64,000 nt of DNA, taken from positions 10,677-74,676 of the forward strand of contig CACJRF010000002.1 in the NCBI GenBank assembly GCA_902595755.1, in the 5' to 3' direction. The position numbers and the translations under genes are program-made. The notes under the pieces were generated by a model that saw nothing but the letters and a program-made list of their open reading frames with translations, was not told where the DNA came from and ran no database searches. Position 1 is the first letter of the stretch. Every line of letters starts with the position of its first letter. This document shows positions 1-64,000 of this stretch, one piece after another. Source of the DNA: an uncultured Alphaproteobacteria bacterium (lineage in GTDB: Bacteria; Pseudomonadota; Alphaproteobacteria; Methylaequorales; Methylaequoraceae).

Positions 1-163
1 TTAGAGCTTCCTCATTTGAGTATCCATGCATCAATACCTCATTAGTTTCAAATTCTATTGTTATTACAGGGATAAGACCATTAGAGTCAAATTTTGGTTG
101 GAAAGTAACACCTTCTTCTACCTCTTCAACTGAAACCCTTTTTTTGAAAGCAATATCGGTCAC
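1..163 (-). CDS. hisI: phosphoribosyl-AMP cyclohydrolase HisI, N-terminal 54 codons (gene runs off the window start)
   Basis: Hand translation of the minus strand from GTG at 163 gives [54 protein letters not shown]. This matches the conserved HisI core (..GLIP.V.Q....EVLM..YMN.EAL). GTGA overlap with the folE stop. Absent from the ORF track because it is truncated. Confidence 0.6.
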
Positions 164-771
164 GTTTTTATATATTCAAGAAATCTATTTTGTAATAGTT
201 TGTCAGTTTTAAAATCACCTAAAAATGAGTTTGTTATTGTTGATACATTAGGTTTAGAAACACCTCTAGTTGTCATACATTGATGAAATGCTTCAATATA
301 GACAGCAACACCTTTAGGTTTAAGAGTTTCATAAATTGAACTTGCTATTTGTTGAGTCATAGTTTCTTGAGTTTGAAGTCTTTTTGCATAGATATCGACT
401 GTTCTAGCTAATTTTGAGATACCAACAACTTTTTTTACAGGCAGATAAGCCAGATGAACCTTTCCAATTATTGGAACCATATGATGCTCACAATGCGAAT
501 TGAATGTAATATCTTTTAACATGACAATATCTTCATAGCCGTTAACATCTTCAAAAGTTTTTGACAAATATTCTTTAGCAGATTCTTTATATCCTATGAA
601 AAACTCTTCAAAAGCTTTTACCACACGTTTTGGGGTGTCCAATAATCCCTCTCTTTTAGGATTATCTCCTGCCCATTGTATTAGAGTTTTTACAGCTTCT
701 TCAGCTTCTTCTCTACTAGGTTTTTTTTCGAAGGCCAGTTTAACCTTTTTTTTTGGTGTCACAGAATCCAT
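160..771 (-). CDS. folE: GTP cyclohydrolase I
   Basis: 203 aa with diagnostic FolE blocks [20 protein letters not shown] and HQCMTTRG. Confidence 0.95.
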
Positions 772-865
772 TTTTAAACTTTCATTATTTATATATTAAA
801 TATTTTGTATTATAAATATAAATTTAAAGTATTATTTAATACTACTTTAACTCAAAAAGTGCAAA

Positions 866-2509
866 ATGAAATTTAAAATTACCAATGGAATAGTTTATGA
901 CCCATCAAGAAATATTAATGGGAAGCAAAAAGATATATATGTTTGTGATGGTAAAATTGTTTCACCATCTATCTCAGAATTAATAGATTATAAAACATCA
1001 TATGATGTTTCTGGAATGATTATTATGGCAGGTGGAATAGACATTCATTCTCATATTGCTGGAGGAAATGTCAATAATGCAAGAGTATTATCACCAGAAA
1101 TACACTTTAATTTTTTAGATAAAAACCTTAATCGCAAAAAAAGTCTTCCTGGATTTAATACTAGATGGACTTGCGAGGGAACAGGTTATCGGTATGCGGA
1201 GATGGGTTTTACGACAGTTGTAGAACCTGCCGTACTACCTGTAAACTCATTTTTAAGTCATTTGGAGTTAGAAAAAATACCTATGATTGATAAAGCATGT
1301 TTGTCTGTTTTAGGAAATGATAGTTTTTTATTAAATTCACTACAAAAAAAAAGGGGGCAACAATTCATTGATGATTACGTAGCTTTCACAATAAATTCAA
1401 CAAAAAGCATTGGCCTAAAGGTTATAAATGCTGGAGGCACAGAGTCTTTCAAACGTGGGTGTCGTGATAATTTTAGTCTTGATGATATTGTTCCAGAATA
1501 CGGTGTTTCATCAAGAGAAATTGTAGATACATTATGTAACTCTATTGAAAATCTTAAAGTAAAGCATCCTTTACATGTTCACTGTAATAACTTGGGTATG
1601 GCTGGAAATATAAAGACAATTTTAGATACTATCAAAGCAGCAAGGGGAAGAAGAATGCACCTCGCTCATGTTCAATTTTATGGTTACGACAATAAGGGAA
1701 AAAAAGGATTTTCATCAGGAGCTATGCAGTTATGTGATGCTATAAATAAAAATAAAAATATTACAGTTGATGTGGGGCAAGTGATGTTTCAACCAACTGT
1801 TACTATATCATCAGATATTTTAAGACAATTCTCAGCAAGAAAAAATGCTAATCCAAAAAAATGGATTACAACTGAATTAGAGGACGGGGGAGGTGGAATT
1901 GTTCCTTATTCGTATAAAAAAGAAAACTTTGTAAATGCTTTTCAGTGGTTAATAGGTCTTGAAATATTTTTACTAATTAAAAATCCTTCTCAGGTGTTTT
2001 TTACAACAGACCATCCAAATGGAGCTCCTTTTACTAGTTATCCTGAGCTATTTAGACTGTTAATGGATCTCGATTACCGTTTAGAGTGCGCTAGTAAAAT
2101 AAATAAAATTTCTTACGAAATGTCATTCCTTAAAGATATAAAAAGAGTTTATACAATAAATGATATTGCAATTATGACTAGATCTGAGCCAGCTAAGATT
2201 TTAGGTCTCAATGATAGAGGTTCTTTGGCACCTGGTTGTTTGGCAGATATATCAATTTATAATCCAAATTTAAAATACGACCAAATGTTTAGGTATCCTG
2301 TTTACGTTTTCAAAGATGGAAAAGAAATTGTAAAAAATGGTAAGGTTAATAATTTTTTTAAAACAAAAACTCAAGTTTTAAATCTTAATTATGACAAAAA
2401 TATTACAAAATATATCAACAAATGGATAAGTAAGCAATATTCGTTAGATAGTGATGATATTAGTGTTGATACTAACTACTTTAGATCTGATAATTTTAAT
2501 TTTCATTAA
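866..2509 (+). CDS. formylmethanofuran dehydrogenase subunit A-like amidohydrolase (FwdA/FhcA family)
   Basis: 547 aa. Has the metal-dependent amidohydrolase motif GGIDIHSHIAGG near the N-terminus, and its size and layout are typical of FwdA/FhcA homologues. No B/C/D subunit genes nearby. Confidence 0.6.
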   Translation: MKFKITNGIVYDPSRNINGKQKDIYVCDGKIVSPSISELIDYKTSYDVSGMIIMAGGIDIHSHIAGGNVNNARVLSPEIHFNFLDKNLNRKKSLPGFNTRWTCEGTGYRYAEMGFTTVVEPAVLPVNSFLSHLELEKIPMIDKACLSVLGNDSFLLNSLQKKRGQQFIDDYVAFTINSTKSIGLKVINAGGTESFKRGCRDNFSLDDIVPEYGVSSREIVDTLCNSIENLKVKHPLHVHCNNLGMAGNIKTILDTIKAARGRRMHLAHVQFYGYDNKGKKGFSSGAMQLCDAINKNKNITVDVGQVMFQPTVTISSDILRQFSARKNANPKKWITTELEDGGGGIVPYSYKKENFVNAFQWLIGLEIFLLIKNPSQVFFTTDHPNGAPFTSYPELFRLLMDLDYRLECASKINKISYEMSFLKDIKRVYTINDIAIMTRSEPAKILGLNDRGSLAPGCLADISIYNPNLKYDQMFRYPVYVFKDGKEIVKNGKVNNFFKTKTQVLNLNYDKNITKYINKWISKQYSLDSDDISVDTNYFRSDNFNFH

Positions 2510-5500
2510 TTTCTTTATCAATCAAACTAAAAAAAAACGGCGTTATAATCAAAGTTAAAACAATTGAAAATAAAATACCAGATATTAGCACAATTCCTAT
2601 AGTTAATCTTGATTCATATCCAGCACCAGACCCTATAACTAGTGGAATTACCCCAACAATTGTAGATATTCCAGTCATTATTATGGGTCTAAATCTTTTT
2701 TTACAGGATTCTATAATAGCGCTTGAGCTTTTTTTACCTTGACTTTTTAATTGGCGAGCAAATTCAATTATTAATATTCCATTTTTTGCGGCTATACCCA
2801 TAAGGATTATAATTCCTATTTGACTAAAGATATTTAATGAATTCTCAAAAATTATTAGACAAATAATTGGTATTAATAAGGTTAATGGAACAGATATCAT
2901 AATAATAAAAGGATATCTAAAACTCTCAAATTGAGCACATAAAACTAAATAAACAAAAATTAGTGAAATAATAAATAAAAAATAAAATTGACTAGATGAT
3001 TCTTTAAATTCTTTACTTTGCCCTTTGAAGTCAACCTTGTAATTACCTTCTAATTTATTCTTAGATAACTTTTCAAGGTAAGAAATTCCATCTCCAAGGG
3101 AATATTTGTTATTTAAACCTGCACTCAATGTTATAGATCTCATTTTATTATATCTATTTAGCTCTTTAGCTTCTGCAGTCTCTTCAATATTCAGGACATT
3201 TTCAAGCCTAATTAATTCACCGTTTTTATTTTTAACTTCAAAAGAAAGGATATCTTTCATATTTTTTCTAAATTCTTTCTTTGCTTGTAAAATAACATAA
3301 TATTCCTCTCCTTTATCTATGAATGAATTAATTTTTCTTCCTGCTAGAAGTATTTCTAATGTTCTTCCAATCTCTGTATTTGAAAGCTCAAGATCATATG
3401 CTCTTTTTTTATCAATTTGTATTTTTAGTTGTGGTCTTGATTTTTTATAGTCCGTTCTAACAAAAAGAAAGTCTTTGTTATCATTTAGTTCCTCAAGGAT
3501 AATATTCATGTTTGAATCAATTTCAGAATAAGTATCACCAGAAATTACAAACTGAAGTTGTGATCCAGACCTTCTTTGACCCAGACCCCTTGGAGGAAAA
3601 ATAATAATTTTTGAATCAACTATTTCCTTGGATTTAATCTTAATTTCCTCAATAATTTCCCATATTTTTCTTCTTTGATCCCAATGATTTAATACAATAA
3701 TACCAATTCCATCACTAAAGTTTTCAGTACCTGAAAAACTTCTAGGTACTCGAAGAAGTATTCTTTTTGCCTCTTTATTTTCATTTAAATAAAGTAATTT
3801 TTCTTCTAATAAGAGCATTTGTCCAACTGTATTCTCGTATGTACTACCCTCAGGAGATTCGATAACTAAAAAAAATGCTCCTCTATCCTCTCTTGGCGAG
3901 AGTTCTTTAGATAAAAATTTAAATAAATAAATAGATAAGCCAAAAGTAGATATCACAATTAATGATATAATTAATTTCTTATTAATAATTAATTTGAGGA
4001 AAGAAATATACTTATCTCTGATCAATGTATCTTTTGTATAATTTCTAACTACTAATATTTTAGAACAAAGCATTGGAGTAAGAGTAAGAGAAATTATTGT
4101 TGAAAAAAAGATTGCACCAATAATTGTTACTGCTAACTCTTCAAATAATTTTGCTGTATCACCTTTTAAAAAAACTACTGGAATGAAAATACTTATTAAT
4201 ACAATTGATGTGGATACTATAGCAAAAAAAACTTCTCTAGAACCTTTAATGGCAGCTTCCTTTTTATCTTCACCTCCTTCAACTTTTTTATAGATATTCT
4301 CAAGCATAACAATTGAATCATCAATTACTAAACCAGTACACAGTACAAGAGCAAGAAGGGTTATTAAGTTGATTGAGTATCCAAAAAAGTTTAAAAAAAT
4401 GAAAGTCGAAAGGATAGAAATTGGAACTGTTATAAATGGTATAATTGTGCTTTTAAGGTTTCTTAAGAATAAAAGAATAATTAGTGTTACAAGTAAAACT
4501 GCAAAACAAAGCGTAAATATAACATCTTTTAAAGCCTCTGAGACAAATAAAGAAGTATCATAACTTTCATAAATTTTAATATTTTCAGGTAGATCTTTTT
4601 TTATTTCCAAAAATTCATCTTTTATTAAGTCAGTAACCTTAATTAAATTAGCTGAAGTTTGTTTTACAATTCCCAGACCAATCATTTCTTCACCATTTCC
4701 TCTGAACAATTGTCTGGACTCCTCAGCTCCAAATGATACATCAGCTATATCATCAAGTGTTACAAATGATTCACCATCACCTTTTCTTATAACTAACTTT
4801 TTAAAATCATCTAATGTTTTGTAACTATTTTCTAACTTTACTGTAAAATCTCTAGTTTCGGATTCAATTCTTCCAGCTGGAAACTCGATATTTTCTGATT
4901 TTATTACATTTTCTATTTCTCTTACTGTTAAATTATACTGAGAGAGTAAAAAGGGATCCACCCAAACTCTAACCGATTTTTTCTTTCCACCCGAGATTCT
5001 AACTTTTGCTACACCACTTATTACTGATAGTCTATCAACAAGGTAGCGTTCAGCATAATCCGTAAGATCTAATTGATTCATTTCATTGGATGTCAAGTTA
5101 AGCCACATAATTGCATTAGAATCAGAATCAATTTTGGATATTTCAGGAGGATCTGAATCTTTGGGAAGGTTTTCTAAGATTCTAGAAACGGAGTCTCTTA
5201 CATCATTAGCTGCTTCATTAATATTTTTTTCATAAATAAATTCAATTGTAACTTTGGATCTTCCATCTCTACTTACAGATGAGATGGATTTAATACCTTC
5301 AATCCCACTTATTTGATTTTCAATAATCTCAGTAATTTTTGTCTCAACAATCGTTGATGCAGCTCCTGGGTAAACTGTGTCAATTGTTACGATTGATTTT
5401 TCTGTATCCGGGTATTGCCTAAGTGGAAGATTAAGAAGAGATAAAAAACCAATTAAAAAAATAAAAGTTGATAAAACAATACAAAAAACTGGCTTTTTAA

Positions 5501-5522
5501 TAAAAAATTCTGAGATATTCAT
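2496..5522 (-). CDS. RND efflux transporter, AcrB/HAE1-type inner membrane pump
   Basis: 1008 aa. N-terminus MNISEFFIKKPVF.. typical of AcrB. Two large periplasmic loops between 12 predicted TM segments. Overlaps the upstream MFP gene by 4 nt. Confidence 0.9.
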   Translation of the reverse strand: MNISEFFIKKPVFCIVLSTFIFLIGFLSLLNLPLRQYPDTEKSIVTIDTVYPGAASTIVETKITEIIENQISGIEGIKSISSVSRDGRSKVTIEFIYEKNINEAANDVRDSVSRILENLPKDSDPPEISKIDSDSNAIMWLNLTSNEMNQLDLTDYAERYLVDRLSVISGVAKVRISGGKKKSVRVWVDPFLLSQYNLTVREIENVIKSENIEFPAGRIESETRDFTVKLENSYKTLDDFKKLVIRKGDGESFVTLDDIADVSFGAEESRQLFRGNGEEMIGLGIVKQTSANLIKVTDLIKDEFLEIKKDLPENIKIYESYDTSLFVSEALKDVIFTLCFAVLLVTLIILLFLRNLKSTIIPFITVPISILSTFIFLNFFGYSINLITLLALVLCTGLVIDDSIVMLENIYKKVEGGEDKKEAAIKGSREVFFAIVSTSIVLISIFIPVVFLKGDTAKLFEELAVTIIGAIFFSTIISLTLTPMLCSKILVVRNYTKDTLIRDKYISFLKLIINKKLIISLIVISTFGLSIYLFKFLSKELSPREDRGAFFLVIESPEGSTYENTVGQMLLLEEKLLYLNENKEAKRILLRVPRSFSGTENFSDGIGIIVLNHWDQRRKIWEIIEEIKIKSKEIVDSKIIIFPPRGLGQRRSGSQLQFVISGDTYSEIDSNMNIILEELNDNKDFLFVRTDYKKSRPQLKIQIDKKRAYDLELSNTEIGRTLEILLAGRKINSFIDKGEEYYVILQAKKEFRKNMKDILSFEVKNKNGELIRLENVLNIEETAEAKELNRYNKMRSITLSAGLNNKYSLGDGISYLEKLSKNKLEGNYKVDFKGQSKEFKESSSQFYFLFIISLIFVYLVLCAQFESFRYPFIIMISVPLTLLIPIICLIIFENSLNIFSQIGIIILMGIAAKNGILIIEFARQLKSQGKKSSSAIIESCKKRFRPIIMTGISTIVGVIPLVIGSGAGYESRLTIGIVLISGILFSIVLTLIITPFFFSLIDKEINEN

Positions 5523-6523
5523 TTTATCTTTACTTTAATTCCGGCCTTTAGTTTGTTTACTCCTTCAAATACAATTTTGTCAGACAATTTAAGCCCCTTT
5601 TTAATTTCTACTTTCCCATCTAATCTTTTTCCTGTAAAAACCTGAACTTTTTTTATAATATTTTCATCACCAATAACATAAATAAATGTTTGATTATCAA
5701 TTGGAATTATAGCGCTTTCCGGTACAAGAATACTTTCTTTAGAGTCTAAATTAAGAATTTTTCTTGCCATCATTCCTGGTTTTAGTTCTTTTTTATTCTC
5801 TATCTTACTAATAATTCTAAACGTTCTTGTTTTTTCATCGACATAAGGATCTATTACATAAACTTCTCCTGAATAAACTACGTCAGAGGAATTTAGTTTG
5901 ATTTTAACAGTATCTTTAATTTTAATTTTATCAACATATGCTTCAGGCACAGAGGCTTCAACCTTTAAGGTGTTAAAATCATAAATAGTTGTTATTACAT
6001 CGCCAGGTTTTATAAATGCCCCTACACTATAATTTCTTAGGCCAATTGTTCCATCAAATGGAGCTTTCAAAACTAAATCGTTTATTTTAGCCTTTATTTC
6101 ATCTACCTTTCCTGTCAATCTAATCTTCTCAGTTAATCTATTATCAAGAACTGATTGAGAGATATTTCCTTTTTTAGATAAACTTAAAGCTCTTTGATAG
6201 TTAATTTCTGCTTCTTTGAGTTCGGCTTCGAATTGTTTGAGTATAGCTGTTTCTTCAAAGTTATTCAAAATTACTAAGATTTTATCTTTTTTAACTGCGA
6301 CACCTTCAACAAATAATATTTCTTGTATCTTTTCTGCAATTGTTGATGTTATATCAACTTTCTCGTTAGATTTAATAGTGGCTGACAACTCAATTTTATC
6401 AGTGACAAACTCCTTCTTTGGATTAATAAAGTTTATTAAGATATCTTTATTTTGAGAAAATGATTGATTAATATTTAAAATCAGCAAATTAATAAATATA
6501 ATTGCACAAAAAAACTTAGTCAT
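5519..6523 (-). CDS. RND efflux membrane fusion protein (HlyD/AcrA family periplasmic adaptor)
   Basis: 334 aa. N-terminal signal/anchor, coiled-coil hairpin (EAELKEAEINYQRALSLSKKG), beta-barrel C-terminus. Translationally coupled to the RND pump. Confidence 0.85.
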   Translation of the reverse strand: MTKFFCAIIFINLLILNINQSFSQNKDILINFINPKKEFVTDKIELSATIKSNEKVDITSTIAEKIQEILFVEGVAVKKDKILVILNNFEETAILKQFEAELKEAEINYQRALSLSKKGNISQSVLDNRLTEKIRLTGKVDEIKAKINDLVLKAPFDGTIGLRNYSVGAFIKPGDVITTIYDFNTLKVEASVPEAYVDKIKIKDTVKIKLNSSDVVYSGEVYVIDPYVDEKTRTFRIISKIENKKELKPGMMARKILNLDSKESILVPESAIIPIDNQTFIYVIGDENIIKKVQVFTGKRLDGKVEIKKGLKLSDKIVFEGVNKLKAGIKVKIK

Positions 6524-7169
6524 TACCCCTCAATTTCGATATTGCCTCATTATAATTTTTAGAGCTAAAAATAGTTGAACCAGAAACTAAAACATTGGCT
6601 CCTGCTTTTATAACTTGTTTAGAAGTGTTGTAATTTATGCCACCATCAACCTCTAATTCAATATCTCTATTTGATATAAGATCTTTTATATCCATTATTT
6701 TTTTTAATTGATTAGAAAGAAACTTTTGTCCCCCAAAACCAGGCTCAACGGTCATCACTAAAATAAGGTCTATTAATTCAAGATAAGGAATAATTTCTTT
6801 TGCTTCTGTTGTTGGTTTAATTGATATACCAGCTTTCAAGTTATTTTTTTTTATGAAATTTATACAATCGAATACATTGTCTGATATCTCATGGTGAATG
6901 GTAATTATATCAGAACCAGCTTCTATGAAACTTGGTAAAATATTCATTACTGGATTTATCATAAGGTGAACATCAAATATCTTATTTGTGTATGGTCTTA
7001 TTGACTTTATTACTCCAGGACCTATTGTAAGATTTGGCACAAAATGGCCATCCATAACATCAATATGAATATAGTCACATTCAGAGCTATTTAAGGCAGT
7101 TATTTCCTCTCCGAGCTTGGAAAAGTTAGAAGATAGAATTGAAGGCGCAATCTTGACATTATTCGTCAT
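6516..7169 (-). CDS. rpe: ribulose-phosphate 3-epimerase
   Basis: 217 aa with motifs IAPSILSSNF, HIDVMDGHFVPN and VEPGFGGQKF. Confidence 0.95.
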   Translation of the reverse strand: MTNNVKIAPSILSSNFSKLGEEITALNSSECDYIHIDVMDGHFVPNLTIGPGVIKSIRPYTNKIFDVHLMINPVMNILPSFIEAGSDIITIHHEISDNVFDCINFIKKNNLKAGISIKPTTEAKEIIPYLELIDLILVMTVEPGFGGQKFLSNQLKKIMDIKDLISNRDIELEVDGGINYNTSKQVIKAGANVLVSGSTIFSSKNYNEAISKLRGND

Positions 7170-8212
7170 AATAAAGAATTTTCATCTTCAATAGAATATT
7201 TTGCTGAGGTTGCCTCTGAATTTAATTTACTTCTTTTTAAAAGTTCTTTTTGTGCTTTCTCAATATTTGAATCGTTTCCCATCCAGCTTGATAAACATGG
7301 TTGTTGAAGAGCCCTGCCATAGGAAAAACTAATATTCCATTGAGTGCCTTCAGAGTCTTTATTCATTTGGTTTAAATGTTGTGTTGCCAATTCGTTGCTT
7401 TGACCACCTGACAAAAAAACAATTCCAGGAACCTCTTTTGGAACGTTTTCATTTAAACACTTTAAAGTCATAGTGGAAACTTCTTCTACACTAGCTTGCT
7501 GTTCGCACTTTTTTCCCGAGATAACCATATTTGGCTTTAACAGAATACCACCTAAATATACATTTTGTTTATCAAGAGCTTCAAACACTTTTTTTAGAAC
7601 ATTTGATGTAATCTCATAACATGTAACAATATCGTGAGCACCATCCATCAGTACTTCAGGCTCGACTATGGGGACCATTTCATAATCTTGGACAATTTTT
7701 GCATATCGAGAAAGACTGTGAGCATTTAAGTCAATCGAATATTCTGATGGGATGTCATTACTTTTATCTACATCAATTATTGCTCTCCACTTAGTAAATT
7801 CTAGGTTTTGAGAATAGTACTTTTCTAAGCGTTTTTGAAGCCCGTCTAGTCCTTCAGTCACTTTTTCAAAAGATTTCTTTTCAACAGGAACGGCACCAGT
7901 ATCAACTTTTATACCTGGTATAATTCCAATACTTTTCAAGTACTGAGGAAAATACACTCCATCGGTTGTAGTTTGATGAACTGTTTCATCATAAAGAATA
8001 ACACCGCTTATATACTTATTTAAATTTTCTGAAGTGAATAATAATTCTCTATATCTTCTTCTATTTTCATTATTTGACTCTACATTAATTGTGTCAAATC
8101 TTTTCGTAATAGTGTTAGTACTTTCATCAGCCGCTAGTATACCTTTTGGTGAGTTCGAAAGAGTATTAGCTATAGAATTGAGTTTTTCTTTATTCATATT
8201 AATTTTAGTCAT
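7166..8212 (-). CDS. fba: fructose-bisphosphate aldolase, class I (Schiff-base type)
   Basis: 348 aa with GILAADESTNTITKRF and the Schiff-base lysine context LLKPNMV, both typical of class I FBA. Confidence 0.9.
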   Translation of the reverse strand: MTKINMNKEKLNSIANTLSNSPKGILAADESTNTITKRFDTINVESNNENRRRYRELLFTSENLNKYISGVILYDETVHQTTTDGVYFPQYLKSIGIIPGIKVDTGAVPVEKKSFEKVTEGLDGLQKRLEKYYSQNLEFTKWRAIIDVDKSNDIPSEYSIDLNAHSLSRYAKIVQDYEMVPIVEPEVLMDGAHDIVTCYEITSNVLKKVFEALDKQNVYLGGILLKPNMVISGKKCEQQASVEEVSTMTLKCLNENVPKEVPGIVFLSGGQSNELATQHLNQMNKDSEGTQWNISFSYGRALQQPCLSSWMGNDSNIEKAQKELLKRSKLNSEATSAKYSIEDENSLL

Positions 8213-9401
8213 TTAAACTGTTAAGTCCTGGAAGTGAATTTCCTCTTTGGATAAATTCCAGAAAAGCTCCACCGCCTGTAGATACAAAGGAAAAACAGTT
8301 AAAAAAACCTCCTTTTTTTAACAGCGATATAGTATCACCTCCACCTGCCACAGAAAAGAAATTTTTATTTTTATTATTTTTAATGGCATTCAAAACGTAG
8401 TATGATCCTGCTTCAAAGGGTTTCTTCTCAAAATATCCTAAAGGCCCGTTCCATAAAAGATTTTCTGCTTTAATTATTTCATTATAAAAAAGCATTCTTG
8501 TTTGTGGACCTATATCCATAATCACATGATTCCTCTCAATTTCACCTAGAGTTTTTGTGACTACAATACTCGGATCTTTTTTTGAGGTAACAACCACATC
8601 TTTGGGTAAAAGTAGTTTATGCCCATAAATAGATAGTAGATCTCTGGCAGTTTTAATCATCTTTTTTTCATGTAATGACTCGCCAATTTCATTTCCTAAT
8701 GCTAATAAAAAAGTATGTGCCATAGCACCACCAATGATAACTTTTGAGTAGTTCTTAGCATAGAAATCAATTATGTTTAATTTTGTAGATATTTTAGCTC
8801 CACCCAGAACTGCAATATTATTTCCTGTACTTGAAGAAAGTATAAGATTTTTAAGATTTAGAATTTCTTCTTCAAGAAGCTTGCCTGGAAAAGATGGTAA
8901 ATAAGATGGGATACCTGCAATAGATGAATGATTTCTATGGCAGCATGAAAAACATTCATTAATAAAGACATCACCAAAAGAAGAAATTTTCTTAACAAAT
9001 GTCATATCATTTTTTTCCTCTTCCTCATAAAATCTTATATTTTCTAAAAGAACTATTTTATACTCTTTGAAGATATTATTTAGATAGTTTGAATCAATCT
9101 TATAAATATTCTTTTGTTCAAAATAAATCTCTTCACCTAATATTAATGATAATTCAGAGGATAAATCCTTTAAAGAAAAATCATCAACCCATTCGCCATT
9201 TGGCCTTCCAAGATGTGTAATGAGAATTATAGAGGCTTTTTTTTCTAGAAGTATTTTTAGAGTTGGTATTATTTTCTTAATTCTTGTATCGTCTTCAATC
9301 TTACCATTTGCAATAGGAACATTGAGATCAACTCTAATTAATGCTTTTTTGTTAAATAGAAAGTTAAAAGAATCTGAGAATTTTTTTTTTAAAGTTATCA
9401 T
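8205..9401 (-). CDS. pgk: phosphoglycerate kinase
   Basis: 398 aa with RVDLNVPI at the N-terminus and STGGGAFLEF at the C-terminus. Confidence 0.95.
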   Translation of the reverse strand: MITLKKKFSDSFNFLFNKKALIRVDLNVPIANGKIEDDTRIKKIIPTLKILLEKKASIILITHLGRPNGEWVDDFSLKDLSSELSLILGEEIYFEQKNIYKIDSNYLNNIFKEYKIVLLENIRFYEEEEKNDMTFVKKISSFGDVFINECFSCCHRNHSSIAGIPSYLPSFPGKLLEEEILNLKNLILSSSTGNNIAVLGGAKISTKLNIIDFYAKNYSKVIIGGAMAHTFLLALGNEIGESLHEKKMIKTARDLLSIYGHKLLLPKDVVVTSKKDPSIVVTKTLGEIERNHVIMDIGPQTRMLFYNEIIKAENLLWNGPLGYFEKKPFEAGSYYVLNAIKNNKNKNFFSVAGGGDTISLLKKGGFFNCFSFVSTGGGAFLEFIQRGNSLPGLNSLND

Positions 9402-11362
9402 TAAAAAAATTTCTCCATTATTTTTTTTAAAATTTGTTTATCTTCTAGACCAAAATGGGCATAAACATCATTACCCTTTCCTGACTCTCCAAAAAGATTC
9501 ACACCAAATATCAAATCATTCTCTCCTGAATACTTATACCACGTATCTGAACTACCTGCTTCAATAAATACTCTTGGAAGGTTACTAAGAATTTTATCCT
9601 TATAAGCTTGATTTTGAGAATCAAATAACCGAGTGCATGGAACTGAAATTATATCGGAATTTATATTATTATCCTTTAGAAGTTTACTAGTTTTTACTGC
9701 GATCTCCACTTCTGAACCACTTGCAAATAATGATACTTTGCTATCTTTATTTTTATCTAGATAATAAGCCCCCATCATAGATTTATTTGTTTTAAATTCT
9801 TTTCTTATTAAAGGTAAATTTTGTCTTGAAAGAGCTAGCACTGACGGTGTATCATGAGAATTTAGAGCTATTTCCCATGCCTCAAAAGTCTCGATCTGAT
9901 CGCAAGGTCTTAGTACATTTAAATTTGGTATAGATCTAAGACTTGCTAAGTGTTCAATTGGTTGGTGTGTTGGCCCATCCTCTCCAAGACCAATTGAATC
10001 ATGTGTAAAAACATATATTACCTTTTGTTTCATCATAGCGGATAATCTTATTGAGTTTCTACAATAATCTGAAAAAACTAAAAAGGTTCCACCATATGGT
10101 ATATACCCACCATGCACAGAGATACCATTCATTGCAGCAGCCATGAGGTGTTCTCTTACACCGTAATGGATATAATTTGAGTTTTTTCCTTTTATCGCAG
10201 ATGATTGTACTTTGGTTAAATTAGATCCAGTTAAGTCTGCAGATCCTCCTAAGAGATTAGGAATTTGGGTATAAAAGTAGTTAATACAATTTTGAGATGA
10301 TTTTCGAGTTGCTTCACTAGTATTTAATTTAACAATATTTTCAAGGAAATTATGAGTATTTTTATTTCTTTTAATTTTAAAATTTTTAAATTGACTTAAA
10401 AATTTTTTTTTCAATTTTGAGTTATTTAGTTTGTTTTCCCAGCTCATTCTTTTTTTGACGTTCCTGTTCGAAACTTTTTCCCAATATTTTTTAATATGTT
10501 TTGGTATGAAAAATTTTTTATGAGGCCAATTAATGTTTTGTTTTGTTAATAAACTTTCATTAGAGCCCAAGGGTGATCCATGGCAGGTTTCTTTGCCAGA
10601 TTTATTTGGAGACCCATAACCAATTATTGTTTTGCAAATTATTAATGAGGGCTTTGGTGATTTTATAGCTTTAGAAATAGTTTCAAATATTTCTTTAAAG
10701 TTATGTCCATTAACATTAAATGTATCCCAATTAGATGCCTCAAATCTTTTCTTTTGATCGTCTGAGCATGTAAGGTTTGTTGGTCCATCAATTGAAATAT
10801 TATTATCATCAAAGAAAACAATCAGTTTATTTAGTTTTAGATGTCCTGCTAATGATATTGCTTCTTGAGATATCCCTTCCATAAGACAGCCATCTCCAGC
10901 TATAACCCATGTCTTATGATCAACTAGGCTTCCATACTTTTTATTTAAAAGTTTTTCTGAAATAGCCATCCCGACAGCATTAGCTAAACCCTGACCAAGA
11001 GGACCAGTAGTTGTTTCAATACTATCAAGCATTCCATATTCTGGGTGACCTGCGGTTTTACTTCCAAGTTGTCTAAATTTTTTTATTTGATTGAGATTGC
11101 AATCTTTATATCCAAGTAGATACGATAACGCATATAAAAGCATAGAACCGTGTCCTGCAGATAAGACAAATCTATCCCTATCAATCCATTTTGGTTTATC
11201 AGAATCAAATTTTAAAAAAAAAGAGAACAAAATAGTTGCAATGTCTGCCATTCCCATTGGCATTCCAGGATGCCCAGAGTTTGCATTTTCAATGGCATCA
11301 ATTGATAGTGCTCTTATAGAATTAGCCATCTCTGTCAAAATTTTTTTATTATTGATATTCAT
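9401..11362 (-). CDS. tkt: transketolase
   Basis: 653 aa with SGHPGMPMGMADIA and the ThDP motif GDGCLMEGISQEA. Confidence 0.95.
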   Translation of the reverse strand: MNINNKKILTEMANSIRALSIDAIENANSGHPGMPMGMADIATILFSFFLKFDSDKPKWIDRDRFVLSAGHGSMLLYALSYLLGYKDCNLNQIKKFRQLGSKTAGHPEYGMLDSIETTTGPLGQGLANAVGMAISEKLLNKKYGSLVDHKTWVIAGDGCLMEGISQEAISLAGHLKLNKLIVFFDDNNISIDGPTNLTCSDDQKKRFEASNWDTFNVNGHNFKEIFETISKAIKSPKPSLIICKTIIGYGSPNKSGKETCHGSPLGSNESLLTKQNINWPHKKFFIPKHIKKYWEKVSNRNVKKRMSWENKLNNSKLKKKFLSQFKNFKIKRNKNTHNFLENIVKLNTSEATRKSSQNCINYFYTQIPNLLGGSADLTGSNLTKVQSSAIKGKNSNYIHYGVREHLMAAAMNGISVHGGYIPYGGTFLVFSDYCRNSIRLSAMMKQKVIYVFTHDSIGLGEDGPTHQPIEHLASLRSIPNLNVLRPCDQIETFEAWEIALNSHDTPSVLALSRQNLPLIRKEFKTNKSMMGAYYLDKNKDSKVSLFASGSEVEIAVKTSKLLKDNNINSDIISVPCTRLFDSQNQAYKDKILSNLPRVFIEAGSSDTWYKYSGENDLIFGVNLFGESGKGNDVYAHFGLEDKQILKKIMEKFF

Positions 11363-12327
11363 TAGTTTTCCAAAATAAATTTTCCAAATGCTCTAGGTCC
11401 ACCAGATGTTTGTATTTTTTTTAAAACATTTAATGATTCTAAATCTAAAAGGGTGATATTATCTTCAAACCAACAAGCAATAACGATTAGTTTGTGTTTA
11501 TAACTTATATCAATACCCTCTGGGTATTCACAAATTTCATTTTTAGTTTTTATATTTTTATAATCATGCATGTCTATAATCGATATACTATTTGACCTTT
11601 GATTAGTAACATATAAATGATTTTTTGTGAAGTCATAGACAGCTTGATATGGCCAATCTCCTACTTTTATATTTTTTATTAAATTATGATTAGTTTTATC
11701 AATCACAGAAATAGAATTTGATTGAACATTAGTTACTATTAAGAAATCAAGCTCTTTTTCTGAATAAATCCCAAACGGTGCTTTTTCAACATCAATTTTT
11801 TTTTTTAGAACAAGTTTATCGGAATCAATAATATGAATATTATTATCTTCTCTATTAGCAACGTAAATTTCTTTATTTTTATTTGAAATATAAATACCAG
11901 CTGGTGAACTACCTACCTTAACAATTTGCGGTTTAGTATCTTTTTTGCTATCTGTCTTAATAATTGATATTTGATTATCATACCAGTTACTTACCACAAC
12001 CGATTTTATTTTTTCAGAATAGAAAATACCTAACGGACTTTTGCCAGATTCAAAGTTTTTTATTTTAAAGTTTTTAACATTTATTTTAGTTACATTTGCA
12101 CTTTCTGGATTGCTTACATATGCATACCCATTAATTAGATCAAGTGTGATACCTGCAGGTTTATTTCCAACACTAATTTCTTTAATTTTTTTTTGTTCTT
12201 TTAAATCTATGATATCAACTTTATTGCTCTCTTGATTTGTTATAAAAGCATATGAAAAGGAATCATGGGAATATGATGAACCAAAATTGAGAAGTAAAAA
12301 AAATATTAGGCTAATTACCTTCAGCAA
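11362..12327 (-). CDS. exported YVTN-family beta-propeller repeat protein
   Basis: 321 aa. N-terminal signal peptide. Repeated YVSN/YVAN/YVTN blades (YAYVSNPESANV, IYVANREDNNI, LYVTNQRSNSI). Confidence 0.75.
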   Translation of the reverse strand: MLKVISLIFFLLLNFGSSYSHDSFSYAFITNQESNKVDIIDLKEQKKIKEISVGNKPAGITLDLINGYAYVSNPESANVTKINVKNFKIKNFESGKSPLGIFYSEKIKSVVVSNWYDNQISIIKTDSKKDTKPQIVKVGSSPAGIYISNKNKEIYVANREDNNIHIIDSDKLVLKKKIDVEKAPFGIYSEKELDFLIVTNVQSNSISVIDKTNHNLIKNIKVGDWPYQAVYDFTKNHLYVTNQRSNSISIIDMHDYKNIKTKNEICEYPEGIDISYKHKLIVIACWFEDNITLLDLESLNVLKKIQTSGGPRAFGKFILEN

Positions 12328-12835
12328 TTTTTTTTAAACCTTTTAGATTACCTTCAATAAACTTGGTAACTTTAATTTTTGAATTTTCGTCATTTAACTC
12401 TGTGGGTGGGTCATTTCCCATAAATCCTCTGTAAAAACCTGACTTGTAGGTAATGTTTGTTGTATTAGAATCAATACTTTTTACAAATATTTTAGCAGCA
12501 TAACTATTAACAGGTAAAGCTTTATTATCAGTTTCAATAACTCTCCAACTGACCATCATTTTGTCGGTATTAATTTTTTCTAATTTCTGTTTAACTTTTG
12601 ATCCATTTTTAAAGCTAATAATCCTTTCGGAACCAACCTTATTTCCATTAGATTCGGATTTTTCAACTTCTTCATTCCAAGTGAACTCCTCAAAATTTGA
12701 GACAATTTTCCAAACTTCAGAAGCTGGCGCCTTAACATTTAATTTTAAAGAAACTTTTTGTCTAGAAGGTCCATGTGCCAATAAATCCTGACTGAAAAGT
12801 AAAGGCACAAAAAAACATAGCAGTATTCTTAACAT
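12311..12835 (-). CDS. exported SRPBCC (START/Bet v1-like, polyketide cyclase/lipid-binding fold) protein
   Basis: 174 aa. Signal peptide ends ..LLAHG. The block VKAPASEVWKIVSNFEEF is typical of the SRPBCC N-terminal strand-helix. Confidence 0.6.
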   Translation of the reverse strand: MLRILLCFFVPLLFSQDLLAHGPSRQKVSLKLNVKAPASEVWKIVSNFEEFTWNEEVEKSESNGNKVGSERIISFKNGSKVKQKLEKINTDKMMVSWRVIETDNKALPVNSYAAKIFVKSIDSNTTNITYKSGFYRGFMGNDPPTELNDENSKIKVTKFIEGNLKGLKKIAEGN

Positions 12836-12854
12836 AAATAACTCCCTAAGAAAT

Positions 12855-13049
12855 TTATAATATTCTAAATTCCTTTTTATCGTTTATGACTGATAATGCA
12901 ACTAAGATTTCAGAATATTGATCTTCAACAGGGCATATTACAGCATGAAGATTACCAGCAATAGTTTTTATTTTCTTAATCCTATATCTTGTTTTACAAA
13001 GATCTTTATCTGAGACCTTTTCAATAATTTTATCAATATACAAATTCAT
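12855..13049 (-). CDS. hypothetical small protein
   Basis: 64-aa ORF in the short gap between the SRPBCC gene and the divergent MMPL gene. No recognisable motif. Confidence 0.3.
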   Translation of the reverse strand: MNLYIDKIIEKVSDKDLCKTRYRIKKIKTIAGNLHAVICPVEDQYSEILVALSVINDKKEFRIL

Positions 13050-13088
13050 AATTATATCTATTATAGTAGAATTTAAAATAAGTTTTTT

Positions 13089-15584
13089 ATGACAAGAATT
13101 CTAAATTTATTACTCGAGAACCCTTATAAAGTAGTTATTTCCTTTCTATTTATAACAATTTTATCTATATTTTCAACGTTTCAAAATCTAGGCGTAAATA
13201 CATCAACCGACTCATTAATTGATGATCAGCTTACATTCAAGAAGAATCAAAAAAAATTAAAAAAACATTTTCCGATATTAGATAATAATATCTTAATAAG
13301 AATTAAAGGTAATAATTCAAAAAAAATTGAAAATTCATTCAATGAAATAAAAGATAAAATAGATGAAAGGATAGAGTTTAATTTTTATTACTCTCCAAAT
13401 TTTGACAATTTCTTTAAAAGTAATTTTTTTTCTTTATTACCTAAAAATCAAAAAATTGACTTCATAAACCAACTCTATCAATTTCAACCTTTTATTTCAG
13501 AATTAAATAATAATAGGAAATTTGAAGGATTTAATAACTTTCTTGAATTAGTATTAAAAAGCCAGAATACCAATACATTTGAAAATTTTGATATAATCTT
13601 TAATAATTTTTTAGTTGCCTTTAACACAAATTCAAAAGTTGAATGGAAAAATATATTAAAAAAAGACTTTGATGAAATTTTTATATTATTATCAGTAAAC
13701 AGAGATTATCTTCAGACTAACGGTTTTTCTTCAACTTATGATTTTCTTCAATCCTTAAAAGAAAATTATGACTCTAGGAATATAAATGTCCAATTTACAG
13801 GTGGATTAATTATTGATTATGAGGAAGTTAAATCAGTGTCAAATGGAGCAGCACTAAGTGGGTTATTGAGTATTTTTCTTGTAAGTATAATACTCTTGGC
13901 AAGTCTTAAAAAAATCAAACTAATTTTTTGTTTAATTTTGTCAATTTTGGTTGGACTTTTTATCACAACTGGTATTACGTCTTTAACAGTTGGTTCTCTT
14001 AACTTGATATCCGTTGCCTTTGCAGTTTTATTTATAGGATTATCAGTTGATTTTGGAATTCAAGTTTTTTTAAGAATTCTTGAGAATCAAGGAGAAAATT
14101 CACAATTCAAAACATTTAAAAATGAGTTAAGTTTAGTATCAAAAACGATTACCATTGCTTCAATACCCTCAATAGTAGGTTTTTTATCTTTTGTTCCAAC
14201 AAAATATACAGGTTTATCTGAACTTGGAATAATCTCTGCAATAGGATTGTTTGTTGGTTTATTGGTAAATATCTTGTTTTTACCTGCAATTTATTCTTTA
14301 ATTAAAAAATCAGAAAACATAACTATTGAGTACAAAAAAAATTTGTTATGGAAAAATCTCCTAAAGTTTATACTTTCCAAAAAATACTACTTGCTATCAA
14401 TTCTTGCGATAATTTCAATTTTTGATTTAAGCTTTATCAAATCAATTAGCTTTGATTTTGACGCTATGAAGGTTAAAGACCAAAAATTACAGTCTGTAAT
14501 ACTTGCTAAAGAAATAATTGAAAAAAACCCAACTTCAGATTACATCATTTCTATAGTTCAAGATAAAGAGATAAATTCAGCTGAATTGAAAAGTTTAATA
14601 AATAATCCAAATATTCAAGAAATTAGAACTCTTAATAGTTTATTTGAGGAATATGAATCAGAGAATTTAGATTATCTTAAATTTCTGATTTCTACCGGTG
14701 TTTCAAAAGAATTTTATTCCTCACCAGATGAATTTGAAAGATTCAAGGGTTTATTAATAAAAATCAAAAATTTAAAAATTGATAATTTATCTAATATTTG
14801 TGAAGAATTGTTAAACCAACTTTCAAAAATTGATTTTACTCAAAAAGAAATAAGAGTCATAGAAGATTTGTTTTTTAGTAAATTGGATGATCTAAATGAT
14901 ATAATTTTAGATATTGGGAACAAAAAAACTAAAAATTATGACGAAATTCCAGATTACTATAAAAAAAGATTTGAATCATTAGATGGTTTTTACAGGTACG
15001 AGGTAATTCCTGCAAAGGATGTCAATAAAATAGAAAATCTTGAAAAATTTGTAGATTCAGTTCAAAAGTATTACCCAGATGCTACAGGGATGCCAGTTGT
15101 ACAGCTCGAGGCTGGAAAAATTGTTATTAATTCTTTCATTTATGCATTTATCTTTTCTTTTATTATTACCTTTTTATATTTATTAATAATATTTAAAAAT
15201 ATTTATAAGGTTTCTTTATGTATTTTATCATTGTTAATTGCTTTTATTTTATTGATATTTTTAATGATAATTTTCAAAATAAATTTAAACTTTGCAAATA
15301 TGATTTCACTTCCTCTTTTATTTAGCCTTGGAATATCTTATCCGATATATTTTATTTCAAGATTATCTGAGAAAGGTGATGTATCAAAAGTATTTGAATC
15401 AAACACTCCCCTGGCAATTTTTACGAGCTCCTTAACCACAATATGTTCATTTGGAACTCTATTTTTTTCATCTCATCAAGGAACTTCTTCAATGGGTTTA
15501 CTTTTATTTATTAGCTTACTTACAACTTTAATTTCATCATTAATTTTTTTACCAATTATCTCTTCATTTATGAAGTTTCGATAA
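13089..15584 (+). CDS. MMPL/RND-superfamily exporter (HpnN-like lipid transporter family)
   Basis: 831 aa. Two bundles of about 6 TM helices, each preceded by a large soluble loop. The duplicated SSD-like TM cores are typical of MMPL/HpnN proteins. Confidence 0.7.
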   Translation: MTRILNLLLENPYKVVISFLFITILSIFSTFQNLGVNTSTDSLIDDQLTFKKNQKKLKKHFPILDNNILIRIKGNNSKKIENSFNEIKDKIDERIEFNFYYSPNFDNFFKSNFFSLLPKNQKIDFINQLYQFQPFISELNNNRKFEGFNNFLELVLKSQNTNTFENFDIIFNNFLVAFNTNSKVEWKNILKKDFDEIFILLSVNRDYLQTNGFSSTYDFLQSLKENYDSRNINVQFTGGLIIDYEEVKSVSNGAALSGLLSIFLVSIILLASLKKIKLIFCLILSILVGLFITTGITSLTVGSLNLISVAFAVLFIGLSVDFGIQVFLRILENQGENSQFKTFKNELSLVSKTITIASIPSIVGFLSFVPTKYTGLSELGIISAIGLFVGLLVNILFLPAIYSLIKKSENITIEYKKNLLWKNLLKFILSKKYYLLSILAIISIFDLSFIKSISFDFDAMKVKDQKLQSVILAKEIIEKNPTSDYIISIVQDKEINSAELKSLINNPNIQEIRTLNSLFEEYESENLDYLKFLISTGVSKEFYSSPDEFERFKGLLIKIKNLKIDNLSNICEELLNQLSKIDFTQKEIRVIEDLFFSKLDDLNDIILDIGNKKTKNYDEIPDYYKKRFESLDGFYRYEVIPAKDVNKIENLEKFVDSVQKYYPDATGMPVVQLEAGKIVINSFIYAFIFSFIITFLYLLIIFKNIYKVSLCILSLLIAFILLIFLMIIFKINLNFANMISLPLLFSLGISYPIYFISRLSEKGDVSKVFESNTPLAIFTSSLTTICSFGTLFFSSHQGTSSMGLLLFISLLTTLISSLIFLPIISSFMKFR

Positions 15585-16050
15585 CAACCCAGTTTCCATC
15601 CTTATCTCTACATGCTTTTGAAACTTCTTCGATAGACTTTTTGTCTTTAGTAACAATCTTTTTAAAATCTCTACACACAGAGTTTTTATAATTATAATTA
15701 CTAAGCGGTGTAATAATTGCATTTTTAGTAGGATCCTCATCACTTGACCATTGGTTAGATTCTAGATTTTCATTATTATCTAAAGTTTCTTTAATTTTTT
15801 CACCAAAGCTTTCTTCTTCGCTTTCACTTAAAATGTTTGCTAATTTTTGCCCAAGTAAATATCCTAAACTTCCACCAAGAACTGTTGTAATATTTTTTCC
15901 AATTCCTGAACCAATCTCAGACCCAACATATGCACCAACAGCGGCCCCAATCAGTCCACCGATGAGTTTTTTATCTTCTGTAGTTTCACAAGAGTAAGTC
16001 AAAGATAAAACTATAACTCCTGATAGTAGTATTTTTTTAAATTTTTTCAT
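15568..16050 (-). CDS. glycine-zipper (Rickettsia 17-kDa surface antigen-type) outer membrane lipoprotein
   Basis: Start placed at MKKFKKILLSG.. (signal peptide, then Cys in ..LTYSC). The track ORF's extra 20 N-terminal codons overlap the ligase gene. Gly-zipper block GGLIGAAVGAYVGSEIGSGIG..LGGSLGYLLG. Confidence 0.7.
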   Translation of the reverse strand: MKKFKKILLSGVIVLSLTYSCETTEDKKLIGGLIGAAVGAYVGSEIGSGIGKNITTVLGGSLGYLLGQKLANILSESEEESFGEKIKETLDNNENLESNQWSSDEDPTKNAIITPLSNYNYKNSVCRDFKKIVTKDKKSIEEVSKACRDKDGNWVVIETS

Positions 16051-17356
16051 TCTTTTCAAACCCCCTAAATGTTTTAAATCTTGGGAAACGAAGACTCCAG
16101 TGTGATCCATCTTGACTTTTACTAATTGAGTCAGCCCTTACTTCCACTACTTGTCCAATTAAATCATTTTTTTTCTCCCAATACTGTAACCTTTGTTCGT
16201 CTGTAAAGCCAGAGCCAATATTAAGCTTAAAAAACTTACCTTCGTCTTCACCTTCAGCTATTATTGCGCCTAGTTTTCCAGTATTTCTTCCCGTACCCTC
16301 TTCAAAATCTGTAACTTTAAGAGATATTTCAATGAATGGTTTTGATTTCAACCATGTGGTAGATCTTTTACATTCGTAAAAAGAATTAGGATCTTTTATC
16401 ATTATTCCTTCGTGACCATTTATAATTGAATCCTTATTAAATTGTTTAAATTGCTCTTTTCCAATATCATTATCCAAATTTACAGATATTTTATCTATAA
16501 TTTGTACTTTTTTTTTATCAATAATATGTGAATGATACCATTCTATTAATTTATCTGACCTTTGAGTGTATTCAACCTCATAAAATCCTTTTTTGAAATT
16601 TTCGAAGGGTAGTATGTCAAATAGATATAAACAAGCATCACTATTTTGAACAGTTACTTTCCTATGAATTTGCTTCATCAGATTTTGGAAATTGTCACTT
16701 ATTATTTCTCCATCTAAAACAGTTGGAACTTTAATTTTATTTTCATTTATAGATTCTTTTAGAATATCTTTGAGGTGATCAAAGTTAAGTAGTTCCTTTC
16801 CATTTCTACTAAAAATATCAACTTTTCCAGATGGATAAAGTATTGAGATTGCCCTTACACCATCAAGCTTCACCTCAAGAATTTTTTTACCTATCAATTT
16901 TTTTTTATGATTCTCGACATCCTGGGCTAATTGACATGCAAATACAGGGATTTGAAAACTTTCAAAATTATTTTTATTTGCTACATTATTTATTGTTTTT
17001 TCGGATACTCCACATCTCATATCCTTTAGAAGAATTCTTCGATAAAAATAATTCCACTCATCTTGTACAGATTTACCCATCAAATTTATTATTTCATCTC
17101 TTGCCGCATGACCCGTAAGTTTCCTATTAATTAAACTATTTGCAATTTCTTTAAATTCTTCCCAGTTAAGTCCTTGACCATCTTTTGATGAAATAGGAAT
17201 TTGTTTTACACCAAAAGTAAGTAGTTTATTGTAGGCTAAATTTAATCCTTCAAAAAAAATTTGATTATTCTTACGCATCTGTTCTAAAATTACAGCTTCT
17301 TTGAATAGTCTTGCATTAGAAGATTCAATCTCTTTAATAATTTGTGAAAAATTCAT
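16037..17356 (-). CDS. ATP-dependent DNA ligase
   Basis: 439 aa. Adenylation motif I EVKLDGVRA (KxDG), motif III LDGEII, motif IV EGIMIK, motif V WLKSKP. OB-fold C-terminus. Confidence 0.85.
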   Translation of the reverse strand: MNFSQIIKEIESSNARLFKEAVILEQMRKNNQIFFEGLNLAYNKLLTFGVKQIPISSKDGQGLNWEEFKEIANSLINRKLTGHAARDEIINLMGKSVQDEWNYFYRRILLKDMRCGVSEKTINNVANKNNFESFQIPVFACQLAQDVENHKKKLIGKKILEVKLDGVRAISILYPSGKVDIFSRNGKELLNFDHLKDILKESINENKIKVPTVLDGEIISDNFQNLMKQIHRKVTVQNSDACLYLFDILPFENFKKGFYEVEYTQRSDKLIEWYHSHIIDKKKVQIIDKISVNLDNDIGKEQFKQFNKDSIINGHEGIMIKDPNSFYECKRSTTWLKSKPFIEISLKVTDFEEGTGRNTGKLGAIIAEGEDEGKFFKLNIGSGFTDEQRLQYWEKKNDLIGQVVEVRADSISKSQDGSHWSLRFPRFKTFRGFEKNEKI

Positions 17357-18075
17357 TCTTTTAAATTATTTATATTATTTACATAATAACAAAATTTACA
17401 GTTATTAGAAAAATCTGGATAATCGTCGTTTTCAAGTAAAATTTTGATTTCAGATAACGTTCTTTCAATCCAATTTAACTCAAGATTTTTCTTAAATAAA
17501 TAAAATTTAAAATTTAAACTTGAATGGTCTAAATCGTCCTCAGTATTAATCACGGCTATTATTCCAAAATTACCAATTTCTAAATTATTATTTTGAAGTA
17601 AGTATCCGTATAAAGATAGTTGGCGAGCATACCCTGGCCATATACTATCTTCAATATCCTTATTATTTCTTGAAATACTTTTAAGAATAACTGGATAGCA
17701 TTTCTCATTATCTGTCCACACATCATCAATATTCGCATTAATAATCATATTAGTTTTTTTATGTAAACTCCGGATTCCCTTGAATGGGTCTAACCATTCA
17801 TTAATTTTTTCGTGGTTTAGTGCAGTAAAACCAGGCTGCGAAATCAATGAAGTTTCAGGTATAATTGTTCCAGTACTTCTAAGAACTTCAAGATTTTTTT
17901 TAAATTTATTAACTATATGGTTATTTATAACTAATGCAGCGCCATGAGGTCTTTTAATCCCGAATTTCTGATCAACATAAAAGCACCTCTTACAGTCAAA
18001 AAAAAGATCAATTTTTGTTCTGCTTATTTTAAATGGTGAAAGATTATTCTTTACATATATATTTTTTCTAAACAT
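17353..18075 (-). CDS. PD-(D/E)XK superfamily nuclease, Cas4/RecB-like with Cys clusters
   Basis: 240 aa. N-terminal SRTKIDLFFDCKRCFY, a QxxxY-type motif (RQLSLYGYLL) and C-terminal CKFCYY. ATGA overlap with the ligase gene. Confidence 0.55.
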   Translation of the reverse strand: MFRKNIYVKNNLSPFKISRTKIDLFFDCKRCFYVDQKFGIKRPHGAALVINNHIVNKFKKNLEVLRSTGTIIPETSLISQPGFTALNHEKINEWLDPFKGIRSLHKKTNMIINANIDDVWTDNEKCYPVILKSISRNNKDIEDSIWPGYARQLSLYGYLLQNNNLEIGNFGIIAVINTEDDLDHSSLNFKFYLFKKNLELNWIERTLSEIKILLENDDYPDFSNNCKFCYYVNNINNLKE

Positions 18076-18185
18076 AAATATTATTTTGTTTCATAAAGTG
18101 TTGATTTTAAATATCTTTATAAAAATTGTAAGTAGAAAATTAATAAAAATTTGACAAATTTTTATTTTTTGAAATTATTTATTTT

Positions 18186-18560
18186 ATGCTCTTCATTTTA
18201 CTATTTTTTTTACCAATTTTTGCCTCTAGTTTAGAGTTAAATTTAGTGTGTACTAATAATCCAACAAGTAGTACGGAAGTAGATGTTAAGGACATTTTTG
18301 TTTTAATTAATACAGACGAAGAAACCGTTGAGGTAGGAGGGTTATCTCTCAAACCAAGTAAAATAAATGTAACAGAGTCTAATATTAGTTGGTTAGCTAA
18401 TGACTTACAATTATATCCTGATTCAGAAGGTGAGATTTATGGCTTAATTGGTCGTTTTTCAGGAGAGTTAGTATTGAACTTCAAAAGGTATGAAGATAAC
18501 AAATCAAATTCATTGATTTTCAGCTGTAGAAAATTTAAGATCAAAGATAGACGTTTTTAG
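18186..18560 (+). CDS. hypothetical exported protein
   Basis: 124 aa with an N-terminal signal peptide (MLFILLFFLPIFASS). No recognisable domain. Confidence 0.4.
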   Translation: MLFILLFFLPIFASSLELNLVCTNNPTSSTEVDVKDIFVLINTDEETVEVGGLSLKPSKINVTESNISWLANDLQLYPDSEGEIYGLIGRFSGELVLNFKRYEDNKSNSLIFSCRKFKIKDRRF

Positions 18561-19537
18561 TTTACAAAAATCTTTGACTCGTCTACAAACTTAGAAATTT
18601 TTTCTTTAATTTTATCCATTTTAGGTTTTATAGAATTTTCAATTCTATTAGGTAAAATTTCAGATATATATTTTTCAAGGATGTAAGGGTTAGTTGGATT
18701 GATTTTAACCATACGTTTCAAATAGTTATTTGCCATTCTAAAGTTACCAATTGTTACCGAATGAACTTTATTTTTTTTAACAGAACTAAATATTTCTCTA
18801 AAAAATAAAGACATATCACATAAATCTCCGTACCAAATAAATGGATCAAATCTTATACCAATATTCCATCCTAAATTTTGCAACTCCCTTATAGCATTTA
18901 ATCTATTAATTAACTTTGGAGTATTATGCTCATGTGATTTTATTGAATACTCAGGATTTAAGCTAAAAGCTGGAATTATATTACTAGAAGGGTTAATCTT
19001 TTTTATACTTTTTATATTTGTACTTTTTGATCTTATTTCTAATATACCATTTTTTAGCTCAATAAATTTATTTAAAAAGAAATCCATAAATCCAGTTATA
19101 TCCTCCAATGCTAAGCTATCGCAGTCATAGCCAGAAAAAAAACAAATATTTCTAGATTTGTGATTTAGGATATCTTTAATGTTTAAAAAAAAATCTTCAT
19201 AGTTTACAAAAATAACATAATGCGCAGAGTTAAACATTCCTTGAAGAAAACAATAATTACAATCATAAATACAATTAAGCATATGAGAAAAATAATAGTT
19301 TTCACGTAATCCAATACTAAATTTTTTAGGAGCCTTTAGGATGAGATTCTTTTTTTTAGTTGCTAAAATAATACTTGTTTCATTTTTTTGTATTCTAAAG
19401 TTTTGATTTTTCGGATTGAAAATTTCTTTATAACTTTTACAAATAATTTTATTTTCATATTTTAATTTTTTTTCGATCTTCAAAGCTCTTTTATTATTTA
19501 AGATTTCTTCTTCTATGTATAAGTTCTTAATTTTCAT
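18557..19537 (-). CDS. spore photoproduct lyase-family radical SAM DNA repair enzyme
   Basis: 326 aa. Radical-SAM cluster CIYDCNYCFLQG (CxxxCxxC followed by (F/Y)LQ, as in SplB-family proteins). Confidence 0.7.
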   Translation of the reverse strand: MKIKNLYIEEEILNNKRALKIEKKLKYENKIICKSYKEIFNPKNQNFRIQKNETSIILATKKKNLILKAPKKFSIGLRENYYFSHMLNCIYDCNYCFLQGMFNSAHYVIFVNYEDFFLNIKDILNHKSRNICFFSGYDCDSLALEDITGFMDFFLNKFIELKNGILEIRSKSTNIKSIKKINPSSNIIPAFSLNPEYSIKSHEHNTPKLINRLNAIRELQNLGWNIGIRFDPFIWYGDLCDMSLFFREIFSSVKKNKVHSVTIGNFRMANNYLKRMVKINPTNPYILEKYISEILPNRIENSIKPKMDKIKEKISKFVDESKIFVN

Positions 19538-20325
19538 TACTGGATTATTTTTTTTAAATTAGACAATATTTTTTTGGTGTCTGTTTTACTTTTAAAAAGA
19601 TTAGTTTCAAAATTTATTTTTTTTAAATATATTAATGTTAAAAGTTTTTTCATTTGCTCATATTCTGATTTTGTAGTTTTAATTTTACTTAGTAAACCTT
19701 CAATTTTTAAATTTATTTTTTTTTGATCAGTGATATTGTTAGACCAGATTTTTAACACTTTTTCAAAAAAAATATCGAAATGTTTTTTTTTGGCTTCGAA
19801 CATTTTTTCAATTTTATCTTTTTCGTCATAATTAAATGAATTTTGCCTATTATCAGAAACTATTTTAAGTGAGTGGATTAATTCTCTGTAAGAATATTTA
19901 TTAGCAGTTTTATAAAATCCACTTAATTCCATATCAGATAGTGAATCACTATATTTCTGATCTACCTTATCATATGTTGTACACGATAATTGACTAATCC
20001 TGGTGATATTTGGGGAGTATGGATAATAATTTTTAAGACTTGCGCTATCGATTATTTTATTAATTATAAAAAGTTCACCTATAATACTACTAGCATGTCC
20101 TGCGATCCCAATATTTATCCAACAATTATTTTTAATCTTACCGAGTTCATGGTATGTAGTACAAACTGAAATCGCTGAGTTTATTTTTCCAATTCCACTT
20201 ATAGTTAAACTAAATTTGTCATTAAAGTAAATTTGAAACTCTTTTATAGAATTTATTTTTTTAAGTTTTAAGTAATTAATAAAGAATTTAGCCTCAGGGT
20301 TTGTTGCTGTAATTATGTGTATCAC
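19537..20325 (-). CDS. nucleoside phosphorylase/nucleosidase (PNP_UDP_1) superfamily-like protein with Lys-rich C-terminal extension
   Basis: 262 aa. The N-terminal ~170 aa resemble phosphorylase-family proteins (MIHIITATNPEA.., ISGIGKINSA, NIGIAGH). The last ~90 aa are unrelated. Confidence 0.4.
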   Translation of the reverse strand: MIHIITATNPEAKFFINYLKLKKINSIKEFQIYFNDKFSLTISGIGKINSAISVCTTYHELGKIKNNCWINIGIAGHASSIIGELFIINKIIDSASLKNYYPYSPNITRISQLSCTTYDKVDQKYSDSLSDMELSGFYKTANKYSYRELIHSLKIVSDNRQNSFNYDEKDKIEKMFEAKKKHFDIFFEKVLKIWSNNITDQKKINLKIEGLLSKIKTTKSEYEQMKKLLTLIYLKKINFETNLFKSKTDTKKILSNLKKIIQ

Positions 20326-20329
20326 AATT

Positions 20330-21115
20330 TTATAGTTTTATAAATTTTAATGTCATCCTATCACTCTCACCAATATTTAAATAATGAGTTTTTTTGCCGT
20401 CAGAGAATCTAGGAGGTAGCGACCATACACCTTTCTTATAATTTTTTATGTCTCTAGGGTTAGCATTAATTTCTGACTTTTCAACAAATTTGAATCCTTG
20501 ATTTTCAATTAGTTTTATTAAAAAACTTTCTTTAACATAACCTTTATCAAAATTCTTTTTATTATTAATAGAGGCTCGATGTTGCACCACACCAAGAATA
20601 CCTCCTTTTTTTAGCAGCTTAGAAAAGGAGTTATAAGCTTTTTCTGCTTTTTTCATTTGCAACCAATTATGTGAATTCCTAAAAGTTAATACAAGGTCAA
20701 AATAATCATTTTTATTATCAATATTTAAATTTTCATTAAAATAAATTTTTTTTACACTACCAAACGATTCATTGTTATCAAATTTATTAAGGAATTTTTT
20801 TTGGATCTTTTTTAGAATATCTATTTTTGGTTTATCGTACATCAAAACATAAAAATTTTGACTCCCTTTCATATATTTTGATATTATTTCGGTATACCAA
20901 CCAGTACCTGGAATAACTTCTAAAACTTTTTTTTCTTTTGAAATTTCAAAAAAGGATAACGTATCATAAGGATTCCTATATTTATCTCTATTTATATTTT
21001 CATTTCCTCGAAGTGGATTATCTATAGCAATTTTAAGAGAATCCTCACTGAGAGAACTAAATGGTAAGCTAAAAAAAAATAGCAAAACTAAAGAATTTAA
21101 AAATTTATACTTCAT
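20330..21115 (-). CDS. exported class I SAM-dependent methyltransferase-like protein
   Basis: 261 aa. Signal peptide, then the Rossmann motif I-like block VLEVIPGTGWYTEIISKYM and GGILGVVQHR. Confidence 0.6.
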   Translation of the reverse strand: MKYKFLNSLVLLFFFSLPFSSLSEDSLKIAIDNPLRGNENINRDKYRNPYDTLSFFEISKEKKVLEVIPGTGWYTEIISKYMKGSQNFYVLMYDKPKIDILKKIQKKFLNKFDNNESFGSVKKIYFNENLNIDNKNDYFDLVLTFRNSHNWLQMKKAEKAYNSFSKLLKKGGILGVVQHRASINNKKNFDKGYVKESFLIKLIENQGFKFVEKSEINANPRDIKNYKKGVWSLPPRFSDGKKTHYLNIGESDRMTLKFIKL

Positions 21116-21625
21116 TTATTTATCCTTACTAACGCTTTCTATTAAGTCATCCAAAGAAAACTGTTTATTTATTATATCTGATAATTCACCAATGTCTTCT
21201 TCATTCCTAATATCCCAACCAATAGGTGCTTTTACCGTTAAGTTTGATCGACACGAGTAAACAAATATCTGAAAATCTTTAATTAGATTTTCTGGATTAT
21301 ACTTTCTTTTTTTTAGACCCTCATATGGGTTTCCCTTTATTAAACCTTTTTCACCAGGTTCCACTTCGTTAATTATTGAATACATGTAATGATTAAGTAA
21401 GAGATATGGATCTTTTATATTTTTTACTTCTCCAAGAAATTGAAGTTTTAAAGTTGCAATATGTTCTAGTTCCTCAGCTTTTATTTCGGAATATTTTGCC
21501 AAATACTCTACAAACTTTTTTGTTTGCATAAAAAATGATTCATCTTTTACAATATAATCATAAACCATTAATGTGGATATAATTTTGATGAGCCACGGAG
21601 GACAGTATTTTGATTTACTAGCCAT
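21116..21625 (-). CDS. hypothetical protein
   Basis: 169-aa ORF with no gap to either neighbour (1-nt overlap with the upstream NDUFS4-like gene). No recognisable motif. Confidence 0.5.
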   Translation of the reverse strand: MASKSKYCPPWLIKIISTLMVYDYIVKDESFFMQTKKFVEYLAKYSEIKAEELEHIATLKLQFLGEVKNIKDPYLLLNHYMYSIINEVEPGEKGLIKGNPYEGLKKRKYNPENLIKDFQIFVYSCRSNLTVKAPIGWDIRNEEDIGELSDIINKQFSLDDLIESVSKDK

Positions 21626-21915
21626 TATTTTATGAAATTTTTAGAATATGATTTCTTTATAATCTTCCTTTTTTTTGTTTCTATAATTTCAAAATCAAGT
21701 TTTTTTGACTCAGCATATCTCACTGCTGATTCTAACGTATCAAAAAAAAGTGTTAAATTCTGTTCTGGATTTGAACTTCCAGTCCAACAAAAAACGCTGT
21801 TAATGAATGTTTCATTGGCCACTGAATTAGAAAGACACCATTTTTCTGACTTGCCAATTCCTGACTGCATTGCAGATTTAGCCGGTTGAAAGATTAAAAA
21901 ATTATCACTTTTCAT
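21625..21915 (-). CDS. NDUFS4/18-kDa-type ETC complex I accessory subunit homologue
   Basis: 96 aa. IFQPAKSAMQSG...W.L.F and the C-terminal F.T.E.A..YAE block match the alphaproteobacterial/mitochondrial NDUFS4 family. Confidence 0.7.
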   Translation of the reverse strand: MKSDNFLIFQPAKSAMQSGIGKSEKWCLSNSVANETFINSVFCWTGSSNPEQNLTLFFDTLESAVRYAESKKLDFEIIETKKRKIIKKSYSKNFIK

Positions 21916-23065
21916 ATTCCAAAAATCCTTTTTTTAGGTCATCAATTAAATCAGTCGACGACTCTAATCCTACATGAATTCTAAACCAAAAAACAGAGTT
22001 TTTGTAAGATTTAACAACTGGACTTAGATTGTTAACTGGTATGATTAAACTCTCAAAACCACCCCAACTAAAACCAATTTTAAATAATTTTAAATTATCT
22101 AGAAAAAAACTTATATCTTTTTTTTTAAGAATGCTGAATGTAATCAGTCCATTAGATAAACTAAAGTACTTTTTCCATAAATTATGATTTTTATTTTTTT
22201 TATCTGGCAAAAAAATTATATCTTTAACTATTTTATTTTTATTTAAAAAATTATAGACAACTTTTGCATTTTTTGAATGTTGATTCATTCTTGTTTCTAG
22301 TGTTCTTAACCCCCTGATAGCAGTAACACAACTGTCAGAATGTACATAATCTCCATATTTTGTAGCTGTTGACTTTATTTTTAAATAATTATTATAACTA
22401 CAAGCAATTATTCCACAAAAATTATCAGAATGACCTGATATATATTTTGTAGCAGACTCTATAACTATATCAACACCCCATTTCAACGGATTAAACCCTA
22501 GAAATGTTGCCCATGTATTATCAAAAACTGTAATAATATTTTTTTGTTTTGCAATTTTGATAATTTTTTCTAAATCTTCAACTTCATAATTCATAGAACC
22601 AGGTGATTCTAGGTAAATGATTTTAGTTTTTTTTGTAATCAATTTTGTAAAATTTTTAAGATTATTATTTTCAAAGAACTTAACTTTTACACCAAATTTG
22701 ACTAAATTTTGGGTTGCAAAATTATAAACTGGTTCATAACAGTTTTGTGTAATAAGACATTCTGAACCTTTTTCTAAAAAAGATACTAACGTTAAAGTTA
22801 TTGCAGATAATCCTGAACTTGTTATTACACAGCTTTCAGACTGATAAAGTTCTGACATTATTTTTTCTAGACGTTTTGTATTATAAGAACCCAACCTTCC
22901 ATAATAAGGTTTAGAAAACTTATTCTTTTTAGCTAGAAGATATTCTTTATAGTCTTTGAATATTAGCGTTGATGATTTATATAGCGGATCACTGAGGGAT
23001 CCATAATTTTTAACCGTATCAATTCCATTATGTATTAGCTTGGTTTTTATTTTATTTTTCCCCAT
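21905..23065 (-). CDS. metC: cystathionine beta-lyase / Cys-Met-metabolism PLP enzyme
   Basis: 386 aa with the PLP-lysine block ESATKYISGHSD and an overall MetC-like layout. Confidence 0.75.
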   Translation of the reverse strand: MGKNKIKTKLIHNGIDTVKNYGSLSDPLYKSSTLIFKDYKEYLLAKKNKFSKPYYGRLGSYNTKRLEKIMSELYQSESCVITSSGLSAITLTLVSFLEKGSECLITQNCYEPVYNFATQNLVKFGVKVKFFENNNLKNFTKLITKKTKIIYLESPGSMNYEVEDLEKIIKIAKQKNIITVFDNTWATFLGFNPLKWGVDIVIESATKYISGHSDNFCGIIACSYNNYLKIKSTATKYGDYVHSDSCVTAIRGLRTLETRMNQHSKNAKVVYNFLNKNKIVKDIIFLPDKKNKNHNLWKKYFSLSNGLITFSILKKKDISFFLDNLKLFKIGFSWGGFESLIIPVNNLSPVVKSYKNSVFWFRIHVGLESSTDLIDDLKKGFLEYEK

Positions 23066-23877
23066 TCAGTCCACGATCCATCATAAAGTTTGATTTTTTT
23101 AAAATTTAAAATGTATAATACAAAAATGATATTACAAGCAGTAATACCAGAACCACAGTAGCAAATAATATTTTTTTTTTTACTTAATCTTTTAAAAATT
23201 TTAATTAAATCATTCTTTGTTTTTAAGTATCCTAGGTAGTTTGTTATAAAGCCAAAAAAGATATTGATACTATTTTTTATATTACCTTTTTTTAAGTTCG
23301 GTCTAGGCTCTTCAACTTCACCTTTAAATCTAGCTTCAGGTCTTGCATCAATTATTATAGACTTATTAGTATTAATTTCTTTTTTAAGTGACGATTGATT
23401 AATTATCAAATTCGGCATTGATATTTGTGTGTAAGATCTTGAATATTTAATTTTCTTATCCCCACTTTCTAATCCATACTTTTTTTTTAGCCACATCTGA
23501 AAACCACCATCAAGTATTTTTACATTTTTAAAACCGAAGTATTTAAATAACAACCAAACTCTAGAAGACGAAAAAAAACCAATTTGATCATAAATAATAA
23601 TTTCTGAATTTTTGTTAATTCCAGATTTATTTATAAATTGAGTAAAAATATTAGTCTTCGGAAACATATGAGGCAATTGAGATTCCTTATTTGATATTTT
23701 ATCAATATCAAAAAAGATTGCATTTGGAATATGTTTATTTCTATACTGCATGAGGCCTTTTTTTTCATCTTCGAGATACCATCTACAATCTAATATTTTT
23801 ACCCTTTTAGACCTTAAAATTTTTTTTAGATTTTTTGGTTTAATAAGGTTTTGACAAATACTATTAATTAAAGCCAT
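23047..23877 (-). CDS. sseA: 3-mercaptopyruvate sulfurtransferase (tandem rhodanese)
   Basis: 276 aa. Two rhodanese domains and the active-site loop CGSGITAC. Confidence 0.8.
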   Translation of the reverse strand: MALINSICQNLIKPKNLKKILRSKRVKILDCRWYLEDEKKGLMQYRNKHIPNAIFFDIDKISNKESQLPHMFPKTNIFTQFINKSGINKNSEIIIYDQIGFFSSSRVWLLFKYFGFKNVKILDGGFQMWLKKKYGLESGDKKIKYSRSYTQISMPNLIINQSSLKKEINTNKSIIIDARPEARFKGEVEEPRPNLKKGNIKNSINIFFGFITNYLGYLKTKNDLIKIFKRLSKKKNIICYCGSGITACNIIFVLYILNFKKIKLYDGSWTEWGKIK

Positions 23878-24869
23878 TTTGGAATAGGTAAGTTTTTACT
23901 TTCTAAAAATTCTTTATTGAATATTTTGCTTTGATATTTTGTCCCATAGTCACAAAGAATTGTAACGATATTCTTATTCGGTCCTATCTCTTTGGCAAGT
24001 TTTATCGCTCCCATTATATTTATACCTGAAGATCCACCCAATATTAACCCTTCATGTTTTAGCATTTCAAATATTAATTCTAAGGCTTCGGCATCATTTA
24101 CTTGAAAAGAATCATCCACAATAACATTTTCAAGGTTTTTTGTTATTCGTCCTTGACCAATTCCTTCAGTAATTGAAGTTCCAGAAGATTCTAATACTCC
24201 ATTTTTGAAATAATTGTACATAGCTGAACCCATAGGATCAGCTATGCATACTTTAATTTTTTTATCTTTTTCTTTTAAATAGCCTGAGACACCTGCTATG
24301 GTTCCACCAGTGCCAATTGAACATATAAATCCATCTAAATTACCCGAAAAAGAATCATATATTTCTGGGCCAGTTGATAAGTAATGTGCCTTTTTGTTAG
24401 ATAAATTATCAAATTGATTTGCCCATAGTACTCCATTTGGATTTGATATTTCCTTGGAAATTTTCTCTGACACTCTTATGTAATTTCCAGGGTTTGAATA
24501 TGGTAGGGCATCAACCTCAACAAGTTTTGCTCCACAGAGTTTAAGCATCTCTTTTTTTTCTTTACTTTGAGATCTAGGTATTACTATTGTAGACTGTAAG
24601 CCTAAAGAATTTCCAACAAGGCAAAGTCCAATACCTGTATTTCCTGCAGTACCCTCAACAATTGTTCCACCACTTTGAATTTCCTTATTTTTTAGTGCAT
24701 CTTTAATTATTTGATAAGCAGCTCTATCTTTAACTGAGCCTCCTGGATTAAGAAATTCACATTTACCATAAATATTACAACCTGAAATTTCTGAAGCTAT
24801 CTTCAATTTAATTAATGGTGTGTTTCCAATACACTCTTCAAAGTTATTTTTTAAATTTTGTTTATTCAT
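23868..24869 (-). CDS. cysteine synthase / cystathionine beta-synthase family PLP enzyme
   Basis: 333 aa with NPGGSVKDRAA (PLP lysine), GNTGIGLC and GTGGTIAG. Confidence 0.85.
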   Translation of the reverse strand: MNKQNLKNNFEECIGNTPLIKLKIASEISGCNIYGKCEFLNPGGSVKDRAAYQIIKDALKNKEIQSGGTIVEGTAGNTGIGLCLVGNSLGLQSTIVIPRSQSKEKKEMLKLCGAKLVEVDALPYSNPGNYIRVSEKISKEISNPNGVLWANQFDNLSNKKAHYLSTGPEIYDSFSGNLDGFICSIGTGGTIAGVSGYLKEKDKKIKVCIADPMGSAMYNYFKNGVLESSGTSITEGIGQGRITKNLENVIVDDSFQVNDAEALELIFEMLKHEGLILGGSSGINIMGAIKLAKEIGPNKNIVTILCDYGTKYQSKIFNKEFLESKNLPIPKWL

Positions 24870-24967
24870 TTCTTTTGGGAATTATATATTAAAATGTAAA
24901 CCTTTTTTCACTTGAATGTTATAAAAAAATAAAAATACTCTTATTATTCCATTTATTTTAAATATTT

Positions 24968-25681
24968 ATGAAAACTTCAATTAAAATCAAAAATTTATCA
25001 AAATCATTTAATGGAAAAAAAATTTTAAAGGAGATTAATTTAGAACTTCCAAAAGATGGTATATTTGGGATTCTTGGTAAAAATGGAGCTGGAAAAACAA
25101 CGTTGCTAGCCACTTTAATGGGACTTATAACACCAACGTCAGGAGAAATAAAAATTTTTAATAAGTGTTTGAAGAAAAATAAGTTTGATATTCTCAACCA
25201 AATTAATTTTCAGAGTCCTTATATCGAATTACCTAAAAAGATGAGTGTTTACCAAAACTTGATATTTTACGCACGATTATATAATGTTAAAGATAGAGGA
25301 AAAATAATTAAAAATCTTTGTTCAGAGCTGTTAGTCAGTGACCTTTTGCATTTAAATTATGGTAAACTATCATCTGGACAGAAAACTCGCGTAAACTTAT
25401 GTAAAGCACTACTTAACAGACCTAAACTTTTGTTACTTGATGAGCCTACTGCGTCTTTAGATATTCAAACCTCTGATTTTATAAGAAAATATTTAGTAAA
25501 ATTTCAGAAAAATTATAAATCTGCAATTTTAATTACCTCACATAATTTAGAAGAAATAAAGTATATGTGTGATTACTTAATAATCCTCGAAGATGGAAAA
25601 GTAAAAGATTTTGATACAATTACAAATCTTTTAAAAAAAGGAAAAAAATCGAAAATAGAGGAACTTTTGCTAAATGATTAA
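24968..25681 (+). CDS. ABC transporter ATP-binding protein (ABC-2 type exporter)
   Basis: 237 aa with Walker A GKNGAGKTT, signature LSSGQK and Walker B LLLDEP. Confidence 0.9.
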   Translation: MKTSIKIKNLSKSFNGKKILKEINLELPKDGIFGILGKNGAGKTTLLATLMGLITPTSGEIKIFNKCLKKNKFDILNQINFQSPYIELPKKMSVYQNLIFYARLYNVKDRGKIIKNLCSELLVSDLLHLNYGKLSSGQKTRVNLCKALLNRPKLLLLDEPTASLDIQTSDFIRKYLVKFQKNYKSAILITSHNLEEIKYMCDYLIILEDGKVKDFDTITNLLKKGKKSKIEELLLND

Positions 25682-26465
25682 TAGAATATTCGCTTTATTA
25701 ATAAGATATCAGAATATAGCTTTAGGTTCAATGCCAAGGTTGATTAGCATATTTTATTGGCCAACTGTACAAATTTTATTTTGGGGATTTTTTACGAATT
25801 ATTTTTATCAAATTAATGAATTTAATATCTGGAGTTCTCTTAATGTAATTCTCTCTGCTGTAGTTCTATGGGATGTGTTGTTCAGAAGCCAACTTGGACT
25901 ATCAATGTCATTTTTTGAAGAACTTTGGTCTAGAAATCTTCCCAATTTGTTTATTACACCTATTAAAGATCATGAAATTATAATTGGTTTATTAATGATA
26001 AGTTTTTTAAGAACAATTCTTGGCTTAACACCGGCAATTTTTTTTGCTAATTACTTCTTCAATTTTCATTTATTTGAATTGGGCTTATACCTGATTTTCT
26101 TTTTTTTTAATTTAACTCTTATTGGTTGGTCAATTGGACTTTTAGTATCATCTCTTGTGTTGAGATACGGGCAATCGTTTGAAGAGTTGGCTTGGGCAAT
26201 TATATTTATAGTACTCCCATTTTCATGTGTTTACTATCCATTAAGCTCTTTACCTGAAGCTATGCAAACTTTTTCAGGTATGTTTCCAACAACTTTAATT
26301 TTTGAGGAGATGCGATCACTGATCTTTAATTCACACATGAATCTCATCAATCTCATAAAGATTTTTTTTATAAATATTTTTTTATTGCTGATGAGTTCCT
26401 TATTTTTTCTATTTATACTTAGAGTTGTTAGAAAAAAAGGAATTATGATAAACCAAGGTGAATAA
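25674..26465 (+). CDS. ABC-2 type transporter permease
   Basis: 263 aa with about 6 TM segments. Overlaps the ATPase gene by 8 nt. Confidence 0.8.
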   Translation: MINRIFALLIRYQNIALGSMPRLISIFYWPTVQILFWGFFTNYFYQINEFNIWSSLNVILSAVVLWDVLFRSQLGLSMSFFEELWSRNLPNLFITPIKDHEIIIGLLMISFLRTILGLTPAIFFANYFFNFHLFELGLYLIFFFFNLTLIGWSIGLLVSSLVLRYGQSFEELAWAIIFIVLPFSCVYYPLSSLPEAMQTFSGMFPTTLIFEEMRSLIFNSHMNLINLIKIFFINIFLLLMSSLFFLFILRVVRKKGIMINQGE

Positions 26466-26466
26466 T

Positions 26467-27396
26467 TTATTTTATCTTATATCTAATCTCATTTTCTTTA
26501 ACTTTGTCGTAAAAATACAAACATGATTGTCTAAGTAAATAAATATAGTCAGTTATTCCAGTGCTTAAAAAGATCCTAAGTAATAACATTTTATTAAAAA
26601 AGTTAGCTTTTGAATTTCTAATTGCCCATTTATTTGTTCTACCTAGTGCTTTTTTGCAAGCTACTATTTTTGCTTTTGAATTAAGTTGATTATTATTTTT
26701 AACAAAGTAATAAAGTGCTGCATTATAATCATGAATAAGTTGTGTTTTTTTATTATTCATTATTCGATTTTTGTCATCCTTTGGACCAAATGATGTTAAA
26801 TTATCAATGAAACAAAAGTTACCTAATTTTGCCAACTCTAATGCAAGAGAAAAATCTTCTATAAATAGTTTTTTATTACAACCATTTGATTTTTTTATAG
26901 CTTTATGTTCGTAGAGTGTTGGAGTTGTCCCTGAAAAACTTGATTGTATTGTATCGATAATTGGATTTTTTATAAATCGAAAATTAATAATTTTTTTATT
27001 CTCTGGGAATTCAATTTTATTGTAACTCTTTAGAAGAGAATAATTACTAAATACTGCAACCGACTTTTTTTTTTTTATTGCTTTTAATAAAATAGAAGTG
27101 CAGTCAGGGGTCATTATATCATCTCCACCTACTAATTTTATATAATCTCCAGTCGATAAATCAATTCCTTTTTGAGTTGCATTAGCTGGCCCTAAATTGA
27201 GTTGATTCAATATCTTAACATTAGACCATTTTTTTGTAGTTTTTTTTAATTTTGACAGCGAAGAGTCTTCTGAACCATCATTAATAAAAATATATTCTTT
27301 TTCATAACTACCATTTTGTTTCTTTATAGATCTTAAAACTTTGTTTATGTATGAACTTTTGTTGTAAATTGGACAAACGAAACTAACTTTGACCAT
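26467..27396 (-). CDS. glycosyltransferase family 2
   Basis: 309 aa with the N-terminal block VSFVCPIYNKSSYI and a DxD-context INDGSEDSS. Confidence 0.8.
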   Translation of the reverse strand: MVKVSFVCPIYNKSSYINKVLRSIKKQNGSYEKEYIFINDGSEDSSLSKLKKTTKKWSNVKILNQLNLGPANATQKGIDLSTGDYIKLVGGDDIMTPDCTSILLKAIKKKKSVAVFSNYSLLKSYNKIEFPENKKIINFRFIKNPIIDTIQSSFSGTTPTLYEHKAIKKSNGCNKKLFIEDFSLALELAKLGNFCFIDNLTSFGPKDDKNRIMNNKKTQLIHDYNAALYYFVKNNNQLNSKAKIVACKKALGRTNKWAIRNSKANFFNKMLLLRIFLSTGITDYIYLLRQSCLYFYDKVKENEIRYKIK

Positions 27397-27397
27397 C

Positions 27398-28399
27398 CTA
27401 AAATATTTTCTTTTTCCACGTATCAGGAGTTTTAGAATTGATAATTTCTATATCTAGATGATATCTGAATTTCTTTGGACCTTTAGATTTAATATATTCT
27501 ATCATTTTTGATATACCATCATCCAAACTAGTTTTAGTTTTATAATTTAAAAGCTTTCTAGCTTTTTCAGCGCTACAAGTCGCTTCTAGTACCTCTTGTG
27601 GTCTTCCTCTCATATATCTAGGGTTTAGATTTACCTTAAGTTGATTAGCTATCTTTTCCGCTAACTCATTGATGGTAATAAACTCTTCATCAGGACCAAT
27701 ATTTATTGTTTGTCCTAATACTTTTTTACTTGTAGCCATTTCTTTCAAACAGAAAAGATCATCGTCCACGTATGAAAAACATCTTTTTTGTTTACCGTCA
27801 CCATAGATAATTGGTTGTCGATTTTGTATCATAAGATTGATCATAATTGATGCTACATTTCTATATGGATCATCATATTTTTGTCTTGGTCCAATTATAT
27901 TGTGCGGGACAGCTATTACATATTCCACGTTATGAACTTCGCACAAATTTTTCAAAATATCTTCCGCTGCTACTTTAGCTATACCATAAGGATCTTGTGG
28001 CTTTGGAATATAATCTTCTCTAAATGGAACCTTATTGGTTCCATATCTGGCCATTGAGGAGCAAAATACTATTCTTTTAACTTTGTTTTCAATTGCAGCA
28101 CTAAATAGTGAAACTGAACCAGTTACAATGTTATTTGTAATTAGGTGAGGCGAAAATACAGATAAACCCTCATATGCTGTGGCTGCAGTATGATAAACAA
28201 GATCGCAGCCTTTAGTAATTTTAAGCATAGAGTTTCTATAACAACAATCATACTGATAAAACTCTGCTTCAGCTGGAACATTACTTAATTCACCTCCAAT
28301 TAAGCTATCACAACCAACAACATGATGACCATCCTTTATAAATGCATCTGCTAAATGACTTCCTAAAAAGCCTGCTATTCCACTGACAAATATTTTCAT
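27398..28399 (-). CDS. NAD-dependent sugar-nucleotide epimerase/dehydratase (extended SDR)
   Basis: 333 aa with Rossmann motif GIAGFLGSHL and catalytic YxxxK (YGIAKVAAE). Confidence 0.85.
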   Translation of the reverse strand: MKIFVSGIAGFLGSHLADAFIKDGHHVVGCDSLIGGELSNVPAEAEFYQYDCCYRNSMLKITKGCDLVYHTAATAYEGLSVFSPHLITNNIVTGSVSLFSAAIENKVKRIVFCSSMARYGTNKVPFREDYIPKPQDPYGIAKVAAEDILKNLCEVHNVEYVIAVPHNIIGPRQKYDDPYRNVASIMINLMIQNRQPIIYGDGKQKRCFSYVDDDLFCLKEMATSKKVLGQTINIGPDEEFITINELAEKIANQLKVNLNPRYMRGRPQEVLEATCSAEKARKLLNYKTKTSLDDGISKMIEYIKSKGPKKFRYHLDIEIINSKTPDTWKKKIF

Positions 28400-28405
28400 T
28401 TCATA

Positions 28406-28481
28406 TGGCTCCGGCGACAGGACTCGAACCTGTGACCCAGCGATTAACAGTCGCTTGCTCTACCAGCTGAGCTACGCCGGA
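28406..28481 (-). tRNA. tRNA-Asn (GTT)
   Basis: The reverse complement is TCCGGCGTAGCTCAGCTGGTAGAGCAAGCGACTGTTAATCGCTGGGTCACAGGTTCGAGTCCTGTCGCCGGAGCCA. The 7-bp acceptor stem is TCCGGCG/CGCCGGA. The anticodon arm is AGCGA-CTGTTAA-TCGCT. A GGTTCGAGTCC T-loop and encoded CCA are present. Confidence 0.95.
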
Positions 28482-28534
28482 ATAAAGGTCATAATAATTA
28501 AATTTTTCAATTTGTAAAAACATTTATTTCATTA

Positions 28535-28608
28535 TGGAGGTGCGGACCGGATTCGAACCGGTGTACTCGGCTTTGCAGGCCGGTGCGTAGCCTCTCCGCC
28601 ACCGCACC
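28535..28608 (-). tRNA. tRNA-Cys (GCA)
   Basis: The reverse complement is GGTGCGGTGGCGGAGAGGCTACGCACCGGCCTGCAAAGCCGAGTACACCGGTTCGAATCCGGTCCGCACCTCCA. The acceptor stem is GGTGCGG/CCGCACC. The anticodon loop is CTGCAAA. A GGTTCGAATCC T-arm and encoded CCA are present. Confidence 0.9.
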
Positions 28609-28675
28609 AAAGATACATAATTATTGTAATAAAATATTATACTTATATATTAATTCAATACTAAAAGACATTAAA

Positions 28676-29353
28676 ATGAATAAGAATTATTTTGAAATAG
28701 CAAGAAAAAATATGGTTACTAATCAAATTTTGCCAGTTGGAGTTAAAAATAAAACACTCATAAAATCTTTTGAGTATGTTAGAAGGGAACTTTTCATAAC
28801 TAGTGGCAATGATGATTTAATATATACTGACTCAGATGTTAAGTTCAATAACGACAGAAATTTCATTAGATCATTCTTGTTAGCAAAAATGTTTGAGCAA
28901 TGCAATTTTACTAAAGATGAAAAGATTTTAGTAATTGGATGTCTTACAGGATACTCAGTTGCAATTCTATCAAATCTAGCCGGCTACGTTTTCGCGATTG
29001 AAAATGATAAAAAAACAGTAGAACTAGCTAATAAAACTTTATATGAGTTAAATTTACTTAATTGTTCTGTGCATTATAAAAGTAGACTTAATAATGGTAA
29101 TTCAAAAAATGCTCCTTACGACAAAATATTTATTGAAGGGTCGGTGTCTAATATTCCTATGAGTATTGTGAATCAGTTAAAAGAAAATGGAGAGATTTAT
29201 ACAGTGATTAAAAATATTGATGAGTCTATTGGTTTTTTTGTCAAAGGTATAAGGGTGAAAAATGGATTATCTTTCACTAAAATTTTTAACACAAATATTA
29301 ATAATCTAAGTGACTTCATAAATGGAAGTGATGATAATGCAGATAAAAATTAG
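28676..29353 (+). CDS. protein-L-isoaspartate O-methyltransferase-family protein (pcm-like paralogue found upstream of tolC in alphaproteobacteria)
   Basis: Start moved to ATG 28676 (MNKNYFEIARKNM..) because the track ORF start lies inside tRNA-Cys. Contains MV.NQI and SAM motif I ILVIGCLTGYS. Confidence 0.7.
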   Translation: MNKNYFEIARKNMVTNQILPVGVKNKTLIKSFEYVRRELFITSGNDDLIYTDSDVKFNNDRNFIRSFLLAKMFEQCNFTKDEKILVIGCLTGYSVAILSNLAGYVFAIENDKKTVELANKTLYELNLLNCSVHYKSRLNNGNSKNAPYDKIFIEGSVSNIPMSIVNQLKENGEIYTVIKNIDESIGFFVKGIRVKNGLSFTKIFNTNINNLSDFINGSDDNADKN

Positions 29354-30698
29354 TTTTTTTGTATTTATTTCCTTATTTTTTTTTAAACCTACTGAATCAG
29401 GTACAATTTTAAATAATGATTTAAAACAATCATTAGAAAAATTATATGAAACTAATCCAGAACTTAAGTATGAAAGAGAATTACTTAAATCAAAAGATGA
29501 ATTAATGCCTCAAGCTCTATCAGAATTTAGACCAAAAATTTCTGGTTACTACAAAAAAGGTAAGGTTGATACTAATTCGCAGGGATTTAATATTGCTCAA
29601 GATAATCTAAGAACTGAGACTTATAAAGGGGTAAAGTTAACACAACCAATTTTTGATGGTGGAAGTAGTTTAAGCAATATTAAAGAGGCAAAAAATAAAA
29701 TCATCTCACATCGATTTTTATTAAAACAGAAAGAGCAAGATATTTTTTTGAATTCAATAAAAACTTATGCTGACCTAGCAACAGAACAAACCAATCTATT
29801 TTTAAAGAAAAAAAATTTGGAGGTATTAGAAAAAAGATTAGAATTAACTAAAGAGCAGTTTGATATAGGTGAGGTAACTCTTACAGATGTTTCGATAGCT
29901 GACGCAAGATATTTGCTTGCTCAATCAGAATTAATTGAGTCTGAAAAAAATGTTAATACTTTATCTGCTAAGTTCGGTTATATCTTTGGAGTTAATCCAA
30001 ACAAGCCAGATATAATTTTAGATTATAAGCAAATAGATTTAGATAAATCTCTGATAGAAAAATCTAGCCAAAAAAATAACCCCAGATTAAACGATATAAA
30101 ATATCAAATAAAATCTATTCAGAATGAAATAGATAAACTTAAGAGAAAAAGGTTGCCAAGTGTAAAGCTTGAAGGAGAGGCATATATTAATGAAGGCTAT
30201 TTTAAATTTGACAGTAAAAGGGAAGTTTTATCTGCATTTGCTACTGTTGATATTCCACTATATCAATCTGGAGCTGCCTCTTCAAAAATAAGAGAAACAA
30301 GATCCAAATTATTGTCACTACAGTCATTATTGAAAAAAATTAAAGATGAAGTTAATTATAACTTAATATCATCAAAATCATTATTTGATAATTCTTTATC
30401 AAAAATTACAGCTTATAAAAAACAAATAAAATCAAATAATATTTACCTGGATGGACTTAAACAAGAAATGCAACTAGGAGAAAGAACTATGCTTGATTTA
30501 CTAGATGGGGAGCAGGAGTTGCTTCAATCTGAACTTGATTTAGCATTATCTTTCAAAGATTTATTTATTGCCTATTACCAAATCCTTTATCACGAGGGAA
30601 AACTAAACGCTAAAGATTTAAGACTGTCAGTTAACCATTACAATGTCGAAAATAACTTTAATAAAGTTAAAGGTAAATGGCTTGATATAATTGAATAA
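29322..30698 (+). CDS. tolC: TolC family outer membrane efflux protein
   Basis: 458 aa. The signal peptide probably starts at the internal Met at 29337 (MQIKISFFVF..). Two OEP repeats with long coiled-coil segments. Confidence 0.85.
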   Translation: MEVMIMQIKISFFVFISLFFFKPTESGTILNNDLKQSLEKLYETNPELKYERELLKSKDELMPQALSEFRPKISGYYKKGKVDTNSQGFNIAQDNLRTETYKGVKLTQPIFDGGSSLSNIKEAKNKIISHRFLLKQKEQDIFLNSIKTYADLATEQTNLFLKKKNLEVLEKRLELTKEQFDIGEVTLTDVSIADARYLLAQSELIESEKNVNTLSAKFGYIFGVNPNKPDIILDYKQIDLDKSLIEKSSQKNNPRLNDIKYQIKSIQNEIDKLKRKRLPSVKLEGEAYINEGYFKFDSKREVLSAFATVDIPLYQSGAASSKIRETRSKLLSLQSLLKKIKDEVNYNLISSKSLFDNSLSKITAYKKQIKSNNIYLDGLKQEMQLGERTMLDLLDGEQELLQSELDLALSFKDLFIAYYQILYHEGKLNAKDLRLSVNHYNVENNFNKVKGKWLDIIE

Positions 30699-30700
30699 GA

Positions 30701-33304
30701 ATGTTGAACAAGAGATTTAATTTTAAGGATGTTGAGTCAGAACTTTTGCAGTCATGGGATTTAAAAGGTACTTTTGAATTTAAAATTCAAAAAAATAATC
30801 AACCCTTTTGTATTATGATGCCCCCACCCAATGTTACTGGGAGCTTGCATATGGGACATGCGCTTACATTTACCCTCCAAGATATCCTTATAAGATATAA
30901 TAAAAAGTTAGGTAAAAATGTATTATGGCAACCTGGAACTGATCATGCAGGAATTGCAACTGAAATAGTTGTCGAAAAACAATTAGAAAAAAAAGAGAAA
31001 AAAATCAAAAATAATTTTTCTAGGAAAGAGTTTATTGAAAAAATTTGGGATTGGAAAAGGCATTCTGGTAATAAGATTACTAATCAAATGAATAGACTTG
31101 GAACCTCAGTTGATTGGGGTATTTCTAAATTTACAATGGACGATGACCTATCTGAAGTTGTTACCGATGTATTCATTAAGTTGTTTGATGAAGGTTTAAT
31201 TTATAAAGATAAAAGATTAGTTAACTGGGACCCTAAGTTACAAACTGCCATTTCAGATTTAGAAGTAAATCAAAAAGAGGTTGATGGTGAGATGTGGTTT
31301 ATTAAATACAGTATTAACAATTCATCCGAATTTATTACAGTTGGAACTACAAGACCCGAAACTATTTTTGGTGACGTAGCAATAGCTATTCATCCTGATA
31401 ATAAAAAATTAAAAAAATTTATAGGTAAATTTGCAGAAATTCCAATTATTAAAAAAAAAATAAAAATAATCTCAGATGAGTATGCAGATCCAAAAAAAGG
31501 TTCTGGTGCAGTAAAAATTACACCTGCTCATGATTTTAATGACTTTGAAGTTGGGAAAAGTAATAATTTAGAATTTATAAATATATTCGACAAAAACTGT
31601 AATATTTTAGACGCTACATTTATCCCAAATGAATTTAGGGGAATGGATAGATTTGAAGCAAGAGAAAAAATTATTCATAAACTTAAAAAAATGAGTTTGC
31701 TTGAAAAAGTCATACCAAACAAAATGGTAATACCTTATGGTGAAAGAACTGGCATAGTAGTTGAACCCCTTTTAACCGATCAATGGTTTGTTGATTCTAA
31801 GAAATTATGTGAGCCCATCCACAAGCTTATTAATGATAATAAAATTAATTTTCATCCAAGTTCATGGATTAACACATTCAAACACTGGATAAATAATATT
31901 CAACCCTGGTGTATATCTAGGCAAATTTGGTGGGGACATAGAATTCCAATTTGGTATTCAAAGTCTGGTGATATGGTAGCTGCAAAAAATGAAAAAGAAG
32001 CTAAAATAAAACTTAAAGATATCAATAAAAATGCAATTATTTCACATCAAGAGTCCGATGTTTTAGATACATGGTTTTCCTCTGCTTTATGGCCATTTTC
32101 CACACTTGGGTGGCCAAGTAAAACTGAACTATTAAAAAGATTTTATCCAACTAATATTTTAGTAACTGGGTTCGACATAATTTTTTTTTGGGTTGCTAGA
32201 ATGATAATGATGGGCCTGAAATTTGTTAAAAAATTACCTTTCAAGGATATATATATTCACCCTTTAGTTAAGGACGAACAAGGACAAAAAATGTCAAAGT
32301 CTAAAGGTAATATTATTGATCCACTTACAATTATTGATATATATGGCGCTGATGCATTAAGATTTACTTTAGCAAATCTGTCAACTCAAGGTAGGGATAT
32401 TAAATTATCGAATAAGTTGGTTGAGAATGGAAGAAATTTTGTTACTAAATTATGGAACGTAGCAAGGTTCTCTCAGTATAATAATTTTTGTTTGAATGAA
32501 AACTTTAACCCTGTAAATAATCAAATAATTCTTAATAAATGGATTTTTTATAAGTTTTTAAAAACTAAAGTTAATGTAACCAAGTCAGTATCAAATTTTA
32601 AATTTAATCTTTTAATTTCTGAATTATATCAATTTATATGGAATGATTTTTGTGATCTTTACATAGAATTATCTAAATTCTCATTAAAAATAAATGAAAA
32701 AAAAACTACCGATGAAATCTCTAATAACTTTAGTTATATTTTTAAAGCTATTTTGAATATGATTAACCCTGTTATTCCCTTTGTTACCGAAAAAATTTCA
32801 CTTGAGTTAAATTATACATCTTCAAGTCTTTATAATGAACCATTTATAAAAACTGAAAAATATATAATCGATAAAGAAGTTGAAAATTTTGAGAAAGTTA
32901 TAGAATTAATAAAAAAAATTAGATTTGAAACGAAAAATGAAGTAGTACAAGGCTTTTCTCTATACGTACACTCAGAAAATGAAGTGAATTGGATAGAAAG
33001 TAATAGGGAATTAATTACTTCAATATTTAAATTTAAAGAATTTACCTATAATAATAACTCATCTGATAGTTCACCTTTTGTTATTAGTGGGATTAAGTTT
33101 TCAATTATATTGGGTACTAAAATAACAAACAAACAAAAAAAGATAGATGAACAGATTATTTTTTATAAAAAAGAAATAAAATATTTTAAAAAAAAATTAA
33201 AAAACCCTAATTTCATCAATAAAGCACCACAAAAAATTGTGAATGCTGAAAAGGAAAAATTAAACTCAGCGATTAAAAATCTGAAATTATTACAAAATAA
33301 ATAA
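30701..33304 (+). CDS. valS: valine--tRNA ligase
   Basis: 867 aa with PPPNVTGSLHMGHA (HIGH), KMSKSKGN (KMSKS) and a C-terminal coiled coil. Confidence 0.97.
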   Translation: MLNKRFNFKDVESELLQSWDLKGTFEFKIQKNNQPFCIMMPPPNVTGSLHMGHALTFTLQDILIRYNKKLGKNVLWQPGTDHAGIATEIVVEKQLEKKEKKIKNNFSRKEFIEKIWDWKRHSGNKITNQMNRLGTSVDWGISKFTMDDDLSEVVTDVFIKLFDEGLIYKDKRLVNWDPKLQTAISDLEVNQKEVDGEMWFIKYSINNSSEFITVGTTRPETIFGDVAIAIHPDNKKLKKFIGKFAEIPIIKKKIKIISDEYADPKKGSGAVKITPAHDFNDFEVGKSNNLEFINIFDKNCNILDATFIPNEFRGMDRFEAREKIIHKLKKMSLLEKVIPNKMVIPYGERTGIVVEPLLTDQWFVDSKKLCEPIHKLINDNKINFHPSSWINTFKHWINNIQPWCISRQIWWGHRIPIWYSKSGDMVAAKNEKEAKIKLKDINKNAIISHQESDVLDTWFSSALWPFSTLGWPSKTELLKRFYPTNILVTGFDIIFFWVARMIMMGLKFVKKLPFKDIYIHPLVKDEQGQKMSKSKGNIIDPLTIIDIYGADALRFTLANLSTQGRDIKLSNKLVENGRNFVTKLWNVARFSQYNNFCLNENFNPVNNQIILNKWIFYKFLKTKVNVTKSVSNFKFNLLISELYQFIWNDFCDLYIELSKFSLKINEKKTTDEISNNFSYIFKAILNMINPVIPFVTEKISLELNYTSSSLYNEPFIKTEKYIIDKEVENFEKVIELIKKIRFETKNEVVQGFSLYVHSENEVNWIESNRELITSIFKFKEFTYNNNSSDSSPFVISGIKFSIILGTKITNKQKKIDEQIIFYKKEIKYFKKKLKNPNFINKAPQKIVNAEKEKLNSAIKNLKLLQNK

Positions 33305-34059
33305 TGTTTAGACTTAGATATAGAAATTTGATCTTCTTATCAAATAAATCAAAATTTTCAGATGATGATTACTTAATAATTTTTTATGGCTTAGGTTGTT
33401 CCAGTGATGATCTTAGTTTTTTATTATTCAATCGAGTGATTAAAAAGCATATTTTAATTCCAGAACTTCCTGGTCATAATAATTTTAAAAACAATCAAAG
33501 TCTTCTAGAATTTAGCAAAAGTATGTCTCAATTTTTAAAAAAAAGTAAAAAAATTACTTTTTTTTCTCATTCGGTTGGTGGCATCATCCCAATTTTGATG
33601 TGTAAATTTTTTTTAAAAAGTAAGGATATTTTTTTAATTAATTATGAGGGCAACCTCACGGAATATGATACTGAAACCCTGACTAAAAAAACAATTTCTT
33701 TTGCTTTTGATGATTTTATTAATAATAAATTTAACAGACTGATAGAAATTTCAAAAAATTCTAGTCAGGAATCAATTAGAAAATGGTCATCTTCACTACT
33801 AAAGACCTCACCAAAAATATTTTATGAGATATCTAAGGAATGTGTTAAATATAGTAAGAGGTCTTTAACATTAAGTTTTTTTAAAACTTTTTTTAAAAAA
33901 AAAGTTTATATTTATGGAGAAAAATCAGATTTCAAATTCTCTTTTGGTAACTTGGGATCTCCATGTTATAAAATAAAGAACACAGGTCATTTTTCTTATT
34001 ATGATGATAAAGTTGAATTTATAAAAATCTTTAATTATTTACTCTTAAAAAGGTGTTAG
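33304..34059 (+). CDS. alpha/beta hydrolase fold protein
   Basis: 251 aa with the nucleophile elbow FFSHSVGG and C-terminal NTGHF (catalytic His context). Confidence 0.6.
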   Translation: MFRLRYRNLIFLSNKSKFSDDDYLIIFYGLGCSSDDLSFLLFNRVIKKHILIPELPGHNNFKNNQSLLEFSKSMSQFLKKSKKITFFSHSVGGIIPILMCKFFLKSKDIFLINYEGNLTEYDTETLTKKTISFAFDDFINNKFNRLIEISKNSSQESIRKWSSSLLKTSPKIFYEISKECVKYSKRSLTLSFFKTFFKKKVYIYGEKSDFKFSFGNLGSPCYKIKNTGHFSYYDDKVEFIKIFNYLLLKRC

Positions 34060-34062
34060 TTT

Positions 34063-35784
34063 ATGGTTAAAATTACAAAAGATAAGTTACCAAGTAGACA
34101 CGTTAGTCTAGGTGCTAAAAGTGCACCTCACAGAGCATACTATTATGCTATGGGATTAAATGAAAAAGAAATAATGCAACCTTTTGTAGGAGTGGCAACA
34201 TGTTGGAATGAGTCTGCACCTTGTAATATTTCTTTATCAAGACAAGCACAAGAAACTAAAAAGGGTGTAAAAAAAGGTCTTGGTACACCTAGAGAGTTTA
34301 CAACTATAAGTGTTACTGACGGAATAGCCATGGGGCATGAAGGAATGAAATCTTCTTTAGTATCTCGTGAAATAATAGCTGACTCAATTGAAGTTTCAAT
34401 GCGCGGTCATTGTTATGATGGCTTAGTCGGAATTGCTGGTTGTGATAAATCCTTACCGGGTATAATGATGGCGATGTTGAGATTAAATGTACCATCAGTT
34501 TTTTTATATGGTGGATCTATTTTACCTGGCAAATTTGAAGATAAAGAGGTATCTATCCAGGATGTTTTTGAGGCGGTAGGTGAATTTAATTCAAATAAAA
34601 TTGATGAAAAACGTTTGTGTGCACTTGAAAAAGTAGCATGTCCTTCAGCAGGTTCATGTGGTGGACAATTCACTGCAAATACAATGGCATGTGTCGCTGA
34701 GGCTATAGGATTAGCTCTGCCTGGTTCATCATCACCTCCAGCATCTTATGAATCAAGAGATAAATTTGCTTTTGAGTCAGGAGAAGTAATTATGGACCTT
34801 ATAAATAGAGGAATTAAACCCAGAGATATAGTAACTAAAAAATCACTAGTTAATGCAGCGAGAATTGTTGCATGTTCTGGAGGATCAACTAATGCTGCGC
34901 TACATTTACCAGCCATAGCAAATGAAATTGGAATTCCTTTTGATATTTTTGATGTTGCAAAAATTTTTCGAGATACTCCTTATATTGCTGATTTGAAACC
35001 TGGTGGTAAGTATTTAGCAAAAGATCTCCATGATATTGGAGGCGTTCCAATTATGATGAAGGCATTGATGGATGGTGGATTTTTATATGATGACTGTCTA
35101 ACAGTTACTGGTAAGTCCATTATGGAGAATCTAAAAAACATAAAGTTTGAAACTAGTTCCCAAGATATTATTTATTCTACAAAAAAACCCCTATCAAAAA
35201 CAGGTGGTGTAGTAGGGCTTAAGGGTAATTTAGCTCCAGATGGGGCAATTGTTAAAGTTGCTGGATTAAAGTCTACAAACTTTAAAGGTAAAGCCTTGTG
35301 TTTTAATTCAGAAGAAGAAGCTTTTGAGGCTGTATCTAAACAAAAATATAAAAAAGGTGATGTTATTGTTATTAGGTATGAAGGTCCAAAAGGCGGGCCT
35401 GGTATGAGAGAAATGCTTGCAACTACGGCTGCTATATATGGGCAAGGTATGGGTGAACAAGTTGCTCTAATTACAGATGGAAGGTTTTCAGGCGCAACTA
35501 GGGGACTTTGTGTTGGTCATATTAGTCCAGAAGCTGTTGTTGGTGGTAATATTGCTCTAATAGAAGATGGTGATGAAATTCAAATAGATGCTGAAAAAGG
35601 AACTATTTACTTGAATGTAGATAACAAAATTTTAGATCAGAGAAGGAATTTACTATCTCATAAGTCTGAAGAATTTGGATCTGGGGCATTATGGAAATTT
35701 TCTCAAACTGTAGGTTCTGCAAGGTATGGTGCTGTTACTCATCCAGGAGCAAAGAAAGAAAAAAAGATATATTCAGATATTTAA
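34063..35784 (+). CDS. ilvD: dihydroxy-acid dehydratase
   Basis: 573 aa with the IlvD/Edd blocks [20 protein letters not shown] and TDGRFSG. Confidence 0.97.
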
Positions 35785-36585
35785 TTTTAACCAAAATGGA
35801 ATATGGTCAGAGGGTTTTTCTAGTCCTCTAAAGCTTGATTCGTATTTGAGTTCTCTAACATTTTGAAGTTTTTTTGGTGAGATCAAAAAATGATCAATTA
35901 AAATTCCGTCATTTCTTTCCCAACAGGCTCTTTGATAGTCCCAAAATGAAAAAATTTGACCAGGTTTAAAAAATATTCTTGATAAATTAATTAAACCTAA
36001 AGAGCAAAGCTCTCTAAATTTAGTCCTCACTTTTATATTTCCTAAAGCATCATTTTCCCACTCCTGAAAATTCAATGCATCTCTTACATTCTCTATGACA
36101 TTAAAATCCCCTCCGATTAAAAGGTCCTCTCTTGATAAATTAAATTTCTTTGACAAATTATATAGTTCATCATACCACTTCAATTTAAATTGGAATTTTT
36201 CATCGTCATTAATTGGATTACCATTTGGAGTATAGACGTTTAAAATGCTCAAATTTATTGATTTTAAACGTATCAATTGAACTCTTGATTGGTTTTTAAG
36301 AATTTCGCTTTCGATTTTAATTTTTTGGACGTCAATTTCTTTTTTATAAATAATTGCTACACCATACTTTGCTTTTTGACCATTAATAATCACATTATAT
36401 TTTGATTGATCAAAAAAACTAGGAAACTCATCATTCAGACACTTTATTTCTTGTAAAAGCAAAATATCGGGGTCTACTTTATTTAAAAAATTCTTAACGT
36501 GATTAAACCTCACTCTAATGGAGTTTACATTCCATGATGCAATTATCGTCATTATTAAACTGAAAATGAGGTTCCACAACCGCAC
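35773..36585 (-). CDS. xth: exodeoxyribonuclease III
   Basis: 270 aa with [21 protein letters not shown] and SDHIP. Confidence 0.9.
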
Positions 36586-36872
36586 GTGGAAGAAGCGTTA
36601 GGGTTTGAAACCTTAAAATATGAACCAAGTAAATCATTTACAAAATCTAGCTTGGATCCATTTAAAAAATCCATCGATGTTTTATCTATTAAAACTGTTA
36701 TTTGATCAAAATTAATTTCGTGATCATCACTTCCCTTAATTTTATCAAAAGAAAATTTATAAGAGAAGCCTTGGCATCCTCCGCCATCAACTGAAATTCT
36801 AAAAAGGTTACTTTCTTGTTTAAGGGAGATATCTTTTATTCTTTTTAGAGCATTTTCTGTTATATCAATCAT
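36555..36872 (-). CDS. erpA: iron-sulfur cluster insertion protein (HesB/IscA/ErpA family)
   Basis: 105 aa with GGGCQGFSY and the C-terminal CGCGTSFSV motif. Confidence 0.8.
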   Translation of the reverse strand: MIDITENALKRIKDISLKQESNLFRISVDGGGCQGFSYKFSFDKIKGSDDHEINFDQITVLIDKTSMDFLNGSKLDFVNDLLGSYFKVSNPNASSTCGCGTSFSV

Positions 36873-36907
36873 TACATAGACATTTTTTTGTGATAATAAT
36901 TACTATT

Positions 36908-38044
36908 ATGGTACAATATTCAAATTTTTCAACTGATTATAAATTATCTAAAGGAAGAATGTTCCCAGAAAATGAAGATTTCAACCGAACATGCTTTATG
37001 CGCGATAGAGATAGAATCATTCATTCGACTGCCTTTAGACGTCTTAAGTATAAAACCCAAGTTTTTGTTTATCACGAAAAAGATTATTTTAGGACAAGGT
37101 TATCTCATAGTATTGAGGTATCCCAATTAGCAAGATCTATCTCGAAAGTATTTAATGTTAATGACGATCTATCGGAGGCTATATCTTTATCTCATGATCT
37201 TGGACATACTCCATTTGGACATGCAGGGGAAGATGTACTAAATAAAAAAATGGAAATAGTAGGAGGTTTTAACCATAATTTTCAGGCTATTAAAATACTT
37301 ACATTACTAGAAAAAAAATATTTAAATTTTGATGGTTTAAATCTTTCCTTTGAGACTCTTGATGGAATACTCAAACATAATGGACCAATTAACTGTAAGC
37401 TACCTGATTATATTAACAGCGTTTTAGAATTCTTTGATGCAGATAAAGGTACTTACGGTTCATTTGAGTCACAAATTGCTGCTATTTGTGATGATATTGC
37501 ATATAACAATAATGATATTGATGATGGTTTATATGCTGGATTATTTGATATAGATCAGATATCTGAAATACCAATTGTAGAAAAAGTAATTAAGACTATA
37601 AAATTAAATAATAACGACAAAAAAAGATTTAATTATGAAGTTGTAAGAGGTTTGATCAAGTTAATGGTTGACGACCTAATATGTAATACAAAAGAAATTA
37701 TAAAAAAAAACAATATAAGTTCGTGCGATCAGATTTTAAGCTTCAATAAAAATATAGTTTGTTTTAGTGATGATATTAAAGATCAAGAATTGAAACTTAA
37801 AAGTTTCCTTAAAAAGAATATGTATGAACATGCCAGAGTGAAAAGGATGACAATCAAAGCAAAAAAAATTATTACAGATCTTTTTGAATTATTTATTGAG
37901 GAACCAAGTCTGCTTCCTACTGAATGGAGTGAATTTGAAAATAAAGATCAAAAGTTGACAAAGGTTTGTGATTATATTTCTGGAATGACTGATAAATATG
38001 CTATAAATATGCATAAAAAATTTTTTGACTTATATAATTTATAA
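36908..38044 (+). CDS. dgt: deoxyguanosinetriphosphate triphosphohydrolase-like protein (HD domain)
   Basis: F.RDRDRIIHS.AFRRL..KTQVF and HDLGHTPFGH. ATG at 36908 is preferred over the track's GTG at 36890. Confidence 0.85.
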   Translation: MVQYSNFSTDYKLSKGRMFPENEDFNRTCFMRDRDRIIHSTAFRRLKYKTQVFVYHEKDYFRTRLSHSIEVSQLARSISKVFNVNDDLSEAISLSHDLGHTPFGHAGEDVLNKKMEIVGGFNHNFQAIKILTLLEKKYLNFDGLNLSFETLDGILKHNGPINCKLPDYINSVLEFFDADKGTYGSFESQIAAICDDIAYNNNDIDDGLYAGLFDIDQISEIPIVEKVIKTIKLNNNDKKRFNYEVVRGLIKLMVDDLICNTKEIIKKNNISSCDQILSFNKNIVCFSDDIKDQELKLKSFLKKNMYEHARVKRMTIKAKKIITDLFELFIEEPSLLPTEWSEFENKDQKLTKVCDYISGMTDKYAINMHKKFFDLYNL

Positions 38045-39741
38045 TGAATTATTTTGATTACTTTAAAATCTCTTTGTCTGAAATATTAAAAGAAATATCT
38101 GAAGAAAAGATAAATTTTATAGAAAAAATAGAAGATTCTTTCACAGTAGAAGTTCCTTCAAAAAAAAACTTTGGTGAACTGTCAACAAATATAGCAATGA
38201 TTTTTTCTAAACAACTTAAAATGTCACCTCGAGATTTAGCAGAATTAATTTCTAAAGAATTAATTAAAAATAAATACGTTAAAGATATTGATATTGCTGG
38301 TCCAGGTTTTATAAATCTTTTTTTGAAAAAAGAATTTTGGCATCAACAACTTGTAAATTTTGTATCTAGTTTTGATAATTATAATTACAATGTTAAACCC
38401 AAAAAAATTTGTGTAGAATATGTTTCTGCAAACCCTACAGGTATGCTTCATATCGGGCATGCTAGAGGAGCGGTATTAGGGGATGCAATTTCATCTATTC
38501 TTCAAGAAGTTGGTCATCACGTTGATAAGGAGTACTATATAAATGATGCAGGCGAGCAGATAAAGAAATTAGTTAAAACTATTATTTATCACAAAGAAAA
38601 CCCTAACTCAGACTTAAAAAAAATTAACAATGATGATTATTATCCAGGAAATTATTTAGTTGGAATTTCGTCAACAATAAACAAAGTTGACAACATTGAA
38701 ATCTCTAATGAAGTAACTGAATTAATAATGAAAGATATAAAAAATGATCTTAAAAGTTTGGGTATTAGTCATGACAACTATATCTCTGAAAAAATAATGG
38801 CAAGTAAATCTAATATCAATCAACTAAAAAAAAAATTAATTGATAAGGATCTTGCATATCTTGGATTTCAGGATGAACCTGATAGTCAAAAAAATAAAAG
38901 TTGGAAAAAAGAGAAAAAACTACTTTTTAGATCGTCTAATTATGGTGATGATAAGGATAGAGCGTTAATAAAACCAAATGGTGAGCTTACATATTTTATG
39001 ACTGATATTATTTATCATCTTAATAAAGTTGAAAGAGGGTATGATATTTTATTAAATGTTTGGGGGGCCGATCATTCTGGATACGTAAAAAGATTAACAA
39101 ATGCAACATTACAGCTAAGTGAAAAAAAAATTAACTTTAAAATTTTCTTAACAGGTTTAGTTAATCTTTATAATAATAAAAAGCTCTTAAAAATGTCTAA
39201 AAGATCAGGAAATTATTTAACATTAAAGGATGTCTATAATGAAGTAGGGTCTGATGCTCTGAGATTTATGATGATTTCAAGAGATGCTAGAAGTACTATA
39301 GATTTTGATTTCCAATCTGTACAAGAAAGAAATAAAGATAATCCAGTATTTTATGTTCAATATGCTTATGCAAGATGTAAATCTCTATTTAAAATTTTTA
39401 AAGAAAACTTTAATTTGAATTCAGATAAAAACGCTTTTTATTCTAATAACCTCAAATTGAATGAGGAGATTGATTTGATAAAAAAAGTCACTAATTTTCA
39501 TAATGTTCTTCTACAATCTGCTGAATTTTATGAACCTCATAGAGTTACAAGCTATTTATATGACCTAGCTAGAATGTTCCACAACTATTGGGGACTAGGT
39601 AAAATTAATCCGAATAATAAAATTATTATAGACGATAATGAAGAAATTACATGTTCAAGAATTTTTCTTGTAAATATTATAAGTTTAGTGATCAAAAAAG
39701 GCCTAAGAATTATAAAAATAAATTGTCCAGAGAATATGTGA
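38044..39741 (+). CDS. argS: arginine--tRNA ligase
   Basis: 565 aa with SANPTGMLHIGHARG and the C-terminal DALR anticodon-binding domain. Confidence 0.95.
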   Translation: MNYFDYFKISLSEILKEISEEKINFIEKIEDSFTVEVPSKKNFGELSTNIAMIFSKQLKMSPRDLAELISKELIKNKYVKDIDIAGPGFINLFLKKEFWHQQLVNFVSSFDNYNYNVKPKKICVEYVSANPTGMLHIGHARGAVLGDAISSILQEVGHHVDKEYYINDAGEQIKKLVKTIIYHKENPNSDLKKINNDDYYPGNYLVGISSTINKVDNIEISNEVTELIMKDIKNDLKSLGISHDNYISEKIMASKSNINQLKKKLIDKDLAYLGFQDEPDSQKNKSWKKEKKLLFRSSNYGDDKDRALIKPNGELTYFMTDIIYHLNKVERGYDILLNVWGADHSGYVKRLTNATLQLSEKKINFKIFLTGLVNLYNNKKLLKMSKRSGNYLTLKDVYNEVGSDALRFMMISRDARSTIDFDFQSVQERNKDNPVFYVQYAYARCKSLFKIFKENFNLNSDKNAFYSNNLKLNEEIDLIKKVTNFHNVLLQSAEFYEPHRVTSYLYDLARMFHNYWGLGKINPNNKIIIDDNEEITCSRIFLVNIISLVIKKGLRIIKINCPENM

Positions 39742-40295
39742 TGAATAAAAAAATAAAAATATTAGTGCTATCACTATCGTACTTATTTTTTATATTTGTA
39801 TTATTTATATCATTTAATGCTGTAATTCCTGATAAAAAGTTACCCGTTATTGAAACAAAAAAACCAATGATAAAAAAAATTGAAAATGAGTTTATCAATG
39901 ACAAGGATTCAATATACGAAATTCTGAGAGACGATAGTAAAGTTAATAATAAAAAAGTAGAACATAATTTAATGAAAAAAAAATATCAAAAAAAGGCATT
40001 AGTTAATAAAATTGAAGTGCTGTCAAAAGAAGGAGAGGTTGGACTAGAAAATAAATATTTAGTTCAGTTTATGTCATTAAAAAGTTCTCATAAAAGTTTA
40101 TTAGCTAGTAATCAATTGGAAAAAAAACTAAAGGACGATAACTTTGATTTAAAACTTGTAGTCAAACCGAAACTTATTGGAGGAAAAAAGTTTTTTCGGG
40201 TTCTAACTGATAAATCTTTCTCATTCAATAGTGGTAAATTGTTATGCGACAAATTAAAAAAAAAAAAATATAAGTGTATTTTGATTAAGCTATGA
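39741..40295 (+). CDS. SPOR domain-containing membrane protein
   Basis: Start placed at ATG 39741 (MNKKIKILV.., 1-nt overlap with the argS stop). One TM segment. The C-terminal SPOR-like block is YLVQFMSLKS...FFRVLTD. Confidence 0.6.
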   Translation: MNKKIKILVLSLSYLFFIFVLFISFNAVIPDKKLPVIETKKPMIKKIENEFINDKDSIYEILRDDSKVNNKKVEHNLMKKKYQKKALVNKIEVLSKEGEVGLENKYLVQFMSLKSSHKSLLASNQLEKKLKDDNFDLKLVVKPKLIGGKKFFRVLTDKSFSFNSGKLLCDKLKKKKYKCILIKL

Positions 40296-41302
40296 GAACA
40301 CCAGATGGAATTATTCTCTCTTGTTCTTCTCTAGAACTCACTAAACAAGAGAGAGATTTTTTTAAGCAAACCTATCCATTAGGATTTGTATTATTTAAAA
40401 GAAATTATGTTAATAAAAATCAACTAAGAAAGTTAATTACTGATCTTAAAGAAATTACACTTAATAAAAATTTATTAATTTTTGTAGATCAAGAGGGTGG
40501 TAAAGTGCAAAGATTTGATGGTGAAGGTTTTACAAAATTCCCGGCCCAAAGAATGTTTGGTGATATTTATAAAACTAATAAAAAAAAGTCTTTAGATTTA
40601 GCTTACAAATCATCGTATTTAATGGGTATCGAGTTGAAGAGTATTGGAGTTGATGTTACCTTTTCCCCAGTTTGTGATATATTCTTTCCTGATGGTAACG
40701 ATGTTATTGGTTCTAGATCCTTTAGTGAAAATCCAGAAGCTGTTCTAAACCTTTCAAGAGAGTTTTGTAGGGGATTTAATGATTCAGATATTTATCCAGT
40801 GCTTAAACATTTCCCGGGACATGGAAGATCTAAATTTGATACTCATTTCAAAAAATCTATTGTAAAAAATAGTTTTGATGAAATAAAGAAATCTGATCTA
40901 GTCCCGTTTAAATTACTTGAGGAAGAAAAAATGGTGATGTTGGCTCATATTATTTATCAAAATATAGATAATAAAGTTGCAACTTATTCAGAGGTAATTA
41001 TTAAGAATATTTTAAGGGAATCATTATCTTTTAAAGGTTTGATTCTATCAGACGATCTGTCAATGAAGGCATTAAGTGGAGATATTATTTCTAAGGTCAA
41101 GAAAACATATAATGCTGGTTGTGATGTTATACTTTACTGTCATGGAAAACTAAATGAAATGTTGAGAATATATCCTTTTTCTAGAAAAATAGATGACGCA
41201 ATTTATAATTATTTTATTTCTAAAAAATCACAAAAATATTTTAATAATGATATCTTTAGAATAAGACAAGAATTAATTGAAAATAAGGTAATTGCAAAAT
41301 AA
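40292..41302 (+). CDS. nagZ: beta-N-acetylhexosaminidase (GH3, NagZ)
   Basis: 336 aa with DQEGGKVQRF, KHFPGHG and SDDLSM. Confidence 0.9.
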   Translation: MRTPDGIILSCSSLELTKQERDFFKQTYPLGFVLFKRNYVNKNQLRKLITDLKEITLNKNLLIFVDQEGGKVQRFDGEGFTKFPAQRMFGDIYKTNKKKSLDLAYKSSYLMGIELKSIGVDVTFSPVCDIFFPDGNDVIGSRSFSENPEAVLNLSREFCRGFNDSDIYPVLKHFPGHGRSKFDTHFKKSIVKNSFDEIKKSDLVPFKLLEEEKMVMLAHIIYQNIDNKVATYSEVIIKNILRESLSFKGLILSDDLSMKALSGDIISKVKKTYNAGCDVILYCHGKLNEMLRIYPFSRKIDDAIYNYFISKKSQKYFNNDIFRIRQELIENKVIAK

Positions 41303-42016
41303 ATGCATTTTAATTTAAATATTAGCGGTTATGAGGGGCCACTTGATCTTTTACTCGATCTTTCAAAAAAACAAAAAGTTGATATAAAAAAGATTTCAAT
41401 TTTGGAATTAGCTAATCAATATTTAGATTTCATCAATAAAAATTTGGATAATCTTAAATTATCAGCCGATTATCTTGTAATGGCATCCTTTCTAGCTTTT
41501 TTGAAATCAAAACTTTTACTACCTGATGAAAAAGAAGAGGTTGAACTTCTTGAAGAAGATTTGTCAAATAGACTTATTCACTATAATGCGATTAAAACCT
41601 TAACTAAGAAAATATTTAAATTACCTCAAGAAGGTAATGATTTTATTAGTGTTAGAATAAATAATGAGTTTAAAATTAGTAACAAAATAGTTCCAGAGGC
41701 CTCACTTCAAGATTTAATACTTAAATACTCTGAAATCACTAAGAAAAAAAATACAATGAAGGTCTTAATTGATGAATTAGAGCAGTTTACTATTGAGGAT
41801 GGACTTAGTTGGATTAAGAATTTTTTAAATGTTGATAATACTTCTTGGCTTAGTCTATTTTCTTTTTTACCTAAAAAGAATTTAAATGATAAAAATAAAA
41901 AGTCAGCAATTCTTGCTTTATTTCAAGCCTCATTAGATCAAGCAAACCAAGGTGAAATAGAAATAAATCAAAATTCTCATTTTCAAAAAATTATGGTAAA
42001 GTCTAAAAATGGATGA
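41303..42016 (+). CDS. scpA: segregation and condensation protein A
   Basis: 237 aa. N-terminus F.GPLDLLL.L..K.KVDI is typical of ScpA. Followed by scpB. Confidence 0.85.
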   Translation: MHFNLNISGYEGPLDLLLDLSKKQKVDIKKISILELANQYLDFINKNLDNLKLSADYLVMASFLAFLKSKLLLPDEKEEVELLEEDLSNRLIHYNAIKTLTKKIFKLPQEGNDFISVRINNEFKISNKIVPEASLQDLILKYSEITKKKNTMKVLIDELEQFTIEDGLSWIKNFLNVDNTSWLSLFSFLPKKNLNDKNKKSAILALFQASLDQANQGEIEINQNSHFQKIMVKSKNG

Positions 42017-42533
42017 AAAACAAGCAAAAAATCTTGTAGAAGCTTTAATTTTTTCTGCAGAAGAACCACTATCTATAGAAAGTATTAGAAAAATATTGTC
42101 GAGTTATGGTAAGTTTAATTTAGAAAAATTAATTGATGGCCTTGAAAATGATTATAAAAGTAGAGGTATAAACCTCCACTCTATAGAAAAAAAAAACTAC
42201 TATTTTAGAACCTCTGAAGATTTAGGAGTTTTTCTAAATATACAAACCAAAAAAACTAGAAATTTATCTCAAGCAGCAATGGAAACTCTTGCAATAATTT
42301 CCTATCATCAACCAGTTACAAGGGCTGAAATAGAGAAAATTAGAGGGAAACCAGTTTTTAGAGGAACATTAGATAACTTACTCTCGCTGAAATGGATTAA
42401 GCCTGCAGGAAGAAGAGAAACTCCTGGGAGACCAGTGACTTGGGTAACAGATTTAGAGTTCCTTAAACACTTTGGTTTATCTTCAATAAAAGATTTACCA
42501 AAAGTGGATGAATTAGAATCAATTATTATGTAA
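42009..42533 (+). CDS. scpB: segregation and condensation protein B
   Basis: 174 aa with EALIF...EPL, the winged-helix block AA.ETLAIISY.QPVTRAEIE.IRG and GRP.T..T. Confidence 0.85.
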   Translation: MDEKQAKNLVEALIFSAEEPLSIESIRKILSSYGKFNLEKLIDGLENDYKSRGINLHSIEKKNYYFRTSEDLGVFLNIQTKKTRNLSQAAMETLAIISYHQPVTRAEIEKIRGKPVFRGTLDNLLSLKWIKPAGRRETPGRPVTWVTDLEFLKHFGLSSIKDLPKVDELESIIM

Positions 42534-42552
42534 TGTATTATAAGGAGTTTAT

Positions 42553-42711
42553 ATGTTTGGTTTAGGTCATTGGGAAATCATTCTCATATTAGTAATTATC
42601 TTAATTGTTTTTGGGGCTGGGAAGCTTCCAAAAGTTGCAGGTGAGATTGCAAAAGGGATAAAATCTTTTAAAGAAGGTTTAAAGGATGATAATAAAATCG
42701 ATAAAAAGTAA
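42553..42711 (+). CDS. tatA: twin-arginine translocase subunit TatA
   Basis: Hand-translated 52-aa ORF, below the track cutoff: MFGLGHWEIILILVIILIVFGAGKLPKVAGEIAKGIKSFKEGLKDDNKIDKK. Canonical TatA TM segment plus amphipathic helix (FG..KLP). An AGGAG sequence lies upstream. Confidence 0.9.
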   Translation: MFGLGHWEIILILVIILIVFGAGKLPKVAGEIAKGIKSFKEGLKDDNKIDKK

Positions 42712-42965
42712 TGTTTAATATTGGTATAATTGAACTTCTAATTATAGTATTTTTTGTTGTCCTTTTTGTAAAACCTAAGGATTTACCTATAATAATTAAG
42801 AATACAGGATTATTCTTCAGAAAGATAGAGAGATATTTCAATAATCTCAAATATGAGATTTCTGATATTGAAACAAGCATTGAAAATACTGACCAGAAAA
42901 TAAGACATAAAAAGAATGAAGTACATAGACCACTTAAAAGAATTAAGAAAAAGGATACTTCTTAG
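42711..42965 (+). CDS. tatB: twin-arginine translocase subunit TatB
   Basis: 84 aa. MFNIGIIELLIIVFFVVLFVKPKDLP is a TatA/B-family N-terminus. 1-nt overlap with the tatA stop. Confidence 0.8.
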   Translation: MFNIGIIELLIIVFFVVLFVKPKDLPIIIKNTGLFFRKIERYFNNLKYEISDIETSIENTDQKIRHKKNEVHRPLKRIKKKDTS

Positions 42966-43641
42966 TTTTTTTGTCCTAATAGTTTCATTTTGTATTTTTC
43001 TATACTATGCATCTTTTGTCGGAGAGATTTTGTCTAAACCGCTATTTGATCTTTTTGATGACTCAGATAAAAAGAGAATGATATTTACTGCTCTACCTGA
43101 AGTTTTTGTTTCAAATTTAAAAATTGCACTTTTTTCAGCATTTTTAACTTCATTTCCCTTTTTAATATCACAAGTAGTACTATTTATTTATCCAGCTTTA
43201 TACAAAAAAGAAAAAAAAATCTTTATTCCTACTTTTTTTTTAATACCAGTTCTTTTTATTTGTGGTATCCTCTTTGCCTATTTTTTTTTGATTCCTATAA
43301 TTTGGGATTTTTTTCTATCTTTTGAAAATTTTCTTCAGGGTTCAGTTCCAGTTGAATTGGAATCAAAATATTCAGAGTATATGAAGCTCACTATGTATTT
43401 ATTATTTGCTAGTGGCTTGTCTTTTGAATTTCCAATTTTATTATTTGTTCTTTCAAAAGTAGGAATTGTAGATTACGAAACATTAAAAACTAAAAGAAAA
43501 TATTTCTTCATTGGTATTATAGTATTTTCAGCTATTTTTACACCACCAGATGTAATCTCTCAGATTGGAATTGCCATACCACTAATAATATTCTATGAAT
43601 TTTCAATATTATTAATAAAATTAACCAAAAAAAATAACTAA
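42916..43641 (+). CDS. tatC: twin-arginine translocase subunit TatC
   Basis: 241 aa. HL.ELRKR at the N-terminus, 6 TM segments, PPD..SQ. Confidence 0.9.
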   Translation: MKYIDHLKELRKRILLSFFVLIVSFCIFLYYASFVGEILSKPLFDLFDDSDKKRMIFTALPEVFVSNLKIALFSAFLTSFPFLISQVVLFIYPALYKKEKKIFIPTFFLIPVLFICGILFAYFFLIPIIWDFFLSFENFLQGSVPVELESKYSEYMKLTMYLLFASGLSFEFPILLFVLSKVGIVDYETLKTKRKYFFIGIIVFSAIFTPPDVISQIGIAIPLIIFYEFSILLIKLTKKNN

Positions 43642-44897
43642 TGCACGATATAAAATATATTAAAAATAACATAAAAGCTTTTGATGATGCTATTTGCAAA
43701 AGAGGTGGAGTTCCTTGTGCAAAAAAGCTTTTAGAAAAACACAATGAATACCTTTCTTTTCTTAATAAAAAACAAGAATTACAAGAAAAAAGAAATTTAA
43801 TTACTAAATCTTTCAAAGATAGTACCGACACAGAAAAAATAAAAAAACAAGTACAAGAAATAAAAAAAGAAATTGATGAGGTATCTCTGTCTTCAGAAAA
43901 AATATATGAAGAACTTCACCATGAGTTATTATTAATTCCAAATATTTTAGATGCAAAAGTTCCTGAAGGTTTAAACGAAAATGATAATAAAATTATTAAA
44001 GAATACGGTCAAATAAAAGATAAAGATTTTAAAACACTTGACCATGTAAAGTTAATGGAAAATAAAGGCCTATTGAATTATAATGAAGCAATTAAATTAT
44101 CTGGTAGTAGATTTTCTGTATTAAAAAGCGATCTTGCATGTCTTAATAGAGCACTAGTAAATTTTTTTATTGATCATAATGTTTTAGAATTTGGGTATAT
44201 AGAATATGTTATTCCTGAACTGGTAAAAAGTTCGAGTCTAGAAGGTACAGGTCAGCTTCCGAAATTCAAAGATGATTTATTTCAAACAAATTTTAATGAC
44301 CTTTGGCTTATTCCAACTGCTGAAGTCCCTCTTACAAATTTAAATAGAGATACGATACTTAAAGCTAATGAATTACCATTAAGATATACATCATTTACAA
44401 ACTGCTTTAGATCAGAAGCTGGAGCATCTGGAAAAGATACAAAAGGCTTAATGAGAGAACATCAGTTTGGTAAAGTAGAAATAGTCTCAATTACACATCC
44501 TGATAAATCAATAACTGAATTTGATCGGATGATTTCATGTGTAGAGTCAATACTAAAAAAACTTGATTTACCATATAGATTGGTAGAATTATGTTCAGGT
44601 GATTTAGGTTTTTCTTCAACGTATACAATTGATTTTGAAATTTGGATGCCAGGACAAAATCAATTTAGGGAAGTTTCAAGTTGCTCTAACTGTAAAGAAT
44701 TTCAATCTAGAAGAATGAAGATGAGGGTTAAGGATGAAAAAACGAGTCAAATTTATTACCCTCATACTTTAAATAGTTCAGCTGTTGCTGTAGGCAGAAT
44801 AATTGTAGCCATTTTAGAAAATTTTCAAAATGAGGATAGGAGTATTGAAATACCTGAAATATTACGAGGATATATGAATGGGAAAAAAAAATTCTGA
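43641..44897 (+). CDS. serS: serine--tRNA ligase
   Basis: 418 aa. N-terminal coiled-coil arm and class II motifs (FRSEAGASGKDTKGLMREHQF.KVE). Confidence 0.95.
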   Translation: MHDIKYIKNNIKAFDDAICKRGGVPCAKKLLEKHNEYLSFLNKKQELQEKRNLITKSFKDSTDTEKIKKQVQEIKKEIDEVSLSSEKIYEELHHELLLIPNILDAKVPEGLNENDNKIIKEYGQIKDKDFKTLDHVKLMENKGLLNYNEAIKLSGSRFSVLKSDLACLNRALVNFFIDHNVLEFGYIEYVIPELVKSSSLEGTGQLPKFKDDLFQTNFNDLWLIPTAEVPLTNLNRDTILKANELPLRYTSFTNCFRSEAGASGKDTKGLMREHQFGKVEIVSITHPDKSITEFDRMISCVESILKKLDLPYRLVELCSGDLGFSSTYTIDFEIWMPGQNQFREVSSCSNCKEFQSRRMKMRVKDEKTSQIYYPHTLNSSAVAVGRIIVAILENFQNEDRSIEIPEILRGYMNGKKKF

Positions 44898-45549
44898 TAT
44901 GAAATTTAATTCAAATTCAAATGAAAATAAAGTAAGTCTTATTCTTGATTTAAGAAAAAATGGTATTAATAATCCTGAAATTCTTAGAGTAATTGAACAG
45001 ATTGACAGAAGTTACTTTGTTGATTCCCATCTGTATGATAAGTCTAATCTAAATACAGCACTACCAATAGATTGTGGACAAACAATTTCTCAACCTTTAA
45101 TAGTTGCATTGATGACACAACACTTGGAAGTCAAAAGCAATATGAGAGTTCTAGAGGTAGGAACGGGTAGTGGCTATCAGACACTGGTTTTATCTAAGAT
45201 AGCTAAGTTTGTGTATACCATAGAAAGATATAAAACCTTGCATCAAAAGGCCAAAGAACTGCTTAAAATAATCAAAGCAAAAAATATTTTTTTTAGGCAT
45301 AGTGATGGTGGTCTCGGTTGGATTGAACAAGCACCTTTTGATAGAATTATAGTTACTGCTTGTGCATTTGAAATTCCAAATCATTTGTTAGAGCAGTTAG
45401 ATGAAGGGGGTATAATGATTGTTCCAGTAGGAGAAGTTCATGAAGAACAAGTTCTAAAAAAAGTTAAAAAGAATAAGGGAAAAATTTATGTTGAAAATCT
45501 TGAAAAGGTAAGGTTTGTACCTCTTTTAGAAGGCGTTGAAAAGCAATGA
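44878..45549 (+). CDS. pcm: protein-L-isoaspartate O-methyltransferase
   Basis: 223 aa with GQTISQP and VLEVGTGSGYQT. The true start may be the Met at 44899, just after the serS stop. Confidence 0.9.
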   Translation: MGKKNSDMKFNSNSNENKVSLILDLRKNGINNPEILRVIEQIDRSYFVDSHLYDKSNLNTALPIDCGQTISQPLIVALMTQHLEVKSNMRVLEVGTGSGYQTLVLSKIAKFVYTIERYKTLHQKAKELLKIIKAKNIFFRHSDGGLGWIEQAPFDRIIVTACAFEIPNHLLEQLDEGGIMIVPVGEVHEEQVLKKVKKNKGKIYVENLEKVRFVPLLEGVEKQ

Positions 45550-46436
45550 AATTAATTTTATTAATTCTATTTTTACTATCAAGCTGTGAGAGTCTGATTT
45601 ACAGCAATTATAAAATTATTAATAATAAAAAATTAAATTTAAATACATATGAGGTTAGAAGGGGAGATAATCTTTATTCAATTTCAAGGAAACTAAATCT
45701 TTCAATAAGTTCTTTGATTAAACTAAATAAAATAGCTCCCCCATACAAAATTTTTCCTAAACAAAATTTAATCTTACCTAAACAAAGTTTTCATAAAGTA
45801 AAAAAGGGTGAAACTCTTTATTCTATATCTAGGCGATACAAAACCGATGTATATTCTATTTCAAAACTTAATAATTTAAAAAATATTAATTCCATAAATG
45901 AAGGTCAGGCACTGAAAATATATGGAGATATAAAAAATGAAACTAAAAATAATTATAGAAGTAATGTTAATAAGGCTAAAATTAAAAAAACTGACTCTAA
46001 AAAAAAATCACTTAAATCCGTTGAAAAAACAACTCTCAATTTCAAACAAACTGTTAGTAAAAATTCTAAATTTATATGGCCTGTCAAAGGAAAGCTTATT
46101 TCAAAATATGGAAAATCTAGTGATGGCTTCTTTAATGATGGTATAAATATAAACTCTAAATTAAATCAAAAAGTTGGCGCATCTAATGATGGCGTTGTAA
46201 TTTATAGTGGAAACGAGATTCCAGGATATGGAAATCTTGTTCTAATAAAACATTCACAAAATTGGATTACGGCTTATGCACATCTTGGTGAAGTTTCTAT
46301 AGAAAAGGGTGATAAAGTTAAGAAAGGACAAATTATTGGGCTTGTTGGAAAAACTGGTAATGTTAGAAAACCTCAACTACATTTTGAACTTAGAAAAGGT
46401 AAAGATGCGGTAAACCCCCTTAATTATTTATCCTAA
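45546..46436 (+). CDS. nlpD: LysM + M23 peptidase lipoprotein (NlpD-like)
   Basis: 296 aa. Lipobox LLSSC, two LysM repeats (Y.V..GD.LYSISR), and M23 blocks GYGNLVLIKH and QLHFELRKG. Confidence 0.85.
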   Translation: MKLILLILFLLSSCESLIYSNYKIINNKKLNLNTYEVRRGDNLYSISRKLNLSISSLIKLNKIAPPYKIFPKQNLILPKQSFHKVKKGETLYSISRRYKTDVYSISKLNNLKNINSINEGQALKIYGDIKNETKNNYRSNVNKAKIKKTDSKKKSLKSVEKTTLNFKQTVSKNSKFIWPVKGKLISKYGKSSDGFFNDGININSKLNQKVGASNDGVVIYSGNEIPGYGNLVLIKHSQNWITAYAHLGEVSIEKGDKVKKGQIIGLVGKTGNVRKPQLHFELRKGKDAVNPLNYLS

Positions 46437-47209
46437 GGCTCATTAAGTAAATAATTCTTAGCGAATTGTAATGCGGTTCTTCCAGAAAAATTACCTTTTT
46501 GAATTGACCACTGAATAGCTAATTTTTCAGTTTTTTCAGTTGCTTTAATTGAAAATTTATGTAGATAAAAATTTACAACATTAAGATATTTTTCTTGATC
46601 AAAATCATAAAAGCTAATTTTACATCCAAAACGATCGACAAGAGACAGGTTATTTTCTCTAATTTCACGAATTTCTAAATCATTTAGATTTTTTTGATCA
46701 TCAGAATTTATTGATAAATTCCTTAAATTTGAAGTAACAAAAAACTTTATATTTTGTGAAGAACTCAAAATACTTCCTTCAATTAAACTTTTAAAGTATT
46801 TAAAATTATCATCTAATTTATTGAAATTTATATCGTCAATAAAAAGGATAAATTTATAATCATAGTTACTTAAAATGAAACATAAATCAGCAAGAAAGTC
46901 TAAATTTAGACTAAAAACTTCAATCAATTTTATTTTTTTTCTCTCCATACTTACTTTTTTAACAGCAAGTTTAATTAGTGTGGATTTGCCACATCCTTTT
47001 GCTCCCCAAAGTAAAGTATGTTCACAAATATCATTCATAGCAAATGAATTAATATTATTTAATAGTATTTTTTTTTGATTTTCTAGATTCATGAGTTCTT
47101 CATATTTAACGCTGGAATTAAATTTCACTGGAACAATTTTTTGTTCTTTTGGCAATAATGCAAAAAATGTTGAATTTTTAAAAATATTTTTATTCTCAAT
47201 TAATTTCAT
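46433..47209 (-). CDS. P-loop ATPase (DUF815-type AAA-like protein)
   Basis: 258 aa with Walker A LLWGAKGCGKSTLIK and Walker B-like FILFIDDI. Lies in the position upstream of and divergent from yajC that is seen in alphaproteobacteria. Confidence 0.6.
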   Translation of the reverse strand: MKLIENKNIFKNSTFFALLPKEQKIVPVKFNSSVKYEELMNLENQKKILLNNINSFAMNDICEHTLLWGAKGCGKSTLIKLAVKKVSMERKKIKLIEVFSLNLDFLADLCFILSNYDYKFILFIDDINFNKLDDNFKYFKSLIEGSILSSSQNIKFFVTSNLRNLSINSDDQKNLNDLEIREIRENNLSLVDRFGCKISFYDFDQEKYLNVVNFYLHKFSIKATEKTEKLAIQWSIQKGNFSGRTALQFAKNYLLNEP

Positions 47210-47307
47210 AGTTTGTTATATAAAATTTATTTATACTTGTATTTCTTAAGATTTTATATATTGATTTGATTGTATTAATTTGTAAACATTTTTTTTAGGT
47301 GAATTCT

Positions 47308-47610
47308 ATGTTTAATTTTGCATATGCTCAAGCTGCGAATCAACAGCCATCAATGTTAGCTTCGTTTGTACCGCTAATACTTATTTTCTTAATATTTTAT
47401 TTCCTTTTGATTAGACCCCAACAAAAAAGACAAAAGGAACATAAAATCTTGCTAGAATCTATAAAAAGAAATGATGAAATAATGACTAGTGGTGGTATTT
47501 TGGGTAGAGTATTAAAAGTAGATGGCGATAAGCTTAGCGTTGAAATAGCTAAAGGGGTAAACGTAACTGTTATGAGGTCAACAGTAGCAGATGTAATAAA
47601 TAAAAAGTAG
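47308..47610 (+). CDS. yajC: preprotein translocase subunit YajC
   Basis: L.P.ILIF.IFYFL.IRPQQKR.KEH.. is the canonical YajC block. ATG at 47308 is preferred over the track's GTG at 47299. Confidence 0.9.
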   Translation: MFNFAYAQAANQQPSMLASFVPLILIFLIFYFLLIRPQQKRQKEHKILLESIKRNDEIMTSGGILGRVLKVDGDKLSVEIAKGVNVTVMRSTVADVINKK

Positions 47611-47616
47611 TTTGAA

Positions 47617-49194
47617 ATGCTCAATATTAGTAAGTGGAGTTTATTTTTTGTTTTTTCAGTTTGCTTGTTAGGGCTTTATTATATTTTTCCAAATTTTTAT
47701 GGAAAAAGTGAAGTTACAGCTCTACCATCCTTCTTATCAAAAAAACAAGTTAACCTCGGCCTAGACCTTCAAGGTGGCTCTCATTTACTTCTTGAAGTAG
47801 AAACAAACAATGTTCTTAAGGAGGAATCCGAAAATCTGGTTGATGAAATAAGATCTTTTTTGAGAAAATCAAAAATAAAATATACAAATTTAGGTTCTAA
47901 AATAAAAGGGGCGATTGTAACTATCAAAGAACTTGAAAAAGTAGATTTTATAAAAAAAGAAATTAAGAAAAATATTAATAAAGATATAATGATTAATAGC
48001 GATAAAAATAAAATAACTTTTTTATTTTCAGAAAAATTTATACTGGAATCAAGAAATAGAACTGTCGAACAATCCATTGAAGTTGTCAGAAAAAGAGTTG
48101 ATGAATCTGGTACTAAAGAACCAACAATTCAAAAACAAGGTGAAGAAAGAATTATTGTTCAACTTCCTGGTGTTAAGGATCCAGAGAGAATAAAAACATT
48201 GATAGGAAGAACTGCAAAACTAAATTTTCATATGCTAGATCCAACAACCGTTGAGTTGGCAGAACAAAGAGGTAAATTTCCACCTGGAACTTTTAAGGTT
48301 CAAAATTCTGATCCAACTGCTTATGAAAAAGAATTTATTGTAAAAAAAAGAGTTTTATTAACAGGCGACAGGCTTAAAAATGCCGCTGCTACTGTTGACC
48401 CACAGACTGGCAGGTACGTTGTTGCTTTTGAATTTGACACCAAAGGTGCAAAAAAGTTTGCAAAAATTACTACTGAAAATACATATCAAAGACTTGCTAT
48501 ACTTTTAGATAACAAAGTAGTAAGTGCTCCACAAATTAGGGAGCCAATAACTGGCGGGCAAGGTAATATTAGCGGTAACTTTTCAGCTAATGCAGCTAAC
48601 GATTTGGCAGTTTTATTAAGAGCAGGTTCGTTACCAGCACCTATCAAGGTTCTTGAAGAAAGAACTGTGGGTCCAAGTTTAGGATTCGATTCCATAGAAG
48701 CTGGAAAAAAAGCATTAATGATTGGTTTTATTTTAGTAATAATATTTATGATATTGAAATATAAAGTATTTGGGATAGTGGCAGACATTGCTATAATAAT
48801 TAATGTAATCCTTTTAGTATCAATGCTTAGTGCAATTGAAGCAACTTTAACAATGCCAGGAATTGCAGGTATTGTTCTAACAGTAGGGATGGCTGTAGAT
48901 GCTAATGTTTTAGTTTTTGAGAGAATTAAAGAAGAACTAAGATCAGGAAGATCTATTATAAATTCTATTGATCTTGGTTATAAATATGCCTTAAAAACGA
49001 TTATAGATGCTAATTTTACAACTCTAATAGCAGCGCTACTTTTATTCAATTATGGCTCAGGACCAATTAAAGGTTTTGCAGTTACTTTAAGTATTGGAAT
49101 ATTAACCTCAATGTTTTCAGCTTTAATACTTACAAAAATGGTTGTGAGTTTTTGGGTGTTAAAGTTTAAACCAAATAAAATTTATATAAATTAG
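47617..49194 (+). CDS. secD: protein translocase subunit SecD
   Basis: 525 aa with LGLDLQGG and the C-terminal 6-TM SecD/F domain. Confidence 0.95.
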   Translation: MLNISKWSLFFVFSVCLLGLYYIFPNFYGKSEVTALPSFLSKKQVNLGLDLQGGSHLLLEVETNNVLKEESENLVDEIRSFLRKSKIKYTNLGSKIKGAIVTIKELEKVDFIKKEIKKNINKDIMINSDKNKITFLFSEKFILESRNRTVEQSIEVVRKRVDESGTKEPTIQKQGEERIIVQLPGVKDPERIKTLIGRTAKLNFHMLDPTTVELAEQRGKFPPGTFKVQNSDPTAYEKEFIVKKRVLLTGDRLKNAAATVDPQTGRYVVAFEFDTKGAKKFAKITTENTYQRLAILLDNKVVSAPQIREPITGGQGNISGNFSANAANDLAVLLRAGSLPAPIKVLEERTVGPSLGFDSIEAGKKALMIGFILVIIFMILKYKVFGIVADIAIIINVILLVSMLSAIEATLTMPGIAGIVLTVGMAVDANVLVFERIKEELRSGRSIINSIDLGYKYALKTIIDANFTTLIAALLLFNYGSGPIKGFAVTLSIGILTSMFSALILTKMVVSFWVLKFKPNKIYIN

Positions 49195-49195
49195 T

Positions 49196-50065
49196 ATGAT
49201 TATAAATTTTTTTAAATATAGATATATTGCTTTTGGATTTTCAATAATACTTTTGTTATTGTCGGTAACTCTTTTTATCTATAAAAACTTGAATTTAGGA
49301 ATAGACTTCAAGGGCGGTATAATGATTGAAGCTAAATTTGATACCACACCGAATATTTCATCATTAAGACAGAAAATTGATAACTTAAATATTGGTAATT
49401 CTGAGATACAGGAATTTGGAGATCCTCAAATCATTTTATTTAAGTTAGAGAGTAATTCTAAGGATGGCCAGGAGAATAATTCAATTATTGAACAGTTTAA
49501 GAAATCAATTGGAGAAAATGTAGATTATAGAAGAATTGAATTTGTTGGTCCAAAAGTTGGAAGTGAATTAAAGATGATAGCAATAAAGGCTATTCTATTT
49601 TCCTTGATAGCAATGTTTATATATATTTGGTTTCGTTTTTCTGGCTGGCAATTTGGTTTGGGTGCTTTAATAGCATTATTCCATGATGTAATTTCAACTT
49701 TAGGTTTCTTTTCAATTTCACAAATTGAATTTAACTTGGCATCAATAGCGGCTATATTGACAATTGCAGGTTACTCTATAAATGATACGGTGGTTGTTTT
49801 TGACAGGATAAGAGAAAATTTGGTTAAATCAGATTTAGAATTGTCAAATTTACTGAACAAATCAATTAATCAGACTCTATCAAGAACTTTTATGACGTCG
49901 GTTACAACTCTTTTAGCACTTTTAGCTTTATATGTATTTGGTGGTGAAGTAATTAAAGGATTCGTCTCAGCAATGATATGGGGTGTTCTCATTGGGACTT
50001 ATTCATCCATTTTTATAGCTTCACCACTTATAGTATTATTTGGTTTTAAATATAATACGAAATAA
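49196..50065 (+). CDS. secF: protein translocase subunit SecF
   Basis: 289 aa with GIDFKGG and the block AILTIAGYSINDTVVVFDRIRE. Confidence 0.95.
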   Translation: MIINFFKYRYIAFGFSIILLLLSVTLFIYKNLNLGIDFKGGIMIEAKFDTTPNISSLRQKIDNLNIGNSEIQEFGDPQIILFKLESNSKDGQENNSIIEQFKKSIGENVDYRRIEFVGPKVGSELKMIAIKAILFSLIAMFIYIWFRFSGWQFGLGALIALFHDVISTLGFFSISQIEFNLASIAAILTIAGYSINDTVVVFDRIRENLVKSDLELSNLLNKSINQTLSRTFMTSVTTLLALLALYVFGGEVIKGFVSAMIWGVLIGTYSSIFIASPLIVLFGFKYNTK

Positions 50066-50072
50066 TACATTA

Positions 50073-50669
50073 TTAATACAAATTAAGATTTTGTGCCGCT
50101 ACCATTGAGTATAGCATTGGAATTGAAAGTAAAGTGTTTGTTCTTGAAAAGAGCATCGCTTTCTTAGCTGAAGCTAATTTCTCCACTTTGGAAACTTCAA
50201 TAATCCCCAATGCTTTCTTTTGATTTGGCCATATGAATACCCAAACATTAAATGCCATTATGATACCTAACCACATACCAATTCCTATTAGTTGATTTTT
50301 TGTACTTCCAGATGATAACAATAAAGATTCATGAAGGTACCCGTTTAAGTGGCCTAGTATCAGTCCAGTAATAAGAGTAGCTATCGCAGCCCATCTAAAC
50401 CAAAATAAAGCTTTTGGTGCAATTACTTTAGAAATAGCCGGTTTTTGTTCATCGGGTATATTTGGCATATTTGGTATTTGAACAAAATTAAAATACCATA
50501 ACAAACCAATCCACATTATCCCTGATAAAACATGTAACCATCTAAATAAAAAGGAATAATATGAGTGGTCAAAAGTTAAACCAGCAGATGATAAAAAAAC
50601 TACTAATAATAATACAAGCAAAAATCCAGATAAAACTGTTTTTCCAAGTGACGAAAGTATGTTATTCAT
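50073..50669 (-). CDS. conserved integral membrane protein (resembles the membrane domain of PuuD-type urate hydroxylase family)
   Basis: 198 aa with 4-5 TM segments. Block RWLHVLSGIMWIGLLWYFNFVQ. The family assignment is from memory only. Confidence 0.4.
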   Translation of the reverse strand: MNNILSSLGKTVLSGFLLVLLLVVFLSSAGLTFDHSYYSFLFRWLHVLSGIMWIGLLWYFNFVQIPNMPNIPDEQKPAISKVIAPKALFWFRWAAIATLITGLILGHLNGYLHESLLLSSGSTKNQLIGIGMWLGIIMAFNVWVFIWPNQKKALGIIEVSKVEKLASAKKAMLFSRTNTLLSIPMLYSMVAAQNLNLY

Positions 50670-50714
50670 TTAAACTCCTTATAAATAATAATATACTTAT
50701 AGATTTAAGTTAAA

Positions 50715-51302
50715 GTGAATTCAAGAGATCTTTTTTATGTAAGGTATTTACAACTGAAAACCTCAAATATGAGGAAACAAGATCTTTTCGCATTATTTGT
50801 TTTTGAAAAGGAATTGTTTAAGTATTATCCTAAAACAGAAGAAAAATTACTCTCTAAAATTAAACTAAAATGGTTATACGAAGAAACAAAAAATAAAAAT
50901 AGAAATAATTTTATTTTAAAAAATTTTAACGATTTAGAATTTATTTATACAAATATTGAAAAATTACTAGTTTTATATGATGAAATTATAGATAAAGATC
51001 TTGATAATAACTTAATAACGAAATTCAAACAATTTAACGAAATGTTTAATGGGTTTATCAAATATTTTGATTTGAACTTTTCTACATCATATATTTTTCA
51101 AATCATTTATTTGATATATGATAACGAGTTGGCAATCAGTAACTCTACATATAGTATATTAATAAGTCATTTTCATAAAAATTATATTAAGATTAAAAGA
51201 GTTGAGAAAGTTTTTATAAGTTTATTTTTAGATATGTATCCAAAAAAAAAAAAAATTAGTAAAAAAAGATATTTGTATTATATCTTAAAGTCATACTTTT
51301 AA
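50715..51302 (+). CDS. possible squalene/phytoene-synthase-fold family protein (NDUFAF6-like), divergent
   Basis: 195 aa. The N-terminal pattern ..DLFALFVFEKEL......LSKIKLKWLYEE resembles the ..alyaf..El....lg.iRLqWWrd block of short alphaproteobacterial SQS_PSY proteins that often follow secF. Start uncertain (GTG 50715 or ATG 50769). Confidence 0.3.
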   Translation: MNSRDLFYVRYLQLKTSNMRKQDLFALFVFEKELFKYYPKTEEKLLSKIKLKWLYEETKNKNRNNFILKNFNDLEFIYTNIEKLLVLYDEIIDKDLDNNLITKFKQFNEMFNGFIKYFDLNFSTSYIFQIIYLIYDNELAISNSTYSILISHFHKNYIKIKRVEKVFISLFLDMYPKKKKISKKRYLYYILKSYF

Positions 51303-51303
51303 A

Positions 51304-51545
51304 ATGCTATATTTATTAATAATATCTTTATTTATATTTACCTTTCTTTACCTTTCATTATATATTGATTTAGCTTATTTTTTGGACTTACAGCTTCAAT
51401 TATAATATTTTTTTATGTTCTAATTACCCATCATTTTATAAAGATTATTGATTTGTTGGCTAATGACAAAAAAATTATTACTAACAAAGAAACTGCTAAT
51501 GATCACCCAATAATAAAATCTGCTCGTTCTAGGCTGAAAAAATAA
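51304..51545 (+). pseudogene. possible frameshifted (or mis-sequenced) gene for an ~80-aa two-TM membrane protein
   Basis: ATG at 51304 opens MLYLLIISLFIFTFLYLSLYIDLAYF.., which stops after 33 codons. The neighbouring frame continues ..FFGLTASIIIFFYVLITHHFIKIIDLLANDKK..SRLKK* to 51545 but has no start codon. The two frames meet at a T6 run (51378-51383). The span is 242 nt, so one extra T would restore a single ORF. Confidence 0.3.
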
Positions 51546-51546
51546 G

Positions 51547-51810
51547 TTATTCTTTTAAATCTTCAAGCCAAGCTGCTGCAAGTAACTGCCTTATTCTAAT
51601 AACATTCGAATTCAATTTTTCAGGTAAACTGACCTCTTTTTTTTTTTTTTTAATAGAGGCATCTAACCATAGCATTTCAATTGACTCTAATAGGTTTATC
51701 TTTTCTTGGTCAGACTTGTCGAAAAGCTCCTGTATTGATATTTTTATTTTATTTAAATCTTTATCATGCTCCATATTTAACTGCGATCTCAAATAAATCT
51801 CTTGTTTCAT
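51547..51810 (-). CDS. hypothetical small helical protein
   Basis: 87-aa ORF. The start may be the internal Met (MEHDKDL.., 51774), which overlaps the stop of the upstream 48-aa ORF. Confidence 0.35.
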   Translation of the reverse strand: MKQEIYLRSQLNMEHDKDLNKIKISIQELFDKSDQEKINLLESIEMLWLDASIKKKKKEVSLPEKLNSNVIRIRQLLAAAWLEDLKE

Positions 51811-51910
51811 TTTGGTAGGTTACTTTATCAATAAATCCTTTTAAATAAAGTTCTCTTACATTTTCCATCTCATTCCTAAGAAGAGCTAAATTTTTTTCTT
51901 TATCATCCAT
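51764..51910 (-). CDS. hypothetical 48-aa protein (SHOCT-like helix-turn pattern)
   Basis: Hand-translated: MDDKEKNLALLRNEMENVRELYLKGFIDKVTYQNETRDLFEIAVKYGA. The L..L...G.I....Y pattern resembles short C-terminal SHOCT domains. Below the ORF-track cutoff. Confidence 0.25.
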   Translation of the reverse strand: MDDKEKNLALLRNEMENVRELYLKGFIDKVTYQNETRDLFEIAVKYGA

Positions 51911-51940
51911 TATAATTTTATATTATATACTAAAAATATT

Positions 51941-52189
51941 ATGAAAAATAGATTAAATAAATCATTATCAAGGTTAAAAAAGGAAAAACTTGTTAAAGAA
52001 GATAAAGACTTAATTAGTAAAAAAATCACTCCATTTGAATTTAAAATATTTAAAACTTTGTCTGATAAATATGATTTATCTCTATCAAATTCCAATGAAA
52101 AAACATCCCTTAAGGAAAGTAAAGAATTATCTAGTGACCAAAAAAAGACATTAAATAGAATAAAAAGGGGAGAGAAATTCGAAATATAA
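51941..52189 (+). CDS. hypothetical Lys/Ser-rich protein
   Basis: 82-aa ORF. Preferred over the fully overlapping antisense 103-aa ORF because its composition is protein-like for this genome, whereas the antisense frame is Phe/Leu-rich, as expected for the complement of a Lys-rich frame. Confidence 0.3.
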   Translation: MKNRLNKSLSRLKKEKLVKEDKDLISKKITPFEFKIFKTLSDKYDLSLSNSNEKTSLKESKELSSDQKKTLNRIKRGEKFEI

Positions 52190-52314
52190 TAATATGCTTT
52201 ATTATTATTACATTTTTCCATGGAGTAAACGCCAATTTTGCAAAAATCTCCTCTAATAATTTTATAGACTTACATGTTTATTATGCTGTTACAGAAGAAT
52301 CTAAAAAAAAGGGA

Positions 52315-52641
52315 TTGATGTGGAAAAAAAAATTAATTAAATCAAGCGGAATGCTGTTTTTGTATAAAAAACCACAAATTGTTAATATTTGGATGCATAA
52401 TACTTTTATACCACTTGATATAATTTTCATTGATAAAAATAAAAAAGTTTCAAGTATAAAAGTAGGTAAACCACTGTCGAGAAAAATTATTTCATCTGAT
52501 AAAAAAGTTATTGCTGTGTTAGAGTTGCCTCAAAATTGTTCCAAAAAAATAAGTTTAAACATAGGAGATAAATTAGACTGGATTTATTTAAAATTTTCTA
52601 AAAAAAAAACTTACCATTGTTTATCTTATGATAAAGATTAA
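52315..52641 (+). CDS. DUF192 (COG1430) family protein
   Basis: GLMW.K.L....GMLF......IWM.NT.IPLDIIFID block. The open frame extends upstream to 52159 and encodes a signal-peptide-like IIICFIIITFFHGVNA, but has no ATG/GTG/TTG there (see findings). Confidence 0.65.
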   Translation: MMWKKKLIKSSGMLFLYKKPQIVNIWMHNTFIPLDIIFIDKNKKVSSIKVGKPLSRKIISSDKKVIAVLELPQNCSKKISLNIGDKLDWIYLKFSKKKTYHCLSYDKD

Positions 52642-52661
52642 AATAATACCAGGGTTGAAGA

Positions 52662-53156
52662 ATGGGGAATTCAATAGATAAATACAGTAAAAATGATCCT
52701 ATATTCAAAGCAGAATTTTCAGAATATATACAAAATTTAAAGTTAGAGAATCAGGATGAACATGATAACTTGTATAAAACAATTTCTTCTCTCAGAGATC
52801 AACTTGATGAATCAAAGTTTACTCTAAAAAATAATGTCCAAGAGGCTATAAGTTCAAAAAATGATGAAATTAATCAATTAAAGTCTACGATTACAGAATT
52901 AAGGCATCAATTAGATAAAGCTCAGCACGAAAAAAAAACAGCTATTCAAAAACAAATACAATCAAGTGCTGATGAAATAAATCAGTTGAAAAAATCATGT
53001 CAGGTTTTAAGAGATGAGCTTGAGACATTAAAATTTGAAAAAAAAGAGGCTATTCAAAAAACAATTTTAAATTCATCTGATGAAATTAATCAGCTTAAGG
53101 AATCAACTCAAAAACTAAGAGATGAACTAGAAACTATTATTAAAAAATTAAAATAA
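52662..53156 (+). CDS. coiled-coil protein with three internal ~37-aa repeats
   Basis: 164 aa. The unit S..DEINQLK.S...LR.ELE....EKK.AIQK occurs three times. The stop overlaps the cyclase start (TAATG). Confidence 0.7.
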   Translation: MGNSIDKYSKNDPIFKAEFSEYIQNLKLENQDEHDNLYKTISSLRDQLDESKFTLKNNVQEAISSKNDEINQLKSTITELRHQLDKAQHEKKTAIQKQIQSSADEINQLKKSCQVLRDELETLKFEKKEAIQKTILNSSDEINQLKESTQKLRDELETIIKKLK

Positions 53157-55459
53157 TGAAAAGAACAACAAAAAATATATTTCCTAATGAAGAAATTAAA
53201 AAAGTTAAGTGTTTACTAGAAATTTCAAGAAAAATTGGAGCACTTAAAGAATTATCACATATACTCTGGACTATTATTGATTTTGCAACGGAAAACGTCA
53301 ATGCTGATAGAGGGTCAATATTTTTAAATGATTCAGAAACAAATGAATTATACTCAAGAGTTGCTCAAGGAGATTTAACTAGAGAGATAAGGATATTAAA
53401 TAATGTTGGTATTGCAGGTTCAATATTCCAGAGTAAGCATGGAGAGATAATTCATGACGTTTATAGCGATAAAAGGTTTAATAAGGATGTAGATCAAGAA
53501 ACTGGTTATAAAACAAAAAATATGATTTGTTCCCCCGTTAAAACCGTCGATGGAAAAACTATTGGTGTTATTCAAGTTTTGAATAAGAAAAAGGGAAGGT
53601 TTAGTAAAGCAGATTTGAATTTAATAAATGATATTTCAACTCAGGCTGCAATTTCGATTCAAAATGCTCAAAACAATGAGTTTTTTCAAAAGAAACGTGA
53701 ACAGGAAATGGAATTTGTAAGTATTGTTTCAGATGTAACTGCTGAGATTGATTTAAGTTCACTTTTAAAAAGGGTAATGGAAGAGGCCACTAAGATGCTT
53801 AATGCAGATAGAGCGACATTATTTCTTAACGATGAAAAAACACAAGAACTTTTTTCAAGGGTAGCAATGGGAGAGGGCGTTGGTGAAATAAGGTTACCAA
53901 ATTCAGTAGGTATTGCTGGAAGTGTTTTTACTTCAGGGAAGACTATGAACATCCCTTTTGCATACGCAGATTTAAGATTTAATCCGGCATTTGATAAACA
54001 AACAGGCTATTTTACAAGATCTATTTTGTGTGTTCCAATCGTTAACAAAATTGGAAAGGTAATTGGTTGTACTCAAGTTTTAAATAAGAAGGGTGGAAAG
54101 TTTACAGATGAGGATGAATCTAGACTGAAAGCTTTCACCCAGCAAGTTGCTATTGCGCTTGAAAATGCAAAGTTGTTTGATGATGTATCAAAATCAAAAA
54201 AATATAATGAAAGTATGCTCTCAAGTATGTCTAATGGTGTTATTACAATTAATGAAGAAGATGAAATTGTAACCTGTAATAAATCTGGGCTTAAAATTTT
54301 AAGAGTTGTAAGTCCAAATATAATTGGATTAAAATCTGAAAGTTTTTTTAAAGAAAAAAATTCTTGGATTCAGGATAAAATCAATGCTGTAAAAAAAAAT
54401 CATGAACCAGAATTAATTATGGATTGTGAGATTGAAGTATTTAATTCAGAAAATGAAAAAAAAGAATTAGTTTCAGCTAACCTGACCATATTACCATTAA
54501 TTAATGAAGAAAATGAGGGAAGAACAGATTCTCAAAATCAATTTCTCGGAACACTATTGATGCTTGAAGATATTTCATCAGAAAAAAGAATGAAATCTAC
54601 GATGTCAAGATATATGGACCCAGGTATAGCGGATCAACTTTTAGAAGAGGGTGCTGATATTATGGGTGGGTTAGATACAACAGCTACACTTTTATTTTCT
54701 GATCTAAGAAGCTTCACAAATATTACCGAGTCACTTGGAGCGCAAGGAACTGTAAAGCTTTTAAATGAGTACTTTGAAATTATGGTTGAGTGTATTACTG
54801 AACAGGCAGGAATGCTTGATAAGTTTATTGGAGATGCGATTATGGCAGCATTTGGCTTGCCAATAAAACATGAAGATGACGAAGATAGAGGAGTTAAGGC
54901 AGGTATAAATATGATTAAAAGACTATGGCAATGGAATGAAGTTCGCAATAAAGAAGGTAAACCTCCCCTTGATATGGGGTTAGGTTTAAATACTGACAAA
55001 ATTGTAGCTGGAAATATAGGTTCACAAAAAAGAATGGATTATACCATGATAGGAGATGGGGTTAATTTAGCAGCAAGGCTTGAAAGCGCATGTAAACAGT
55101 ACAATGCAAGAATCCTAATTAGTGATTTTACTTTTAAAAAACTAAAAGGAACATATAGAATACGATACATTGATGATGTAGTTGTAAAAGGTAAAACAGA
55201 ACCTGTTGGTGTTCATGAAGTGTTAGATTATCATAATGATAAAACATTCCCAAATTTAATGGATGTTGTGAATCATTTTAATGAGGGTAGAAAAAAATAT
55301 AGAATTGGAGATTTCACATCGTCAATTAGTTCTTTTCAGGAATGTTTAAAGGCTAACTCAAATGATTTACTATCAAAAACATATATTGAAAGGTGTGACC
55401 AATTAATAAAAGAAAAGCCAACAAACTGGGATGGGGTTTGGGTCATGAAAAGTAAATGA
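53156..55459 (+). CDS. soluble GAF-GAF-PAS class III adenylate cyclase
   Basis: 767 aa with no TM segment. Two GAF domains (ADRGSIFLND..ELYSRVAQG / ADRATLFLNDE..ELFSRVAMG). A PAS-like segment (MLSSMSNGVITINEEDEIVTCNKSG). Cyclase homology domain with metal Asp residues (LLFSDLRSFT, KFIGDAIMAAFG) and the transition-state block GDGVNLAARLES. Confidence 0.9.
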   Translation: MKRTTKNIFPNEEIKKVKCLLEISRKIGALKELSHILWTIIDFATENVNADRGSIFLNDSETNELYSRVAQGDLTREIRILNNVGIAGSIFQSKHGEIIHDVYSDKRFNKDVDQETGYKTKNMICSPVKTVDGKTIGVIQVLNKKKGRFSKADLNLINDISTQAAISIQNAQNNEFFQKKREQEMEFVSIVSDVTAEIDLSSLLKRVMEEATKMLNADRATLFLNDEKTQELFSRVAMGEGVGEIRLPNSVGIAGSVFTSGKTMNIPFAYADLRFNPAFDKQTGYFTRSILCVPIVNKIGKVIGCTQVLNKKGGKFTDEDESRLKAFTQQVAIALENAKLFDDVSKSKKYNESMLSSMSNGVITINEEDEIVTCNKSGLKILRVVSPNIIGLKSESFFKEKNSWIQDKINAVKKNHEPELIMDCEIEVFNSENEKKELVSANLTILPLINEENEGRTDSQNQFLGTLLMLEDISSEKRMKSTMSRYMDPGIADQLLEEGADIMGGLDTTATLLFSDLRSFTNITESLGAQGTVKLLNEYFEIMVECITEQAGMLDKFIGDAIMAAFGLPIKHEDDEDRGVKAGINMIKRLWQWNEVRNKEGKPPLDMGLGLNTDKIVAGNIGSQKRMDYTMIGDGVNLAARLESACKQYNARILISDFTFKKLKGTYRIRYIDDVVVKGKTEPVGVHEVLDYHNDKTFPNLMDVVNHFNEGRKKYRIGDFTSSISSFQECLKANSNDLLSKTYIERCDQLIKEKPTNWDGVWVMKSK

Positions 55460-56175
55460 GAGAATATCCTCTCGAAAAAAATATGCCTAGCCTTAATTAT
55501 ATTATAAATAATTGGCCAAGATCAAAACCTATTCTGAAAAAGTTTGTGCTTTCTAAACATTCAGCACCAGATCTGTTAAATATTTGTCAATTATGTCTCA
55601 AAGAACTGAAAGTTTTTAGAGAAAAAAAAATTAATTTTATTTTGAGTAAAGTATCTAAAATTTGTTCGATAAATAAAACTTACAACACCTATCATAATAG
55701 CCATCACCTCAAGGCTGTAATTGTAACTGCCTGTATTATTGCAAAAAATAATGAATTATCTAAAAGAGATAAAGTGTTATTAGTTATAATTTCTTTATGT
55801 CATGATATTGGGCATCAAGGAAGAAGAATAATTTCAAGACCTTATTACCAAGAGGAATTGAGTTACCATGTATTTAGGAGATTTTTCTATAAGGTGTTTT
55901 CTAAAAAAAAAGAACTTCAAAGAATTTTAAGAATATTTAGAAATACGTACTTTCCTGAAAAACCAGAAAAAGTTAATGATAAATTAGAAAAAATCATACT
56001 TGATGCTGATATTTTATCCTCATTGATGTTTGATGTGAATACAGGATTAGAATTTGCAAGGAGACTTAAGCATGAATTAAAAATGAAATCTACTTCTGAA
56101 GAGTTATTTGAGTCCTTTCTAAACTCAATCAACAATAAAACATTATATATGGATAGATCAAAAAATTTATGCTAA
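55456..56175 (+). CDS. HD-superfamily phosphohydrolase with class I cyclic-nucleotide phosphodiesterase-like motifs
   Basis: 239 aa with YHNSHHLKAV, then LCHDIGHQG 38 aa later, then ILDADIL. Compare the PDE class I blocks YHN..HAADV / HD.DH.G / LATDM. ATGA overlap with the cyclase gene. Confidence 0.55.
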   Translation: MREYPLEKNMPSLNYIINNWPRSKPILKKFVLSKHSAPDLLNICQLCLKELKVFREKKINFILSKVSKICSINKTYNTYHNSHHLKAVIVTACIIAKNNELSKRDKVLLVIISLCHDIGHQGRRIISRPYYQEELSYHVFRRFFYKVFSKKKELQRILRIFRNTYFPEKPEKVNDKLEKIILDADILSSLMFDVNTGLEFARRLKHELKMKSTSEELFESFLNSINNKTLYMDRSKNLC

Positions 56176-57551
56176 AGATTAAATCTACAGTGACGTTAAG
56201 AATTATACACAATTTATTTTTTGTGGATATGTTAAATTTTGGTAAAGTTATGATTTTACAAAAAGTTGCATTTGTTTTTTTTACTTTTCTTGTTTTTGAA
56301 GCAAATTCTCAAGACAAAGCTTTTGATCTTAAACGGTCTATAGAAAAAGTACTCATAAATCACAAAACAATTCTGGCCTCTAAAACTGATATAGAGGCGG
56401 CTAAACTAAGAATTAAACAATCTAGGGGAGGATATTTCCCATCGCTTGATGTAACAGCAAATTATGGTCATGAAAATATTATAAAATATGGACCAGGAAA
56501 TAATACACAACTAGCAGCAAGAGATGCAACTGCAAAAATTACACAAACACTATCTGATTTCGGATTGACCGAATCAACTGTGAAAACCTCTAAACTTTCT
56601 TTGAAACAAACTAGAGCATTAGAAAGGCAAATAAAAAATGATATTCTTCTTAGAGCCTTAACAGCTTACCTGAGGGTAATTCAGTCAAGAGAAAGTGTAA
56701 AATTTGCAAAACAGTCTGTTGAGAATATTAAAAAACAAACAGAGTTAGAAGACGCTGCTGTAAATGCTGGTGGAGGTTTAACATCAGATGTTTTACAGGC
56801 AAAAACTCAATTAGCTGGTGCTCAAGCAAGGCAAATTCAATTTGAGGGAGTCCTAGATGCTGCAAAACATGAATTTGTATATATTTTTGAGACATTCCCA
56901 AGAGATTTAGAATCTTTAAAATTAATAAAATCTATATTTAACAGGTTGCCCAAAACTTTAGATGAAGCAGAAAAAATAGTCCTTAAAAACAATCCCTCTT
57001 TAATTGCAGCAAGAGTTTCTACTGAAATAAGTAAAGAAGCTATTAATACTGCGAGGGCATCACTTTTTCCTAAAATCAAAGGAATAATAAGTCATTCTGA
57101 AAAACAAGATTTTGGAGGTATAGTTGGTTTTAAAAGAGAAAGTTCAGCTAAGATAGATTTTTCATATCCATTAAATTTAAGTTTTTCTGAATATGCTGGA
57201 AAAGATGCAGCTGTTCAATCATATTTGTCAACACAGACTAGAATTAAAGACCAAGAGGATATGATAACACAGATGTTAAGAACAACTTGGGATGGCTTGT
57301 CAACTGCACAAAAAAATGCAGAATTTTTGTCAAATCAAGCAAGAATCTCTGGAGAGTTTCTCGAACTAGCAAGAACAGAGAGAAAAGCAGGGAACAGAAC
57401 ACTTTTAGATGTTTTGAATGGAGAGACGGCTTTTATTAACTCTCAATCTGATGCAATTGCTGCAAAAATTGAGGTTTTAATAAATAGTTTTACACTTTTA
57501 AGTTTAATGGGAGGATTAACACTAGACAATATTGAACTTGAAAAAAATTAA
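56169..57551 (+). CDS. TolC-family outer membrane protein, type I secretion-associated
   Basis: 460-aa maximal ORF. The likely start is an internal Met (56229 or 56250; signal peptide [20 protein letters not shown]). Two OEP repeats. Ends 3 nt before the first RTX protein gene. Confidence 0.85.
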
Positions 57552-57553
57552 AA

Positions 57554-60511
57554 ATGCTTTCTGATAAAAATATAAATAAAAATCAATCTAATCAATTGGT
57601 TAACAAGCACTACTCAGGCAATGGATTAGATATAAAGAATGCTCCCGAATGGCTTCCTAAAGCAAGCTTTTCAAGAAATGATACAGATTTAATTGCAACT
57701 AATTCAAACTTTGAATCTTATATTTTCATAGATTATTTTACTAATTTTGAATTACCTTCAATATTTACCAATAACGGCTTGATGTTAAAAGGTAATCTTG
57801 TCGAAACTTTAGCTGGAGCACTTTCTAAAGCTCAGTACGTTCAAGCCGCAAGTGGAGAAATTCTTTCTATCGGCGAGGTTTCAACAAAGGAAGGTTCTAT
57901 AATTGCAACAAGATTAGATGGAACTTCAACAGAATTAAATATTGGGGATCCAGTATTTCAAGGTGACACTATTGAAACGGTTGGTAGTGGCTCAGTTGGT
58001 CTTGTTTTTTTAGATAAAACTACCCTATCACTATCGGATGGTGGAAAAATGGTGCTTGATGAGTTAATTTTTGATCCAGCGACAGGCAATGGTAGCATGG
58101 CAGTTGACATGTTAGAAGGAGCATTTAGTTTTGTTAGTGGAGAAATAGCTAAAACAGGACCTGATGCAATGAAAGTTTCTACTCCTGTCGCAACTATTGG
58201 TATCAGAGGAACTACAGTAGCTGGAAAGGCAGCCGTTGAGGGTAATCAGAATTCATTTACTTTACTCCAGGATGCAGATGGTGGAGTAGGACAAATTTCT
58301 GTAAGTAACGATGGAGGAACTCAGGTTTTACAACAAGTTGGTGCTACAACTAGTATATCCAGTTTTACAGCACCTCCACCCCCTCCGATCATTTTAACAG
58401 CAGCACAAATTCAAGCTAATTATGGTACTGCACTTAATGTACTTCCCCCAACACCAACCGTAGCTCCAACACCTCAGACTGCCCCAGCACCCCCACAAGA
58501 AGAACAAGAGCAACAGGTTCAAGAAGAATCTCAAGAGGAAGAGTCTACAGATGAAGATGTATCTGAAGATGAATCATCTGTAGGTTCTGATGAGGAAGGC
58601 CAACCAGAAGGCGAAGAACTACCGGAAGGTGAAGGACCACCGGAAGGTGAAGACCTACTAGAAGGTGAAGGACCACCAGTTGGACCAGATGGAGAACCAC
58701 TTCCTCCAGGTGAAGGAGGCCCTCCATTGGGGCCAGACGGAGAACCACTTCCTCCAGGTGAAGGAGGCCCTCCATTGGGGCCAGACGGAGAACCACTTCC
58801 TCCAGGTGAAGGAGGCCCTCCATTGGGGCCAGACGGAGAACCTTTACCCCCAGGTGAGGGTGGGCCACCTTTAGGAGCAGATGGAGAACCATTATCCCCA
58901 GAGCAAGAAAATGCAGGTAGGGAGGCATTTCAACAAGCATTAGCTGATGGTGCAACCCCAGAGGAAGCTATGGCAGCAGCCGCAGAAGCTGCAGGTTTTG
59001 ATGGTCCAATACCTCCAGGAGGCCCAGAAGGAGATTTTGGTCCAGGAGGACCACAAGGACCAGGTGGTCCAGGAGGAGATTTTGGTCCAGGAGGACCAGG
59101 AGAACCGGGTGGTCCAGGAGGAGATTTTGGTCCAGGAGGAGATTTTGGTCCAGGAGGAGATTTTGGTCCAGGAGGACCAGGAGAACCGGGTGGTCCAGGT
59201 GGAGATTTTGGTCCAGGAGGAGATTTTGGTCCAGGAGGACCAGGAGGACCAGGAGGACCGGGTGGACCGGGTAGTCCAGGTGGAGTTCCATTTGGTGGGC
59301 TTGGATTTGCTGGAGATCCAAGTTCGGATATTTCTGTAAATCCCGGAGGTGATTTTGGTTCTCCTTTTGCTGGTCCGGGAGGCCCGTTAGGTGGTCCAGG
59401 TGGAATAGGGGGATTAAATTCTTCCCCATTTGGTGGTCCTAGTGAAGGATTTAATCCTTCTCCATTTGGTGGCCCTATTGGTTTTGGGCCTGCTGACCCT
59501 TATGGTGCTCCAGGAGGTTTTGGTCCTGATCCATTTGGTGGTCCAGGAGTTTTTGGTCCTGACCCATTTGGTGGTCCAGTTGACCCAATTATGGGTGGAG
59601 GTTATCAAATGGGATTCACAGACCCATTTGGTGGTCCTGTATTTAACGCAATTTATAATGATTTTGGTGGAGGTTTTATAGAGGCATACGGAGATAGTTC
59701 ATATATGATGGAACCAGTTTATTTTTTTGATGATCCAGCTCTTTATGATGATTATATTCCACCAGGAGAGTTTGAGGAGGAATATCAAACTGAGGAACTT
59801 AATCAAACTGACTTTACTCTAAGTGGTACCAGCAGCGCTGACAACATTAGTGCCTCCTCCTCTAATAGCTCTTATACAATTGCTGGTTATAGTGGTGGTG
59901 ATGTTATTACAGGTGGTGCTGGAAATGATGTTTTGTGGGGTGGACTTGGAATTGATTCTTTGACAGGTGGAGATGGTAATGATCAATTTTACTATACAGA
60001 TTTACTTGAAGGTCCTGATGTAATCACAGATTTTGGTCAGAATGCTGATCAAGATAAACTTCTTTTTGCACATTCACCATCATCTCCCTATACACGTACA
60101 TCAGTAGCTGAAGTACAGGGTGAAATTGGAGATTTTGATTATTCAGCGAATGGAAACATTTTACCGTACGTCTTTGCATTTGAAGATTCCAGTCTTTATG
60201 GGGTAACCAGTAAAAGTGTTTTAGCAACGACTTTAGCAAACGGTAATTTTAAAATTTGGGCTGATCAAGCAAATAATCAAGCTCTTGCAGGTGAGCAGTA
60301 TTTTCTTCTTACACCAGGTGCATCAGACACAGGAATTAATGTTTTTGTTTGGACAGACGGAAAAACCCCGCAAGGACAAAATACTGGAACAAGCGACGGC
60401 GTTGTTGATTCAACTGAGCTTTCATATATAGCTAGCTTAGCTGGTGGAGATACGAGTAACATTACTGGAGATGAATTTGCATTCCAATCAATTTCTGGTT
60501 TTAGTGTTTAA
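57554..60511 (+). CDS. large secreted protein: FecR-like N-terminal domain, acidic + Pro/Gly/Phe-rich repeat spacer, RTX Ca-binding repeats (predicted T1SS substrate), paralogue 1
   Basis: 985 aa with no Cys and no Sec signal peptide. FecR-like block [40 protein letters not shown] (about nt 57870-58230). Tandem [16 protein letters not shown] and GDFGPG repeats. RTX nonapeptides [28 protein letters not shown] (about nt 59890-59996). Confidence 0.85.
57641..58456 (+). repeat. paralogous block A (N-terminal region incl. FecR-like domain), copy 1 of 2
   Basis: Aligns by eye along its whole length with 60746-61565. Long stretches are identical at the amino-acid level (e.g. [35 protein letters not shown]) but differ at many synonymous sites. 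Confidence 0.9.
58682..58900 (+). repeat. in-frame 48-bp tandem repeat ([16 protein letters not shown]), about 4.5 copies
   Basis: Copies at 58682-58729, 58730-58777, 58778-58825 and 58826-58873, plus a partial copy. Copies 2 and 3 are identical at 48/48 nt. Copy 1 differs at 2 synonymous positions. Copy 4 is diverged. Confidence 0.95.
59030..59285 (+). repeat. in-frame 18-bp tandem repeat ggagattttggtccagga (GDFGPG) interleaved with [10 protein letters not shown] units (a 45-bp higher-order unit occurs twice)
   Basis: Direct reading shows at least 7 near-identical GDFGPG units. The unit ggagattttggtccaggaggaccaggagaaccgggtggtccagg is repeated. Confidence 0.9.
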
Positions 60512-60673
60512 ATATTAAATATAGTCCTCCTTGCATTATTTCACTAATAATGTAATATGTGCATGTATTTGCTTTCAAAGTGTAGACATAAAAATAAACT
60601 AAATTAAAAAGTTTAAGTTAATTTCAGTTTAGGTATGATTATTAATAATTCAGATACTAAATAGATCAACTTT

Positions 60674-63649
60674 ATGTTTACAAATCAGATAGACAAGATC
60701 AATAATAAATCAATATTTGCGGGTTCACCTAATCTTATCAAGAATCTTCCGGATTGGTTGCCAAAGGCCGACTTTCACAGATCTTCAAGTGATTTAGTAG
60801 CTAAATCAAGTTCAAATAATGAGCAAATAACATTGGTTGATTATTTTTCTAACTTTGACCTTCCATCAGTCTTAACCAGTAATGGTCTTTTATTAAATGG
60901 TTCACTGTTATCAACTTTAGCAGGGCCAGTTTCAATTGGAAAATATGCTCAAGCAGCTGAAACAGAAGTTCTCTCAATTGGAGAAGTAACAAGTGTCAAC
61001 GGAACGGTTAAGGCTACTAGAGTTGATGGAAACATTTTTGAGTTAAGTGTTGGAGACCCTGTGTTTCAGGGAGATACAATTGAAACTACTGGTAATGGGT
61101 CTGTTGGTTTAGTTTTTATAGATAAAACTACTTTTTCACTATCCGAGGGTGGAAAAATGGTACTTGATGAACTTGTTTATGACTCATCAACTGGAAATGG
61201 TAGTATGACTGTTGATATGTTAGAAGGAGCTTTCAGTTTTATAAGTGGTGAAGTAGCAAAAACTGGACCTGATGCCATGCAACTAAAAACACCAGTTGTA
61301 ACCATGGGAATAAGAGGAACAACAGTGGCTGGTAAGGCAGCAGTTGAAGGTAATGAAAATTCATTTACACTTCTGCAAGATGCAGATGGTGGTGTTGGTC
61401 AAATTTCTGTAAGTAATGATGGAGGAACCCAAGTGTTATCTCAGGTTGGTGCAACAACAGTTGTATCTAGTTTCACCGCAGCTCCACCTCAACCCATAAT
61501 TTTGACAACGGCACAAATCCAGGCAAATTATGGAACAGCTCTTAACGTTTTACCTCCAACTCCAGCTGTAGCACCTCAGCCTCAATCTGCACCACCACCC
61601 CAAGAGGAGGTGCAAGAAGAGGCAACACAAGAAGAAACAGAGGAAGATAGCGATGAGAATTCTGAAGAGGAAGGAAATGAAGATGTATCAGAAGAGGGGG
61701 ACAGTGAATCTGATGGTGAGGAAAATCAATCTGAGGAAGGTCTTCTAGAAGAAGAGGGAGTTGCAGAAGGGGACGGTGAGGCGCTAGAAGGAGAGGGACC
61801 ACCAGAAGGAGAAGGCACTTCTGAAGAGGAAGGTCCTCTAGATGGAGAGGGTCCTCCCCCAGAAGGTGGAGAAGAGGGCCCAGCATTAGGACCTGATGGC
61901 GAAGCCTTATCTTCAGAACAAGAACCTGCTGGGGAAGAAGCATTTGAACAAGCCATAGCAGACGGGGCTACACCGGAAGAAGCTATGGCAGCTGCAGCTG
62001 CAGCTACAGGTTTTGATGGTCCTGCAGCTCCAGGAGAACTAGGAGGCCCTGAAGGACCTGGAGGCCCAGGAGATTTAGGACCTGGAGGCCCGGGAGATTT
62101 AGGACCAGCAGGAGGCACGGGGGATTTAGGGCCAGCAGGAGGTCCTGAAGGACTATCGGGAGGAAATCTTGGTGACCCTTTTAGTAGTCCAGGTAATCCA
62201 GGAAATTTTGGAGTTCCCAGTGGATTTAGTCCCTCTTCATTGGGTGGCCCTGTTGGAGGTTTTAATTCATCTCCATTTAGTAGTCCAGTTGGTTTTGCTG
62301 CTGGCCCTTATGGTGACATTGGAATTGGTCCTGACCCGTTTGGTGGCGTTCCGGGAGGTTTTGGTCCTGATCCATTTGGAAGTCCAATTGGCGGTCCAGA
62401 TTTATTTGGTGGACCCGAACTTGCAGGTTATGAAGATTTGAGTACCATGGAATCTTTCGAACCAATCTTTTTCTTTGATGATCCTTCTTTATATAATGAC
62501 TTTTTAGAACCTCCACTTGAATTAGAAGAGAATCTAGGATCCTCATCTTCTAATGCGGGACAAACTTTAACCGGCGATTCCGGATCTAATGTAATTAATG
62601 GGACTGATGGCGATGATACAATTGATGGAGGCTTAGGTGTTGATACACTAACTGGGGGTAATGGAAGTGATATTTTTGTTTTATCTGATTTTGGTGATAC
62701 AATTACTGATTTCACTACATCAGATTCTTTGAGAATAAATTTTACCTTTGACCCTCCATCAACAACCTATAATGTAGTAAGATCAGATTTCTATACATTT
62801 GAGGCATCTTCTTCTACTGGATCATTGACATGGAACTCCACACCATCAAGTTCTTCACAAATTATAACTGAAACAGAGAGTAACGGTGCATTTAGTAATG
62901 CTCAAGTAATTAGCAGATCTTCTTTTAAAGTTACTGCTAACCCAGAAGTTGGTAATGATACAGATCCTTGGGTAAATATCGAAAGTGGTTATATAAGTAA
63001 TGGTGTTGATATTTTTAAGGTAGATTTACAAGCAGGGGAAAAACTGACAGTTGATGTAGATTATGGTGATTCTTTTAGTAGAAGTTTTGATTCTTATATT
63101 ACAATTTATGATTCAACTTATAACAGTGTAGCTGAAAATGACAACTCATTAGTTTCACAAGGTGGGACAGGAAGTTCTGGAACATTAGATTCATTTGTAG
63201 AATATACAACGAATTCAAATCAAACCCATTATATATTTGTAGAGGATGCTCCCAAGAATTCAAACTCAAATACAACTGGAGACTATGAATTAAATATTAG
63301 TATAACTCCAACTGCTTCATCTACAGGATTAGGTGTGAGTTCGAGTAGTAATGTCGGTGGAAATAACGAATTACCGTATGTAATAAATTTAGTTGAGGAT
63401 ACGAGTAATTACCTTTCAAAAAGTTTCAAAAGTGGTTTGGTTTCTTCTATTAGATATACAAATGCTACAACTAATACTGGAAGTGAAATATTCCTTGTTG
63501 CTGGTGACGGTACAAATAGTGCTATTTGGATGTGGGATGATTTATCACAAGGGTATGGAATAAGTGATAATGAGTTAACATTTGTGGCTCATTTAGAAAA
63601 TTTTGATAATGATAATCTATCAAGCTCACAAATTTCTTTTACGTCATAA
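60674..63649 (+). CDS. large secreted protein: FecR-like N-terminal domain, acidic/Pro-Gly spacer, RTX repeats, PPC (pre-peptidase C-terminal)-like domain (predicted T1SS substrate), paralogue 2
   Basis: 991 aa with no Cys and no Sec signal. The N-terminal ~300 aa are closely similar to paralogue 1. RTX block GTDGDDTIDGGLGVDTLTGGNGSDIFVL (about nt 62575-62690). PPC-like domain ETESNGAFSNAQVI...DIFKVDLQAGEKLTVDV...ITIYDS...GDYELNISI (about nt 62872-63312). Confidence 0.85.
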   Translation: MFTNQIDKINNKSIFAGSPNLIKNLPDWLPKADFHRSSSDLVAKSSSNNEQITLVDYFSNFDLPSVLTSNGLLLNGSLLSTLAGPVSIGKYAQAAETEVLSIGEVTSVNGTVKATRVDGNIFELSVGDPVFQGDTIETTGNGSVGLVFIDKTTFSLSEGGKMVLDELVYDSSTGNGSMTVDMLEGAFSFISGEVAKTGPDAMQLKTPVVTMGIRGTTVAGKAAVEGNENSFTLLQDADGGVGQISVSNDGGTQVLSQVGATTVVSSFTAAPPQPIILTTAQIQANYGTALNVLPPTPAVAPQPQSAPPPQEEVQEEATQEETEEDSDENSEEEGNEDVSEEGDSESDGEENQSEEGLLEEEGVAEGDGEALEGEGPPEGEGTSEEEGPLDGEGPPPEGGEEGPALGPDGEALSSEQEPAGEEAFEQAIADGATPEEAMAAAAAATGFDGPAAPGELGGPEGPGGPGDLGPGGPGDLGPAGGTGDLGPAGGPEGLSGGNLGDPFSSPGNPGNFGVPSGFSPSSLGGPVGGFNSSPFSSPVGFAAGPYGDIGIGPDPFGGVPGGFGPDPFGSPIGGPDLFGGPELAGYEDLSTMESFEPIFFFDDPSLYNDFLEPPLELEENLGSSSSNAGQTLTGDSGSNVINGTDGDDTIDGGLGVDTLTGGNGSDIFVLSDFGDTITDFTTSDSLRINFTFDPPSTTYNVVRSDFYTFEASSSTGSLTWNSTPSSSSQIITETESNGAFSNAQVISRSSFKVTANPEVGNDTDPWVNIESGYISNGVDIFKVDLQAGEKLTVDVDYGDSFSRSFDSYITIYDSTYNSVAENDNSLVSQGGTGSSGTLDSFVEYTTNSNQTHYIFVEDAPKNSNSNTTGDYELNISITPTASSTGLGVSSSSNVGGNNELPYVINLVEDTSNYLSKSFKSGLVSSIRYTNATTNTGSEIFLVAGDGTNSAIWMWDDLSQGYGISDNELTFVAHLENFDNDNLSSSQISFTS
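60746..61565 (+). repeat. paralogous block A, copy 2 of 2
   Basis: See 57641-58456. Confidence 0.9.
62057..62150 (+). repeat. in-frame 24-27-bp tandem repeat (PGGPGDLG / PAGGTGDLG), about 3.5 copies
   Basis: The sequence reads cctggaggcccaggagatttagga / cctggaggcccgggagatttagga / ccagcaggaggcacgggggatttaggg / ccagcaggaggtcct... Confidence 0.8.
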
Positions 63650-63710
63650 ATTTATGAAGAATAAATTATAAAAAAAATTATTTAAGGGTTATAATAGCGT
63701 AGTTAAAAAA

Positions 63711-64000
63711 ATGCTATATTGGCTTGAAATATTAAAAAAAAGCAACTCTCTTGGAATTGTTTTAGTTCTTTCACTTTTAATAACTTTCATGGGGTTATTA
63801 AGCCCAATTTTTATAATTCATATTTTTAATAGGTATATAACTTTTGGTCTTGAGGGAACTTTATATTTTTTAGTTATTGGTGCTCTTTTAGTTGCATCAT
63901 TTGAATTTCTTTTTCGAAATCTACGAAATGCAATTTTTGAGCAAGTTATAATAGGCCCAACTAAAAGTGCAAAATTAGAGATTTTCAACAGGTCATTTGA
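63711..64000 (+). CDS. type I secretion system permease/ATPase (PrtD/HlyB-family ABC transporter), N-terminal fragment, continues past window end
   Basis: Hand-translated from ATG 63711: MLYWLEILKKSNSLGIVLVLSLLITFMGLLSPIFIIHIFNRYITFGLEGTLYFLVIGALLVASFEFLFRNLRNAIFEQ... The pattern (.S..iN.L.L..P.f...v.dRv......tL..L.....) fits TM1-TM2 of T1SS ABC exporters. Its position directly after the RTX genes supports the call. Confidence 0.7.
   Translation, partial: MLYWLEILKKSNSLGIVLVLSLLITFMGLLSPIFIIHIFNRYITFGLEGTLYFLVIGALLVASFEFLFRNLRNAIFEQVIIGPTKSAKLEIFNRSF

Follow-up and report, generated by a model that had tools for sequence, protein, structure and literature searches.

A conserved type I secretion locus with cAMP genes and putatively surface-retained RTX proteins

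Introduction

When genes predicted to make and break cAMP run directly into genes for a type I secretion system (T1SS) with its RTX cargo, do they form one system or two neighbours in a compact genome? The question is raised by a locus at the 3' end of a 64-kb stretch of DNA from an uncultured, marine alphaproteobacterium with a small genome (the window; positions are counted from its first letter, and genes lie on the plus strand unless stated otherwise). A first-pass annotation had proposed that one gene string couples cyclic nucleotide turnover to the export of two large proteins. Here, the locus is compared with related loci (designated L001, L007 and so on) and with known systems.

Results and Discussion

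Gene layout and spacing

A small hydrophilic ORF of 87 aa on the minus strand (51547..51810) marks the conserved block's upstream edge; in L008, L016, and L017, where the outer flanks differ, homologues of it lie directly 5' of the block. It is followed by a small Lys/Ser-rich ORF of 82 aa (51941..52189), possibly the first gene of the string, which has homologues at the equivalent position in the same three loci and is called as a gene in L001. The next member encodes a DUF192 (COG1430) protein (52315..52641; Pfam DUF192, 72.7 bits), which is 108 aa long from a TTG start versus 168–183 aa in relatives, and which is conserved 5' of the coiled-coil gene in L008, L009, L010, L016, and L017. The coiled-coil protein itself (52662..53156; 164 aa) contains internal repeats and gave only sub-threshold matches to coiled-coil-type Pfam families; its gene lies immediately 5' of the cyclase gene in all related loci.

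The ORF coordinates in the first-pass annotation were all confirmed, as were the TAATG junction at 53156, where the coiled-coil stop and the cyclase start have one base in common, the ATGA overlap of the cyclase stop with the HD start (55456–55459), the 162-nt spacer between the two RTX genes (60512–60673), and the start of the ABC exporter gene at 63711. The gap between the TolC gene and the first RTX gene, given as 3 nt, measures 2 nt. Such tight spacing is not peculiar to the string. When the other same-strand neighbour pairs of the 64-kb window were counted from longest-ORF starts, the gap was 5 nt or less in 30 of 34, with a median of -1 nt and a coding density of ~95%. Near-zero spacing is the default of this genome and is uninformative with regard to the string. 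The proposed domain families were mostly supported by Pfam and NCBIfam (two GAF domains, a weak PAS_9, Guanylate_cyc, HD, OEP/TolC, FecR, HemolysinCabind, and ABC_membrane), whereas the PPC domain (PF04151) assigned to the C-terminus of the second RTX protein was not detected by Pfam, even at E<=1.

Enzymes of cAMP synthesis and hydrolysis

The product of the 53156..55459 gene is a soluble GAF-GAF-PAS class III cyclase by its Pfam matches (two GAF domains, 125.7 bits; Guanylate_cyc, 79.9 bits; PAS_9, weak). The best PDB match is the GAF tandem of Anabaena CyaB2 (PDB: 1ykd; E value 4.4e-46), and the catalytic domain aligns with Cya2 and with CyaB of P. aeruginosa. In this alignment the specificity pair consists of the Lys in LDKFIGD and the Thr in MDYTMIGD, and because of this pair the enzyme is predicted to be a CyaB1/CyaB2-like, class IIIb cyclase with adenylate rather than guanylate specificity. 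By sequence reading, GAF-B includes an NKFDE-like motif (NKKGGKFTDEDE), and the motif of GAF-A is imperfect.

The adjoining gene (55456..56175) encodes a 239-aa HD-domain protein, which had been put forward as a candidate cAMP hydrolase and which does look like a cyclic-nucleotide phosphodiesterase (PDE) in its metal-site motifs, profile, and fold. Pfam recognises HD (24.5 bits) and, slightly below the cut-off of 24.8, PDEase_I (22.2 bits). The residues H80-N-x-x-H84, H116-D117-x-x-H120, and A184-D185 are invariant across 26 homologues, and correspond to the HNxxH, HDxxH, and AD metal-site motifs of class I PDEs (PDE2/4/5/9, RhoPDE). The family profile matched class I PDEs only in the PDB (RhoPDE 5vyd, E value 2.8e-5; PDE5, E value 1.6e-4), and all of the top 50 Foldseek matches of the AF2 model (pLDDT 77.6) were class I PDE catalytic domains, with a best TM of 0.54–0.59. 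The class I catalytic domain comprises ~320 aa, so that this protein would be a shortened, putative class-I-PDE-like enzyme; no conserved purine-recognising glutamine could be identified in it. Its family is bacterial and small, with 197 representatives at E<=1e-3, and distant members adjoin partner-switching genes (STAS, SpoIIE, HATPase_c_2), not cyclases, and this linkage counts against a reading in terms of cAMP and secretion.

Past the window lies a convergent operon, which the first-pass annotation had missed and which is seen in L094 (same strain), L016, and L018. It encodes a CHASE2 cyclase, predicted to be a membrane adenylate cyclase, together with two cNMP-binding proteins, a DUF1538 transporter, and a P-II-like protein. 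The two cNMP-binding proteins are single-domain, without a recognisable output domain. Given the transporter and the P-II-like protein, the cAMP components of this operon may serve ion transport instead of secretion. In the loci, neither a cAMP-responsive transcription factor nor a protein resembling LapG or LapD was seen.

The spacer between the HD and TolC genes

Translational coupling had been proposed for the string as a whole. It is not shown at the HD/TolC boundary, where the reported overlap (56169–56175) is a longest-ORF artefact. In orthologous TolC genes the signal peptide lies right at the start, with in-frame stops 5' of it, 50–100 nt past the HD stop. Therefore the window TolC gene (56250..57551; longest ORF from 56169) likely starts at 56250 or 56229, followed by its signal peptide, with a real spacer of 53–74 nt. 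The product is a TolC-family outer-membrane channel (Pfam OEP, 184.9 bits; NCBIfam type_I_sec_TolC, 192.5 bits, below the cut-off of 225).

The spacer contains the palindrome CACA-N10-TGTGG (56208..56226), a candidate for an operator, an element of an internal promoter, or a small hairpin, which may mark a separate transcription unit for the secretion half. Besides the window, it is present in L001, L015, and L094, which are near-identical copies, and in the HD-TolC spacer of L007, L008, L016, and L017, with one match at the equivalent place in the frameshifted L010; the stems are invariant between loci and the N10 is variable. The 64-kb window has a single exact match to the pattern, versus 0.44 expected from shuffles, and a scan for promoters and terminators returned background-level matches only. 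The palindrome sits exactly in the interval (56175–56250) to which the first-pass annotation had assigned any promoter that would divide the string.

RTX proteins and their export machinery

RTX protein 1 (57554..60511; 985 aa; Pfam FecR, 28.1 bits; HemolysinCabind, 28.1 bits, or 36.5 bits when the C-terminal part is searched alone) comprises a retention-module/FecR-like beta head of ~300 aa, a linker of acidic Pro/Gly/Glu tandem repeats (GC ~48%), 3–4 RTX nonapeptides, and a C-terminal domain of ~170 aa. No Sec signal was visible at its N-terminus by sequence reading. Its DNA includes tandem repeats of 48 and 81 nt, and the protein is 967 aa long in a strain whose TolC and second RTX protein are identical. 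The paralogous RTX protein 2 (60674..63649; 991 aa) has the same head and linker, and a longer, different C-terminal region; the two share 57% identity overall and agree nearly residue for residue over the first ~300 aa. Both had been called giant, a term that fits the head-bearing proteins of over 3,600 to 11,515 aa in relatives rather than these two.

The description of the N-terminus as a FecR head holds for FecR-type similarity (Pfam, ~28 bits), but the head is better read as a homologue of the N-terminal retention module of LapA/MpIBP-type adhesins (PDB: 5ix9). Three independent lines point to this homology: a sub-threshold NCBIfam match of RTX protein 2 (aa 103–167) to retention_LapA (28.7 bits; cut-off 50), a Foldseek match of its modelled head (aa 1–300; AF2 pLDDT 87.3) to 5ix9 with 34% identity, a TM of 0.78, and an rmsd of 0.9, and a sequence match of the head-family profile to 5ix9 (E value 8.9e-9). 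Foldseek also returned FecR-like anti-sigma domains (2e-5), the PupR cell-surface signalling domain being among the matches. The retention module works as a periplasmic plug (bioRxiv 10.1101/2025.09.30.679566). Because of the homology, the cargo would be held at the surface rather than released; the two proteins are probably surface-tethered. Among 88 head-family loci (clustered), the commonest neighbours are ABC (26), TolC (22), and MFP (18) genes, and the family is generally T1SS-linked.

The window ends within the gene for a T1SS ABC exporter (63711..64000), the fragment of which matched the NCBIfam LssB and PrtD models. The full-length protein has 531 aa, and since the LssB match of the L001 copy (249.7 bits) spans model positions 141–659, it lacks the C39-like domain. 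The MFP expected downstream is present just past the window (426 aa) and passes the type_I_hlyD cut-off (288.3 versus 208.65). Thus, TolC, a short LssB-like ABC protein, and an HlyD-type adaptor make up a complete, dedicated T1SS.

Conservation of the locus

The proposed linkage of the cyclase/HD pair to the T1SS held up in a gene-neighbourhood check: the order DUF192 - coiled-coil - GAF-GAF-PAS cyclase - HD - TolC - one or two FecR-headed RTX proteins - ABC - MFP is kept in every related locus with enough flanking DNA. These include at least five further species (L007, L008/L009, L010, L016, L017), with 49–66% HD-protein identity to the window. Among these further loci the SecDF flank is common only to L010; in L008 its place is taken by DNA ligase, LexA-like, and ImuB-like genes. 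Linkage of the cyclase/HD pair with the T1SS genes into a conserved unit is therefore supported. The arrangement of GAF cyclase, HD protein, and T1SS is found in one low-GC lineage only, and shared ancestry thus contributes to its conservation. Assignment to the Pelagibacterales is tentative; the source names of the lineage genomes read only 'Alphaproteobacteria bacterium' or 'Rickettsiales bacterium'.

Proposed function

The locus is a genuine, conserved, and new form of second-messenger-linked type I secretion, the mechanism of which, including export, tethering, and any effect of cAMP, we infer from sequence. We favour, with modest confidence, the explanation that this conserved, cAMP-associated locus serves the type I secretion of RTX proteins that stay at the cell surface. 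These proteins would exit C-terminus first via ABC-MFP-TolC, and the short beta-roll and variable tip would be folded by calcium outside the cell. The pre-folded N-terminal head would be unable to pass and would plug TolC from the periplasmic side, so that each protein would be tethered by its long, length-variable Pro/Gly/Glu linker, standing in for the Ig-like extenders of classical RTX adhesins. The GAF-regulated soluble cyclase, together with the CHASE2 cyclase and the PDE, would set the local cAMP level, which would probably be read by the two cNMP-binding proteins. cAMP would then control how the RTX proteins are produced, exported, or retained, the part taken by c-di-GMP in Lap systems. 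Transcriptional control of the secretion half would most likely act at the palindrome that separates the PDE gene from the TolC gene. The gene arrangement suggests a tie between cAMP and the display of surface proteins, comparable to that of c-di-GMP in better-known bacteria.

Co-location without a functional link is possible, though unlikely. The cAMP enzymes would then regulate something else, such as the DUF1538/P-II transporter or general physiology, the T1SS would be independent, transcribed from a promoter of its own between the HD and TolC genes, and gene order would reflect compact-genome descent. Abutting or overlapping genes are indeed the genomic default, the conserved intergenic element lies exactly between the cAMP and T1SS halves, HD and GAF cyclase genes adjoin a T1SS only in this lineage, no effector joins cAMP to the T1SS in this genome, and the cNMP-binding genes are co-oriented with those for the transporter and P-II-like protein. 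What argues for a link is that the block has been kept at the HD-protein divergence given above while its outer flanks differ, and that similar associations occur elsewhere. In unrelated, high-GC Alphaproteobacteria (GC 50–66%), CHASE2 cyclases adjoin head genes in 4 of ~75 loci outside the lineage (L027, L081, L088, L091; two of the four from one genus), and in L027 the cyclase ends a single co-directional string of TolC - head protein - ABC - MFP - CHASE2 cyclase. Moreover, a T1SS pair of Magnetovibrio (L019), which lies ~2.7 kb upstream of a head-bearing giant gene, includes an MFP with a fused N-terminal cNMP-binding domain (76 bits).

Somewhat less probable still are free exoproteins, exported in the PrtD/AprD style, with the N-terminal beta domain working outside the cell in, for example, nutrient scavenging or as S-layer-like or antagonistic factors. 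The short ABC protein without a C39-like domain resembles protease and lipase exporters, the cargo has ~1,000 aa and merely 3–4 RTX repeats, and neither LapG nor LapD was found. The window RTX proteins lack Ig-like extenders as well as any clear LapG-type cleavage motif, and without such extenders they fail the canonical definition of an RTX adhesin (bioRxiv 10.1101/2025.09.30.679566). Nevertheless, the head is a homologue of an anchoring domain of characterised structure, and in relatives it is N-terminal in proteins of 1,330 aa (L088) up to 11,515 aa with the architecture of retained adhesins; in cultured relatives, as in L088, it is joined to cadherin/Big_9 extenders and RTX repeats.

The least probable alternative is outside-in sensing, by which the CHASE2 domain of the nearby membrane cyclase would have the retained periplasmic head as its partner or ligand, and the external state of the fibre (bound, pulled, cleaved, or absent) would be converted to cAMP; the cAMP-activated GAF cyclase would amplify this signal and the PDE would reset it. 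CHASE2 cyclases recur beside the head family in at least four lineages, a recurrent Campylobacterota cluster of CHASE2 cyclase, FecR-domain, and PDE genes has been reported (PMC9239204), FecR-type domains are periplasmic protein-protein signalling modules (cf. PupR), and the GAF tandem most resembles the cAMP-binding tandem of CyaB2, but the proposal is entirely inferential, the CHASE2 cyclase of the window lineage is not adjacent (~3.3 kb off, on the other strand), ~70 of 75 head loci outside the lineage are without a cyclase within 10 kb, and CHASE2 has no known ligand in any system.

Comparison with known systems

The cyclase shares with Anabaena CyaB1/CyaB2 the GAF-GAF-PAS-catalytic architecture, the Lys/Thr pair of class IIIb, and the NKFDE-like motif of GAF-B. 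In the window its gene is coupled to a coiled-coil gene 5' and to the PDE gene 3'; to our knowledge, no such coupling on either side forms part of the description of CyaB1.

As in the cyc_nuc_ocin family (NCBIfam TIGR03896), which is associated with bacteriocin-type ABC/HlyD exporters, genes for small cNMP-binding proteins lie next to an ABC/HlyD export cassette. Of the two proteins, one matches this model weakly (29.4 bits, far under the cut-off of 161), and the fused adaptor of Magnetovibrio is a further likeness. In contrast, the window exporter has no peptidase domain, its cargo consists of RTX proteins rather than leader-peptide bacteriocins, and the cNMP-binding genes of the window lineage sit in the convergent operon.

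The first-pass annotation knew of no described system with this composition, yet Lap systems and CHASE2/PDE/FecR clusters (PMC9239204) are precedents. The clusters, from Campylobacterota, comprise a CHASE2 adenylate cyclase, a PDE, a FecR-domain protein, and a TPR protein (PMC9239204), and a related circuit is CyaD1/D2/K-Clr of S. meliloti with its FecR-domain target SMc02177 (PMC5498481). In both the clusters and the window-type loci a CHASE2 cyclase, a candidate cAMP PDE, and a FecR-type protein are neighbours. In the window, however, the FecR-type domain heads a T1SS-exported RTX protein without a Sec signal, a TPR protein is absent, and a soluble GAF cyclase is additional.

Lap systems (LapA with LapBCE and LapD/LapG in P. 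fluorescens; MpIBP in Marinomonas primoryensis) are second-messenger-controlled type I secretion of retention-module adhesins. The window-type loci differ in encoding cAMP enzymes rather than a GGDEF/EAL receptor (LapD) or LapG protease, in an ABC protein without the C39-like domain typical of adhesin-type T1SS, and in cargo of ~1,000 aa rather than several thousand, with a low-complexity Pro/Gly/Glu tandem-repeat linker in place of Ig-like extenders and a head of ~300 aa with extra FecR-like beta structure. Common to both are a dedicated ABC-MFP-TolC T1SS beside its cargo, a cargo with an N-terminal retention module (in the window, a homologue of 5ix9) and a C-terminal RTX region, and the genetic association of nucleotide second-messenger enzymes.

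Gene order, spacing and conservation of the locus

All of the open reading frames (ORFs) proposed in the first-pass annotation are present in the window: a coiled-coil protein (52662-53156), a GAF-GAF-PAS cyclase (53156-55459), an HD protein of 239 aa (55456-56175), TolC (longest ORF, 56169-57551), two RTX proteins, here called substrate 1 (57554-60511) and substrate 2 (60674-63649), and an ABC exporter starting at 63711. The junction sequences also agree with their earlier description, except that the gap between TolC and substrate 1 is 2 nt rather than 3. Most of the domain calls were confirmed with Pfam and NCBIfam profiles: for the cyclase, a pair of GAF domains, a weakly scoring PAS and a class III catalytic domain; for the HD protein, HD plus a PDEase_I match close to threshold; OEP for TolC; FecR together with RTX nonapeptides in each large protein; and the beginning of an ABC transmembrane domain. 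A PPC domain was not detected in substrate 2 with Pfam.

The tight packing of these genes had been taken to indicate a translationally coupled string. An overlap or a gap of 5 nt or less is found equally in 30 of the 34 other same-strand pairs of the window (median gap -1) and, because this is the rule in the genome, spacing is uninformative on coupling. Such strings are ordinary here, as is seen far from the locus at 2496-12835, where eight genes on the reverse strand overlap or abut. The overlap reported between the HD and TolC genes depends on the longest TolC ORF and is an artefact of that choice. In orthologous TolC genes a signal peptide starts 50-100 nt past the HD stop codon and in-frame stops lie upstream, which suggests that the true TolC start in the window is probably 56250 or 56229. 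Scans for promoters and terminators gave counts at background level and are uninformative in DNA as AT-rich as this, while Rfam returned no riboswitch or leader, its sole matches being two tRNAs far upstream. The GC content of the window (approximately 0.28) climbs to 0.48 at 58-60 kb because the middles of the large genes are tandem repeats coding for Pro, Gly and Glu.

The proposed linkage of the cyclase/HD pair to a type I secretion system (T1SS) was borne out by gene-neighbourhood comparison. Every long contig with an HD homologue (49-66% identity) has the same order, i.e., DUF192, coiled-coil, GAF-GAF-PAS cyclase, HD, TolC, RTX gene(s), ABC and HlyD-type adaptor (MFP). A scan of species-representative genomes, using an alignment of the N-terminal FecR-like domain of the RTX proteins (the head, approximately 300 aa), added four loci of the same low-GC lineage, and these show the same order wherever upstream DNA is present. 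One relative, L016 (L-numbers denote the loci compared), has a single RTX gene instead of two. The conserved block includes the DUF192 gene (52315-52641) and two small hydrophilic ORFs upstream (51547-51810, reverse strand; 51941-52189, forward strand), which are retained at its upstream edge in the relatives L008, L016 and L017 despite unlike outer flanks. SecDF adjoins the block in the species of the window and in L010 alone; in L008 its place is taken by genes for DNA ligase, a LexA-like protein and an ImuB-like protein. The DUF192 protein of the window is 108 aa long from a TTG start, compared with 168-183 aa in relatives, and may be truncated at the N-terminus or use another start in this strain.

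Conservation extends to a palindrome, CACA-N10-TGTGG, which is present in the HD-TolC spacer of every species with an intact spacer, 20-40 nt upstream of the TolC start (window 56208-56226; L007 10780; L008 10760; L016 8591; L017 8545). Its half-sites are invariant and N10 is variable among species whose HD proteins are 49-66% identical to that of the window. Window shuffles give an expectation of 0.44 matches per 64 kb, and there is one match per locus, except for a second match elsewhere in L016. In most loci the palindrome is preceded by TGTCGTT, and in the window by GTGACGTT. The element may act as an operator, belong to an internal promoter or form a short hairpin, and it marks a point at which the secretion half could come under separate regulation. 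It is not a canonical CRP site (TGTGA-N6-TCACA), the half-sites being in reverse order. A search with an approximate E. coli CRP sequence found no CRP-type transcription factor in the window or the lineage loci; among the loci compared, CRP-family regulators occur only in L023 and L026.

Secretion machinery and RTX proteins

The gene string runs on past the window with a 531-aa ABC protein followed by a 426-aa HlyD-type adaptor. On L001, a contig identical to the window over the shared part, the adaptor lies just outside the window and matches TIGR01843 (288.3 bits; cut-off 208.65). The ABC protein includes ABC_membrane and ABC_tran (Pfam), and its best NCBIfam families are LssB (249.7 bits; cut-off 693), PrtD (198.4 bits; cut-off 510) and HlyB (164.1 bits; cut-off 726). 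At 531 aa it is aligned to positions 141-659 only of the LssB model and has no LapB-type C39-like domain. TolC matches Pfam OEP (184.9 bits; cut-off 22) and, below threshold, NCBIfam type_I_sec_TolC (192.5 bits; cut-off 225). Identical TolC and substrate-2 proteins are also encoded by a scaffold from a BATS metagenome and by single-cell genomes. Both RTX proteins match HemolysinCabind (28-36 bits; cut-off 23) and have hydrophilic N-termini, i.e., they carry the C-terminal RTX nonapeptides of T1SS cargo and no N-terminal Sec signal.

Substrates 1 and 2 are paralogous, with 57% identity overall and near-identity across the first 300 aa. Among the structural matches of the head, as modelled with AF2 (pLDDT 87.3), are FecR-like anti-sigma domains, one of them the cell-surface signalling domain of PupR. 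Foldseek also aligns the head with the domain that anchors the Marinomonas RTX adhesin MpIBP at its N-terminus (PDB: 5ix9; 34% identity, TM 0.78, rmsd 0.9). The profile of the head family finds 5ix9 from sequence alone (E value 8.9e-9), and NCBIfam retention_LapA matches the same residues of the head at 28.7 bits (cut-off 50). Taken together, the structural and profile matches to 5ix9 and the retention_LapA match suggest that the FecR head is likely a homologue of the retention module, with a predicted role as a plug. Retention modules need no calcium to fold, and they block the outer-membrane channel from within the periplasm (bioRxiv 10.1101/2025.09.30.679566).

Neither RTX protein contains Big or cadherin domains as Ig-like extenders, which relatives such as Roseibium album do have; the middle is instead a low-complexity Pro/Gly/Glu tandem repeat. 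The repeats are seen in the DNA at 58595-59579 and 62053-62142 (periods of 48, 81, 45, 33 and 24-27 nt), and in both genes have approximately 48% GC in a genome of 28% GC. Substrate 1 has 985 aa in the window and 967 aa in a sister strain whose TolC and substrate 2 are the same, and linker length therefore varies between close strains. Throughout the head family (alignment A3) the motif A-G-x-A-A-x-E-G, which follows a GIRGT motif, is nearly invariant; in the window it corresponds to residues 217-226 of substrate 2 (GKAAVEG). Its di-alanine could be a protease site, though it lies within predicted beta structure, and the motif does not fit the di-alanine cleavage consensus, [T/A/P]AA[G/V]. No LapG- or LapD-like neighbour was recurrent among 79 loci.

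Predicted synthesis, hydrolysis and binding of cAMP

In the PDB, the soluble cyclase is best matched by the GAF tandem of Anabaena CyaB2, which binds cAMP (PDB: 1ykd; E value 4.4e-46), and the GAF region of the cyclase also matches the GAF domains of PDE2, PDE5 and PDE10. GAF-B contains NKKGGKFTDEDE, read from the sequence as an NKFDE-like motif. PAS_9 scores 22.9 bits (cut-off 27) and the catalytic domain matches Guanylate_cyc at 79.9 bits. The specificity residues are the Lys in LDKFIGD and the Thr in MDYTMIGD, aligned with P. aeruginosa CyaB; on this alignment they form the adenylate pair of class IIIb, which CyaB shares. In the guanylate cyclase Cya2 the two residues are Glu and Gly, and a guanylate cyclase reading is ruled out by the Lys/Thr pair. 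The adenylate pair, together with an N-terminal GAF tandem of the cNMP-binding kind followed by a PAS domain, gives the protein the sequence characteristics of the CyaB1/CyaB2 type.

In the HD family, H80-N-x-x-H84, H116-D117-x-x-H120 and A184-D185 are invariant; in class I phosphodiesterases (PDEs) such as PDE4, the corresponding residues serve as general acid and as the four metal ligands. The family profile matches only class I PDEs in the PDB. The top 50 Foldseek matches of the AF2 model (pLDDT 77.6) are all class I PDE catalytic domains (best TM 0.54-0.59). Both the metal-binding His/Asp constellation and the fold of class I PDEs are thus found, in the motifs and the model, respectively. 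The match to PF00233 covers only the first 49 model positions and falls short of the gathering threshold (22.2 bits; 24.8 required), while P0308, a distant member of the family, passes at 37.0 bits, as do some other distant members. The protein is approximately 80 residues shorter than class I PDE catalytic domains, and the purine-recognising glutamine could not be identified in it. The family is narrow: 62 clusters share at least 49% identity, and E values of 1e-3 or less are reached by 197 representatives among 1.84 billion. It is not generally cyclase-linked, since a distant branch sits with STAS, SpoIIE and HATPase_c_2. At L097 (7603-10744), and for the distant members P0262 and P0308, the HD members come after STAS/SpoIIE (PP2C)/HATPase_c_2 genes or are fused to HATPase_c_2; these contexts and fusions tie the HD domain to modules for partner switching that lie close to type IV pilus/T2SS genes.

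A further set of cAMP genes is convergent with the string. On L094, a contig from the same strain, it occupies 12448-17926 on the reverse strand, approximately 0-5.5 kb past the MFP, with counterparts at 15690-20881 in L016 and 8844-13744 in L018. This operon encodes a CHASE2 class III cyclase (CHASE2 129.4 bits and Guanylate_cyc 66.3 bits in L094), two stand-alone cNMP-binding proteins of 145 and 155 aa, a DUF1538 protein that looks like a fusion of the cation/proton antiporter subunits UmpA and UmpB, a P-II-like protein and a 98-aa ORF. The operon may by itself constitute a transporter module under cAMP regulation. In the window lineage the CHASE2 cyclase lies approximately 3.3 kb past the MFP, outside the window.

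Association of cAMP genes with the head family in other lineages

The scan of species-representative genomes found the head at 519 or more loci, nearly all in other Alphaproteobacteria, including Rhodospirillales, Magnetococcales, Terasakiella, Magnetospirillum, Novispirillum and Roseibium. Outside the lineage it starts proteins of 1,089 to 11,515 aa. Three complete proteins from cultured strains combine the head with RTX repeats, that of Roseibium album having cadherin/Big_9 extenders as well. Based on unbiased neighbour clustering, the commonest neighbours of head genes are ABC, TolC and MFP. In a Magnetovibrio MAG (L011, 12206-14231), a 410-aa head ORF is separated from an 8,212-aa ORF by genes for an IS1595 transposase and a RhuM-family protein, and in L014 a head ORF ending in an Arg-rich, out-of-frame-looking tail is followed by the 11,515-aa ORF; both layouts suggest split or frameshifted giant adhesin genes.

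Among the loci scanned, the HD protein was never seen beside head genes outside the low-GC lineage. Class III cyclases adjoin the head gene in L027, L081, L088 and L091 (GC 0.50-0.66), and all four are CHASE2 cyclases, so that a CHASE2 cyclase occurs in the neighbourhood of a FecR-type protein in these loci as well as in L094, L016 and L018. In L027 a single co-directional string consists of TolC, head protein, ABC, MFP and CHASE2 cyclase. In Magnetovibrio L019 (5404-7164) the MFP of a T1SS pair carries an N-terminal cNMP-binding domain (76 bits, Pfam), and this T1SS pair lies approximately 2.7 kb upstream of a giant gene with the same N-terminal head. The CHASE2-cyclase adjacency and the L019 adaptor, being independent associations, argue that cAMP signalling is functionally connected with this class of T1SS cargo, and not in the window lineage alone. 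Clusters of a CHASE2 cyclase, a PDE, a FecR-domain protein and a TPR protein have been reported in Campylobacterota (PMC9239204), and in S. meliloti CHASE2 cyclases act via Clr on the gene of a FecR-domain protein (PMC5498481).

Proposed function of the locus

The best-supported reading is that the locus is a cAMP-associated variant of the retained-adhesin theme of type I secretion. From the observed identities, homologies and linkages we infer a mechanism in which the T1SS would thread the two RTX proteins outward until their heads stop them in TolC, with the variable Pro/Gly/Glu linker in place of Ig-like extenders. The cAMP made by the soluble GAF cyclase and the CHASE2 membrane cyclase, and removed by the class-I-like PDE, would govern production, export or retention of the RTX proteins.

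Simple co-location of the cAMP genes and the T1SS would be the main alternative. Several points weigh against a cAMP link: the GAF cyclase, HD and T1SS genes occur in this arrangement in one lineage only, no output domain that would join cAMP to the pump was seen in this genome, the distant members of the HD family neighbour partner-switching genes and not cyclases, and several family scores are below threshold. Against these stand the order kept throughout the lineage and the cNMP-binding adaptor of Magnetovibrio. Alternatively, the two RTX proteins might be secreted freely; the ABC protein is without the C39-like domain of adhesin exporters and no LapG or LapD equivalents were seen in the loci examined, yet the likely homology of the heads to retention modules argues for tethering. 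Finally, we regard as improbable an outside-in scheme, consistent with CHASE2 cyclases next to head genes, in which tethered RTX proteins would be external sensors whose periplasmic heads bind the CHASE2 domain of the membrane cyclase encoded nearby. Contact, pulling or loss of the fibre would then set off a cAMP pulse; the GAF cyclase, activated by cAMP, would amplify it, the two small cNMP-binding proteins would read it, and the class-I-like PDE would end it. If true, it would represent a cAMP surface-sensing circuit on a type I secretion channel and provide the first defined partner of CHASE2 domains.

The cAMP-associated adhesin reading concerns an abundant, streamlined marine alphaproteobacterium with few regulators. 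It would suggest that planktonic oligotrophs spend approximately 20 kb on regulated surface fibres, which bear on particle attachment, cell-cell contact or interactions with phages and grazers. It would also provide a testable setting for three poorly understood groups, i.e., the sensor domains of the CHASE2 type, the class-I-like PDEs of bacteria and the family of FecR-annotated RTX proteins that is widespread in Alphaproteobacteria.

The first-pass annotation had pointed to no known system of this composition. We found no published account of the locus in the literature on T1SS, RTX proteins and adenylate cyclases of Pelagibacter/SAR11 or on AEGEAN-169/HIMB59, a group with genomes of 1.26-1.84 Mb and 27-32.5% GC (PMC10308909), among other searches. 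Each part is of a known kind. The novelty is best called one of combination, namely second-messenger-linked type I secretion of retention-module proteins. To our knowledge, c-di-GMP, in the Lap paradigm, is the only known case of second-messenger control of surface-retained T1SS adhesins. Whereas that paradigm employs c-di-GMP machinery, here cyclases, a PDE and cNMP-binding proteins would replace it, and a locus with two adenylate cyclases, a class-I-like PDE and two cNMP-binding proteins would extend the Lap principle to cAMP.

Follow-up and report, generated by a model that had tools for sequence, protein, structure and literature searches.

The question raised by this locus is what is encoded by an unannotated gene that follows directly on a nucleotide cyclase gene and specifies a small HD-domain protein with motifs reminiscent of class I cyclic-nucleotide phosphodiesterases (PDEs). 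According to textbook accounts, class I PDEs are confined to eukaryotes, while classes II and III occur in bacteria, and class III enzymes have been described as confined to prokaryotes (PMC1431542). The preliminary description of this DNA regarded the protein as a class I-like PDE paired with the upstream cyclase. All positions given below refer to the window, i.e., the whole stretch of 64,000 nucleotides that was analyzed.

The Locus and Its Conservation

The HD gene lies in a row of genes on the forward strand:

52315..52641, +, DUF192 protein, which anchors the synteny upstream (PF02643, 72.7 bits)
52662..53156, +, coiled-coil protein of 164 aa (Pfam gives coiled-coil-type noise only)
53156..55459, +, GAF-GAF-PAS class III cyclase of 767 aa (Pfam)
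53252-53665 and 53750-54163, +, the two GAF domains of the cyclase (Pfam)
54209-54517, +, its PAS domain (Pfam)
54683-55201, +, its catalytic domain (Guanylate_cyc, Pfam)
55456..55459, +, ATGA start/stop overlap of the cyclase and HD genes (read from the sequence)
55456..56175, +, PDE-like HD-superfamily protein of 239 aa (ORF, translation, Pfam, AF2 model)
56169..57551, +, TolC-like outer-membrane efflux protein, OEP (PF02321, 184.9 bits)
57554..60511, +, first of two FecR-domain/RTX-repeat proteins, 985 aa (Pfam FecR and HemolysinCabind; synteny)
60674..63649, +, second FecR-domain/RTX-repeat protein, 991 aa

The start codon of the HD gene (ATG, 55456-55458) overlaps the stop codon of the cyclase gene (TGA, 55457-55459) in the context aaATGAgag, which confirms the ATGA overlap described previously. 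The true start of the OEP gene is probably at about 56229-56250, since its relatives align only from about residue 23-52.

Among PDB entries, the cyclase is most closely related to the cAMP-binding tandem GAF of CyaB2 (1ykd, 4e-46) and to adenylate cyclase domains from bacteria. Its sequence bears a Lys in DKFIGD and a Thr in YTMIGD, which we take to be the adenylate-cyclase (class IIIb) pattern, and the enzyme is probably an adenylate cyclase. Anabaena CyaB1 and CyaB2 have the same GAF-GAF-PAS-cyclase architecture; binding of cAMP by the GAF domains of the enzyme considered here is only putative. Neither CyaB1 nor CyaB2 is known to be followed by a dedicated HD gene.

In the Pelagibacterales-type clade, the cyclase and HD genes are paired in 26 of 28 loci, about 21 of them with the 4-nt overlap geometry. 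The synteny DUF192/coiled coil/cyclase/HD/OEP/FecR-RTX is kept in 26 loci, and the DUF192 gene in all 28. The two exceptions, L027 and L028, retain an intact HD gene and lack both the adjacent cyclase and the coiled-coil gene, the latter being gained or lost together with the cyclase (present in L001-L026). Since these two loci have no cyclase and distant relatives reside in partner-switching operons, the cyclase link of the HD family is lineage-specific. The HD gene is under purifying selection (dN/dS 0.12-0.18), and its rate of evolution is 3-4 times that of the adjacent genes.

An anti-phage cyclase system of the Pycsar type was considered and rejected, since the region is a core syntenic one among housekeeping genes and the HD protein has no PADLOC match; the cyclase matches PycC in PADLOC only via the shared cyclase fold.

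Motifs of the HD Protein

The features recognized within the 239-aa protein encoded by the ORF 55456..56175 (+) are as follows:

55456..55680, +, N-terminal extension, residues 1-75, four helices (alignments A1 and A2; hhalign)
55690..55707, +, YHNSHH, residues 79-84 (HMMER and hhalign alignment to PDE YHNxxH)
55801..55821, +, HDIGHQG, residues 116-122 (invariant in 40/40 members)
55852..55854, +, E133, on PDE4D2 E230 (merged-profile hhalign)
55945..55947, +, T164, on T271 of the PDE 'LATDM' motif (merged-profile hhalign)
56002..56010, +, D183-A184-D185 (conservation, Pfam HD extent, merged-profile hhalign)
56074..56076, +, E207, invariant, on PDE4D2 E339 (alignment, merged-profile hhalign)
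56116..56118, +, F221, invariant (40-sequence alignment)

The ORF and all three motifs named in the preliminary description are present in the translation: YHNSHHLKAV (residues 79-88), LCHDIGHQG (114-122), and ILDADIL (181-187). The distance from His to HD, given there as 38 residues, measures 36 (H80 to H116), against 40 in PDE4D2 (H160 to H200). In the 40-sequence alignment (A2), which extends down to 18% identity, H80, H84, V88, H116, D117, H120, G122, D185, E207, and F221 are invariant; conservation is 90% or more for N77, Y79, E133, T164, D183, and S189. N81 of YHNSHH is not conserved. Given such invariance across 40 sequences, the motifs are not due to chance. D183 is replaced by Thr or Ser in L027 and L028, the loci without the cyclase.

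By HMMER and hhalign, H80 is aligned to the general-acid H160 of PDE4D2 and H84 to the Zn ligand H164, so that the YHNxxH block is present, the first Zn-binding His following the general-acid His at a distance of four residues. HDIGHQG forms the core of every PDE alignment, H116/D117 corresponding to H200/D201 of PDE4D2, H120 to H204, and G122 to G206. The fourth metal ligand is probably D185, which matches D318 in the CADLS motif of PDE4D2, a pairing drawn from merged-profile hhalign and the extent of the Pfam HD match rather than from coordinates. The Asp of ILDADIL had earlier been equated with the LATDM-type Asp; in the best alignment it falls instead on CADLS, and it is the Thr of LATDM that has its counterpart in T164. 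The metal ligands of class I PDEs are His, His, Asp, and Asp (PMC13095499), and four residues of this type, H84, H116, D117, and D185, are invariant in the family. The N-terminal extension is family-specific, with conserved P11, Y15, W20-P21, and K24, and its last helix (residues ~57-71) aligns with the PDE helix upstream of YHN.

Relationship to Class I Phosphodiesterases

Every one of the 60 PDB matches listed for the family profiles is a class I PDE, with best E-values of 3.3e-5 (A1) and 2.7e-7 (A2). A search of 5.8 billion sequences with the A2 profile found, at E 9e-5, P0189, which is a genuine PDEase_I protein and scores 98 bits on PF00233. The hhalign probability of A2 is 91.6% against PDE4D+PDE5A and 95.6% against P0189, and a merged profile of the family and its sister group (see below) aligns with PDEs at 96.7% over 150 columns, pairing E133 with E230, T164 with T271, D185 with D318, and E207 with E339. 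The signal resides in the N-terminal half of A2 (97.5%, E 6.5e-12, to class I PDEs), and this catalytic half is homologous to class I PDEs as judged from the profile alignments. Taken alone, the C-terminal half carries no PDE signal in its sequence: its hhalign score of 11.8 is at the level of shuffled controls, and no PDB sequence was matched at E<=10 by a profile restricted to this half.

The best PDB neighbours in both sequence and fold are class I PDEs, for example Salpingoeca RhoPDE (5vyd) and human PDE10A, PDE5A, and PDE4D2. Common to them and the HD protein are the all-alpha HD-type fold and the co-linear order Y-H...H, HDxxHxG, then Glu, Thr, Asp, and Glu. The AF2 model of the HD protein (pLDDT 84.8, pTM 0.86) has 12 helices, and a second model (pLDDT 85.3) was obtained for a family member ~23% identical to the first. 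The fold search proposed in the preliminary description came out in its favour: each of the top 50 Foldseek PDB neighbours of either model is the catalytic domain of a class I PDE, although, with hundreds of PDE chains in the PDB, an all-PDE top 50 gives no rank for the first non-PDE HD protein. With TMq 0.45-0.62 (best 0.61-0.62) and E 5e-4 to 1e-2 among these 50, the predicted resemblance to the PDE catalytic domain is moderate.

The comparison of Pfam models, likewise proposed there, went the other way. The HD protein scores 22.2 bits on PF00233, below the cut-off of 24.8, covering positions 1-49 of the 238 in the profile, and 24.5 bits on PF01966 (HD), above the cut-off of 22, with residues 83-188 spanning positions 3-114 of 116. 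Pfam HD is the only model over threshold, and this score and the H...HD...D motif place the protein in the HD superfamily. Among 39 close members, 36 match Pfam HD and 21 match PF00233 at E<=1 (best E 4.2e-5); distant members score 15-19 bits on PF00233. The class I signature of the literature is found in none of the members (0/39 and 0/40, in the slightly looser [NQ] form), while both positive controls, PDE4D and PDE5A, match it. All members match its first seven positions, HD[LIVMFY]xHx[AG]; the signature breaks at the Asn and the next hydrophobic position in 40/40.

Other differences concern architecture and individual positions. The class I catalytic domain has about 16 helices (PMC13095499) in ~330 aa, against 12 helices in the 239 aa of the HD protein; the spacing from HD to Asp is 68 residues versus 117 in PDE4D2, and HDxxHxG is followed by Arg-rich GRR where PDEs have VxN. 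Within the C-terminal third of the protein, the 40-sequence alignment shows no invariant Gln that would match the purine-recognizing Q369. A permissive alignment, statistically unsupported, pairs Q369 with F218 (or Leu) and F372 with the invariant F221, so F221 may be the counterpart of the PDE clamp Phe, at low confidence. Because PF00233 stays below its cut-off, the signature is broken, only 12 helices are predicted, no conserved glutamine is seen, and the C-terminal half carries no signal, the HD protein resembles the class I PDE catalytic core without truly belonging to that family. Thus, of the class I-like identity proposed earlier, what stands is that the protein and its family are closer to class I PDEs than to any solved generic HD protein, as seen with profiles, hhalign, and Foldseek; class I membership does not.

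The class III cAMP PDEs CpdA and Rv0805 are alike in presumed role, cAMP removal, but have an unrelated fold and unrelated catalytic motifs, and no Metallophos match was found in the HD protein with Pfam or NCBIfam. GAF-regulated PDEs (PDE2/5/10) and the streptophyte cyclase-PDE fusion CAPE (PMC8115329) have a matching parts list, in that a CyaB2/PDE2/PDE5-type tandem GAF, a class III cyclase, and a PDE-type core are encoded together. Here, however, the cyclase bears the GAF domains and the PDE-like protein stands apart as a minimal polypeptide of its own, while the eukaryotic proteins have canonical PF00233.

A Wider Clade of Bacterial HD Proteins

The family is most closely related to a group of ~200-aa 'YHN-type' HD proteins from bacteria (alignment A9; hhalign 99.6%, E 8e-24, 162 columns). 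They are homologous across the whole catalytic domain and share the motifs YHNxxH..V, HDxGH, AT, DAD, and E, with the invariant T125 as the counterpart of T164. They lack the ~70-residue N-terminal extension, the hhalign alignment beginning at residue 70 of the HD protein, and differ from the family in gene contexts and fusions. Their PDE likeness is at a similar level. Since they bear these blocks too, YHNxxH and HDxxH are not specific to class I enzymes as had been supposed; HxxxH also occurs in Lin1889 and 2pq7. The best solved relatives of the sister group are Lin1889, 2pq7, YedJ, 3djb, 5dqv, and SE1688, and its strong similarity to Lin1889/2pq7 (97-98%) is lost in the family (30-60%). The HD protein is best assigned to an uncharacterized bacterial family that carries the N-terminal extension and forms, of all branches of a wider 'YHN-type' HD clade, the one most like PDEs.

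RsbW-like proteins, not cyclases, adjoin most of the wider family: distant relatives are encoded in conserved partner-switching operons STAS/GAF-PP2C/HATPase_c_2 (RsbW-like)/HD with overlapping genes, and P0076 is a HATPase_c_2::HD fusion. The best matches of the GAF in these operons are PDE2A GAF-B and PDE5 GAF-A. In the sister group, some Bacteroidota proteins are HD-PycTM fusions, one with a weak PycC neighbour. Within the wider clade, a Saprospiraceae genome has an HK/REC/REC-cyclase/YitT/HD operon. This cyclase operon, the PycTM fusions, and the GAF-PP2C operons independently link the wider clade to cyclic-mononucleotide signaling. On a broad and rather unlikely reading, the family and its ~200-aa sisters would make up an unrecognized bacterial clade, closer than any other in prokaryotes to the eukaryotic class I PDE domain and possibly of the type from which that domain arose. 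They would be a fourth kind of bacterial cyclic-mononucleotide PDE, recruited repeatedly: by coupling to a CyaB-like cyclase here, as the output of GAF-PP2C/RsbW switches elsewhere, and, in Bacteroidota, by fusion to Pycsar-type membrane effectors.

Proposed Function and Its Alternatives

That the HD protein is a metal-dependent phosphodiesterase removing the cAMP made by the cyclase has, in our view, an even chance of being right. It would be an HD/PDEase-superfamily enzyme, cytoplasmic and wholly helical, that binds two metal ions through H84, H116, D117, and D185, with H120, E133, and T164 in the second shell and H80 as the general acid protonating the leaving O3', i.e., with the residue constellation used by class I cyclic-nucleotide phosphodiesterases. 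Its gene is presumably translationally coupled to the CyaB1/CyaB2-like GAF-GAF-PAS adenylate cyclase in the Pelagibacterales-type lineage. We infer that 3',5'-cAMP from the cyclase would most likely be hydrolyzed to 5'-AMP, so that the signal of the cyclase would be terminated or thresholded.

A rather unlikely alternative is a generic HD nucleotide phosphohydrolase, for example a nucleotidase or a (d)NTP pyrophosphohydrolase like YpgQ, YedJ, or Lin1889, whose PDE-like motifs would reflect nothing but shared HD ancestry and whose proximity to a cyclase would be irrelevant to its substrate. Pfam HD as the sole model above threshold, the 99.6% hhalign match to the ~200-aa proteins with their generic solved relatives, the HxxxH dyad shared with Lin1889 and 2pq7, the 68-residue HD-to-Asp spacing typical of generic HD domains, and the two loci without the cyclase all agree with it. 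The solved representatives Lin1889 (3b57), 2pq7, YedJ (3gw7), and 5dqv, the last of which we take to be the nucleotide pyrophosphohydrolase YpgQ, have the same HxxxH...HD...D and a comparable domain size, but they lack HDxxHxG, reach hhalign probabilities of 30-60% against the family, and their types are absent from its 60 listed PDB and 50 listed Foldseek matches. Single-template hhalign scores of the family are 54-62 for PDE5A and P0189 and 30-33 for Lin1889 and 2pq7; HDxxHxG, E133, T164, and E207 fit PDE-specific positions, and the family and its sisters recur with cyclases, GAF-PP2C/RsbW modules, and PycTM.

The protein might also be a signaling output enzyme acting on another second messenger (e.g., a cyclic dinucleotide, cCMP/cUMP, a 2',3'-cNMP, or (p)ppGpp) under the control of protein partners, which in most lineages would be RsbW-like anti-sigma-type kinases and here perhaps the cyclase or coiled-coil protein. 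This would agree with the STAS/GAF-PP2C/HATPase_c_2/HD operons, the P0076 fusion, the conserved N-terminal extension, GRR in place of VxN, the apparent lack of a glutamine switch, and the fusion of sister proteins to PycTM, which in Pycsar is cCMP/cUMP-responsive. However, the coupled partner at this locus is a cyclase closest to adenylate cyclases, no partner-switching gene is found near the HD gene in the window, and the sequence has neither GYP, nor HD-GYP-type extra His ligands, nor an HD_5 or HD-GYP-type Pfam match, nor HDxxED, the (p)ppGpp-hydrolase motif. We consider this alternative improbable. Canonical PycTM effectors carry a cNMP-binding sensor domain N-terminal to PycTM, the very place that HD takes in the fusions, and the HD gene evolves faster than its neighbours, as might be expected of an HD pseudoenzyme serving as an inert scaffold or a sensor that binds a nucleotide without cleaving it. 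Such a role is very improbable, given that every predicted metal ligand, like the general-acid His, is retained without exception in sequences down to 18% identity, as would be expected if the enzyme is active.

Implications

If the HD protein were an ordinary nucleotide hydrolase, the finding would amount to one more uncharacterized HD family. If it hydrolyzes cAMP, as in the preferred reading, it would represent a new type of bacterial PDE whose catalytic core is common to the drug-target PDEs, would complete a cyclase/PDE signaling pair in abundant marine bacteria of the Pelagibacterales type, and, with its 239 residues, would offer a minimal model of the PDE active site. The recurrent ties of the clade to cyclases, GAF-PP2C switches, and Pycsar effector domains also make the origin of eukaryotic GAF-PDEs a testable question.

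The HD Gene and Its Family

The HD protein, a PDE-like member of the HD superfamily, is encoded by the following open reading frame:

55456..56175, + strand, 239 aa, HD protein

It carries YHNSHHLKAV at residues 79–88, LCHDIGHQG at 114–122, and ILDADIL at 181–187, and its ATG and the stop codon of the preceding 767-aa ORF share the sequence ATGA. Translation and sequence confirm the ORF, the three motifs, and the ATGA overlap with the cyclase as given in the preliminary description, whose sole slip in observation concerns the His-to-HD spacing (36 residues, not 38). The G+C content of the window is 29%; its proteins share 90–98% identity with those of a marine alphaproteobacterial MAG, and it is also near Pelagibacteraceae bacterium TMED13.

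About 60 close homologues, all of 239–261 aa and 49–95% identical, come from marine metagenomes. An exhaustive HMMER search, run against 1.84 billion representatives, adds full-length relatives at 22–30% identity, and a metagenome scan with A5, a narrow alignment of distant members, yielded 3 loci only. In the family alignment (40 sequences, identity down to 18%), H80, H84, V88, H116, D117, H120, G122, D185, E207, and F221 are invariant, and Y79, N77, E133, T164, D183, and S189 are conserved in at least 90%. D183 is replaced by Thr or Ser in two loci that keep D185, so D185 is taken as the essential Asp. No description of the family has been found in the literature on bacterial class I-like PDEs, HD proteins in partner-switching systems, SAR11 cAMP signalling, or HD-PycTM.

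Likeness to Class I Phosphodiesterases

The protein had been described as a minimal class I-like cNMP phosphodiesterase paired with the upstream cyclase, and comparison of PF00233 (PDEase_I) with PF01966 (HD) had been proposed as a check. As a single sequence, it scores 24.5 bits on the HD profile (cut-off 22) and 22.2 bits on PDEase_I (cut-off 24.8), the latter over profile positions 1–49 of 238 only, so that the class I assignment narrowly fails by this comparison; NCBIfam gives no meaningful match. The near-tie made analysis at the level of profiles and structure necessary.

Among the 60 PDB sequences listed for a close-family profile, there are only class I PDEs (best E 3.3e-5), and the same holds for the 60 listed for a broad-family profile, whose best E improves to 2.7e-7. 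From 5.8 billion sequences, the broad profile also retrieves, at E 9e-5, a genuine PDEase_I protein, P0189, which itself scores 98 bits on PF00233. In hhalign comparisons, the family aligns with PDE4D plus PDE5A (catalytic-domain sequences 100% identical to the PDB chains) at a probability of 91.6%, and with P0189 at 95.6% over 69 columns; the N-terminal half of the family reaches 97.5% (E 6.5e-12) against the PDE N-terminal half, with the helix upstream of YH falling inside the aligned stretch. By these profile comparisons, the PDE likeness of the N-terminal half is real. The C-terminal half (after G122) taken alone scores 11.8 against PDEs, no better than column-shuffled (mean 10.5, maximum 14.2) and reversed controls, and its profile finds no PDB match at E ≤ 10. 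Moreover, the spacing from HD to Asp is 68 residues as compared with 117 in PDE4D2, and the family has no invariant Gln to match Q369 of PDE4D2.

P0189, the best-scoring PDE against the HD family, is a divergent protein of 329 aa (L042, a 3.7-kb metagenome contig, 1309–2298) with RYHAYFH in place of YHNxxH and MSDVSS at the fourth-ligand Asp; its gene adjoins that of an LRR protein. A homologue search started from the PDE4D/PDE5A/P0189 alignment did not increase diversity, all 120 listed proteins being vertebrate PDE4D orthologues.

The AF2 model of the HD protein (pLDDT 84.8, pTM 0.86) has 12 helices, and that of P0183, a relative at ~23% identity, is of similar quality (pLDDT 85.3, pTM 0.88). 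The best 50 Foldseek matches of each model in the PDB are class I PDE catalytic domains only, including RhoPDE, PDE2A, PDE5A, PDE10A, PDE1B, TcrPDEC1, and LmjPDEB1, although PDE chains in the PDB number in the hundreds, so that the first non-PDE HD structure may rank anywhere below these 50. The fold search proposed earlier does return class I PDEs, but the similarity is moderate (E 5e-4 to 1e-2, TMq 0.45–0.62 over both sets), and 12 helices stand against the 16 of a canonical class I catalytic domain (PMC13095499).

The Sister Group of YHN-Type HD Proteins

The exhaustive search also retrieved bacterial HD proteins of ~200 aa (E 1e-5 to 1e-3), 34 of which form alignment A9. They bear YHNxxH..V, HDxGH, AT, DAD, and E, and the HD family aligns with them over residues 70–239 (99.6%, E 8e-24); the two are sister groups across the whole catalytic domain. 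The best solved relatives of A9 are hydrolases of generic HD type, namely Lin1889 (3b57, 2.5e-12), 2pq7, YedJ, 3djb, 5dqv, and SE1688, followed by PDE10A (6e-8); PF00233 matches 14 of the 34 members (best E 2.6e-7).

Scores (hhalign) of the HD family and of A9 against single reference templates
Lin1889: HD family 30; A9 72
2pq7: HD family 33; A9 75
PDE5A: HD family 54; A9 51
P0189: HD family 62; A9 56.5 (166 columns)

When the two groups are combined in one profile, it aligns with PDEs at 96.7% over 150 columns and maps E133 to E230 of PDE4D2, T164 to T271, D185 to D318, and E207 to E339; of the profiles used, it alone carries the match to PDEs on across D185 and E207. ILDADIL had previously been equated with the LATDM block. 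This is incorrect: it is T164 that corresponds to LATDM, and D185 matches the Asp of CADLS. From the A9 control and the merged alignment, the PDE-type catalytic constellation is real and a property of the wider bacterial YHN-type HD clade, of which the HD family is the N-terminally extended branch, more PDE-like and less Lin1889-like.

Gene Neighbourhood in the Pelagibacterales-Type Clade

The order DUF192/coiled coil/cyclase/HD/TolC-like OEP/FecR-RTX is conserved in 26 loci, ~21 of which have the same 4-nt overlap; the housekeeping genes TatC, SerS, PCMT, and SecDF flank the region. The 767-aa ORF upstream of the HD gene encodes a GAF-GAF-PAS class III cyclase, which among solved structures is closest to the cAMP-binding GAF tandem of CyaB2 and to bacterial adenylate cyclases, and then to the GAFs of PDE5, PDE2, and PDE10:

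53252–54163, GAF tandem of the cyclase, closest to Anabaena CyaB2 (1ykd, 4e-46), with the regulatory GAFs of mammalian PDE5, PDE2, and PDE10 second in similarity

The cyclase bears a Lys (DKFIGD) and Thr (YTMIGD) pattern, which is a mark of class IIIb adenylate cyclases. The parts of a eukaryotic GAF-PDE are present here in two adjacent genes, split between the cyclase and a minimal PDE-like protein.

The HD gene (55456–56175) evolves 3–4 times faster than its operon neighbours (53156–55459 and 56250–57551), with its catalytic residues still invariant. HD protein identity is ~50–57% where that of the cyclase is ~80% and that of the OEP ~75% (identities for locus L003 are underestimated owing to ambiguous bases in the MAG), and dN/dS is 0.12–0.18 for HD as against 0.035–0.054 for the cyclase and 0.037–0.081 for the OEP (the OEP value of L004 is invalid because of frameshifts). 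In two more divergent loci, L027 (3530–4717) and L028 (5492–6711), an intact HD gene lies immediately downstream of DUF192, and neither the cyclase gene nor that of the 164-aa coiled-coil protein is present; since the two are absent together, they behave as a single insertion/deletion unit.

The coiled-coil protein (164 aa, 52662–53156), which always accompanies the cyclase, has an internal repeat of ~37 residues in three copies with DEINQLK. Downstream of the TolC-like OEP, two FecR/RTX proteins of ~990 aa each (57554–60511 and 60674–63649) have an N-terminal FecR domain, one RTX calcium-binding repeat match, and a long low-complexity repeat region rich in Pro, Gly, Glu, and Asp, which produces spurious long ORFs on both strands (58545–59429). 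Together with the OEP, these genes resemble a cargo cluster of type I secretion type.

Wider Genomic Contexts

Relatives at 22–28% identity occur in conserved operons of STAS, GAF-PP2C (SpoIIE), HATPase_c_2 (RsbW-like), HD, and an 82-aa ORF, which adjoin genes of type IV pilus/T2SS type (prepilin peptidase, T2SSE ATPase, pilin, and secretin):

5291–8025 of locus L034, partner-switching operon with HD as the fourth gene (equivalents in L036, L038, and L039)

This position, together with P0076, a HATPase_c_2::HD fusion, points to a partner-switching module that lacks a sigma factor and whose output is the HD enzyme. The GAF of the PP2C protein best matches PDE2A GAF-B and PDE5 GAF-A (~1e-6), a weak indication given the preponderance of PDE GAFs in the PDB. 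An 82–85-aa ORF overlaps the HD stop codon in these operons (L034 7777–8025; equivalents in L035–L038); Pfam finds nothing in it, and it has no counterpart in the window.

A second, independent cyclase–HD association is found in Saprospiraceae (L030, 2293–6561), where one operon encodes a histidine kinase, REC, a REC-class III cyclase and, from two overlapping genes at its end, a membrane protein (YitT/DUF2179) and a sister-group HD protein of YHN type (212 aa). In two Bacteroidota loci, an HD of the sister group is joined on its C-terminal side to the PycTM/2TM effector domain of Pycsar (L029 5929–7122 and L031 5908–7092; Pfam 125 and 96 bits, and PADLOC PycTM models), and the convergent neighbour in L031 (7082–8212, minus strand) weakly matches PycC (E 5e-4). 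Canonical PycTM effectors carry a cNMP-binding domain N-terminal to the membrane module; the fusions may be Pycsar-like effectors with HD in that place.

Probable Function

In the window, a Pycsar-like reading has been rejected, the cyclase being a GAF-GAF-PAS sensor cyclase, ~80% conserved and in core synteny; PADLOC gives no match on the HD protein. Its motifs and Pfam results argue against HD-GYP and CpdA-type assignments. To judge by its conserved residues, the protein is in all likelihood a catalytically active bimetal phosphodiesterase of the HD superfamily, and it is very improbable that it serves as a pseudoenzyme or sensor. It shares a homologous catalytic core with class I PDEs, but by no formal criterion is the protein itself a class I PDE.

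As to the substrate, a generic nucleotide hydrolase is conceivable, though rather doubtful, for this member of the YHN-type clade, and a partner-regulated enzyme acting on another messenger is unlikely. To hydrolysis of cAMP we assign about an even chance. The interest of the family depends on biochemical confirmation; in the lineage of the window, the most economical mechanism would be that the HD protein hydrolyses the cAMP which the CyaB-like cyclase, its translationally coupled partner, produces.

Follow-up and report, generated by a model that had tools for sequence, protein, structure and literature searches.

Tandem paralogous RTX proteins with a FecR-like, retention-module-related head: candidate miniature adhesins in a type I secretion locus of a marine alphaproteobacterium

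What is known of adhesins that are exported by type I secretion systems (T1SS) and carry a retention module (RM) concerns mainly giant biofilm proteins of copiotrophs under c-di-GMP regulation. The module itself has been well described for two-step T1SS (PMC5550230; bioRxiv 10.1101/198937; PMC10990149). In MpIBP the corresponding domain, RIN, alone measures 24x28x26 A and is reported to be too large for the 20 A pore of TolC (PMC5550230), and exporters of the LapB type bear a distinctive N-terminal domain of ~125 aa (bioRxiv 10.1101/198937). Here we compare with these systems a pair of tandem genes, A and B, encoded in a window of 64,000 nt (the whole stretch of DNA that was analysed) from an uncultured alphaproteobacterium. 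The source is a small-genome marine bacterium. Translation of the open reading frames (ORFs) of the window recovers both proteins on the + strand, in the following setting:

52662..53156, + strand: coiled-coil protein, 164 aa (weak coiled-coil-type Pfam matches only)
53156..55459, + strand: cytoplasmic GAF-GAF-PAS class III adenylate/guanylate cyclase, 767 aa (Pfam GAF 125.7 bits, Guanylate_cyc 79.9 bits)
55456..56175, + strand: HD-domain protein, 239 aa (Pfam HD 24.5 bits, cutoff 22)
56169..57551, + strand: TolC-family outer-membrane channel, 460 aa (Pfam OEP 184.9 bits)
57554..60511, + strand: cargo A, 985 aa (Cys-free, pI 4.05)
60674..63649, + strand: cargo B, 991 aa (Cys-free, pI 4.05)
63711..64000, + strand: T1SS ABC exporter, start only, cut by the window end (TIGR03375 LssB match from model position 141)

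Translational coupling begins with the coiled-coil gene, whose stop codon overlaps the start of the cyclase gene; the cyclase and HD genes overlap by 4 nt, the HD gene runs 7 nt into the TolC start, and 2 nt separate the end of the TolC gene from cargo A. Because these genes, from the coiled-coil gene to cargo A, overlap or abut, they indicate one operon. The HD protein weakly resembles class I cyclic-nucleotide phosphodiesterases (PDEase_I 22.2 bits, under the Pfam cutoff of 24.8), and the channel protein scores 192.5 bits on TIGR01844 (type_I_sec_TolC), under the cutoff of 225. The ABC exporter starts 61 nt beyond cargo B and opens straight with its transmembrane domain, without a C39-like N-terminal domain; its full-length orthologue in the related locus L007 (L007:12819-14429, 536 aa) matches LssB positions 140-675. 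Throughout the related loci (n=23) the order is TolC, one or two cargo genes, ABC and HlyD, the HlyD of L007 reaching 291 bits on TIGR01843 (cutoff 208.65). The operon's gene arrangement is kept across the clade, with the cyclase syntenic in 18 loci, the coiled-coil gene upstream of it in all related loci, and two cargo copies in most related genomes. After HlyD, on the opposite strand, every related locus that reaches that far (L007, L010, L018, L019, L020 and L023) encodes a CHASE2-cyclase together with two cNMP-binding proteins and a fused UmpAB-like antiporter. Given TolC directly upstream, ABC directly downstream and an HlyD above cutoff in related loci, A and B are almost certainly substrates of the surrounding T1SS, as the preliminary description had proposed.

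The two cargo proteins share a mosaic layout, with one domain present in B only:

57599..57769, + strand: A aa 16-72, small N-terminal beta subdomain, possibly BapA-prefix-like (AlphaFold2, AF2, strands, pLDDT 80-90)
57863..58363, + strand: A aa 104-270, retention-module/FecR-like beta-sandwich (Pfam FecR aa 138-230; NF033682 retention_LapA aa 107-171)
58469..59773, + strand: A aa 306-740, low-complexity stalk (50% Gly+Pro, net charge -76, 18 FG dipeptides, DNA tandem repeats)
58934..59008, + strand: A aa 461-485, conserved Ala-rich island (dN/dS 0.04; also in relatives)
59885..59986, + strand: A aa 778-811, RTX nonapeptide block (Pfam HemolysinCabind 28.1 bits; 36.3 bits with the C-terminal fragment scanned alone)
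60155..60508, + strand: A aa 868-985, C-terminal tail, presumably holding the T1SS secretion signal (E 1e-4 to the tail of B in BLASTP)
60674..61558, + strand: B aa 1-295, head, subdomains as in A (Pfam FecR aa 134-221; NF033682 aa 103-167)
61577..62533, + strand: B aa 302-620, acidic Gly/Pro/Ser stalk (net charge -77)
61958-62023, + strand: B aa 429-450, Ala-rich island within the stalk (from the comparison with A)
62570..62674, + strand: B aa 633-667, RTX block, predicted beta-roll (Pfam HemolysinCabind 28.2 bits; AF2 pLDDT ~90)
62969..63310, + strand: B aa 766-879, predicted beta-sandwich with a putative PPC/collagen-binding-domain fold (AF2 and Foldseek; no equivalent in A)
63365..63646, + strand: B aa 898-991, C-terminal tail (ELPYV...GDGTNSAIWMWDD...ELTFVAHL...), related to the A tail

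Aligned by BLASTP (704 bits; 904 columns, 181 gaps, 48% identity), A and B are, by their sequences, diverged tandem paralogues, and most of what the preliminary description had read from the letters is borne out. Neither protein has a Cys residue or a hydrophobic N-terminal stretch, and both have a pI of ~4.05. The heads, said to be mostly identical over ~300 aa, share 74% of residues (aa 31-305); 104 of the 203 codons for identical residues differ, and the region-wise estimates give a saturated dS of 1.55 at a dN/dS of 0.13, from which the duplication in the window genome is judged old and under purifying selection. An assembly duplication as the source of the second copy, already doubted, is ruled out by this synonymous divergence. 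The further claim that the copies were not recently homogenised is true of the window genome and fails in the relative L018, whose two heads are 99% identical, which indicates that gene conversion takes place occasionally. Within the spacer, the Ala-rich island (88% identical, dN/dS 0.04) is the stalk segment under most constraint, and the FFFDDP.LY island and the SSPF and PDPFGG motifs are likewise found on comparing A with B. Otherwise the middle is hypervariable and of low complexity, as had been stated: the DNA contains tandem repeats (48 nt x4.3, 90% matches; 81 nt x2.7, 91%), its GC content is 52-56% against ~28% for the genome, no Pfam domain is found in the middle of A or B, and complete relatives of the cargo range from 711 to 1160 aa. 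The minimal RTX block is one stretch of 3-4 nonapeptides that passes the PF00353 (HemolysinCabind) cutoff of 23 bits in both proteins, and the C-terminal tails are related, if weakly (31% identity over 114 aa, E 1e-4). What the earlier feature list missed lies between RTX block and tail of B, in an insert of roughly 170-200 aa, absent from A, which holds a folded domain of ~115 aa. The model of this domain matches the ColH/ColG collagen-binding (CBD) and PPC domains 3jqw, 5sv5 and 1nqd (Foldseek probability 1.0, TMt 0.6-0.7) at moderate model confidence (overall pLDDT 62.7, local 60-86), and the segment has no Pfam match, PPC included, even at E 10.

The head is the element that ties these proteins to described systems. 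Its FecR-like nature, proposed earlier, is supported by Pfam (PF04773, 28.1 and 27.6 bits for the window proteins against a gathering score of 24) and by the predicted fold, as the AF2 model of the A head (pLDDT 85.5) matches the periplasmic domains of FecR-type anti-sigma proteins (4m0n; PupR, 6ovk_R) with a Foldseek probability of 1.0 over about 152 columns, at a sequence identity of 13-16%. In A the sandwich is followed by a helix at aa 283-295 and then by a Pro-rich linker. The head profile also finds the RIN structure of MpIBP (PDB 5ix9) at E 2.8e-9, on which the model superposes with a TMt of 0.78, an rmsd of 0.8 A and 34% identity (Foldseek), and 46 of 47 family heads match NF033682 (retention_LapA, best E 1.2e-11), the window proteins doing so at 24.1 and, for B, 28.7 bits, under the curated cutoff of 50. 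By profile and model, the first half of the head is a homologue of the module through which RTX adhesins such as LapA and MpIBP are retained (the "plug") or anchored at the cell surface. A BapA prefix-like model, NF033677, is matched by 11/47 heads (best E 3.1e-5), and we infer that this match falls on the subdomain at A aa 16-72. Sub-threshold matches to the Leptospira models NF033165 and NF047849 (LipL45/Lsa33) come from 46 and 44 of the 47 heads (best E ~1e-10), at scores far under the family cutoffs of 350-420 bits. The head joins the FecR family with the retention-module family, a bridge that appears to have gone unremarked: no paper in the literature searched contains both terms, and that literature treats the two as unrelated. 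Their link points to a periplasmic docking fold common to both.

An N-terminal FecR-type domain on T1SS cargo had been put forward as an undescribed architecture, a claim that is not supported, both because the first half of the head is homologous to a known retention module and because the same head stands N-terminally on thousands of RTX-tailed proteins in public data. Metagenomes commonly pair the head with an RTX tail (3,251 clusters at E<=1e-30 and 50% identity, in proteins of up to 3,843 aa). Among the best 150 representatives the head is N-terminal in all, from residues ~1-60 onward, and at least two RTX motifs occur in 88 of 108 proteins that are at least 700 aa long. Some head-bearing RTX proteins carry FG-GAP or Calx-beta domains, and the tail type of A and B recurs on distant ones. 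The Magnetovibrio head gene is flanked on one side by TolC and on the other, across an IS1595 insertion, by the gene of a Big_9/Cadherin/Laminin_G protein of 6,195-8,212 aa. Distant homologous loci lack the cyclase. This very large metagenomic family has no name, and its annotation is limited to 'FecR domain-containing' or hypothetical.

We lean, with modest confidence, towards reading A and B as surface-tethered mini RTX adhesins that are exported by the T1SS, plugged by their N-terminal heads, and displayed with a disordered stalk outside the cell in a manner linked to cyclic mononucleotides. The C-terminus would lead export by means of the ~100-aa conserved tail; in seawater a Ca2+-bound beta-roll would then form from the short RTX block, and the stalk, disordered, acidic and built of Gly/Pro sequence over 320-435 aa, would exit after it. 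The head (~270-300 aa) would be a Ca-independent beta-sandwich, combining a LapA/MpIBP-type retention module with the rest of the FecR-like fold, and because it would be too bulky for the TolC pore of ~20 A, the protein would stay plugged in its own secretion channel, head in the periplasm and stalk outside. The outcome would be a miniature RTX 'adhesin' or surface brush, in which B may show its collagen-binding-like (PPC-fold) domain at the distal end and A only roll and tail on a longer, FG-rich stalk. Translational coupling of the cyclase and HD phosphodiesterase to TolC suggests that display or release is tied to cAMP/cGMP, rather than to the c-di-GMP/LapD/LapG circuit of Pseudomonas. In favour of a plug, the AF2 model of the A head is larger than RIN (24x28x26 A), the known relatives of the head fold, namely FecR/PupR domains and the RM, both work in the periplasm, and B has a putative distal binding-domain fold, as in RTX adhesins.

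Against a plug stand the scores of the window heads, under the NF033682 cutoff, and the absence after the head of a conserved di-alanine (TAAG-type) LapG site: A has LTAAQ at aa 281-285 and B LTTAQ, distant homologues have TAQQ or SAAQ, and the conserved AGKAAVEG sits within the sandwich. Neither a BTLCP (LapG-type) protease nor a LapD-like c-di-GMP receptor was found in the operon, in 20 further suitably sized ORFs of the window or in the L007 neighbourhood; the exporter lacks a LapB-type N-terminal domain; and the stalk is disordered where Ca-stiffened Ig repeats would be expected of known adhesins, in proteins of ~100 kDa as opposed to above 200 kDa. A folded N-terminal domain could instead stall where the ABC exporter faces the cytoplasm, or unfold and be released. 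The synteny with cNMP genes could also be incidental, streamlined genomes having a conserved gene order, and distant homologous loci are without the cyclase. The same observations lend themselves to a different account, unlikely in our estimate yet deserving of weight, in which A and B are classical one-step T1SS exoproteins that are released wholly into seawater, the head folding and acting outside, for instance as a binding module, and the stalk serving as a soluble cation-binding or matrix polymer. A short ABC type (~530 aa) devoid of an N-terminal accessory domain recalls the cargo-releasing systems of the PrtD/HasD type, and the missing protease and cleavage site (over the same locus, ORFs and neighbourhood, and the sequences of A and B) and the small size of A and B beside tethered adhesins would be natural for freely released cargo. 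Full release sits poorly, however, with the homology of the head to a module of demonstrated release-preventing role, with the periplasmic action of the solved relatives of its fold, and with the presence of the same head on adhesin-like proteins of several thousand residues. An extracellular role of the domain is nonetheless conceivable, since in Leptospira one FecR-domain protein, Lsa33, carries the annotation of a surface adhesin and another, LipL45, that of a lipoprotein.

Compatible with the plug, and in our view rather improbable, is a second role for a retained periplasmic head as a signalling ligand that would touch the periplasmic CHASE2 domain of the CHASE2-cyclase, such that occupancy or loss of the surface protein would feed back on the cAMP/cGMP levels that the cyclase and phosphodiesterase of the operon itself set. 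The CHASE2-cyclase follows the HlyD gene in the six related loci named above, FecR-domain and CHASE2 sensor genes form documented pairs in Burkholderia (PMC5192318), the cAMP/Clr targets of Sinorhizobium, a host of CHASE2 cyclases, include a FecR-domain protein (PMC5498481), and the GAF-PAS cyclase and HD genes are co-operonic with TolC and cargo. Yet the CHASE2 gene falls outside the window, is encoded on the opposite strand and is set apart by an unrelated antiporter module; gene order in the clade is highly conserved in general, and distant head-bearing T1SS loci are without a CHASE2 gene. The fullest version, a display independent of LapG and LapD and governed by cyclic mononucleotides in streamlined marine Alphaproteobacteria, in which the enlarged FecR-like plug also reports to the periplasmic CHASE2 cyclase, and a hypervariable, FG-rich, polyanionic brush is displayed or shed in response to cAMP/cGMP and not to c-di-GMP, is a long shot. 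We give almost no credence to A and B being unsecreted, whether as FecR-type anti-sigma regulators of cell-surface signalling or as periplasmic FecR-domain proteins: a FecR score above the Pfam cutoff and a fold like that of PupR and BDI_1681 would fit, but neither translation nor Pfam reveals an anti-sigma N-terminal domain, transmembrane helix or signal peptide in A or B, no ECF sigma factor or TonB-dependent transducer is found near the cargo genes in the window locus or the L007 neighbourhood, and the RTX repeats and T1SS operon already contradict that architecture.

If the tethered mini-adhesin reading is true, a stripped-down tandem pair of 100-kDa proteins on disordered stalks, in low-GC planktonic marine Alphaproteobacteria, would imply that tethered surface proteins are an investment made by free-living oligotrophs too. 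The hypervariable parts that these proteins expose at the surface would be plausible targets of phage or grazer pressure, or might serve in the binding of particles or cations, and the co-operonic cyclase and phosphodiesterase offer a possible, testable alternative to the LapD/LapG release circuit.

Set beside FecR-domain proteins, A and B share with the C-terminal signalling domain of FecR/PupR (PF04773; 6ovk, 4m0n) a protein-interaction beta-sandwich, periplasmic in those proteins and presumably so here, but lack the anti-sigma domain, transmembrane helix, STN partner, TonB-dependent transducer and ECF sigma factor, their FecR-like domain being fused to T1SS cargo. Leptospira LipL45 and Lsa33 similarly place a FecR domain on cell-envelope proteins, although these are Sec/lipoprotein-exported and have neither RTX repeats nor a T1SS. 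The Burkholderia BiofilmReg operon (PMC5192318) resembles the related loci in having a FecR-domain gene near a CHASE2 signalling gene, here a CHASE2-cyclase; there, however, the FecR protein has a signal peptide and LysM and the CHASE2 protein is a histidine kinase of the same operon, whereas here several genes and a change of strand separate the CHASE2 gene from a FecR-like domain that forms part of T1SS cargo. With the small RTX exoproteins of PrtD/HasD-type systems (serralysins and lipases) A and B have in common a short RTX block, an acidic, Cys-poor composition and an ABC exporter without a C39/CLD domain, but they have no enzymatic domain, and those exoproteins have nothing that corresponds to the retention-type head and long disordered stalk.

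There remains the comparison with LapA (Pseudomonas fluorescens), MpIBP (Marinomonas primoryensis) and BapA-type adhesins. From these adhesins A and B differ in a head more than twice as long, which runs on into a full FecR-like sandwich and has an extra subdomain of ~60 aa in front; in lacking the TAAG-type di-alanine site, with LapG and LapD not found in the locus, the window ORFs or the L007 neighbourhood; in an ABC exporter without the LapB N-terminal domain; in an extender that is disordered, Gly/Pro-rich and acidic over 320-435 aa, as against tens of Ig-like repeats; in a mass of ~100 kDa; and in an operon that holds cNMP and not c-di-GMP genes. They agree with them in the N-terminal RM/RIN-homologous beta-sandwich, the C-terminal RTX repeats and secretion tail, the TolC/ABC/HlyD set of their own alongside, a putative distal ligand-binding-type domain (in B only), and an acidic, nearly Cys-free composition, so that A and B are a miniature and unusually built variant of the known retention-module adhesins, and not a new architecture.

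The tandem cargo proteins A and B were preliminarily described as mosaics of conserved and hypervariable regions, and regional codon-level comparison bears this out. The ORF coordinates are exact, both proteins are free of cysteine, and both N-termini are polar and non-hydrophobic. The genes 5' of A are translationally coupled, and the cluster reads as follows:

52662-53156: coiled-coil protein, 164 aa, upstream of A
53156-55459: cytoplasmic GAF-GAF-PAS class III nucleotide cyclase, upstream of A
55456-56175: HD-domain protein, weakly matching cyclic-nucleotide phosphodiesterases
56169-57551: TolC-family channel, ending 2 nt before A
57554-60511, plus strand: cargo A, 985 aa, 0 Cys, computed pI ~4.05
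58469-59773: stalk of A, 50% Gly+Pro, net charge -76, 18 FG dipeptides
60674-63649, plus strand: cargo B, 991 aa, 0 Cys, computed pI ~4.05

Overall, A and B align at 48% identity (BLASTP; 704 bits, 904 columns, 181 gaps). Their N-terminal heads (A residues 31-305) are 74% identical, use different codons at 104 of 203 identical residues, and have a dN/dS of 0.13 with dS near saturation at 1.55. One Ala-rich island in the stalk (19 protein letters not shown) shows 88% identity and a dN/dS of 0.04, while the rest of the stalk aligns only by composition and short motifs (SSPF, PDPFGG, FFFDDP.LY). An assembly duplication is ruled out, because the head dS is so high and because most related genomes carry two copies. 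In a neighbour-joining tree of heads, the copies cluster by paralogue in one subclade, the duplication therefore being old, and by genome in others. The earlier contention that the pair is ancient and not homogenised holds for the window genome, but not for the related locus L018 (1-5037), where the tandem heads share 99% identity (74-84% elsewhere), a sign that gene conversion recently acted on the head only. Heads are thus homogenised occasionally by gene conversion, in genomes other than that of the window.

Scanning a single genome from each species returned 23 related loci, all in low-GC marine MAGs or SAGs labelled Pelagibacteraceae, Rickettsiales or Alphaproteobacteria. Synteny by tblastn, together with Pfam and NCBIfam scans of the related locus L007, revealed an invariant order of DUF192, coiled coil, GAF-PAS cyclase, HD, TolC, cargo, ABC and HlyD, with two cargo copies in most loci and one in L007 and L010. 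The cargo proteins span 711-1160 aa, are nearly always Cys-free, and comprise a Gly/Pro-rich 'copy 1' and a shorter 'copy 2'. In the window, the ABC exporter ORF begins 61 nt past B and runs off the end, and its match to T1SS ABC exporters starts at their first transmembrane helix; its counterparts in related loci are ~530 aa long. The HlyD adaptor of L007 matches TIGR01843 (291 bits vs a cutoff of 208.65). A promoter and terminator scan of 52000-64000 gave counts not above those of shuffled sequence, and no usable operon boundaries. Nothing relevant to the A/B system in SAR11/HIMB59-type genomes was found in the literature searched.

Beyond HlyD, on the opposite strand (L007:16363-20662), every sufficiently long locus (L007, L010, L018, L019, L020, L023) encodes an antiporter, two cyclic-mononucleotide (cNMP)-binding proteins and a CHASE2 class III cyclase. 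The antiporter is a fused UmpA/UmpB-like Na,Li,K/H+ type whose 566 aa comprise two DUF1538 halves, and the cNMP-binding proteins are small (~135-155 aa), stand-alone and without a DNA-binding domain. A cNMP-gated antiporter module, if real, would itself be unusual. The remainder of the scanned window is housekeeping in character (transketolase, ribulose-phosphate epimerase, GTP cyclohydrolase I, ArgRS, IlvD, TatC, SecD/SecF, ScpA). The window also holds two protein-L-isoaspartate O-methyltransferase paralogues within 16 kb, one divergent (28583-29353, 76 bits) and one canonical (44878-45549, 208 bits); a 198-aa membrane protein adjoining SecF (50073-50669, minus strand) that matches only the urate oxidase N-terminal domain (PF06181); and six ORFs of 214-263 aa without a Pfam match at E<=1e-4 (17353-18075, 19537-21115, 25674-26465, 33304-34059, 39651-40295).

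In the head, Pfam FecR scores above gathering in both proteins (28.1 and 27.6 bits vs 24), and an AlphaFold2 model of A residues 1-310, built on 47 homologues, is confident (pLDDT 85.5), with the following predicted layout:

A residues 16-72: small beta subdomain, then a short helix
A residues 107-270: large beta-sandwich
A residues 283-295: terminal helix, followed by a proline-rich linker

In Foldseek searches of the PDB, this model matched the FecR-type anti-sigma periplasmic domains 4m0n/4m0h and PupR (6ovk_R), with probability 1.0 over ~152 columns, in keeping with the FecR-like head proposed at the outset. An anti-sigma FecR regulator is nonetheless ruled out by architecture and gene context. 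The model also matched 5ix9 (TMt 0.78, rmsd 0.8 Å, 34% identity, 62 columns), the 'cell surface anchoring domain' (RIN) of a Marinomonas ice-binding RTX adhesin, and this entry was the sole significant PDB match of the head sequence profile (E 2.8e-9). Among NCBIfam models, NF033682 'retention module-containing protein (LapA)' was matched by 46/47 heads (best E 1.2e-11), the window heads falling under its curated cutoff (24.1 and 28.7 bits vs 50); the BapA prefix-like domain was matched by 11/47, and the Leptospira FecR-domain proteins LipL45 and Lsa33 by 46/47 and 44/47, respectively. As the RIN peptide of the adhesin MpIBP alone gave no Pfam FecR match, the link between retention modules and FecR comes from structure and through the present family as intermediate, rather than from any direct Pfam connection. 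The head family bridges the FecR and retention-module families, which are otherwise unconnected by sequence, and no paper combining 'FecR' with 'retention module' was found in the literature searched.

Downstream of the head, the stalk carries DNA tandem repeats that are young (48 nt x4.3, 90% matches; 81 nt x2.7, 91%), and its GC content reaches 52-56% against a window average of ~28%. Pfam at E up to 10 gave no stalk match beyond HemolysinCabind, and a collagen-like triple helix is rejected, the longest Gly-X-Y runs being nine triplets in A and seven in B. The FG dipeptides of A (within GDFGPGG / PFGGP repeats; B has five) superficially recall cohesive FG-repeat disordered domains. Several short ORFs (80-150 aa) cross the stalk regions in alternative reading frames and on the opposite, minus strand (58545-59681, 61542-62715), most likely as by-products of repetitive GC-rich sequence rather than as genes.

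HemolysinCabind scores above cutoff once in each protein, and at E up to 10 Pfam gave nothing else in the C-terminal 245-300 aa. The relationship between the tails is distant, at 31% identity (pairwise E 1e-4), and B carries an extra segment between RTX block and tail that has no equivalent in A. The AlphaFold2 model of B residues 620-991 is moderate (pLDDT 62.7), with 16 homologues, all close relatives, for the last 301 aa; within it the beta-roll is well predicted (local pLDDT ~90), and residues 766-879 form a beta-sandwich (local pLDDT ~60-86). Subject to that moderate model, the sandwich matches the collagen-binding or pre-peptidase C-terminal (PPC) domains 3jqw, 5sv5 and 1nqd, with Foldseek probability 1.0 and TMt 0.6-0.7. 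RTX adhesins carry a distal binding-type domain, and the PPC-like sandwich of B, absent from A, would be comparable. The public protein P0122 (matching window 62744-63646) is 100% identical over 79% of a B 691-991 query. Every other relative is alphaproteobacterial, but P0122 bears the label 'Candidatus Neomarinimicrobiota bacterium', and so it probably derives from a mis-binned MAG contig.

Against 1.84 billion cluster representatives, the head profile matched 25,302 proteins at E<=1e-3, of which 3,251 reach E<=1e-30. In the best 150 matches the head always lies at the extreme N-terminus, in proteins of up to 3,843 aa. Cysteine is lacking from 95/137 newly returned head-bearing sequences, and 88/108 of those of at least 700 aa have at least two RTX nonapeptide matches. 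Many share the ending 'GDGT.S.IWLWED...EL..VA.L', and Pfam finds FecR with HemolysinCabind, in one case also FG-GAP and Calx-beta. In Magnetovibrio (L024/L025/L026:8353-21233), TolC is directly followed by a 410-aa head-only protein and then, beyond a SocA/RhuM/IS1595 insertion, by a 6,195-8,212-aa Big_9/Cadherin/Laminin_G protein. A mobile element has probably split a single giant RTX adhesin gene here; upstream there is a GGDEF response regulator. Another distant locus comprises TolC, head, RTX fragments, ABC and MFP, and the contexts of the distant homologues P0116 and P0081 are only partly interpretable, coming from long-read assemblies full of frameshifts. A and B belong to a very large, unnamed marine alphaproteobacterial family. 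The preliminary description was sound as an observation and correct in calling a FecR-like head, RTX repeats and T1SS cargo, given that Pfam cutoffs are passed and T1SS genes flank the pair. It overstated novelty in regarding FecR at the N-terminus of T1SS cargo as undescribed: the head-plus-RTX architecture is common in metagenomes yet unnamed, and its N-terminal, retention-type module is of a functional class already described.

T1SS substrates exit unfolded, C-terminus first, and RTX repeats fold on extracellular Ca2+. From their sequence and setting, A and B are very probably exported by the flanking T1SS. By analogy, we lean modestly towards their remaining tethered through the larger, RIN-containing head, in which case a disordered polyanionic stalk would be displayed outside with the beta-roll at its tip, and in B the PPC-like domain as well. 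Control by cNMP might be suggested by the operonic cyclase and HD phosphodiesterase, and by the CHASE2 cyclase nearby in relatives; it is speculative because all that points to it is synteny, and distant loci lack the cyclase, HD and CHASE2 genes. Pairing of FecR and CHASE2 genes is documented in other systems (PMC5192318, PMC5498481).

The nearest parallels are adhesins of the LapA/MpIBP type. The RIN of MpIBP (24x28x26 Å) is reported to be too large for the 20 Å TolC pore and so to act as a plug (PMC5550230); in LapA the retention module plays this part too, and the protease LapG cuts it off at a TAAG di-alanine under c-di-GMP/LapD control (bioRxiv 10.1101/198937, PMC10990149). Di-alanine sites in A and B were rejected as LapG targets, being unconserved between the two, whereas the Lap-family site is conserved. 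Searches of the locus, of 20 more ORFs of the window and of the neighbourhood of L007 found neither a LapG-type (BTLCP) protease nor LapD. Further, Lap systems have an ABC exporter with a LapB N-terminal domain and adhesins with Ig-like extender repeats, both lacking here. Because several defining Lap features are missing, we do not file A and B as Lap-family members, although they may well work like LapA-type adhesins: they are best viewed as putative compact, tandem-duplicated, retention-head RTX surface proteins whose stalk is disordered, whose exporter is not of the Lap type and whose operon has a cNMP flavour.
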